Assembly (NCBI GenBank): GCA_038330465.1
Contig: JBBQOA010000001.1
Coordinates: forward strand, 1 to 32,442
DNA: 32,442 bases
DNA from: Pyrinomonadales bacterium
Lineage (GTDB): Bacteria > Acidobacteriota > Blastocatellia > Pyrinomonadales > Pyrinomonadaceae
Reading direction: 5' to 3'
A program made the translations under genes and the position numbers. Shown here one piece after another: positions 1 through 32,442 of the stretch; within the stretch, counting starts at the first letter, position 1; each line of letters opens with the position of its first letter. The notes beneath the pieces were generated by a model, which saw only the letters and a program-made list of their open reading frames with translations, was not told the DNA's origin and searched no databases.

Positions 1-8
1 AAACAAAC

Positions 9-812
9 TTAAATAATTGTCGTCACAATTTCGCGGATGCTGCGCTGCAATTCGCGGTCGTCGGTGATCGGCGAGCAGATCGCGACTTCCGCCGCCGCGA
101 CGGGCGAAATTCCTTTGGCGATCATTTGGGCGGCGTAGATCAGCAGACGCGTTGAAACGCCTTCTTCGAGTCCGTGTCCGCGCAGGTTGCGCACCTTTTG
201 ACCGATCTTCACTAAATCTTGCGCGGTGTTTGCGTCGATGCCGCCTTCTTTGGCGACGATCGCGGCTTCGTCTTCGGCGTTCGGGTAATCGAATTCCATC
301 GCGACGAAGCGCTGACGCGTCGATTGTTTGAGGTCTTTCAAAATTGATTGATAACCCGGATTATACGAAACAACGAGCATAAATTCGGGCGGCGCTTCGA
401 TCACCGTGCCGCGTTTTTCGATCGGCAGACGGCGGCGGTCGTCCGTTAAAGGATGAATGATGACGACCGTATCTTTGCGCGCTTCGACGACTTCGTCCAA
501 ATAGCAAATTGCGCCCGCGCGAACGGCGGTTGTCAGCGGTCCGTCGTGCCAGACGGTTTCTTCGCCTTCGAGCAAAAAACGCCCAACGAGATCGGTCGCC
601 GACAGATCTTCGTGACAGGCGACCGTGATCAGCGGGCGATTCATCCGGTACGCCATATATTCGACAAAACGCGTTTTGCCGCAGCCCGTCGGACCCTTGA
701 GCATGACCGGCAATTTTGCCGCGTAAGCCGCTTCAAAGAGTTCGACTTCCTGATTGATCGGTAAATAATAAGGTTCGTTGTTGACTTTGTATTTTTCGAC
801 AGCTAATTCCAT
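9..812 (-). CDS. CbbQ/NirQ/NorQ/GpvN-family MoxR-like AAA+ ATPase
   Basis: 267-aa ORF with Walker A GPTGCGKT and Walker B-like [40 protein letters not shown] and [18 protein letters not shown] closely match the CbbQ/NorQ family signature. The usual vWA partner (CbbO/NorD) would lie beyond the left edge. Confidence 0.9.
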
Positions 813-857
813 AGAGTTTGCAGAGTTTGCAGAGTTTGCAGAGTTTGCAGAGTTTAC
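813..857. repeat. 9-bp tandem repeat (agagtttgc x4 perfect plus agagtttac) abutting the CbbQ-like start codon
   Basis: Read directly: units at 813-821, 822-830, 831-839, 840-848 and 849-857. The ATG (810-812 on the minus strand) follows immediately, with no Shine-Dalgarno between. Confidence 0.95.
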
Positions 858-1100
858 AAGATAATCTCAAAACCCGTTGAACCCAAGCGGCGCTTCTGCG
901 AACTAAGGTTCAATCTTATCATTCGGCTGAAAATCGTGGCAAAGCAAGAAAAGGAGAAAAGGAAAATAAGAAGAAAAGACGTCGGAAAAAACACCGGCGG
1001 CGCGTGCCGAAGGCTGTCTTACGGCGCGCCTTTGCTGCTGTAAGAAAACACTTAAGTGTGTTTTTTGAGAGCGGTTTCCTCGCTTTTTCATTCTTTTATG

Positions 1101-1142
1101 GCAAAAACAAATATCCGCCGACATTTCTGACGGCGGATATTT
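1101..1142 (-). terminator. Intrinsic terminator downstream of nrdJ
   Basis: 12-bp perfect stem aaatatccgccg (1109-1120) / cggcggatattt (1131-1142) with a 10-nt loop. On the minus strand it is followed by GTTTTTGC. It lies 26 nt after the nrdJ stop. Confidence 0.7.
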
Positions 1143-1167
1143 GCGGTTTTAAGTTGAAGGAAAAAGT

Positions 1168-3732
1168 TTACTTACATTTTGAATAACCGCAGTCGCGGCA
1201 GAAATCGCAGCCCGAAGCGTGTTCGAGTTGACCTTTGCATTCCGGACATTCGCCGATCAGATTCGACATTTTTGTTTCCATCGGCGCGGGCGTCGGCTCG
1301 ATCTTTCCTGCCGCCATTTTACTCATTTGCCTCTCGGACGCGGGCAGATTTTTGAGCCTCCGGTCGATCAGCAGCAAACATTCGGCGATCGCTTGTTCGG
1401 GCGAAGTCAGCAGGCGTTCGTTGAACCAGACGGCGTGCGTGCCCGTTACTTTGTTCAAACTGCGGGCGACTTCCTTGACCTCAAAACTGCCGCGCAGCAT
1501 TCGCGAAGCGAGAAGTCCGACGCCTTCCGAGATCGGACCGGTCGCGAAAACTTCCAAAATGCGTTCGCCGTTGTGATTGACCGTCACATACAAATTGACG
1601 CCGTCAAACGGAATCCGCCAGGTCGAACCCTGCAGCTCGCGCGGACGCTCGATATGCCGCGACGTTTCTTTCTGTTTTTCAACGACGACAAATTCCTTGT
1701 CTTGTCCGATCGCGTCTTCGGTCGTGTGAATTTCCTCGTCGGTTTTCTTTACTTCGGCTTTCATCGAGGTCAAGACCTGACCTTCGCGCGAACCGTCGCG
1801 GTAATAGCTGACCGCTTTGCAGCCGAGATCTTTCGCCATCCGGTAAAGTTTATCGACCGATTCGACGGTGTCGTCGTGCGAACCGTTGCAGGTTTTCGAG
1901 ATCGAATTGTCGACGTGTTTCTGCGCCGCCGCCAAAACCTGCACGTGCTGGTGCGAAGTGATGTCCATCGCCGAAATGAAATACGGCGGAAGCTCGTCGA
2001 GATGTTCGACAACATAATTTGCCGCCGTTCTGATCGATTCTTCGTCCGTTTGATCGACTTCGATGCCCAATGCTTCCGCCGCCAAGGTGTGCACGTAATG
2101 ACGCTCTCCCAAAGTGTCGCGGCGGACATACGCCCACGAGAAATTCGGTTCGATGCCCGAAGAAGTTTCGTCGACGAGCGAGATCGTGCCGGTCGGCGCG
2201 ATCGTCGTCACTTCGTAATTGCGCGGCGTTAGCGGCAGATCGTGCGGAATGCCGATCTCTTCGTACAAAAACTTTGCGTAATCCTGACGATTGGCTTCAA
2301 ATTCCGGAAAGACGCCTTTTTCCGCGCCGAGCCGGAGCGACATCACCCACGCTTCGCGGCGGATAAAGCCCATCACTTTTTCGATCAATTCGATCGAATC
2401 CTGATAACCGTAAGTTACCTTGAGCGCGAGACAGAGATCGGCAAAACCCATAATTCCGAGTCCGACGGGACGCGTTCGTTTGACGACATCGTCGATCTCG
2501 GGCAGCGGAAAATGTCCGGCGTCAACGACATTGTCCAAAAACTGTGTCGAAAGATGCGTCGCCCGCGCGAGTCGCGCCCAATCGATACATTCATCGGCAT
2601 CGCATCCGTCGCCAACCTTTTTATAAAATTTTGCGACGTCGATCGAACCGAGGTTGCACGAATTATTAAAATGAAGCATCTGTTCGCCGCAAGGATTACA
2701 GGCGTGGATCGGTCCCATCGAGGAGATCATATGATTATGACGATTGACCTCGTCGATATAGATGATGCCGGGTTCGGCGTATTTATGCGCCGAGGCGATC
2801 ACGCGGTTCCAGATATCGGGCGCGTAAACCATTCCCGCGACGGGCGGTTTTTCGACGCGGCAATCGGAAAGATCGGCGGTTTCAAAGGCAAGTTTGTCGG
2901 CAAAGGTCACGGTTTCGCCGTTCGGACGGCGATAGACGACATAATCTGTGCCGGTGACGGCGTCAAAAATGGTTTGCGTCCAGGTTTCGCCGTCAAATTC
3001 GGTTTGAAACCATTCGTGATTATCGACCGCTTCCATAAAATTGTCGGTGACGGTCACGGAGATATTGAAATTGGTCAGGCTGTGCTGGTCGTTCTTGGCG
3101 TGGATAAAGCGCAGAACGTCGGGGTGTTTGATGCTTAAAATACCCATATTCGCGCCGCGCCGGACGCCGCCTTGTTTGACGACTTCGGTCGTGCCGTTGA
3201 CGATGTTCATAAAAGAGACCGGACCCGAAGCGACACCGCGCGTCGAATTGACCATCGACCCGGCGGGGCGCAGGAATTCATAGGTCATTCCGGTGCCGCC
3301 GCCCGTTTGATGAATGATCGCGACATTCTGCGCGTGTTCCATAATGCCCTGAATCGAATCGGGCACGTTGAGCACGAAACAGGCGGCGAGCTGTCCTTTC
3401 GGTTTTCCGGCGTTGACTAAACACGGCGTGTTCGGCACAAATTCGCGGTTGAGCATCACTTCGACCATCGAATCGTAAAAGTAATCGCGTTTGACCGAAT
3501 CGGTTTCCGCCTTCGAGACGTGACCGACGACGCGACGGACGATGTCGCCCCAAGTTTCGAGCGGTTCGCCGTTCAGATCTTTCAGTGAATAGCGTTTACC
3601 GATAACTTTTTGAGCATTCAACCCCGGCGCTTTTTCTTCGCGTTTGAGAGAAGTTCCCGTACCGTTTCCATTCGATTTTCCATTTTTGGCGACAATTTCG
3701 CTCACGCCGACAGGCTCAAAGACTGTGCTCAT
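1168..3732 (-). CDS. nrdJ: Class II (adenosylcobalamin-dependent) ribonucleoside-triphosphate/diphosphate reductase
   Basis: Long ORF with RNR motifs [15 protein letters not shown] and [10 protein letters not shown]. It ends in the Cys-rich zinc-ribbon tail [26 protein letters not shown] typical of NrdJ. The ORF-track start 3768 is a GTG without an SD; ATG 3732 (MSTVFEPVG) has AGGAGA about 10 nt upstream and is preferred. The start is uncertain by 12 codons. Confidence 0.93.
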
Positions 3733-3751
3733 ATTCAATCGTTCTCCTCTA

Positions 3752-3768
3752 GTGTCTTTTAAAGACAC
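3752..3768. promoter_or_regulatory. 17-nt palindrome gtgtctttTaaagacac in the nrdJ leader, just upstream of the SD
   Basis: 8-bp arms with 1 central nt, read directly. It overlaps the alternative GTG start. Function unknown (RNA hairpin or protein site). Confidence 0.3.
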
Positions 3769-3890
3769 AATGGTCTGTTTAATTTAAATTTTACTCGTTT
3801 CTAGTGCATTTTGAAATGCGGGTGTAGTAGTAATACTTAATGGTTTTTGCTCAAAAAGCAGAGTTATTGGTTTGTTCTTGAGCGAATTGA

Positions 3891-3920
3891 AATATAACCC
3901 AACTTAAATCCGCTTGTCAA
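3891..3920 (-). promoter_or_regulatory. Sigma70-type promoter for nrdJ (TTGACA - 18 nt - TATATT)
   Basis: The minus strand reads ctaTTGACAagcggatttaagttgggtTATATTtc. It sits immediately downstream of the NrdR box and about 160 nt upstream of the nrdJ ATG. Confidence 0.55.
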
Positions 3921-3929
3921 TAGAAAAAT

Positions 3930-3945
3930 ACACAATATATTGTGC
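3930..3945. promoter_or_regulatory. NrdR box (acacaatatattgtgc)
   Basis: 14-bp perfect palindrome cacaatatattgtg matching the NrdR operator consensus acaCwAtATaTwgtgt. It lies 10 nt upstream of the -35 of the nrdJ promoter. No convincing second box was seen at the usual ~31-bp spacing. Confidence 0.75.
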
Positions 3946-4023
3946 CGTTCACGAAAAATTTACCCAAATAGCGCGTAACTTAAAGTAATGCCTTAAGTTT
4001 TGCGTTTGAAAAAAAATCTTCCC

Positions 4024-4094
4024 ATTCCAAGTTCCAAGTTTCGAGTTCCAAGTTGGTTTCGATCTCTTAAAACCAGCGAACTCGAAACTTGGAA
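4024..4094. repeat. Heptad repeat ttccaag|ttccaag|tttcgag|ttccaag plus 16-bp inverted repeat
   Basis: Direct units at 4025, 4032, 4039 and 4046. Perfect IR ttccaagtttcgagtt (4032-4047) / aactcgaaacttggaa (4079-4094) with a 31-nt spacer. Located in the divergent nrdJ/hslO intergenic region. Confidence 0.9.
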
Positions 4095-4137
4095 TCGCGA
4101 TTGACTTTTCGCGTCCGAATTTCCGAAACTGTAATCT

Positions 4138-5031
4138 ATGGACAAACTTATTCACGGTTTAGCGGCGGATGCAACCGTTCGTGTGATGGCGACAACCACC
4201 ACCGAAACGGTGCGCGAAGCGGTGCGCCGACATCAAACATCGCCGACGGCATCCGTCGCTTTAGGGCGCGTTTTAACGGGGACATTGCTTTTAGGTTCGA
4301 GTCTCAAAGACTTTGACCGCTTGACCGTGAAAATTGAATCCAATGGTTCGGTAGAAGGAATTGTAACCGAGACGGTCGCGCGCGGTAAAGTGCGCGGATA
4401 CATAAAAAATCCGCTCGCCGATCTGCCGCAAAAAACGGACGGCAGTTTCGATGTTCGGGGAATTATCGGACAGGGAATGTTGACCGTCATTCGCGAATCG
4501 GGCTTTGAACTCGGACTGCACCGCGAGCCTTATATCGGTTCGGTGAAGATCGAATCGGGCGAGATCGCCGAAGATTTCGCGCATTATTTATTAAAAAGTG
4601 AACAAATTCCGTCCGCCGTGATGCTCGGCGTTTTGCTCCAAACGGAAGCGCCGTTTATCCATTGCGCGGGCGGCGTGATGATTCAGATGCTGCCGACGGC
4701 TGACCCGAATATCGCCGTCATGATCGAAGACACGATCCTTCACGCGCCGCCTCTGACGGCGGCGATCAAAGAAGGCGCGACCGCCGAAGACCTTCTGAAA
4801 ATGACGCTCGGCATTATCGATTATGAGATCTTGGGCGAAAAGGAAGTCGGGTTTGAATGCAACTGCTCGTTCGAACGTGCCGTTCAGCTCATCTCGTCGC
4901 TCGGCAAACGGGAAGTCGCGTCGATGCTCGAAGAAGACCACGGCGCAACGATGACCTGCGGATTTTGCAGCACGGTTTATACATTGGACGAGAACGATTT
5001 GCGGAAGATCTTAGAAACGGAAGCGGATTAA
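4138..5031 (+). CDS. hslO: Hsp33 redox-regulated chaperone
   Basis: 297 aa with an Hsp33 N-terminal domain (VRVMATTTTETVREA..H..SP.A..ALGR). The C-terminal zinc redox switch is CNCSFERA...CGFCSTVY (CxC ... CxxC). Confidence 0.92.
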   Translation: MDKLIHGLAADATVRVMATTTTETVREAVRRHQTSPTASVALGRVLTGTLLLGSSLKDFDRLTVKIESNGSVEGIVTETVARGKVRGYIKNPLADLPQKTDGSFDVRGIIGQGMLTVIRESGFELGLHREPYIGSVKIESGEIAEDFAHYLLKSEQIPSAVMLGVLLQTEAPFIHCAGGVMIQMLPTADPNIAVMIEDTILHAPPLTAAIKEGATAEDLLKMTLGIIDYEILGEKEVGFECNCSFERAVQLISSLGKREVASMLEEDHGATMTCGFCSTVYTLDENDLRKILETEAD

Positions 5032-5738
5032 AATCTGATCTGGCTCGAATGAATGACGCCTGTTCTGCCGCAGGCGTCGGTGTAATACCAGGTGCCGTTG
5101 TTGTCGGAAACGTTGGTCGGACCGAGAATGTTGACGGTTGACCGCTGCCGGACAACGCAGAGGATCGTGCCGTTCGGCGAGAGCCGAATATTGGTCGGCG
5201 GATCGATAATTGTTGCCGTTCTTGAATCGGCAGGTTTCGGCGTTTGCGCGGCGTCCTTCTTTTTGGCTTCGAGCGCCTTTCGTTCGTCTTCGAGTTTTTG
5301 CTTATCTTTATCGAGTTTTTCCTGCTGCGCCTTCAGATTTTGCGCGAGATTGTCGTTATCGGATTTTTGTTCGGCGGAATTTTTGTTCGATTTATCATTG
5401 GAATTCACAATATTGGCGATGTTCGTAACTTTTTTATCCGCATTCGATAAGCCGTAAATCACCAACCCGACGATCGCACCGCCGCCGACAAGCGCGAAAA
5501 AACCGACCAGCAAAGCGATCAAAACCGTCTGGCTTTTTTTCGGCTGAGCCGTTGGCGGATAGGCAACCGGCGGCGTAAATTGCGAATTGTCCGGGACGGT
5601 CGGAAAAGGCGCGCCGCTGAAAACCGTCGGTGTTTCGGAAGTGAACGAATCGGAAATACTGACGAGCGTCGAACCGTCCGCCAAACAAAAATTCGTCTCG
5701 TCGCCGTAAATCTGTGTGCATTGCAGACATTTTTTCAT
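5028..5738 (-). CDS. Membrane-anchored protein: N-terminal zinc ribbon, one TM helix, K/E-rich coiled coil, SH3b-like C-terminus
   Basis: Preferred start is MKKCLQCTQIYGDETNFCLADGS (ATG 5738); the ORF-track extension to 5834 lacks support. TM helix VLIALLVGFFALVGGGAIVGLVIYGL, then a charged repeat region and GTWYYTDACGRTGVIHSSQI. No specific family recognised. Confidence 0.6.
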   Translation of the reverse strand: MKKCLQCTQIYGDETNFCLADGSTLVSISDSFTSETPTVFSGAPFPTVPDNSQFTPPVAYPPTAQPKKSQTVLIALLVGFFALVGGGAIVGLVIYGLSNADKKVTNIANIVNSNDKSNKNSAEQKSDNDNLAQNLKAQQEKLDKDKQKLEDERKALEAKKKDAAQTPKPADSRTATIIDPPTNIRLSPNGTILCVVRQRSTVNILGPTNVSDNNGTWYYTDACGRTGVIHSSQIRF

Positions 5739-5853
5739 ATTCTTGAAACCGAAATTCCTTGACGATGATATTGAGCGCGGCGGAGCGGATCCGCATAAAC
5801 ATCGAAAAACGACCTGACAAACAAAACCGAACACTCAGGTTTCAAAATATCTC

Positions 5854-6408
5854 TCATCTTCCTAGTTGCCGATACTGCTTGGCATCAGCCAAACGATTGA
5901 CGGCATTGCAGGTTTTAGCGATAACGATTATAAAAACAATAGGAGCCAACAAAATTCCCAACAGCGGAATTAAAGTTAGAATCGGGTAGGCGATATAAAG
6001 TCCGTTCGATAGCTTCGGTATCGGCAAAGAATATTCTTCAAGATAACGATTGTAGTCCGTCGGGAAACCGCCCCAAACTTGAAAGAGCCAATATAGATTG
6101 AAAAACGGAATAAAAAGAAATCCGACTGCCTTGCCCGCAGTTGTTCGAGTCGCACGTCCGCCTTGAATTGACGACCACATCTTGTAAATAACCACAAATG
6201 TAAGAATAATTTGGGTAATTAGAAAGGGAGCGATGGATAAAAAAATCAAGACTCCGACAAGAAGATTGGTTAGATTATCGTCAATCCCCATATTTCTCGG
6301 AATTTTGTAGCTGTCTAATAAAAAAAGTGCCGGAATTCCGAACAGAAAAAGAAATAGAAATGTAACAACTAACGCGCTGATATAAAGAGTTTTTGACATC
6401 CTAACCAT
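5854..6408 (-). CDS. Polytopic inner-membrane protein of unknown function (possibly DUF4328-like)
   Basis: 184 aa with about 5 hydrophobic helices. AAGGAG lies 5 nt upstream of ATG 6408. The motif FIPFFNLYWLFQVW resembles DUF4328, but this is a weak by-eye call. Confidence 0.6.
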   Translation of the reverse strand: MVRMSKTLYISALVVTFLFLFLFGIPALFLLDSYKIPRNMGIDDNLTNLLVGVLIFLSIAPFLITQIILTFVVIYKMWSSIQGGRATRTTAGKAVGFLFIPFFNLYWLFQVWGGFPTDYNRYLEEYSLPIPKLSNGLYIAYPILTLIPLLGILLAPIVFIIVIAKTCNAVNRLADAKQYRQLGR

Positions 6409-6506
6409 ATTTGCTCCTTTGATTTCAGATATTTATAAACTATTTTGCCGTGCATTACAAGAAAATTAGCGGCGCGGCTTTTGAAATCACCAAGCGATAA
6501 CTGATA

Positions 6507-7397
6507 ATGAGCGACGTAATGAAAGATTTGGAAAAGTTTTTTGCGGAAGCGAGTTTAATTGTTGACGAAACCTTAAACAAACTCATTCCGTCTGCCGAAA
6601 CGGCACCCGCAAGGCTTTACGAAGCCGTGCGATGGAGCATTTTTGCGAGCGGCAAGCGTTTTCGTCCCGCGCTCGTTTTGGCGGTCGGAAACGCTTTCGG
6701 TGCGGATGAAAACAAACTTTTGCGTACGGCTTCGGCGATCGAGATGATTCACACTTATTCGCTGATTCACGATGATCTGCCGGCGATGGATGATGACGAT
6801 TTGCGGCGCGGACGCGCGACCAGTCACGTTAAATTCGACGAAGCGACGGCGATTTTGGCAGGCGATATTTTGCAGACTCTCGCTTTTCAGGCAATCGCCA
6901 CGGACGCGCAATTATCGGATAAAACGCGTGTCAAACTGATTTGCGAACTCGCCGGCGCGGCGGCGAAAATGGTTGACGGACAACAGCTCGATCTGGACGG
7001 TGAGGGAAAGAAAATCTCGCTCGAAGATCTGGAAAAAATCCATCAAAACAAAACCGGCGCGATGATTTCTGTGTCGGCACGCAGCGGCGCGATCATCGCC
7101 GGAGCGAGCGTAAAAGAACTCGAAGCAATTACAAATTACGCCGAAAAACTCGGGTTATTGTTTCAAATCACCGACGATCTCTTGGACATCACGCAAACGA
7201 CCGAAGTTTTGGGCAAAACCGCCGGAAAAGACGAACTGGCGGAAAAAGCGACCTATCCGAGCATTTACGGCATTGCTGAAACGCAGAGATTGGCGGAAAA
7301 AGTTCACGCCGAAGCGATCGGAGAATTAAACGATCTCGACAAACCGACCGGAATTTTGCGCGACATCGCCGATTTTATTCTCGGGCGAAAATTCTGA
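6507..7397 (+). CDS. ispA: Farnesyl diphosphate synthase (short-chain trans-prenyl diphosphate synthase)
   Basis: FARM region IHTYSLIHDDLPAMDDDDLRRG..HVKF..A.AILAGD is almost identical to E. coli IspA. SARM is FQITDDLLD. An aromatic residue at position -5 of FARM fits a C15 product. Confidence 0.9.
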   Translation: MSDVMKDLEKFFAEASLIVDETLNKLIPSAETAPARLYEAVRWSIFASGKRFRPALVLAVGNAFGADENKLLRTASAIEMIHTYSLIHDDLPAMDDDDLRRGRATSHVKFDEATAILAGDILQTLAFQAIATDAQLSDKTRVKLICELAGAAAKMVDGQQLDLDGEGKKISLEDLEKIHQNKTGAMISVSARSGAIIAGASVKELEAITNYAEKLGLLFQITDDLLDITQTTEVLGKTAGKDELAEKATYPSIYGIAETQRLAEKVHAEAIGELNDLDKPTGILRDIADFILGRKF

Positions 7398-7500
7398 ATA
7401 ATTTGCCTGATCGAAAGGCTTGTCGGCAAACTGTTTTCGGCAATCTTATCGAAGGAATGGCTGGCTAAAGCCGCTCAAATAATCGGTCAAAAGAAATGGC

Positions 7501-10188
7501 TCAGCGGCTAAATTTTTGTTCGTATTCTTTGATAAAAGCATTAAGACTCGTCACTTTCTCGCGGTCAGCTCCGTAGAATTGATTATTCGCCTTCATATCG
7601 GTGTAAATTTTAAGACTTTCTTCGAGCAAGTCGCGGGCTTCGCGCCATTTCTCGGGGTTTTGTTCGCGCGCGGCAATCAGCGCCGTCGTTTCGCCCGCGC
7701 CTTTCAAAGAAACTGCCAATTCCCGGCGCAAGTCCAAATTTGTCGAATCGTCGCGGCTTAGTTCGCGATTAAGATTAAGAGCCTTATTCAGCTGAGCGAG
7801 CGCCGCCGGTAAATCGTTTTGAGCAATTAACGCCGCGGCGATTTTATTGCGGCTGATCGCAATAAGGCGTTTCGCAATTTTCATTGTCGGGTCTTGTTTG
7901 AGCGCGGCTTCACGCATTTCGAGCGAGCGATTCAATAATTTTAATGCTCCGGCAATATCGCTTGATTTAACGCGCAGATCGCCCGCCGTATCGAGACTGA
8001 AGGTTAAATCGCCGTAAACCTGAATATTTTTCGGATCGGCGGCAAATAATTTTTCGCGCTGGGCAAGCGCTTTGTTCGAGAGTGCGGCGGCGGCTTCCAT
8101 TTCTCCGAGCTGGAGATGCGAATTAGCCGATAAATCGTCGAAAAGCCCAAGCGATCGCGGCAAATCGGTATTATTCGGCTCTGCGGCGATCAAGTTTGTA
8201 ATCAAAGTTCGACCTTTGGCATATTGTTCAAGCGCTTCCCGATATTTTCCGTCGTCCTGTAAGGCTCGTCCGATTTCGTAATAACTTAAAAATACGTTGC
8301 GCTGCCGGTTATATTTTGCCGGCTCTAAAGCCTGTAGTTGTTCGGCGATGGTGAGCGAAGTTTGATAATCTTTGATCGCGGCATCTAATTCTCTGGTTTT
8401 GGCTTTAATGTTTCCGAGGCGATCGTAAATCGCCTGCAGTCCATCGAGCGCGTTTGTATCGGCAGGATCTTCATTGAGCAGCTCTTCGCAAAGCCTCAGC
8501 GCCGTTTGATAATTCTCAAGCGCGTTCGGCGTGTCGTAAGTCGCTCTTTCAAACATATCGCCGAGCATCCCGTAGTATTTCACTAAATTAAAACGATAAT
8601 CCCGATTGCCCGGATTTCGCCGAACGAGATTTTCGCCGATCCTGATGGATTTGCGAAAACTCTCGATCCCGCCGCTCACATCGCCGATATTCGGAAATGA
8701 CGGATGTCCCTGGATTTCGCCGAGCTTGCGGTAAGATTCGGCTAATTCGCTTTGCAGCGAATCATCATCGGCGGATTCCTCCGCTAAACTGTCGAGAAAA
8801 GGCAAGGCTCGTTCGATCACCAGTTTGCGCGCCGGTGTCGCCCCGGACAAATTCTTGATCGCGTCGTGAAATTCAAACAAAAATGAATTGGACAATTTTC
8901 GCACATCATTAAAACGCTGTTCGGCACGGGTGCGTTCGCGGCGCGCGACGATTGCCTGCCAGGTCGCGACGGAAATTCCGCCGACGAGCGAAAGCAGAAC
9001 CAGCGCGGCGGCGAAAACTCCGGCACGGTGGCGTTTGACGTATTTTCCGAAACGATATTTCAGTGTTTGCGAGCGCGCCAAAACAGGCAAACCTCGAAGA
9101 AATCTCAAAATGTCTTCCGAAAACTGCTGAACTGAACCGTAGCGTTCGGACAACTCTTTGCGCAGGGCTTTGAGAACGATATTATCTAAATCGCCGCGCA
9201 GCTGATTTTTCGGAATCTGAAACTTTTCCGCTTCGTTTTCGGTCGTTGGATTTTGATTTTCGCTCGTTTCACTCGGCTTCGGCGGCTCGGTTTCGCAAAT
9301 GCTTTTGACGATTTCTTCAAAAGATTTTCCTTTTGTTTCAAACGGGCGATGCCGCGCGAGAAGTTCGTATAAAATCACGCCTAAGCTGTAAACATCGGTT
9401 GCCGTCGTCACGTTTTTCCCCAAAATCTGTTCGGGCGAAGCATATTCGGGCGTGAACATTTTGGCTTGCGTTGCGGTTGTCTGTAAATCGTCGTCCGTCA
9501 AAAGTTTGGCGATGCCGAAATCGAGAAGTTTCGGCACGCCGTCTTCCGAAACGAGAATATTTGAAGGCTTCAAATCGCGGTGAATGACCAGATTTTTATG
9601 CGCGTAATCAACCGCCGCGCAGATTTGACGGAAAATTTCCAGCCGCTTTTCCAATGACAGATTATTTTCGCGGCAGAACTCATTAAGCGGTTTGCCGTCA
9701 ACAAGTTCCATCACGAAAAACGGCAAGCCTGCGCTGGCGATTCCGCCGTCGAGAAGCGCGGCAATATTCGGATGTTTTAAGGTTGAGAGAATTCGGCGTT
9801 CGCGGGCAAAGCGTTTGAGAATCGCTTCGCTGTCCATTCCGCGTTTGATAAGTTTGAGCGCGACCTTTTGTTTGAAATCCGAATTAACCCGTTCGGCAAG
9901 ATAAACCGCGCCCATTCCGCCCGTGCCGATTCGTCCGAGAATTAGATAATTTTCAATTTGCTTGCCGATCAAAAAATCTTTCGTTTCGTCTTCGGCAATT
10001 CCTCGTTCAATCAAAATCGGTTTGTCAATAAATCCGCCGGCTTGTTCGTGCGCCGCCAGCAGCTTTTCAACCTCGGCGCAAATTTCGGCGTCCGGTTCGC
10101 GCGCCAAAAAATCGGCTCGTTCGCTGGCGGGCAAATCGAGCACCGCCGACATCGCATTTTTAATATTTTGCCATTTCACCGCGTCCAT
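7501..10188 (-). CDS. Transmembrane Ser/Thr protein kinase with C-terminal TPR domain
   Basis: 895 aa. Hanks kinase motifs GTGGMGAVY, VALKLIK, HRDLKPSNIL, DFGIAK and SPE. One TM helix (GVFAAALVLLSLVGGISVATW) is followed by ~470 aa of TPR-like repeats. It lies 44 nt downstream of the ECF sigma gene on the same strand. Confidence 0.92.
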   Translation of the reverse strand: MDAVKWQNIKNAMSAVLDLPASERADFLAREPDAEICAEVEKLLAAHEQAGGFIDKPILIERGIAEDETKDFLIGKQIENYLILGRIGTGGMGAVYLAERVNSDFKQKVALKLIKRGMDSEAILKRFARERRILSTLKHPNIAALLDGGIASAGLPFFVMELVDGKPLNEFCRENNLSLEKRLEIFRQICAAVDYAHKNLVIHRDLKPSNILVSEDGVPKLLDFGIAKLLTDDDLQTTATQAKMFTPEYASPEQILGKNVTTATDVYSLGVILYELLARHRPFETKGKSFEEIVKSICETEPPKPSETSENQNPTTENEAEKFQIPKNQLRGDLDNIVLKALRKELSERYGSVQQFSEDILRFLRGLPVLARSQTLKYRFGKYVKRHRAGVFAAALVLLSLVGGISVATWQAIVARRERTRAEQRFNDVRKLSNSFLFEFHDAIKNLSGATPARKLVIERALPFLDSLAEESADDDSLQSELAESYRKLGEIQGHPSFPNIGDVSGGIESFRKSIRIGENLVRRNPGNRDYRFNLVKYYGMLGDMFERATYDTPNALENYQTALRLCEELLNEDPADTNALDGLQAIYDRLGNIKAKTRELDAAIKDYQTSLTIAEQLQALEPAKYNRQRNVFLSYYEIGRALQDDGKYREALEQYAKGRTLITNLIAAEPNNTDLPRSLGLFDDLSANSHLQLGEMEAAAALSNKALAQREKLFAADPKNIQVYGDLTFSLDTAGDLRVKSSDIAGALKLLNRSLEMREAALKQDPTMKIAKRLIAISRNKIAAALIAQNDLPAALAQLNKALNLNRELSRDDSTNLDLRRELAVSLKGAGETTALIAAREQNPEKWREARDLLEESLKIYTDMKANNQFYGADREKVTSLNAFIKEYEQKFSR

Positions 10189-10232
10189 ATAATTTTCTCA
10201 ATACACTACGCGAAAAGTGAAGCAGAATCGGC

Positions 10233-10787
10233 TCAAACACCGTTAATTTTTTGATAAAGCCACGCCCGCGCAATCGCCCATTCGCGTTTGACGGTGGCAG
10301 GCGAGATTTTTAAAACTTCCGCCGTTTCCTCAATCGTCAAACCCGTAAAATAGCGAAGTTCGATGACGCGGCATTGCTGTTCATCAAATTTTTCGAGTTC
10401 GCATAAAGCCTCGTCCAGTTCGAGCAAATTCTGATCCGTTTCGACCGAAAGCGTCGGCGAATCGTCAAGTGAAATCTTTTCCGCGCTGTATTTTAGGGAT
10501 TTTCGCTGCCGCGCTGCATCAATCAAAATCCGCCGCATCGCCTGCGCCGCAATCGCAAAAAACTGTCCGCGATTTTCCCAATCAACTTTTTTCTGGTCGG
10601 TGAGCTTGAAATAGGCTTCGTGAACGAGTTCGGTCGTCTGAATTGAAACGGCGTGTTCGCGGTGCAGAAAACTCGCGGCGAGGCGGCGCAGTTCGTCATA
10701 AACAATCGGCAGAAGTTTGTCCAAAGCCGCGCGGTTTGCGCCGCCGCCGCTAAGTTCCTGTAATAAAACCGTAACTTCATTCGCCAT
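10233..10787 (-). CDS. ECF-type RNA polymerase sigma factor (TIGR02999 / ECF43-like, kinase-associated)
   Basis: 184 aa. The N-terminus TVLLQELSGGGANRAALDKLLPIVYDELRRLAASFLHRE..QTTELVHEAYFKL is the characteristic TIGR02999 signature. Region 4 HTH is TIEETAEVLKISPATVKREWAIARAWL. Confidence 0.9.
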   Translation of the reverse strand: MANEVTVLLQELSGGGANRAALDKLLPIVYDELRRLAASFLHREHAVSIQTTELVHEAYFKLTDQKKVDWENRGQFFAIAAQAMRRILIDAARQRKSLKYSAEKISLDDSPTLSVETDQNLLELDEALCELEKFDEQQCRVIELRYFTGLTIEETAEVLKISPATVKREWAIARAWLYQKINGV

Positions 10788-10802
10788 AAAAACTTTGAGC
10801 CA

Positions 10803-10850
10803 ATTTTACCATACTTCTCGCGTAGTGCGTTGAAAGTAAAACCACGCACT
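10803..10850 (-). promoter_or_regulatory. Candidate promoter/operator of the sigma-kinase operon: extended -10 TGgTAAAAT plus 7-bp inverted repeat
   Basis: The minus strand reads agtaTGgTAAAATtggctcaaagttttATG (extended -10 at 10803-10811). IR agtgcgt (10824-10830) / acgcact (10844-10850) has a 13-nt spacer and covers the -35 region. This is also the divergent control region for the secreted-protein cluster. Confidence 0.35.
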
Positions 10851-10887
10851 TGAATTACAAAGAAAATTTTTGCTTGTGGGAGAAAAA

Positions 10888-11985
10888 ATGAATATGAAAA
10901 AGACGATTTCGAGAATTTTTTTACTTTTGGTTATTTTGGCAATGCAAAGCCATTTTGTGCAGGCGCAGGCTTACAGCTTCACCTATCAGGGAAGTTTGAA
11001 AACCGGCGGCACGGCGGTGACCGGCACATATGATTTTCAATTCGACATTTGCGACGCGCCGACCGGCGGAAATGTGTTGGCGACGATCGCGCGGAGCGGC
11101 GTTTCGGTCGCGAACGGCATTTTTACCGTCAATCTGGATGCTTCGGAGACTGTTTTCAGCGGCGCCGAACGCTATTTGCAAATTCGGGTCAAGCTCGCCG
11201 GCGGCAGTGTCTGGGATTCATTATCTCCGCGCCAGCCGATCACGAGCGCGCCGTACGCGATTCAAAGCATCAATTCGGTAAACGCCCAATTCGCGAACGG
11301 CGCAAACTCCGCCACGTTCGCAGTGACAGCGACGAATGCATCATTTGCCGAGCAAGCGCAATTCGCATTAAACGCCAGCAACGCCGTCAATGCGACGACC
11401 GCAACGACCGCGCTGAATGTCACAGGCATCGTTTCGGTGACAAATGGCGGCACGGGTTCGACAAACGCGGCAGGTGCGCGGATGAATCTCGGTTTGGGCG
11501 CACTTTCGACCGTCACGCCGACCGGCGCGGCAAACAACAAGACATTCCTGCGCGGCGACAATACTTGGAACGAACCGCCGCTCACCTTCAATGTGATGCT
11601 CGCGCTTGAGCAAGGTTTCAGCAGCGGCACCAAATACTATTATCCGAGCGGGACGCCGACCGGCAAATTCGGAACCGATGTGCAATTCTCAGCGTTCCTT
11701 TTGCCGCGCGCCTGCACCCTCGGTGATTTTAAGTTGACGGTTCCGGTTACTTTTGGGTTCAAGAATTTCCAAATTCTGTATTCGACGGATCCCAGTTTGA
11801 TTAATAACGGCACTGTTGCCATCAACCTGACTGCACAAAATGACTCGAATGCTCCATTCTCCGTGTCCCTTCCGGACACCGTTAATATTCCGGCGGGCAA
11901 TTACATCACAATCGTAGATCGGTTTACTTTTAACGGTAACGGATCTATGAACATACCTTTCAGTATTTCGTTTACCTGCCGGTAA
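10888..11985 (+). CDS. Secreted tail-fibre-like surface protein
   Basis: GGGAG lies 5 nt before ATG 10888 (the ORF-track TTG 10870 is rejected). Signal peptide ..LAMQSHFVQAQA. The N-domain FTYQGSLKTGG.AVTGTYDFQFDI.DA.TGGN...NGIFTV.L...RYLQI.V....LSPRQPITSAPYA and the later motif NGGTGSTNAAGARMNLGLG are typical of phage-tail-fibre-like bacterial surface proteins. Confidence 0.7.
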   Translation: MNMKKTISRIFLLLVILAMQSHFVQAQAYSFTYQGSLKTGGTAVTGTYDFQFDICDAPTGGNVLATIARSGVSVANGIFTVNLDASETVFSGAERYLQIRVKLAGGSVWDSLSPRQPITSAPYAIQSINSVNAQFANGANSATFAVTATNASFAEQAQFALNASNAVNATTATTALNVTGIVSVTNGGTGSTNAAGARMNLGLGALSTVTPTGAANNKTFLRGDNTWNEPPLTFNVMLALEQGFSSGTKYYYPSGTPTGKFGTDVQFSAFLLPRACTLGDFKLTVPVTFGFKNFQILYSTDPSLINNGTVAINLTAQNDSNAPFSVSLPDTVNIPAGNYITIVDRFTFNGNGSMNIPFSISFTCR

Positions 11986-12045
11986 GCGAAGTTTCCTGAG
12001 AAGTTAAGGATTTTGAAAAAAACTAATTTATTTAAGATTGAGAAA

Positions 12046-12573
12046 ATGATGAAAAAGAAATTAATTTTACCGTCAATCGCGTTTTTATCGCTTGCCCCTT
12101 TTGCCGTATTCGCGCAAATTGCTTCGAGTCCAACTTTTACGCTTGAAAAAGCAGTTGTTTCAAACGGCGGCGGCGCGAGTTCGGGAACGACCTTCAGCGT
12201 CGAAGGGACGACCGGGCAACCTGCCGCCGGAGAAAATTCGGGCACGACCTACCGATTGCAAGGAGGTTTCTGGAATTCAAACTTAGCGCCGACCGCCGCT
12301 TCACTTTCGATTTCGGGGAGAGTTTTCGCGGCGGACGGCGGCGGTTTACGAAATGCCGTCGTTTTTCTGACTGACTCCACCGGAGCAACCAGAACGGCAC
12401 GCACCACGACCTTTGGTTATTACTATTTTGAAGGAATCGGAGGCGGTCAAACTGTCATCATCGGCATACGTTCAAAACTTTTTCAGTTCGAGCCGCGCGT
12501 GATGACGCTTAACGAAGATTTAGCGGACGTAGATTTTACGCCCTCGGGAACGGAAGAAAATATAAAAAGATAA
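12046..12573 (+). CDS. Secreted protein with carboxypeptidase-regulatory-like (CarboxypepD_reg) domain
   Basis: Start taken at MMKKKLILPS... (signal peptide ..FAVFAQ). N-terminal GGG.SSG..F...G..GQP..G...G..Y.L.GGFW motif, then ISGRVF...G.GLRNAVVFLTD..G..RTA.T..FGYYYF.G, typical of the CarboxypepD_reg fold. Confidence 0.65.
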   Translation: MMKKKLILPSIAFLSLAPFAVFAQIASSPTFTLEKAVVSNGGGASSGTTFSVEGTTGQPAAGENSGTTYRLQGGFWNSNLAPTAASLSISGRVFAADGGGLRNAVVFLTDSTGATRTARTTTFGYYYFEGIGGGQTVIIGIRSKLFQFEPRVMTLNEDLADVDFTPSGTEENIKR

Positions 12574-12587
12574 AAAAGGAGAAAATT

Positions 12588-13409
12588 ATGAAAAATTTAT
12601 TGTTGATAACGACTTTGATATTAATCGCGGTGACAAGCCTCGTCGCGCAAAAAAATGCGGATGCCGAACAAACGAGAAAATCAATTCTCAGAGAATTGAA
12701 GGATATTAAAAAGGAACAGCAAAACCCGATCAATTCGCTGCTTTCGGCGGCGGATGTCGGCGAACCGGATTCGTTCGGCAAAAACGTAAAATTCTTAGGA
12801 ACGGCGGCGACGGGCGTGGTTTATGTCTATTATAGCTGCGATCCGGCAGTTCTTCTTGCCGATCTCGATCTGACGCTCGGCGCAAATGACCGCTGTCTGG
12901 CGCACACGCCGGGCGGCGTGACGTCGCGCGGAACTTTCGACGATCTCGGCAGGATCACGATTCCCGGCAAATCGGCGGACAATGTCATCTATTTTCTGCT
13001 CAACAATACGGTCAACAATGAGTTTCAGAATAATTTCGCGAACTCGCTGCCCGCTTTTTTCAGTTACACTCCGCGTTTGACGATCGAAAGCACGGCGCTC
13101 AACGATCCGGCGGCGGTTGACCCGACGACCGGAATGCCGCTGAACGGCGTTTTGACGGTCAGTGCCTTCGGCACCAAACAATTCAGCAAAACGATTGCGG
13201 CGGGTGATTTCGAATTTTTCTTCGACCATTACAGTTCGGCGGCGACCCGCGGTTTTGCGCGCGGTTATTTTGCCGATCTGGGTTTGCCGAACCACGTTAT
13301 AAACCAACTTTACAAACAACCGATGACCATCAAGCTCGGAATGCGCGTTTCCGTGCGGGGCGTATCTTTCGGGCAGTATCTCTATGCAATGCGCCTGATG
13401 GGAAATTAA
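12588..13409 (+). CDS. Secreted hypothetical protein
   Basis: 273 aa. AGGAG lies 7 nt upstream. Signal peptide MKNLLLITTLILIAVTSLVAQ. No recognisable domain. Confidence 0.6.
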   Translation: MKNLLLITTLILIAVTSLVAQKNADAEQTRKSILRELKDIKKEQQNPINSLLSAADVGEPDSFGKNVKFLGTAATGVVYVYYSCDPAVLLADLDLTLGANDRCLAHTPGGVTSRGTFDDLGRITIPGKSADNVIYFLLNNTVNNEFQNNFANSLPAFFSYTPRLTIESTALNDPAAVDPTTGMPLNGVLTVSAFGTKQFSKTIAAGDFEFFFDHYSSAATRGFARGYFADLGLPNHVINQLYKQPMTIKLGMRVSVRGVSFGQYLYAMRLMGN

Positions 13410-13473
13410 GTTCGCAAGAAATTCAAGATTGGTTGACGGCGTTGTTTTAAATCGAAGTGAGGAGTTTGTCGAA

Positions 13474-16400
13474 ATGATTGGAAGACTAAATAAAATGTGT
13501 AAATTACTGTTGCTGAGTGCTTTTTTTGCAATGACCGCGCCGCTTTTTGCGCAAACGCCGAATGACGGATTCGACCCGAATGCCAACGCGGTCGTCCAAA
13601 AGGTTACCGTCTGGACGAACGGCAGGATCTTTGCCGGCGGCGGATTTACAACCGTCGGCGGCGTGACGCGAAACCGTCTCGTCGGTTTGGAGACGGGCGG
13701 CGGTTTGCTCAGCACATTTGCCCCGGATGTCAACGGCAATGTCAATGCCGTGGCGGTTCAAACAGACGGGCGCGTGCTGATCGGCGGCGCTTTTTCGATG
13801 GTCGGCGGCGTCGCGCACGATAATGTCGCGCGGGTCAACGTTGACGGCACTCCGGATGCCTTGTTCACCGCGCCGAACGGGGCAGTTCGTTCGATCGTTA
13901 TTCAGCCCGACGGGAAATTCATTATGGTTGGTTCATTTACTATGGTCGGCAGCGTTTCGCGTGTTCGTGTTTCACGACAAAATTCCGATGGGACAGGCGA
14001 CACAACTTTTAATCCGAGTGCCGATAACACGGTTGAAACCGTCATTCTGCAGCCTGACGGAAAAATTCTTATCGGCGGATTATTTACGAATATCAATGGG
14101 ATTACGCGCAATCGGGTGGCACGGCTCAATGCTGACGGCACGCTCGACACCAGCTTTAATCCGTCGGTAAATTTTCCCGTCCGAACCTTGGCGCTTCAAG
14201 CCGATGGAAAAATTTTGGTCGGGGGCGAATTCGGGAGCGTCAACAGCGTGGTCAGAAACCGAATCGCCCGGCTTAACGCCGACGGCACGCTCGACGCGGC
14301 GTTTAATCCGAATATGAACAGCACGGTCTGGTCGGTTGCCGTGCAGCCTAACGGGAAAATTATCGCGGGGGGAACCTTTACGACCGTCGGCGGCGTTTCG
14401 CGCTCGTATCTGGCGCGTTTGAATATGGACGGTTCGCTCGATACATCTTTTACGCCGAGTCCGAATACCGAGATTTATTCGGTCGATATTCAAACGGACG
14501 GAAAGATCGTTTTCGGCGGATTTTTTACGTCCGTGAACGGCGCGGCGCGCAACCGCCTCGCCCGCGTTTATCCGAACGGAATGCTCGAAACCGATTTCAA
14601 TCCCGATACGGGCGCTGCCGGAACGGTTTCGGCAATGATCTCGCAAGCAGACGGGCGCATTCTGATCGGCGGATTTTTCACGACCGTCGGCGGAACGGCT
14701 CGCGGACGCCTTGCCCGGCTGAACCCGAACGGAACTTTGGATACGACATTTCCCGACGTCCAGGCAAGTTCGATCGTTTTCGCGCTTGCCCGTCAAACTG
14801 ATGAAAAGATTTTGGTCGGCGGAACTTTTAATTCGATCGCCCAGACAAATCAGGCGGCATTGGCGCGATTAAATTCTAACGGCACGCTCGACGCCGCGTT
14901 CAATCCGACGGTGGTCGGCACGGTTCGGGCAATCAGCGTGCAATCAAACGGCAAGATCCTCGTCGGCGGACAACTGAGTCAGGTCAATGGAATTAATGTC
15001 AGCAATATTGTGCGGTTTAACTCAGACGGCACGCGCGACACATCATTTAATTTTACGGTCAACGCGCCGGTTGACGAAATTTTGATCCAAACGAACGGAA
15101 AGATCTTGATTCGCGGAACTTTCGACACGGTCAACGGCACAAATCGCCCGCGTCTGGCGCGTTTGAACGCTGACGGCGCAACACTCGACACAAGTTTTAC
15201 GCCCGTTTTCTCGAATACCGCGCCAACTATAACTTCTTTAAGCAAGATTTATTTGCAACAGAACGGAAAAATTCTGGTCGGCGGAAATTTTGATAACGTC
15301 AGCGGAACCTCACGGCAAAATATTGTTCGTCTGAACAGCGACGGAACGGTCGATACGGCATTTACCGCGAGCGCCAATCTGCAGGTCACTTCTTTTGCTG
15401 AAGAAACCGGCGGCATCAGGTTAATAATCGGCGGGCAATTTACAAGTTTTAACAGCGCGGCGTTTGCCGGACTTGTGGTTGTCGGCAGCAGCACCGGAAA
15501 TCTCGCGACTGCCATTAATGCGAACGTGAACGGGATTCCGAATGTCATTCTTGATCAGGCGGACGGGAAGCTTTTATTCGGCGGTTCATTTACGAGCGTC
15601 GGCGGAATCGCCCGCAACGGTCTGGCGAAGATTTTACCAAGAGGCGATGTCGGGCTCCAGGATGTGACCTACGCAGGCGGAACTCTATCCTGGTCGCTCT
15701 TTTACAGCGGTCCGCAGGTTCATCGCCTGACCTTTGAAAAATCAAACGACGGTATTAACTACACTCCGTTGGGCGACGGCACGCCAAATAGCAGTGCGAA
15801 CGTCTGGCAATTGAGCGGTGTTGCTTTTTCCGGCGGTTACATCAGGGCGCGCGGATTTTATCCTGATGCGTCAAATCAGCAATCAACGATTGAATTCATC
15901 AGATTCTTTGCGGTTCGAAATAAAGCGCCGTTTGATTTTGACGGCGATGGGAAAACCGACATCGGAATCTTTCGCGCTTCGGACGGCAGTTGGTGGTCGT
16001 CGCGATCGTCCGACGGTCAGGTGCGCGTTAATAGTTTCGGCGTTTCGACCGATATTCTAGTGCCCGGCGATTTCACCGGCGACGGCAAGACAGATGTCGC
16101 GATCTGGCGACCTTCGACCGGCTACTGGTTTATTCAGCGGAGCGACGACAATACTTATTTCTCGTTCCCGTTCGGCACTTTGGGCGACATTCCCGCGCCT
16201 GCCGATTACGACGGCGACGGGCGTACGGATGCGGCAATCTTTCGTCCGTCAACGGGGACGTGGTTTATCCTGCGCTCGGGCGACGGCGGCACGACGATCG
16301 CGTCATTCGGCGTCGCGGAAGATAAACCCGTGCCGGCGGATTACGACGGCGACGGCAAGGCGGACATCGCGGTCTTTCGTCCGTCGAGCGGTTCGTGGTG

Positions 16401-16755
16401 GATCGTTCGTTCGGCAAGCGGCGGGACCTATTCGGCAAGTTTCGGCGCTTCGACCGATAAACCGGTGCCGGGCGACTGGACCGGCGATGGCAAAGCGGAC
16501 ATCGCTGTCTGGCGACCTTCGACAGGCGAATGGTTCGTTCAGCGCAGCGAAGACGGCTCATATTTTTCGTTCCCGTTCGGCGCAGCGGGCGATCTGCCGG
16601 CGCCGGGCGATTACGACGGCGACGGACGATTTGACGCGGGCGTTTTCCGTCCGTCAACGGCGAACTGGTTCATCAGCCGTTCAACCGCCGGAATTCTCAT
16701 CACGGCATTCGGCGCCTCGGGCGACCGTCCGATTCCGAATGCGTTCGTGCCGTAA
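13474..16755 (+). CDS. Giant secreted protein: ~14 delta-60/DUF5122-type beta-propeller repeats, Ig-like linker, six FG-GAP/VCBS-type DxDGDG repeats
   Basis: GAGGAG lies upstream of ATG 13474, with signal peptide ..APLFAQ. A ~50-aa repeat (R.R.ARLN.DG.LD..F.P......V....Q.DGKIL.GG.F..V.G) occurs about 14 times. The C-terminus has DFDGDGKTD/DYDGDGRTD..FRPS.G.W repeats and ends in PNAFVP. Confidence 0.85.
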   Translation: MIGRLNKMCKLLLLSAFFAMTAPLFAQTPNDGFDPNANAVVQKVTVWTNGRIFAGGGFTTVGGVTRNRLVGLETGGGLLSTFAPDVNGNVNAVAVQTDGRVLIGGAFSMVGGVAHDNVARVNVDGTPDALFTAPNGAVRSIVIQPDGKFIMVGSFTMVGSVSRVRVSRQNSDGTGDTTFNPSADNTVETVILQPDGKILIGGLFTNINGITRNRVARLNADGTLDTSFNPSVNFPVRTLALQADGKILVGGEFGSVNSVVRNRIARLNADGTLDAAFNPNMNSTVWSVAVQPNGKIIAGGTFTTVGGVSRSYLARLNMDGSLDTSFTPSPNTEIYSVDIQTDGKIVFGGFFTSVNGAARNRLARVYPNGMLETDFNPDTGAAGTVSAMISQADGRILIGGFFTTVGGTARGRLARLNPNGTLDTTFPDVQASSIVFALARQTDEKILVGGTFNSIAQTNQAALARLNSNGTLDAAFNPTVVGTVRAISVQSNGKILVGGQLSQVNGINVSNIVRFNSDGTRDTSFNFTVNAPVDEILIQTNGKILIRGTFDTVNGTNRPRLARLNADGATLDTSFTPVFSNTAPTITSLSKIYLQQNGKILVGGNFDNVSGTSRQNIVRLNSDGTVDTAFTASANLQVTSFAEETGGIRLIIGGQFTSFNSAAFAGLVVVGSSTGNLATAINANVNGIPNVILDQADGKLLFGGSFTSVGGIARNGLAKILPRGDVGLQDVTYAGGTLSWSLFYSGPQVHRLTFEKSNDGINYTPLGDGTPNSSANVWQLSGVAFSGGYIRARGFYPDASNQQSTIEFIRFFAVRNKAPFDFDGDGKTDIGIFRASDGSWWSSRSSDGQVRVNSFGVSTDILVPGDFTGDGKTDVAIWRPSTGYWFIQRSDDNTYFSFPFGTLGDIPAPADYDGDGRTDAAIFRPSTGTWFILRSGDGGTTIASFGVAEDKPVPADYDGDGKADIAVFRPSSGSWWIVRSASGGTYSASFGASTDKPVPGDWTGDGKADIAVWRPSTGEWFVQRSEDGSYFSFPFGAAGDLPAPGDYDGDGRFDAGVFRPSTANWFISRSTAGILITAFGASGDRPIPNAFVP

Positions 16756-16778
16756 AATGATCATTGTTTCGGATTTCA

Positions 16779-16830
16779 AGTTTCGGGTTTCCAGCCTTTT
16801 TAACAGGGAACCCGAAACTTATTTATTTAT
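16779..16830 (+). terminator. Intrinsic terminator after the giant propeller gene
   Basis: Stem agtttcgggt(t)tcc (16779-16792) / ggaacccgaaact (16807-16819), followed by the T-rich tatttatttat. The arms belong to the same caagtttcgRgtt family as 4032-4094. Confidence 0.65.
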
Positions 16831-16911
16831 CGGCAATTTTTATCTGTGATAAGCTACCGTTTGCGGAAACTCGCCGCGATTTGACGTTTCCTGCCATATT
16901 ACTAAAAGCCG

Positions 16912-17850
16912 ATGAATTCAGATTCGATCAATTTTAAAACTCTCTGGAAACCCGTTTTGATCGGGTTCGGATTGACGTTTCTGTATGCCAATGTTTTGGC
17001 GAAACTCGGGCGTGATTGGTGGACGGACGAGAATTATTCGCATGGATTGCTTGTCCCGCTGGTCATCGGATTTATCATTTGGATGGAATCGGGCGACCTT
17101 CAAAAAACCTTCAAAACGCCGAAATTCCTGCTCGGCGGCGGCATCATTCTGTTGGCGATGCTGATGCTTTTGGGCGGCAGTCTCGGCGCCGAACTTTTTA
17201 CGCAGAGAGTTTCGTTGGTCTTGATGCTCGGCGGCACGGTCGTCTATTTTTTCGGGACGCAGATCTTACGCCTTTTGGTCGTGCCGTTTGCGCTGCTTTT
17301 GCTGGCGATCCCGATTCCGCAGATCATTTTCAACAAAATTGCGTTTCCTTTACAAATTTACGCGTCGCAGCTTGCCGTTTGGGGAATTCGTTTGTTTGAA
17401 ATCCCGACCGTTCGCAAAGGCAATGTTTTCGAGATCTTGCCAAACGGCGCGACGCAGGTCATCGCGCTCGAGGTCGTCGAAGCGTGCAGCGGAATCCGAA
17501 GCCTCATGACGCTTGTCACGCTCGCTTTGATCCTCGCCTATTTTACGCGGACAAAACGTGAATTACGCGAAAACGGCTGGTTCGATTTTTTGAAAAATCA
17601 AGACTTTTGGCGTGCCGTGCTTCTCATGCTCTCGGCAATTCCGATCGCGGTTTTAACGAATGCCGCGCGCGTTACGGCGACCGGCGTTTTGACCTACACG
17701 CGCGGACGGCAAGCGACCGAAGGACTTTTGCACGAAGCGCTCGGCTGGCTCGTTTATGTCGCCGCGCTCGCATTGCTGATTCTGGTTAATTTCTGCCTTC
17801 AGCTCATTTTTCGCAAAATTTCCGCAAACAAAATTCCGGCTGATGCGTAG
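16912..17850 (+). CDS. xrtA: Exosortase (XrtA/EpsH-type, without fused EpsI domain)
   Basis: 312 aa, polytopic. N-terminal W.DENYSHG. The family-defining catalytic-type residues are present in order: [10 protein letters not shown] (Cys), LTNAARV (Arg), LHEALGW (His). The subtype call rests on neighbouring EpsI, PrsT and ExeA-like ATPase genes. Confidence 0.85.
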
Positions 17851-17887
17851 AACTTCCGAAAGTTCGATTACAAACAAGGAGTTTTCT

Positions 17888-18346
17888 ATGCTAAAAAGAT
17901 CAGCCCTATTTTTTTTGTTTCTGACCGCGTTTGGCTTTCAGCTCAACGCGCAGACGACCGTTTCCGAGACGGACAAAGCCGCCATCAAACAAACCGCGCT
18001 CGATTATATCGAAGGCTGGTATGAAGGAAATGCCGAGCGCATGGAACGCGCGCTGCATCCCGATCTGGCAAAACGCATCGTGATGACGAAAGACGGCAGA
18101 AGCCGGCTCGAACAAATGAGCGCGATGAGTCTTGTGCAGGGCACGCGCAAAGGGTTCGGCAAAAATACGCCGAAGGAAAAACAGCAGAAAGATGTAACGA
18201 TTCTCGATGTTTACGAAAATGCGGCAAGCGTCAAGGTCGTCGCGTCCGATTGGATCGATTATCTGCACATCGCCAAATTCAACGGTCAATGGGTGATCGT
18301 CAATGTTTTGTGGGAACTGAAACCGCCGCCCGTGCCGAATAAATAA
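17888..18346 (+). CDS. Secreted NTF2-fold protein (putative lumazine-binding / SnoaL-like family)
   Basis: AAGGAG lies 7 nt before ATG 17888, with signal peptide MLKRSALFFLFLTAFGFQLNAQ. DYIEGWYEGNAERMERALHPDL...DYLHIAKFNGQWVIVNVLWE resembles the Lumazine_bd_2/NTF2-like family. Confidence 0.65.
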   Translation: MLKRSALFFLFLTAFGFQLNAQTTVSETDKAAIKQTALDYIEGWYEGNAERMERALHPDLAKRIVMTKDGRSRLEQMSAMSLVQGTRKGFGKNTPKEKQQKDVTILDVYENAASVKVVASDWIDYLHIAKFNGQWVIVNVLWELKPPPVPNK

Positions 18347-18405
18347 TTTAGCGGTCAGGCAGCCGGGAAGTCGGAAAATCAACGGCATTATGTTTTTATG
18401 TTTCT

Positions 18406-18414
18406 TGGTATAAT
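18406..18414 (+). promoter_or_regulatory. Extended -10 element TGgTATAAT directly upstream of epsI
   Basis: Read directly: cttGGTATAATattttt ccgATG. The -10 ends 9 nt before ATG 18424, implying a leaderless or near-leaderless transcript if used. The -35 is poor. Confidence 0.35.
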
Positions 18415-18423
18415 ATTTTTCCG

Positions 18424-19104
18424 ATGAAAGAGATCGAATCAGACATTGCCGGTCAAAAAATGCCGTCAGCCAATTCAAAATTTTGGTTTTTGCTTGCCGT
18501 TTTGCTCATCGGCGGCGTTTTTATCAATTGGTTCGAGCAGCGCGGCGAGGCGCAAATCGCGCGCAAACCGCTCACCGAATTGCCGAAAACGCTTGGCGAT
18601 TGGCGGCAGAAAGGCGATCAGATCCGCTTCGGCGAAGAGACCGAAAGCGTTTTGCGCGTCACCGATTACACGATGCGTGAATATTTTTCCGAGAACCGCA
18701 ATGCCAATGTTTACATCGGTTATTACGCTTCGCAGCGCTCCGGCGCGACGTATCATTCACCGCAGAACTGTTTACCCGGCGCGGGTTGGGTGATGCGCGA
18801 ACCGCAAATCATCGAGATCAAAACGCCAAGCGGAAAAACCTTTACGGCAAATGCTTACCGCGTCGAAAACGGCATCTATGACGAGATCATGATCTATTGG
18901 TATCAAGGTCGTGGACGGATCGAAGCGAGCGAATATCGCGACAAGATCAACACGGTTTGGGACAGCGTGCTGCGCCGCCGCAGCGATGGCGCGATGGTTC
19001 GCGTGATGACTTCGGTCGGCGGCGATGCCCCTGGCGCTACCAAATCCGCGATTGACCTTTCCGCCGAAGTTGCCGACCGGCTCGGCGAATTCGTGCCCGA
19101 ATGA
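18424..19104 (+). CDS. epsI: EpsI-family exosortase-associated protein
   Basis: 226 aa with an N-terminal TM helix ([17 protein letters not shown]). Hallmarks are [31 protein letters not shown] and MIYWYQ.GR, typical of EpsI (TIGR02914/DUF3485). An alternative start at M13 (18460) is possible. Confidence 0.85.
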
Positions 19105-19377
19105 ACGCGCCGCCGGCGGGCTCCGATTGCTGATTATTTTCCTATCTCATAACTCCATTTGTAAATCCAAAAGTTTGTGCTATTCTTTCGCTTGTCCCCA
19201 ATAATTTCAAAATAAGTTTTGGTTCCGTTTTACGCGAACGAGGCGTTTTTTTATGCCGAACTTCTCATTAAAAGAGCGGAAACTGTAATTTTTTCTGAAA
19301 TTTAGGGGCGATTGGACTTTTTTCTTCAATGCCGGTGAAAATCGGTTAAATTGAAAATTAAGTTTTTCCGAAATGCT

Positions 19378-19406
19378 TTCCGAAGAGTTTGCCCCTCTTC
19401 GGAAAT
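19378..19406 (+). other. 11-bp perfect stem-loop in the epsI-prsT spacer
   Basis: tttccgaagag (19378-19388) / ctcttcggaaa (19396-19406) with loop tttgccc. There is no U-tract, so it is not a canonical terminator. Confidence 0.6.
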
Positions 19407-19420
19407 TGAATAAAAGTTTG

Positions 19421-19443
19421 ACGGTCAATGCCCGACGGTCAAG
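19421..19443 (+). promoter_or_regulatory. Direct repeat GACGGTCAA x2 (14-bp period) plus half-site agtcaa, 45-65 nt upstream of prsT
   Basis: gacggtcaa occurs at 19421-19429 and 19435-19443. The first copy lies within the palindrome ttgacGgtcaa. Candidate transcription-factor site; function is inferred only. Confidence 0.3.
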
Positions 19444-19486
19444 CCGAATAGTCAAAATTTTTCGGGGAAAATGTCTTTTGAAGAAA

Positions 19487-21871
19487 ATGATATTACGAGA
19501 GTGCCCGTTTTTTAAATTCAGATTTCTGTCACAAATCGCGTTATGCGGTTTGCTCGTCCTATTTGTCATCTCCTGCGGAGGATCCAAAGATAAACATATT
19601 GCCCGCGGCGAAGAATATTTGCAGAAACGCAAATTTCAGGAAGCCGTCATGGAATTTCGCGCCGCCGCCGATATCGATAAAGATTCGGCTGGCGCGCACT
19701 GGGGTTTGGCGCGGGCTTTTGAAAATCTCGGACAATTTAACGAAGCGCTCGAAGAACTGCGGAAAACGACGGAAATCGCGCCCGACAATCTCGACGCGAA
19801 AACGAAACTCGGCAATTATTATCTGCTCATTCAGCCGCCGATGCTTCCCGAAACCGAAAAGATCCTCGAAGAAATTTTCGCGAAAGACGCCGGTTTTATT
19901 GAAGGTCACATTCTTAAAGCCTCGCTGCTCGCAACGCAGGGCAAACCCGAAAAAGAAGTTCTCGAAGTTTTGAATCAGGCGATCGCGCTTAATCCCAACC
20001 GCACCGAATCATATATTAGTCTTGCCCGTTACTTTATGAAACAGGACAAGGCAAAAGAAGCCGAAGCCGCGATTCAGAAAGGAATTTCGGTCAATCCGGC
20101 GGCAGCGCTCGGCTACGTCGAATACGGCAGATTTTTGGTTTTTGCCGACCGCCCGGCGGAAGCCGAAGCGCAATTTAAAAAAGCGACCGAAGTTGAACCG
20201 CAAAATATCGAGGCGCGCGAAGCGGTTGCCGAATATTACGTCGCGCAAAAACAATTTGATAAAGCCGAAATCGCCTATAAAGATCTCGTTCAAATTCAGG
20301 AAAACAGCCCCGAAGCCCGCGTCGCGCTGGCGAATTTTTACGCGCAGGTCGGACGCACCAATGATGCCGTGACGATCTTTAACGAAATTCTGGCGGAAAA
20401 ACCCGAATATGTTCGCGCCCGCTATCGGCTCGGTGAAATTTATCTCGACCAAAAGGAAACCGCTAAAGTCAGCGAACAGATCGACGCGCTTTTGAAGATC
20501 AACGATAAAGACGCCGAAGCTTTGCTGCTGCGCGCACGACTTGATTTGCAGGACAATAAAGCGGACGAAGCGGTCAAAGATCTCGAAGAGATCCTCAAAA
20601 AAATGCCGAGTCACCGTGACGCGCTTTTCTTTATGACCGAAGCCAAACTCGCGCTCGGACAAACCGACCAAGCCCGCGCTTTTATCGGCGATCTCGACAA
20701 ATATCATCCGAACTATTTAAGAACGCGCCTGCTGAAAATTCAGGCGGCATTTGCCGACGGCGACGCGGCAAACGCGTTTCGGCTCGCAAACGAACTTTTT
20801 GAGACTTCAAAAGGCATTGTGCCCGACGCGGCGACGATGACGCAGGAGATCAACGAACTGCGGATTCGTGCGCTTTCGGCGCGCGGGCTTGCCAATCTTC
20901 AGCTCGGAAAATTGGCGGAATCGAAAACCGATCTGCTGGAAGTTTTAAAAAATTCGCCGAAGTCATCGGGCGCGATGGTCAATCTGGCAAAGGTTTTCAT
21001 CGCCGAAAAAAATCCGCCGGAAGCCTTGAAACTTTATGAAAACGCGCTTGCCGTTGACGCTAAGAATTTCGACGCGCTGAGCGGGACGATCGGTGTTTTG
21101 AATCGACAGAAACAATTCGCGGCGGCGCACGCCAAAGTTGACGAGTTTTTAGCGAAAAACCTTGACCGAAAAGACGTGTCGGCAGCGCTTCATTATTTAA
21201 AATCGGATGTCTTTATCGCGGAAAAAAATAATGATTCAGCCGCCGCCGAACTGCAAAAGGCGATCGAATCGGACGAAAATTATCTGCCCGCGTATTCGAC
21301 CTACGCCGCGCTTTTGATCGCCAAAAACCAAACCGACGCGGCGATCGAGCAATACAAAAAAGCGGTTGCAAAGAAACCTTCGGCGACCGTTTACACGCTG
21401 CTCGGAATGCTCGAAGAAGCGCGCAGCAATGCGCCCGAAGCCGAGAAAAATTATCGCCGCGCCTTAGAGATCACGCCCGAAACGCCGATCGCGGCAAATA
21501 ATCTGGCGTGGCTGATCGCCGACGGCGGGCAGGGAAATCTCGACGAAGCACTGCAGCTCGCGCAGAAAACGGTCAACACAAATTCGAACGTCGCCGGTTA
21601 TTACGACACGCTCGGCTGGGTTTATTTCAAAAAAGGTTTATATTCGCCGGCGGTCGAGCAGCTTAAAAAAGCGGTCGCGCTCGACGACGCGCAAGCGAAA
21701 CGAACGGGCGCGAAAACCAACGCGGCGTATCGTCTGCGATTAGGCACGGCGCTCGCTTCGGCGGGCGATAAATTTTCGGCGCGCCGGGAAGTTGAAACGT
21801 CGCTCGCCAACGAACAGAGTTTGAGCCAGAAAGAAGCGCAGGACGCGAAAATTCTTTTGGCAAATCTTTAG
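19487..21871 (+). CDS. prsT: PEP-CTERM system TPR-repeat lipoprotein
   Basis: The preferred start MILRECPFFKFRFLSQIALCGLLVLFVISCGG gives a lipoprotein signal (lipobox VISC). About 760 aa of consecutive TPR repeats follow. Size, architecture and position next to xrtA/epsI match PrsT (TIGR02917). The ORF-track extension from 19373 is rejected. Confidence 0.8.
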   Translation: MILRECPFFKFRFLSQIALCGLLVLFVISCGGSKDKHIARGEEYLQKRKFQEAVMEFRAAADIDKDSAGAHWGLARAFENLGQFNEALEELRKTTEIAPDNLDAKTKLGNYYLLIQPPMLPETEKILEEIFAKDAGFIEGHILKASLLATQGKPEKEVLEVLNQAIALNPNRTESYISLARYFMKQDKAKEAEAAIQKGISVNPAAALGYVEYGRFLVFADRPAEAEAQFKKATEVEPQNIEAREAVAEYYVAQKQFDKAEIAYKDLVQIQENSPEARVALANFYAQVGRTNDAVTIFNEILAEKPEYVRARYRLGEIYLDQKETAKVSEQIDALLKINDKDAEALLLRARLDLQDNKADEAVKDLEEILKKMPSHRDALFFMTEAKLALGQTDQARAFIGDLDKYHPNYLRTRLLKIQAAFADGDAANAFRLANELFETSKGIVPDAATMTQEINELRIRALSARGLANLQLGKLAESKTDLLEVLKNSPKSSGAMVNLAKVFIAEKNPPEALKLYENALAVDAKNFDALSGTIGVLNRQKQFAAAHAKVDEFLAKNLDRKDVSAALHYLKSDVFIAEKNNDSAAAELQKAIESDENYLPAYSTYAALLIAKNQTDAAIEQYKKAVAKKPSATVYTLLGMLEEARSNAPEAEKNYRRALEITPETPIAANNLAWLIADGGQGNLDEALQLAQKTVNTNSNVAGYYDTLGWVYFKKGLYSPAVEQLKKAVALDDAQAKRTGAKTNAAYRLRLGTALASAGDKFSARREVETSLANEQSLSQKEAQDAKILLANL

Positions 21872-21893
21872 ACACGCTTGACGGAGATTGAAA

Positions 21894-22073
21894 ATGGTTT
21901 TTTTGTTTAAGATCGCCAACCAGCTTTTGGGAATTATTCCCGAATCGCTCGGTTTGCTGATCTTCGGAGTCGGATTAATTTTATTGACGATCGGCTTGCG
22001 CTGGATCATGAAACGGAGCGAAAAGAGCGCGTCGCGCCCGGTCGAGCAAATGACGGAGAAAGTTAATCGTTAA
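21894..22073 (+). CDS. 59-aa micro-ORF: single-TM peptide resembling a cargo-less PEP-CTERM sorting signal
   Basis: GGAG lies 7 nt before ATG 21894. Product: MVFLFKIANQLLGIIPESLGLLIFGVGLILLTIGLRWIMKRSEKSASRPVEQMTEKVNR. It fills the prsT-wzz gap exactly (22 nt upstream, 14 nt downstream). Coding status is unproven. Confidence 0.4.
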   Translation: MVFLFKIANQLLGIIPESLGLLIFGVGLILLTIGLRWIMKRSEKSASRPVEQMTEKVNR

Positions 22074-22087
22074 ATTTTTAGGAAAAT

Positions 22088-23746
22088 ATGAGCATTGAAT
22101 TCAGACAAAGAACGGCTGGCGAATTTATCAAGATGCTGAAACGGCGGAAATGGTTTATTTTTCTGCCCGTCATCACGATGACGGTGGCGATCGGTTATGT
22201 CGTTTACAAATTGCCGAGCGTTTACGAATCAAAAACTCTGTTGACGGTCAAGCCGCCGACGATCTCCGATATCGTCGTCAAACCGCTTTCCGACGAAGAT
22301 CTATCGCAGCGTCTGCAAACCATCAATCAGGAAGTTATGTCGCGGTCGTCGCTTGAGCCGATGATCACAAAATACAATCTTTTCGAACTAGAAAGAAATT
22401 CGGGAATGGATATGGCGCTGATCGTTGACAAGATGCGCAAAAACATCGTCGTCGAACCCGAAAAGACCGACACCGAAAAACTCGCCGCGTTTCGCATCAG
22501 TTATCGCGACCGTAAGCCCGACGCGACGCGCAACGTGACGGCGGAACTTGCCGCCAAATATGTCAACGCGCAGGTTCTTGCTTCGACGCAAAATGCGGAA
22601 ACGACCCGCGATTTTCTTCAAAACGAATTGAACAACGCGAAAAACGAACTCGATACAAAGGAAAAAGAACGCCTCAACGTGATGATGCAGAATGTCGAGA
22701 CGCTGCCCGAATCGTCGCAGGGTTTGATCGCGCAGCTCGACGGTTTGCGCAAACGCGAAGACAGCATCGTCAAAGAAAAAGAAACTTTGGCAATGGAAAA
22801 AGGTCGGCTCAATGACCAGATCGCTTCGAACAACCGGCAGATGCGCGTCTATGACGAATACGGCGAAAAGGAAACGCAGGACGTCGCGCGGCAGGCTTCG
22901 CAGATCGAAGACACGCCCGCCTACGCCCAACTCGTCAATAAACGCGCCGAACTCAAAGCGCAGCTCGACAAACTGCTGAAGGTTTTCAAAGAAAAACATC
23001 CGGACGTGCAATCGAAAAAAGACGAGATCACACGCGTTGACGAAGAGATCGAAAATCTGCGAAAAAATACCGATAAGCGTGTTTTGGTGGCGAGTCAATC
23101 AAGCAGCCGCAAAGCCGAATTGCAGAAGAAAAATCTCGAACTCGAAAATCAGCGGATCCAAAGTCAGATCGGGCAGATCGAACAGCAGATTCAATATAAA
23201 AATCAAGAGGTTCAGCAAAACGCCGGACAGATCTCGATTCTCGAAACAAAGATCAACACGATTCCGAATGTCAAGGTCGCGCTCGAAGGCATCAACGCGC
23301 AGTATCAAACGGCGAAGCAAAAATACGACGATCTTTCGAAAAAGATCAACGACGCTTCGTTGCAGGTCAACCGCGAATCAAACGCGCAAGGCGAAACGAT
23401 CCGCGTGCAGGACGCCGCAAATTTGCCCGAATCGCCGGTCGCGCCGAAACGCGGGCTTCTGACCGGACTCGGCGCGGCGATCGGTTTGGCGATCGGTTTG
23501 TTTCTGGCGGCGCTCTTTGAACTGCCGCGTGTTTTCAAGATCCAGAATATCGAAGACGCCAAGCATTATACGGGTTTGCCTGTGCTCGCATCGGTTCCGC
23601 CGCTGCTCTCGCACGACGAGAAAGTGTGGCTCAAACGCTCGCACTGGCTGCGCGTGATGGCGGGCGTCGTCGCGGCAGTCGGCGCAATTCCGCTGATCGC
23701 GATGATTTTGCAGGCGACCAGAATTTTTGAACGAATGATTTCCTAA
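22088..23746 (+). CDS. Polysaccharide chain-length determinant (Wzz/GumC-type; PEP-CTERM-locus EpsF-like)
   Basis: 552 aa. N-terminal Wzz motif (KRRKWFIFLPVITMTVAIGYVVYKLPSVYESKTLL), a long periplasmic coiled coil, a P-rich segment (LPESPVAPKRG), and a second TM helix (LLTGLGAAIGLAIGLFLAALF). Confidence 0.85.
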   Translation: MSIEFRQRTAGEFIKMLKRRKWFIFLPVITMTVAIGYVVYKLPSVYESKTLLTVKPPTISDIVVKPLSDEDLSQRLQTINQEVMSRSSLEPMITKYNLFELERNSGMDMALIVDKMRKNIVVEPEKTDTEKLAAFRISYRDRKPDATRNVTAELAAKYVNAQVLASTQNAETTRDFLQNELNNAKNELDTKEKERLNVMMQNVETLPESSQGLIAQLDGLRKREDSIVKEKETLAMEKGRLNDQIASNNRQMRVYDEYGEKETQDVARQASQIEDTPAYAQLVNKRAELKAQLDKLLKVFKEKHPDVQSKKDEITRVDEEIENLRKNTDKRVLVASQSSSRKAELQKKNLELENQRIQSQIGQIEQQIQYKNQEVQQNAGQISILETKINTIPNVKVALEGINAQYQTAKQKYDDLSKKINDASLQVNRESNAQGETIRVQDAANLPESPVAPKRGLLTGLGAAIGLAIGLFLAALFELPRVFKIQNIEDAKHYTGLPVLASVPPLLSHDEKVWLKRSHWLRVMAGVVAAVGAIPLIAMILQATRIFERMIS

Positions 23747-23760
23747 GCGGCACAGCCGCC

Positions 23761-23852
23761 AATTACAAATTACAGATCACAAATTTCAAATCTGTAAATT
23801 TAGATGGTTAGAAAATTACGAATTATAAATTTGAAATCTGTAATTTGTAATT
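23761..23852. repeat. Composite AT-rich heptad-phased inverted/direct repeat filling the wzz-ATPase spacer
   Basis: Heptads aattaca|aattaca|gatcaca|aatttca|aatctgt|aaattta. 17-bp perfect IR 23761-23777 / 23836-23852. Near-direct repeat aaattt[c/g]aaatctgtaa at 23781-23797 and 23827-23843. Confidence 0.95.
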
Positions 23853-23867
23853 ATTTCGGAGAAAGCA

Positions 23868-24938
23868 ATGTATAAAGAATTTTTCGGATTAGAAGATACA
23901 CCGTTCACATTAACGCCCGACCCGCGTTTTATCGTGTTCACGCCGAGCTATAACGAAGTTTTGGCAAGTCTTTATTACGGACTCGAAAACGCCAAAGGCT
24001 TGATCGTCCTGACGGGCGAGGTTGGAACGGGAAAAACGACCGCGCTCAGATGGATCTTGCGGCGGCTTGATTCTTCCGTGCTGGCGGCGTATGTTTTCAA
24101 TCCGCGCCTCTCGATCGACGAGTTTTATCATCACGTCACGCAGATGCTTAATATCAAGGATTGGACGAACAAAGCCGAATTACTGCAAGTGATGGGCAAG
24201 GTTTTGGAAGAACGCCACCGGCGCGGATTACGGACGGTTTTGATCATTGACGAAGCGCACGAACTCTCGGATTACGTCCTCGAAGAAATTCGTCTTTTGA
24301 TGAATTTCGAATCGGACAACGCCAAACATCTGCAGATCGTTTTGACCGGACAACCGGAACTGCGCGAAAAGCTCAATCAGCCGAATTTGCGGCAGCTCAA
24401 ACAACGCGTTGCGCTGCGCTGCAAAATGCACGCGCTGCCGAATGTCGAAGAGATCGAACGCTATATCACCGAACGACTCCTGATCGGCGGTTCGGACCAG
24501 CCGAATATTTTCACGCCGGGCGCGATCGATTTTATTTTTCAATGTTCCGAGGGAATTCCGCGTCAGATCAATAATCTTTGCGATAATTCGATGCTCGCGG
24601 CTTACGCGGCGGGCGAACAGATCATCGGTCGGCAAATTGTCGAAGAAGTTGCCGACAATCTCGATCTGCTGCCGCGCAACGATGCCTTGCTGACAAGCGA
24701 AAAATCGGTCGAAAACGTCAGTTCGGCGCGCGTTTTGACCAATGAGGCGCGTGAGGAATTGTGGAGCAATCAAGCCCGCGCCGAAAAAGCCAAACCGATG
24801 TTCAAAACCGAACAGACGCAAAGCAACGGTAATGCAAAAGTCAGCGGCAACAGCAATTCAAACGGTCAACATTCGCCGTTTGACGATATGGACGACGACA
24901 TCAGTCTGGAAATCGAAGAAGTCGGCGGGTTTTATTAA
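23868..24938 (+). CDS. ExeA-like AAA ATPase (XrtA/PEP-CTERM system-associated ATPase type)
   Basis: 356 aa. FFGL...PF...PDPRF......Y.E.L..L.YG......G..VLTGEVGTGKTT is the ExeA/GspA-type N-terminus. Walker B is VLIIDEAHEL. Confidence 0.85.
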   Translation: MYKEFFGLEDTPFTLTPDPRFIVFTPSYNEVLASLYYGLENAKGLIVLTGEVGTGKTTALRWILRRLDSSVLAAYVFNPRLSIDEFYHHVTQMLNIKDWTNKAELLQVMGKVLEERHRRGLRTVLIIDEAHELSDYVLEEIRLLMNFESDNAKHLQIVLTGQPELREKLNQPNLRQLKQRVALRCKMHALPNVEEIERYITERLLIGGSDQPNIFTPGAIDFIFQCSEGIPRQINNLCDNSMLAAYAAGEQIIGRQIVEEVADNLDLLPRNDALLTSEKSVENVSSARVLTNEAREELWSNQARAEKAKPMFKTEQTQSNGNAKVSGNSNSNGQHSPFDDMDDDISLEIEEVGGFY

Positions 24939-24950
24939 TCAGCTTTGCTG

Positions 24951-25067
24951 AATTACAAATTACAAATTACAAATTTCAAAGGAAGATTAAAGTTACAAAA
25001 ACAGATTCAAATTACAAAGAAAGAGCAGTCAAGCGGATCAAAAATTTGAAATTTGAAATTTGTAATT
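24951..25067. repeat. AT-rich heptad repeat (aattaca x3, aatttca) with distal inverted copy, filling the ATPase-kinase spacer
   Basis: 24951-24980 holds the heptads. Its complement tttgaaatttgaaatttgtaatt is at 25045-25067. The 16-bp perfect IR is 24965-24980 / 25052-25067, with a 71-nt spacer. Confidence 0.95.
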
Positions 25068-25085
25068 GGATGACGGAGTAATCGA

Positions 25086-26078
25086 ATGAGTATTCTTAGA
25101 GCATTACAAAAAAAGCAAACCGAACAAACAACCGGAATAGCGGAAGATTCAAAAGGAACGGTCGTTCCTTTCGAGCGCGTGACAAAGCGCACGACCTCGC
25201 CGCCGGAAATGTTTACGGATGAAAGTTTTAAGATCGGAACACCGAGCTTGGCGTTCAATGGGCAGTCAGAGCTTACAGTCGGGACGGCACTCCCTGACTC
25301 TTTATCTGAAATCACTGCCGGGGCAACTTTGAACGCTACGGGAGCGACGCGCTTCGTCGAAAAACGTCTGCCGGAATTTACCGTGTGGAACGTCGAAGCG
25401 GAGCGCGTCGAACCTCGTCTGGTCGCGATCACTCAGCCGCATTCAAATTATTGCGAAGAATACCGCAATCTGAGAACGCAGATCCTGCACAAAAGCCAGC
25501 GTCAAAAATTGCAGTCGATCGTTGTTGCGAGCATCAATCCGAGCGAGGGAAAAACGATCACCGCGCTTAATCTTTCATGGCTGCTCGCGCAGACCGACGG
25601 CATTAAATGTCTGATCATCGACAGCGATCTGCGAATGCCGTCGTTGACGGATTATCTCGGCATCGAAGCCGACAAAGGACTTTCTGATATTCTGACCGGC
25701 AACACGAATTTGACGGATGCGATCATCAAACTGGAACCGTCAGGACTTCATCTGCTGCCCGGCGGCGAAGCGCGAACCGATGTCGCCGAACTCATTTCAG
25801 GACCGAAATTCAAAGAAATTCTGCGGCAGGCACGCGAAATGTTCGATTTTGTGATCATCGACGCGCCGCCGCTCGGGATGTTTACCGACGCGAATGTTTT
25901 GATCAATCACGCGGACGGCGCAATGCTTGTGCTGCGCGCCGGAAAAACCAAATACAGCGCGGTTGACCGGATTCTCGAATCGCTGCCGCGCGACCGGATG
26001 ATGGGCGTCGTGCTCAATCAATCGGAAGACGTTTTGGACGAAAGCCACTACAATTACGGATATTACAGACAAAAGTAG
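25086..26078 (+). CDS. BY-kinase (CpsD/CapB-type tyrosine autokinase; XrtA-associated EpsG-like)
   Basis: Walker A SINPSEGKT, Walker A' CLIIDSDLR, Walker B FVIIDAPPL, and a C-terminal tyrosine cluster HYNYGYYRQK. It is separate from the Wzz-like transmembrane activator (split arrangement). Confidence 0.9.
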   Translation: MSILRALQKKQTEQTTGIAEDSKGTVVPFERVTKRTTSPPEMFTDESFKIGTPSLAFNGQSELTVGTALPDSLSEITAGATLNATGATRFVEKRLPEFTVWNVEAERVEPRLVAITQPHSNYCEEYRNLRTQILHKSQRQKLQSIVVASINPSEGKTITALNLSWLLAQTDGIKCLIIDSDLRMPSLTDYLGIEADKGLSDILTGNTNLTDAIIKLEPSGLHLLPGGEARTDVAELISGPKFKEILRQAREMFDFVIIDAPPLGMFTDANVLINHADGAMLVLRAGKTKYSAVDRILESLPRDRMMGVVLNQSEDVLDESHYNYGYYRQK

Positions 26079-26148
26079 GAAGTTGGCAGGGTTTTCACAC
26101 CTAAAGATTTTTATTGCCGACTTCCCGATCGCCGACTGATTTTAACTG

Positions 26149-27540
26149 ATGAATGCAAACAAATTCAGCCTCCGAACAATTGGATTACTGCTTGCCGATG
26201 CCGCGATAATTTACGGCGGAATCGTGCTGGCTCTGTATCTGCGTTTGGGAATTGAAGGTTCGCGGTATCAGTTAAACGAAAAAAACGGCTGGCTGAAAAT
26301 CACTCTGGCAACGGTTGTCTGCACGCTGATTTTTTATTTTTACGACCTCTACGAATTTACCGTGATGAGCAACCGGCGCGAACTGATGCTGCGGCTCGTG
26401 CAAGCTCTCGGAATCGCCTGGGCACTGCTCGCGCTGTTGTTTTATTTTGTGCCGCCGCTGCTCATCGGACGCGGCGTTTCGGTCATTTCCGTGCCGCTCG
26501 TGCTGGTTTTGCTCTTAAGCTGGCGTTTTTTGATTCACTATTTTACCGGACATCCCGAGATCGGCGAAAAAATTCTGCTCGTCGGAACGGGACAAGCCGC
26601 GCGTGAAACTGCCCAAGCGGTTTTTGAACGGCGCGACGCCGGTTATCGGATCGTCGGTTTCGTCACCGAAAACGGCATCAAACCGAATACAAAGATCGCC
26701 GACCTCAGCGTTCTCGGGACAACCGGCGAACTCGAAGACATCGTCAAAAAAGAAAAGATCGACCGGATCGTGATAGCCGTGCGCGAACGGCGCGGAACTT
26801 TTCCGACCGAAACGCTCCTCAAAATGAGTTTGACGGGCGACGTCAATATCGAAGAATGCACGTCGTTTTTTGAGCGCGTCACGGGACAGGTCAATATCGA
26901 TATGCTGCGCCCGTCGTGGCTGATTTTTGCCGGACGCCGCAAAGATACGCGGCTCGGAACCGTTTTTCGTGAGATCGTTCATCGCGGATTGGCTTTGATC
27001 GGTTTGATCTTGTCGTCGCCGATCGCGCTTTTGACCGCTGTTTTGATCAAACTCGAATCGAAAGGCACTATTTTTTACAAACAGGAAAGAGTTGGAGAAA
27101 ACGGCAAGATCTTTCGGGTTTTAAAGTTTCGCTCGATGCGCAGCGATGCCGAAAAAGACGGCAAACCCGTCTGGGCAACCGCCGACGACGAACGCACGAC
27201 GCGGATCGGTCGCATCATCCGCAAGATTCGCGTCGATGAAATTCCGCAATTTTGGAACATTATCAAAGGCGAAATGAGCTTTGTCGGACCGCGCCCGGAA
27301 CGCCCGCATTTTGTCGCGCAGCTCGCCGAAGAAATTTCGTTTTACGATCACCGGCATCTGGTCGCGCCGGGACTCACCGGCTGGGCGCAGATCAAATATC
27401 CATACGGCGCGTCGGTCGAAGATGCGCGCCAGAAATTGCAATACGATCTGTATTACATCAAAAATCAGAGTCTCGCGCTGGATCTGGTAATTGTTTTTGA
27501 AACGGTCAAAACCGTGCTTTTCAGCAAAGGCGGACGCTAA
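26149..27540 (+). CDS. Polyprenyl-phosphate hexose-1-phosphate transferase (WbaP/EpsB-type priming sugar transferase)
   Basis: 463 aa with 4-5 N-terminal TM helices and a central Rossmann-like linker. The C-terminal bacterial sugar transferase domain is KQERVG..G..F...KFRSM...AE......WA...D.R.T..G...R..R.DE.PQFWN..KGEMS.VGPRPERP. Confidence 0.92.
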   Translation: MNANKFSLRTIGLLLADAAIIYGGIVLALYLRLGIEGSRYQLNEKNGWLKITLATVVCTLIFYFYDLYEFTVMSNRRELMLRLVQALGIAWALLALLFYFVPPLLIGRGVSVISVPLVLVLLLSWRFLIHYFTGHPEIGEKILLVGTGQAARETAQAVFERRDAGYRIVGFVTENGIKPNTKIADLSVLGTTGELEDIVKKEKIDRIVIAVRERRGTFPTETLLKMSLTGDVNIEECTSFFERVTGQVNIDMLRPSWLIFAGRRKDTRLGTVFREIVHRGLALIGLILSSPIALLTAVLIKLESKGTIFYKQERVGENGKIFRVLKFRSMRSDAEKDGKPVWATADDERTTRIGRIIRKIRVDEIPQFWNIIKGEMSFVGPRPERPHFVAQLAEEISFYDHRHLVAPGLTGWAQIKYPYGASVEDARQKLQYDLYYIKNQSLALDLVIVFETVKTVLFSKGGR

Positions 27541-27595
27541 CGCCCGCGTAAGCGGATGGATAAATGCAAAAGGGATTGAAGCAACTTGCGGGAAC

Positions 27596-27617
27596 TTTGA
27601 AATCTGGAATTTGAAAT
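27596..27617. repeat. Short relative of the tttgaaat repeats (tttgaaatctg-ga-atttgaaat)
   Basis: Read directly in the transferase-wza spacer. It shares tttgaaatctg with 23830-23840. Confidence 0.7.
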
Positions 27618-27659
27618 ATTTAGTTCGATAGTCGTTTTATTGAAACGGAGACAGGAAAG

Positions 27660-28484
27660 ATGAAAGTGGTAAAATTTTTGCAAAAAATCAGTTTAAGTTT
27701 AGTGGTCGGTTTAATTTTCGCCGGCGGTTTATCAGCGCAGACGGAAAATCCGAAAACACGCGACCGGATCGCGCCCGACGAAGTTAAAACGAATTCGGCG
27801 GAAACGGAGAAAGTCGAACCGACGCCGACGCCTGTGACGAACGGCGAGGATCAAACTTCAGAAGTAAAACCCGACGAAACCGAAAATATTCTCCCCTATT
27901 ACAACAATTATCTGAAAGAATACCGGCTCGGACCGAACGACATCATCACGGTCGAAGTTTTCGGGCAATGCCCCGATTATTGCAAAACCGGCATCACCGT
28001 GCCACCGACGGCGCGCATTTCTTATCCGCTGATCCGCGAAGGCATTCTGGTTGGCGGCAAAACCGTCGAACAAGTGGCGGACGAAATCACCAAAAAACTC
28101 GACGAATATATTATCGAACCGAAAGTGACCGTCACGCTCGACAAAGCAATGTCGGTGCGTTACAGCGTGATGGGCAAGGTTGCCGCGCCCGGCATCCGCA
28201 TTATGGACCGCAAAGTGAGTCTTTACGAAGCGATCATCGAAGCCGGCGGCATTACCAAAGAAGGCGACAAGAAAAAGATTTCCGTCATCAGTTTTGACGC
28301 GCAGGGCAAACTTTCGCGCCGCGATGTCAATCTCGCCGAGATCGAAACCGGCAAACAACCGATGATCTTTCTCAATCCGGGCGATCAGGTCGTCGTCGGC
28401 GGAAAAGGTTTTACGGTCGAAAAATTCTTTGATTATGTCGGAAGATTCAGCGCTTTACGAATTCTTTTCGGCAGTCCGTTTTAA
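27660..28484 (+). CDS. Polysaccharide export protein (Wza/Poly_export + SLBB; PEP-CTERM-locus EpsE-like)
   Basis: Signal peptide ..FAGGLSAQ. Poly_export motif YRLGPNDIITVEVFG. SLBB-like YSVMGKVAAPGIRIM..K.SLYEAI..AGG. Confidence 0.88.
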   Translation: MKVVKFLQKISLSLVVGLIFAGGLSAQTENPKTRDRIAPDEVKTNSAETEKVEPTPTPVTNGEDQTSEVKPDETENILPYYNNYLKEYRLGPNDIITVEVFGQCPDYCKTGITVPPTARISYPLIREGILVGGKTVEQVADEITKKLDEYIIEPKVTVTLDKAMSVRYSVMGKVAAPGIRIMDRKVSLYEAIIEAGGITKEGDKKKISVISFDAQGKLSRRDVNLAEIETGKQPMIFLNPGDQVVVGGKGFTVEKFFDYVGRFSALRILFGSPF

Positions 28485-28551
28485 GCAATTTTGGGGTTTA
28501 GGGTTTGCGGTTGATTCCGATCGGCAAGTCACAGTTATTTTCATCAAACAA

Positions 28552-29565
28552 ATGATTTGGTTTAAGAAAATTTCTATTATTTTGGTTTGTTTTGCGGCTT
28601 TTCAAACCGTCAAAGCCGATTGGACAAAGCAGAGCGCGAACACGCTCGCGTGGCTTCACGACATTTATTTTTTCGATGAAAATCGCGGGTTTGTGACGGG
28701 CAGCAACGGCGCGTTTCTCGAAACCAAAGACGGCGGAAAAACCTGGCAGAAACACAAAAGTTTTACCGACGATAAAATTCTGCAAATCACCTTTACCGAT
28801 ATTTATCACGGCTGGATTTTGTGCGAACGCAGCATCTATGATCGCGGTCAGAATTCTTCGTCGTATTTAATGAAAACGAACGACGGCGGCGAAACCTGGG
28901 AAAAAGTGGAATTTACCGGCGGCGGGCGCGGACGAATCACAAAAATTTTCTTTAATCAAAATGGCAAAGGCTTTGCGGTCGGCGAAAACGGTGTGTTTTT
29001 CGAGCTCCGAGCAGACGGACAAACCTGGGAAAAATCGCCGGCGCCGAGCCGTTATCTACTGCTTGACGGAATTTTTTCCGACGCCGCGCACGGCACCGTC
29101 GTCGGCGCGGGCGGCAGCGTCTATTTCACCGAAGATGCGGGCGCTAATTGGAATCAGGCAAATGTTTTCGGCGATAAAACGGCAAAATTCAATTCCGTCT
29201 TTTTCGCCAATCAGCGAAACGGTTGGGCGGTTGGTTCAAACGGCAAGATCTTTCAAACGATGAGCGGCGGCAAAACCTGGCGCGAACAAAATTCGGGCGT
29301 GTCAAAAGATCTCTCCGATGTCTTTTTCGCGAGCACGGCGGAAGGCTGGGCGGTCGGCGACGAAGGGACGATCTTACACACGACAACCGCCGGAAATATT
29401 TGGACGCCGGAAGAAACCGGCATTAAACACAAACTCGAAAGAGTTTTGTTCGTCGGTAAAAAAGGTTTCGCCGTCGGTTTCGGCGGAACAATTTTGGTTT
29501 ATGACGAAAAAAGCGTCAGAATTCAGTCGGCAATCAAACCGCTGCTGCAAAAGAGAAACTATTAA
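28552..29565 (+). CDS. Ycf48/BNR-like beta-propeller protein (photosystem II stability/assembly factor-like, sialidase fold)
   Basis: The preferred start MIWFKKISIILVCFAAFQTVKA is a signal peptide. It has about 6 repeats of G....T.DGG.TW (TKDGGKTWQ, TNDGGETWE, ADGQTWE, TEDAGANWN, MSGGKTWR, TTAGNIWT). The ORF-track start 28429 overlaps wza and is rejected. Confidence 0.75.
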   Translation: MIWFKKISIILVCFAAFQTVKADWTKQSANTLAWLHDIYFFDENRGFVTGSNGAFLETKDGGKTWQKHKSFTDDKILQITFTDIYHGWILCERSIYDRGQNSSSYLMKTNDGGETWEKVEFTGGGRGRITKIFFNQNGKGFAVGENGVFFELRADGQTWEKSPAPSRYLLLDGIFSDAAHGTVVGAGGSVYFTEDAGANWNQANVFGDKTAKFNSVFFANQRNGWAVGSNGKIFQTMSGGKTWREQNSGVSKDLSDVFFASTAEGWAVGDEGTILHTTTAGNIWTPEETGIKHKLERVLFVGKKGFAVGFGGTILVYDEKSVRIQSAIKPLLQKRNY

Positions 29566-29587
29566 AACAAAAAATTGCTTCTCAAAC

Positions 29588-29617
29588 TTGACAGATAAAG
29601 CCGAATTTTCGTAGTAT
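29588..29617 (+). promoter_or_regulatory. Sigma70-like promoter motif TTGACA - 18 nt - TAGTAT upstream of the tRNA pair
   Basis: Read directly (TTGACA 29588-29593, TAGTAT 29612-29617). The call is uncertain because a terminator hairpin begins only 8 nt downstream. Confidence 0.35.
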
Positions 29618-29624
29618 GACAGTT

Positions 29625-29655
29625 CGCTCTTTTGAAATAAAAGAGCGGTTTTTTT
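29625..29655 (+). terminator. Intrinsic terminator ending the EPS transcription unit
   Basis: 9-bp stem cgctctttt (29625-29633) / aaaagagcg (29639-29647), loop gaaat, followed by gttttttt. Confidence 0.75.
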
Positions 29656-29673
29656 GAAATAAACGTGCGGTTT
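29631..29673. repeat. 22-bp-period tandem repeat tttgaaataaa[a/c]g[a/t]gcggttt x2 (plus degenerate third copy to ~29695)
   Basis: Copies at 29631-29651 and 29653-29673 match at 19/21 positions. The first copy supplies the 3' arm and U-tract of the terminator. Confidence 0.8.
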
Positions 29674-29696
29674 GTTGAAAAAACAGAAAGGTTTTC

Positions 29697-29772
29697 GGGC
29701 ACGTACGTCAATTGGTAGACAGCCTCCCTTACAAGGAGGAAGTTAGGGGTTCGAGTCCCTTCGTGCCCACCA
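29697..29772 (+). tRNA. tRNA-Val (anticodon TAC), CCA encoded
   Basis: Hand-folded cloverleaf. Acceptor gggcacg/cgtgccc. The anticodon arm cctcc-ctTACaa-ggagg is identical to E. coli tRNA-Val(UAC). T-arm agggg-ttcgagt-ccctt. The D stem has one mismatch. Confidence 0.88.
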
Positions 29773-29780
29773 ATTTTGAA

Positions 29781-29820
29781 AATTTCAGATTATAAATTTC
29801 AGATTATAAATTTGAAATTT
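29781..29820. repeat. 14-bp tandem repeat aatttcagattata x2 plus degenerate third unit (aatttgaaattt) in the tRNA-Val/tRNA-Asp spacer
   Basis: Perfect units at 29781-29794 and 29795-29808. An identical 14-mer recurs at 30818-30831. Confidence 0.95.
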
Positions 29821-29827
29821 CCAATGC

Positions 29828-29905
29828 GGAGTCGTAGTTCAGTTTGGTTAGAACGCCAGCCTGTCACGTTGGAGGTCGCGGGTTCGAGCCCCGTCGGCTC
29901 CGCCA
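29828..29905 (+). tRNA. tRNA-Asp (anticodon GTC), CCA encoded
   Basis: Acceptor ggagtcg/cggctcc, anticodon arm ccagc-ctGTCac-gttgg, T-arm gcggg-ttcgagc-cccgt, discriminator G. Overall very similar to E. coli tRNA-Asp. Confidence 0.9.
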
Positions 29906-30386
29906 TTAACATCTTTATTATCAGTAGTTTCCGAAGTCGCCTCAGTGGCGGCTTTTTCGTTTTCAGGCAATGTGCCCAAAAACGTGCCCAAACCCTCTAA
30001 TTCATCAACCAGTTTACCGGCAATAAGCTCAGTAGTTTGCTGAGAAAAAGATGGTGAAAGATGTTTGTATCGCTCTAATTCATCGCTCCTATGTCCGGTC
30101 ATCTTGCGGATGATCGCATCTGAAACTCCCTCAATAAACAGCATCGTGGTCGCAAAGTGGCGCAGGTCGTGAATCCGCAAATCAGTAATATTGGCAAGAT
30201 CACGAATCCGACGGAAACGCTTCCAATATCCCAGGCGTGGGGCTTCTGGAATTTTGAGACATCACGAAATCGAACGTTCGGACGGGCAGGGAATAGGTAT
30301 TCGTGTTTCTGATTTCGATATGCAGATGATCGTGAATCACCGTCTATGTTCCAACTCGTTTCCGGTAATGATAAGCTGTTTCGCAA
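29848..30386 (-). pseudogene. Tyrosine recombinase (phage-type integrase) remnant: 5'-truncated and frameshifted, reading into tRNA-Asp
   Basis: One frame gives ..KHEYLFPARP....KPHAW. A second frame continues KRFRRIRDLANITDLRIHDLRHFATTMLFIEGVSDAIIRKMTGHRSDELERYKHL (HxxR, GH and catalytic Y boxes). The frames are offset by an apparent 7-nt insertion near 30223-30230. The N-terminal two-thirds, including the box I Arg, is absent. The open frame runs on into the tRNA-Asp 3' half. Confidence 0.7.
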
Positions 30387-30395
30387 TGCGGCAAG

Positions 30396-30661
30396 TCATG
30401 CGGGATTGACCCGGCAGGCGCCGCCATTTCGCAAAACATACTGAATCACGTTGATAATGCGCGCATTGGATAAGCGCGTCAGGCGTCCGCCCGGTTTTTC
30501 AGCCGGCAGGAGCGGTTCTAAAATCTGCCACACACGATCATTCAGTTTACTTAAATAAGACTTTCGATAAATCATTTTTGATAATCCTCCTGAGTGTGGG
30601 ACTATCAAAACAGTCATTTGGACTATTTAACTGCTGGGTTTTCAGTCTTTTGAACAGCCCC
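30396..30661 (-). mobile_element. IS5-family (DUF4096-type N-terminal HTH) transposase fragment with candidate terminal repeat
   Basis: ORF 30396-30617 encodes LSKLNDRVWQILEPLLPAEKPGGRLTRLSNARIINVIQYVLRNGGA, the conserved N-terminal domain of IS5-family (IS427/IS1031-like) transposases. It breaks off where WR.LP should follow, and no DDE domain is present. On the minus strand ggggctgttcaaaagac (30645-30661) looks like an IS end. Confidence 0.55.
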
Positions 30662-30770
30662 TAAACGAATTTTTGCAAAACCCTCTTGCTGCGATTTTTT
30701 GATTCTCAACCTACTTTGGTGAACGTTTTTATTACCTATGTCCGATAAAAACGGCATAATAAGCAATTAA

Positions 30771-30805
30771 ATATAAAGAGGCTTCGCTCAAATTGAACGA
30801 AGCCT
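30771..30805 (-). terminator. Candidate intrinsic terminator after the beta-helix/FG-GAP gene
   Basis: 8-bp stem aggcttcg (30779-30786) / cgaagcct (30798-30805) with an 11-nt loop. On the minus strand it is followed by CTTTATATTT. Confidence 0.45.
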
Positions 30806-30817
30806 TTTATGATTAGT

Positions 30818-30831
30818 AATTTCAGATTATA
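30818..30831. repeat. Third perfect copy of the 14-mer aatttcagattata
   Basis: Identical to the units at 29781-29808. It lies 4 nt downstream of the stop of the minus-strand gene 30836-32146. Confidence 0.9.
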
Positions 30832-30835
30832 CAAA

Positions 30836-32146
30836 TTAGGGAACGAAAGCATTGGGGACGGGTTTATCGCCGCTTTGTCCGAAGCCTTGAATTAGCGTTC
30901 CGGCGGTTGATCTTTGCACAAACCACGTTGAGTTTGAGGGACGGAAAACTGCCACATCGAACTTTCCGTCGCCGTCGTAATCGGCGGGCGTCGGAAGATC
31001 CGTTGAAATCCCGAACGGAAATGAAAAGTAACTCTGGTTCTCGCTTCTCAGAACAAACCATTCGCCGGTCGACGGTCTGTAGAAAGCGGCGTCAGCCTTG
31101 CCGTCGCCGGTATAATCTCCCTGAACGGGTTTGTCAGTGGCGGTTCCAAATTGGAAAGCGATTACTCCATCGGTACTTCGATTGATCCACCATTCGCCTG
31201 TAGAAGCACGATAAATGGCAATATCCGCTTTAAAGTCACCGTCAAAATCAGCGACAACCGGAACATCGCCCGCCGTGCCGAACTTTTGAATTGTCGTTCC
31301 ACCGGAAGATTTATTGATATACCACGTTGAATTCGAGGGACGAAAAACTGCCGCATCGCTACGTCCGTCACCGTCGTAATCGGCAGGCGCGGGAATATCA
31401 CCGTTTGTTCCAAACGGGAATGAATAAAAACTGTTGTCTTCACTTCTCAGGAAAAACCACTCGCCTGTTGAAGGTCGAAAGACGGCAAGATCGGTTTTAC
31501 CATCGGCGGTAAAATCGGCGGGAACGATTTGGTCGGTGCTGTTGCCGAATTGTAAAGTTATATTGTTTGAGTCACTGCTTTTCGAATACCACCATTCACC
31601 GGCTGACGGGCGATAAATTGAAATGTCCGCTTTTCCGTCTGCATCAAAATCGAACGGTGTCGGTGAGAATGTTCGTTCAAACGCGCCGATGTCCGCGCCG
31701 TCGCCGCTTGCCGCGTTTGGAATGAGCAGATTGTCATATGGGCGGACTTTACCGCGCTGGTCAGTGATAACACTTGGGCTATTGCCTTTGTCAATCGCCG
31801 GACTGCGCGTCAGCACTGCCCGCGTTAAGGTCAAACCGCCGTTATCTCTCAAAGTTCCTATGTGCGGATCGATTGGACTTAGGGTTGAACCGAGTTGATT
31901 GGTGGTTGCTCCTAATCCTTCGCTGCCGTCAGCGTTCCCGATCAGATTGTAACTGCCGTTGAACGCATTGCCGAGGCTTCCGCGTCCGACCAGGTCATTC
32001 CCGTCAGGCGCCGTGTTCAATGCGACGAGATTGTTGTTCATGGTCGCGACGAAATTGTTGAAGATGCCGCCTCCGCTTGCTTGAGCGGTGTTGCTGCTGA
32101 CGGTGTTATTAGTAAAGGTGATTGTCGCCGAATGGCGTTGTTGCAT
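30836..32146 (-). CDS. Parallel beta-helix (choice-of-anchor-Q-like) / FG-GAP repeat protein, apparently 5'-truncated by IS insertion
   Basis: The 436-aa ORF opens mid-beta-helix (ATITFTNNTVSSNTAQASGGGIFNN) with no signal peptide. It has the typical helix-end motif DQRG..RP......DIGAFE. Six DxDGDG FG-GAP repeats follow, and it ends in PNAFVP like 13474-16755. The IS transposase gene starts 43 nt upstream, divergently. Confidence 0.8.
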   Translation of the reverse strand: MQQRHSATITFTNNTVSSNTAQASGGGIFNNFVATMNNNLVALNTAPDGNDLVGRGSLGNAFNGSYNLIGNADGSEGLGATTNQLGSTLSPIDPHIGTLRDNGGLTLTRAVLTRSPAIDKGNSPSVITDQRGKVRPYDNLLIPNAASGDGADIGAFERTFSPTPFDFDADGKADISIYRPSAGEWWYSKSSDSNNITLQFGNSTDQIVPADFTADGKTDLAVFRPSTGEWFFLRSEDNSFYSFPFGTNGDIPAPADYDGDGRSDAAVFRPSNSTWYINKSSGGTTIQKFGTAGDVPVVADFDGDFKADIAIYRASTGEWWINRSTDGVIAFQFGTATDKPVQGDYTGDGKADAAFYRPSTGEWFVLRSENQSYFSFPFGISTDLPTPADYDGDGKFDVAVFRPSNSTWFVQRSTAGTLIQGFGQSGDKPVPNAFVP

Positions 32147-32442
32147 AAATAGGTCGCGGAAACGATGAAATGGTAAGATTTTTCTACCATGAAAAAAAAA
32201 GCCACCTATCGAATCCGCAACTGGAAAGATTATAACCGAAGTTTACGGTTGCGTGGAAGTCTGACGTTTTGGGTTTCTCAGGAATTGATTGACAATTGGA
32301 TCGTTTTGGAGCAAAGCGGTGAGCGCGGACGATCTGTGCAATATAGCGCGGCGGCGATCATCGCAATGGCTTCCGTAAAGTTCGTGTTTCAACAAGCGGG
32401 ACGGCAAACCGGCGGACTGCTCGCCTCGATCTTTGAATTGTT
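32147..32442 (+). mobile_element. Left end of an IS5-family (IS903-group-like) insertion sequence, continuing beyond the window
   Basis: Contains the 5' part of a transposase gene. The exact terminal repeat cannot be defined without the other end. Confidence 0.65.
32189..32442 (+). CDS. IS5-family (IS903-like) DDE transposase, N-terminal 84 codons only (runs off the window)
   Basis: My own translation from ATG 32189 (not in the ORF track because there is no stop): MKKKATYRIRNWKDYNRSLRLRGSLTFWVSQELIDNWIVLEQSGERGRSVQYSAAAIIAMASVKFVFQQAGRQTGGLLASIFEL. The Y.I.NW..YN..L..RGSLTFW....I..W pattern is the conserved IS903-type N-terminus. Confidence 0.8.
   Translation, partial: MKKKATYRIRNWKDYNRSLRLRGSLTFWVSQELIDNWIVLEQSGERGRSVQYSAAAIIAMASVKFVFQQAGRQTGGLLASIFEL

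Follow-up and report, generated by a model that had tools for sequence, protein, structure and literature searches.

A cargo-less, PEP-CTERM-like micro-protein encoded between PrsT-like and Wzz-like genes in exosortase-linked exopolysaccharide loci of Acidobacteriota

The PEP-CTERM sorting signal has been defined by a near-invariant PEP motif, a transmembrane helix and a basic cluster, all of them located at the C-terminus of a carrier protein which also bears a signal peptide and a cargo (PMC1569441; restated in PMC12188702). Exosortases were predicted in 2006, and their cleavage site, acceptor molecule and regulation are still hypothetical (PMC1569441, PMC12188702); even in the case of canonical clients, processing by the exosortase is only a model (PMC12188702). 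Genuine PEP-CTERM proteins from a lineage related to the one described here were found at two loci, L096 and L102, where a gene upstream of the exosortase specifies a small protein with a signal peptide, followed by a Cys/His-rich cargo and, as its tail, VPEPITMLLFGSGLAGVGYAARRLRKK. At both loci (L096:1811-3933; L102, ~1842-3891) the exosortase is fused to EpsI, and the cargo of the upstream PEP-CTERM protein, which carries repeated 'CH...HGD...G.C' motifs, is possibly metal- or redox-related. Ten database relatives of the L096 protein all carry the PEP-CTERM domain PF07589, and these small proteins are to be compared with PepA of floc-forming Betaproteobacteria (NF033554). A second group of proteins relevant here comprises the bacterial small membrane-protein regulators or subunits and proteins of the Pf3 coat type, which are N-out, single-span and approximately 50-60 aa in length.

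The locus under study is located in a stretch of 32,442 nucleotides, hereafter referred to as the window (Pyrinomonadales bacterium contig JBBQOA010000001.1, assembly GCA_038330465.1, positions 1-32,442 of the forward strand). The gene order in this locus is exosortase, Lumazine_bd_2-domain protein, EpsI, PrsT-like lipoprotein, micro-ORF, Wzz-like protein, ATPase, kinase, glycosyltransferase, exporter and BNR protein. The main neighbours of the micro-ORF are the following:

16912..17850, + strand: exosortase, the presumed partner of the micro-protein; PF09721 215 bits, TIGR02602 176.5 bits
18424..19104, + strand: EpsI (exosortase-associated protein), a separate gene in the window; TIGR02914 111 bits, above the cut-off of 42.8
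19373..21871, + strand: PrsT-like TPR lipoprotein gene (832 codons), directly upstream of the micro-ORF; TIGR02917 250 bits, below the cut-off of 312
22088..23746, + strand: Wzz/PCP-type chain-length determinant gene (552 codons), directly downstream of the micro-ORF; TIGR03007 193 bits, below the cut-off of 279
23868..28484, + strand: TIGR03015-like ATPase, tyrosine autokinase, TIGR03013 priming glycosyltransferase and polysaccharide exporter, the rest of the conserved operon

The markers of the XrtA system (PrsT, TIGR03007, TIGR03015, TIGR03018 and TIGR03013) are the best-matching models for their genes in the window. The only one of them to score above its cut-off, however, is TIGR03013 (484.9 bits vs 393), TIGR03015 and TIGR03018 reaching 249 bits vs 324 and 142 bits vs 231, respectively. 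The exosortase passes the generic model TIGR02602 (cut-off 105.55) and misses the XrtA equivalog TIGR03109 (166.2 bits vs 208), its best partial matches being the N-terminal halves of XrtD and XrtW. Curated cut-offs are thus passed in this locus by the TIGR03013, EpsI and generic exosortase models only. Since the exosortase, PrsT and the chain-length determinant all score under their equivalog cut-offs, the locus is XrtA-like and not certified XrtA; the earlier note on this DNA, which had used the labels xrtA and prsT, was slightly too specific in these names. The exosortase shares 57% identity with that of L096 and keeps the conserved Cys192, Arg253 and His274, such a triad having been proposed as catalytic by Haft et al. 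(PMC1569441). A secreted protein with a Lumazine_bd_2 domain is encoded between the exosortase and EpsI genes (17843-18346, + strand), overlapping the exosortase stop by 8 nt, an insertion found only in the window and in L014 among the first 26 loci. As for the PrsT-like gene, its true start is probably M39 (nt 19487) and not 19373: the lipobox LFVISC then follows, and orthologue alignments begin at about residues 27-39.

The micro-ORF itself is separated by 22 nt from the PrsT-like gene upstream and by 14 nt from the Wzz-like gene downstream, and its product is MVFLFKIANQLLGIIPESLGLLIFGVGLILLTIGLRWIMKRSEKSASRPVEQMTEKVNR. The following parts can be distinguished:

21883..21886, + strand: Shine-Dalgarno element GGAG, 7 nt 5' of the ATG; a similar GGAG/GGAGG-type element is present in most orthologous loci
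21894..22073, + strand: micro-protein gene, 59 aa plus stop (ATG at 21894, stop at 22071-22073), for a predicted cargo-less, PEP-CTERM-like single-pass membrane protein
21894..21938, + strand: residues 1-15 (MVFLFKIANQLLGII), a short hydrophobic/amphipathic N-terminal segment, moderately conserved, without a signal peptide and predicted to be periplasmic
21939..21947, + strand: P16-E17-S18 motif, the counterpart of PEP in PEP-CTERM, which aligns with the invariant PEP of genuine tails
21948..21998, + strand: residues 19-35 (LGLLIFGVGLILLTIGL), predicted transmembrane helix with the conserved pattern LL-x-FG-x-GL; pLDDT >90
21999..22025, + strand: residues 36-44 (RWIMKRSEK), basic cluster (R36, K40, R41, K44) at the predicted cytoplasmic face
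22026..22070, + strand: residues 45-59, charged tail of variable length, predicted to be cytoplasmic; the least constrained region (pN 0.51)

All coordinates given in the earlier note for the ATG, the GGAG 7 nt upstream and the placement between the two large ORFs check out, and the succession it described is present as I-P-E-S (residues 15-18), the Gly-punctuated hydrophobic stretch and RWIMKRSEK. A soluble tail peptide of the micro-protein would be, e.g., SASRPVEQMTEK. An alternative TTG start at 21888 was ruled out, as it lies 1 nt from the Shine-Dalgarno element and the ATG is conserved in orthologues. The family consensus of the N-terminal segment is xFLFxxxxNxNLLLGx. The window copy is atypical in this region: position 6 is Lys, as against Glu or Asp in 54% of the family, and the conserved N-x-N-L-L-L-G segment is two residues short (21894-21938).

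The micro-ORF is a gene, not a spacer. A word-indexed search yielded 21 homologues of 50-61 aa with 55-74% identity to the window peptide, P16, E17, S18, G20-G25, L28, R36 and K40 being invariant in this close set. An exhaustive profile search of 1.84 billion representatives led to the identification of 182 clusters (50% identity) at E <= 0.001, and 235 unique homologues were gathered altogether. Among the matches listed, family members are nearly all stand-alone proteins of 42-110 aa aligned from their N-termini; 168 of the 171 family sequences retrieved are no longer than 90 aa. The frame was intact, with an ATG start, in all 24 of the 24 distinct ORFs extracted from the first-round loci, mostly with a Shine-Dalgarno element of the GGAG type. 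The micro-ORF is under purifying selection, with dN/dS values (Nei-Gojobori) of 0.24 overall, 0.16 in the motif plus helix and 0.23 in the N-terminal segment. The synonymous-biased divergence which the earlier note had named as a sign of a real gene was hence found, and its alternative of an ordinary spacer, absent or non-conserved in orthologous loci, is refuted by the intact frames and by this selection. An explanation in terms of an RNA element or leader was rejected as well, since the gap between the PrsT-like and Wzz-like genes contains neither an Rfam family nor a promoter-like site on the plus strand, nor any convincing terminator. One database protein, P0053 (144 aa), consists of the first ~73 residues of a PrsT-like lipoprotein joined directly to the micro-protein sequence, and reflects a natural loss of most of PrsT or else an artefact of assembly or gene calling.

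The position of the micro-ORF is conserved in two sets of loci. The order PrsT-like, micro-ORF, Wzz-like, ATPase, kinase and glycosyltransferase was observed in 26 of 26 first-round loci; in addition, a PrsT-like gene was located upstream in all other micro-ORF loci whose upstream sequence was long enough, and a Wzz-like gene always downstream, at a distance of 3-90 nt. An independent set of 80 metagenomic loci was found by alignment of Wzz, and in 52 of the 61 loci that had enough upstream sequence for testing the micro-ORF occupied the gap. Synteny between prsT and the chain-length determinant, which had been proposed as a check, therefore holds. The exosortase and EpsI are encoded upstream of the micro-ORF in most first-round loci, yet in L002, L026, L032 and about five of the Wzz-found loci the micro-ORF is maintained beside Wzz with no exosortase upstream. 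A genome scan detected the micro-ORF in 22 species-level MAGs labelled Pyrinomonadaceae, Blastocatellaceae or Acidobacteriota, and all sampled homologues belong to Acidobacteriota of the Blastocatellia/Pyrinomonadaceae type and reside in the same slot. Since members with only 35-45% identity to the window peptide occupy this slot next to neighbours which are 56-80% identical to the proteins of the window, the family is lineage-restricted and evolves faster than its neighbours.

The micro-ORF is nevertheless dispensable, i.e. an accessory and not a core part of the system, because it has been lost several times. In seven Wzz-found loci PrsT is followed by Wzz with no micro-ORF in between. The gap is 31-106 nt long in L051, L079, L092, L085, L086 and L111 (five loci, an identical pair being counted once) and 177 nt long in L069; L093 has a degenerate relative of the micro-ORF in the gap, whereas L096 and L102 lack PrsT and have the fused exosortase-EpsI directly before Wzz. 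In a rough neighbour-joining tree of Wzz, loci lacking the micro-ORF are interspersed with loci that have it, which implies at least three losses. This dispensability in some lineages narrows the roles that had been considered (a pseudo-substrate or regulator, an adaptor, a small membrane peptide) in this respect and in no other.

As regards the relationship to PEP-CTERM, the window peptide alone fails at curated thresholds. It has no match in NCBIfam even at E <= 10, TIGR02595 included, and reaches 12.5 bits against PF07589 (cut-off 20.7), a sub-threshold score amid noise from unrelated transmembrane families. The single-peptide match to TIGR02595 which had been proposed as a check was thus not reached, nor was significance against PF07589, and these scans, taken alone, would have counted against a PEP-CTERM reading. 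The family gave a different result. When 150 members were scanned singly, PF07589 was matched, at sub-threshold level, by 71 of them and the next family, an LPXTG anchor, by 11; the commonest matches in NCBIfam over the same members were to models that nearly all belong to PEP-CTERM, namely floc_PepA (22), TIGR02595 (20), EDSAP-1 (15), NF038129 (10) and THxN (9). Among ~43,000 family models of Pfam and NCBIfam, those of PEP-CTERM are by far the most frequently matched. Two natural variants with P-E-P, P0060 and P0113, both of them from the same slot, pass the PF07589 threshold with 21.8 bits. The search of 1.84 billion representatives with the family profile returned no tails of large PEP-CTERM proteins among the 150 matches listed; a motif of 35 columns cannot reach significance in such a large database. 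The micro-protein HMM does, however, detect the tail of the bona fide PEP-CTERM protein at L096 (E = 2.6e-6).

Alignment of the micro-protein family (A2) with the genuine PEP-CTERM tails of the L096-type family (A5) by hhalign resulted in a probability of 96.2% and E = 2.1e-9 over 35 ungapped columns corresponding to micro-protein residues 13-47. The score of 44.9 is to be compared with 7.7±1.9 (maximum 18.2) for 200 column shuffles and with 15.7 for the reversed alignment. A score of 36.2 was still obtained with the PEP columns displaced, hence most of the signal comes from the shared helix and Arg pattern, the PE motif adding ~9 units. In the 235 unique members the most conserved residues are R36 (100%), G25 (96%), L28 (95%), E17 (94%), P16 (90%), L22 (89%) and F24 (87%), and all seven of these positions fall on residues that are invariant in the canonical tails. 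The conserved pattern of the helix is matched there by invariant L, F, G, G and L. Motif position 18 is occupied by S in 74%, T in 13%, P in 5% and A in 4% of the same members, and the basic region shows W/R37 in 84%, R/K41 in 75% and E/D43 in 74%. We conclude from these profile comparisons that the micro-protein is homologous to the PEP-CTERM domain, or at least under a like constraint. The reading of the earlier note, a stand-alone PEP-CTERM-like signal devoid of signal peptide and cargo, is supported at the level of the family by the model matches, hhalign, synteny and purifying selection.

In common with the PEP-CTERM domain (PF07589/TIGR02595), the micro-protein has a Gly-rich transmembrane helix with P-E at its outer end, an Arg/Lys cluster thereafter and the same predicted orientation, is encoded in an exosortase-linked EPS locus, and gives a significant, order-specific profile match. 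In contrast to that domain, whose third Pro is near-invariant, it usually has Ser (74%) at this place, the domain makes up most of the protein, and a conserved N-terminal peptide of 15-20 residues precedes it. Only 15 residues stand before the motif in the window copy, with neither a basic n-region nor a cleavage site, so that a signal peptide and cargo are lacking; after the first Arg there follow 23 residues (the module lying in the C-terminal two-thirds), compared with 6-13 in canonical tails of the related lineage. The predicted helix right after the motif, the basic cluster and an exosortase in the same gene cluster are present, whereas Pro-Glu-Pro, a signal peptide with cargo and a score above the curated cut-off are not, and for this reason the micro-protein is not a PEP-CTERM member in the curated sense. 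With the small proteins of the L096:1811-2209 family (P0172-P0181) it shares the tail pattern and spacing PE-x5-FG-x-GL-x7-R followed by R/K-x-E, as well as small size, the same kind of EPS cluster and an orthologous exosortase. Unlike it, these proteins possess a Sec signal peptide, a Cys/His-rich cargo of 60-170 residues and an invariant PEP, and they are encoded upstream of a fused exosortase-EpsI in loci without PrsT and micro-ORF. Canonical PEP-CTERM tails, sought by both regular expression and HMM in the window and ~900 kb of related loci, were found in no locus with the micro-ORF but only at L096 and L102, which bears out the earlier statement that no large secreted protein of the window carries such a tail; a hydrophobic-plus-basic C-terminal tail is likewise lacking from the secreted proteins of the window. 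Two of the latter, encoded at 13429-16755 (+ strand) and 30836-32146 (- strand), share a C-terminal module of ~70 aa ('...FG.SGD.P.PNAFVP', XAC2610-like), one being a delta-60/FG-GAP repeat protein and the other having a choice-of-anchor Q domain. This may be a different anchoring or sorting module in Pyrinomonadales bacterium.

The N-flank of the helix contains on average 0.3 K+R and 1.6 D+E in 168 members, and the 12-residue C-flank ~3 K+R, the C side being the more basic one in 92%. According to the positive-inside rule, such an acidic N-flank and basic C-flank predict an N-out/C-in topology, which is the orientation of the PEP-CTERM anchor. The family mean Kyte-Doolittle hydropathy of the helix is 2.2, and the AlphaFold (AF2) monomer consists of helices only: residues 3-11, a break at 12-14, a confident helix at 15-47 (core pLDDT >90) and a short helix in the tail. 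An acidic N-tail of 15 residues can traverse the membrane unaided by a signal peptide, small YidC-type proteins being an example, and by analogy the micro-protein may be inserted N-out/C-in in the same way. It resembles the small membrane regulators and Pf3-coat-type proteins in its length of ~50-60 aa, single helix, predicted N-out/C-in topology and encoding in an operon beside large membrane partners; having no sequence relationship to them, it is analogous in size, topology and likely mode of action only.

The micro-protein very probably works through the same recognition surface as PEP-CTERM. The role tentatively preferred here is an accessory one, namely that of a pseudo-substrate or adaptor which would dock in the substrate site of the exosortase, occupy or tune the enzyme and couple it to the Wzz-type machinery. 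This role is favoured because the protein has no cargo, is dispensable and usually bears Ser at the position in which Pro is kept by the canonical tails of this lineage. It would be a free-standing PEP-CTERM homologue of the inner membrane in which the module has been kept (P-E, the LL-x-FG-x-GL helix, the invariant Arg and the basic cluster) and the signal peptide and cargo have been lost. Insertion would proceed N-out/C-in without a signal peptide, the acidic N-tail and basic C-flank resembling those of the Pf3 coat protein, and the PES motif would thereby come to sit where the PEP of a normal client sits. The micro-protein could then dock in the substrate site of the exosortase encoded at the locus and, offering no cargo for sorting, might occupy or tune the enzyme as an adaptor subunit or pseudo-substrate. 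Its conserved periplasmic N-peptide is a plausible TPR ligand for the PrsT-like lipoprotein encoded just upstream, and this peptide together with the position in the operon might couple the exosortase to the Wzz-type polysaccharide machinery. Docking in the exosortase is counted against by the score of the window peptide under every curated cut-off, by Ser as the third motif residue and by the 23 residues after R36, a tail longer than in typical sorting signals. The retention of the micro-ORF beside Wzz in several loci with no upstream exosortase fits a partner of Wzz or PrsT equally well.

It is unlikely that the micro-protein is instead a true minimal substrate of the exosortase, cut at or near P-E-S, with the hydrophobic N-peptide of 17-18 residues moved to nascent exopolysaccharide, a lipid, a component of the cell envelope or a similar acceptor, so that the N-peptide itself would be the 'cargo' (a primer, cap or anchor). 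The whole recognition module has been kept, gapless against genuine tails and with the residues after the helix included, the N-terminal segment is constrained (dN/dS 0.23, with the conserved N-x-N-L-L-L-G), members with PEP or PET are found naturally in this slot, and the catalytic residues of the exosortase are intact, all of which is in line with such processing. The replacement of the third Pro by Ser in 74% of members, when PEP is invariant in canonical tails of the same lineage, and the repeated loss of the micro-ORF from an operon that otherwise stays argue against it, as does the fact that the exosortase cleavage product has so far been chemically defined in no system (PMC12188702). 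Somewhat less probable still is the stronger proposal that the exosortase of this lineage has the micro-protein as its dedicated and possibly sole client, with a cut at P-E|S and attachment of the N-peptide to nascent exopolysaccharide or its lipid carrier as a primer, cap or membrane anchor; if it were true, the product would reveal the long-unknown acceptor chemistry of exosortases.

Nor does it seem likely that the protein serves the Wzz/PCP-tyrosine kinase (or PrsT) machinery as a small membrane subunit or regulator while being functionally unconnected with the exosortase, its likeness to PEP-CTERM being an evolutionary relic of its origin or a convergence. The micro-ORF is always immediately 5' of Wzz (gaps of 3-90 nt), even where no exosortase/EpsI is adjacent, and the hhalign score derives mostly from the helix and Arg cluster (36.2 of 44.9 with PEP displaced), both of which speak for this view. 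However, the 90-94% conservation of P16/E17 at the helix boundary is hard to explain without a constraint of the exosortase recognition type, the order-specific match spans 35 columns, and PEP-CTERM models dominate among ~43,000. Finally, a non-functional origin as a chance ORF, a decaying remnant of a PEP-CTERM pseudogene or a leader ORF which would act on Wzz expression through being translated rather than through its product, to which the very short ORF, the lack of a significant family-model match of the window copy and the loci that do without it might have pointed, is very improbable and effectively refuted by conservation, there being 235 unique intact homologues of conserved length with residue-specific conservation (R36 100%), a dN/dS well below 1, an own Shine-Dalgarno element and a gap free of Rfam elements and terminators.

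No Pfam or NCBIfam model covers the micro-protein, and in the public sources checked it is nameless or a 'hypothetical protein'. A description of a cargo-less sorting tag was not found by full-text literature search, the 2012 exosortase survey lying outside the scope of that search, which agrees with the earlier note, to whose author no component of this kind was known. A conserved natural protein that is little more than a recognition tag would be useful whatever its role and may provide a minimal handle on exosortases. As a substrate, it would be a model client of 59 residues with a small product trackable by mass spectrometry; were it a pseudo-substrate or adaptor, it would connect the exosortase physically with the Wzz/PCP machinery and, as far as could be found, no protein had previously been proposed to modulate an exosortase. 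The 182 clusters add an unannotated micro-protein family to the EPS loci of soil Acidobacteriota, and show that a sorting signal can survive as a gene in its own right.

Two further features of the window lie outside the operon described above. An ECF sigma factor gene followed by a gene for a Ser/Thr kinase-TPR protein (7501-10787, - strand) is divergent from the block of secreted-protein and exosortase genes, and the pair could be the regulators of this block. Downstream of the operon, tRNA-Val and tRNA-Asp (29697-30180) are followed by an ORF, overlapping tRNA-Asp on the opposite strand, which resembles a C-terminal piece of a tyrosine recombinase; in L001 the corresponding position behind the BNR gene is taken by a complete integrase gene. 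A genomic island probably has its boundary here, where the EPS operon ends.
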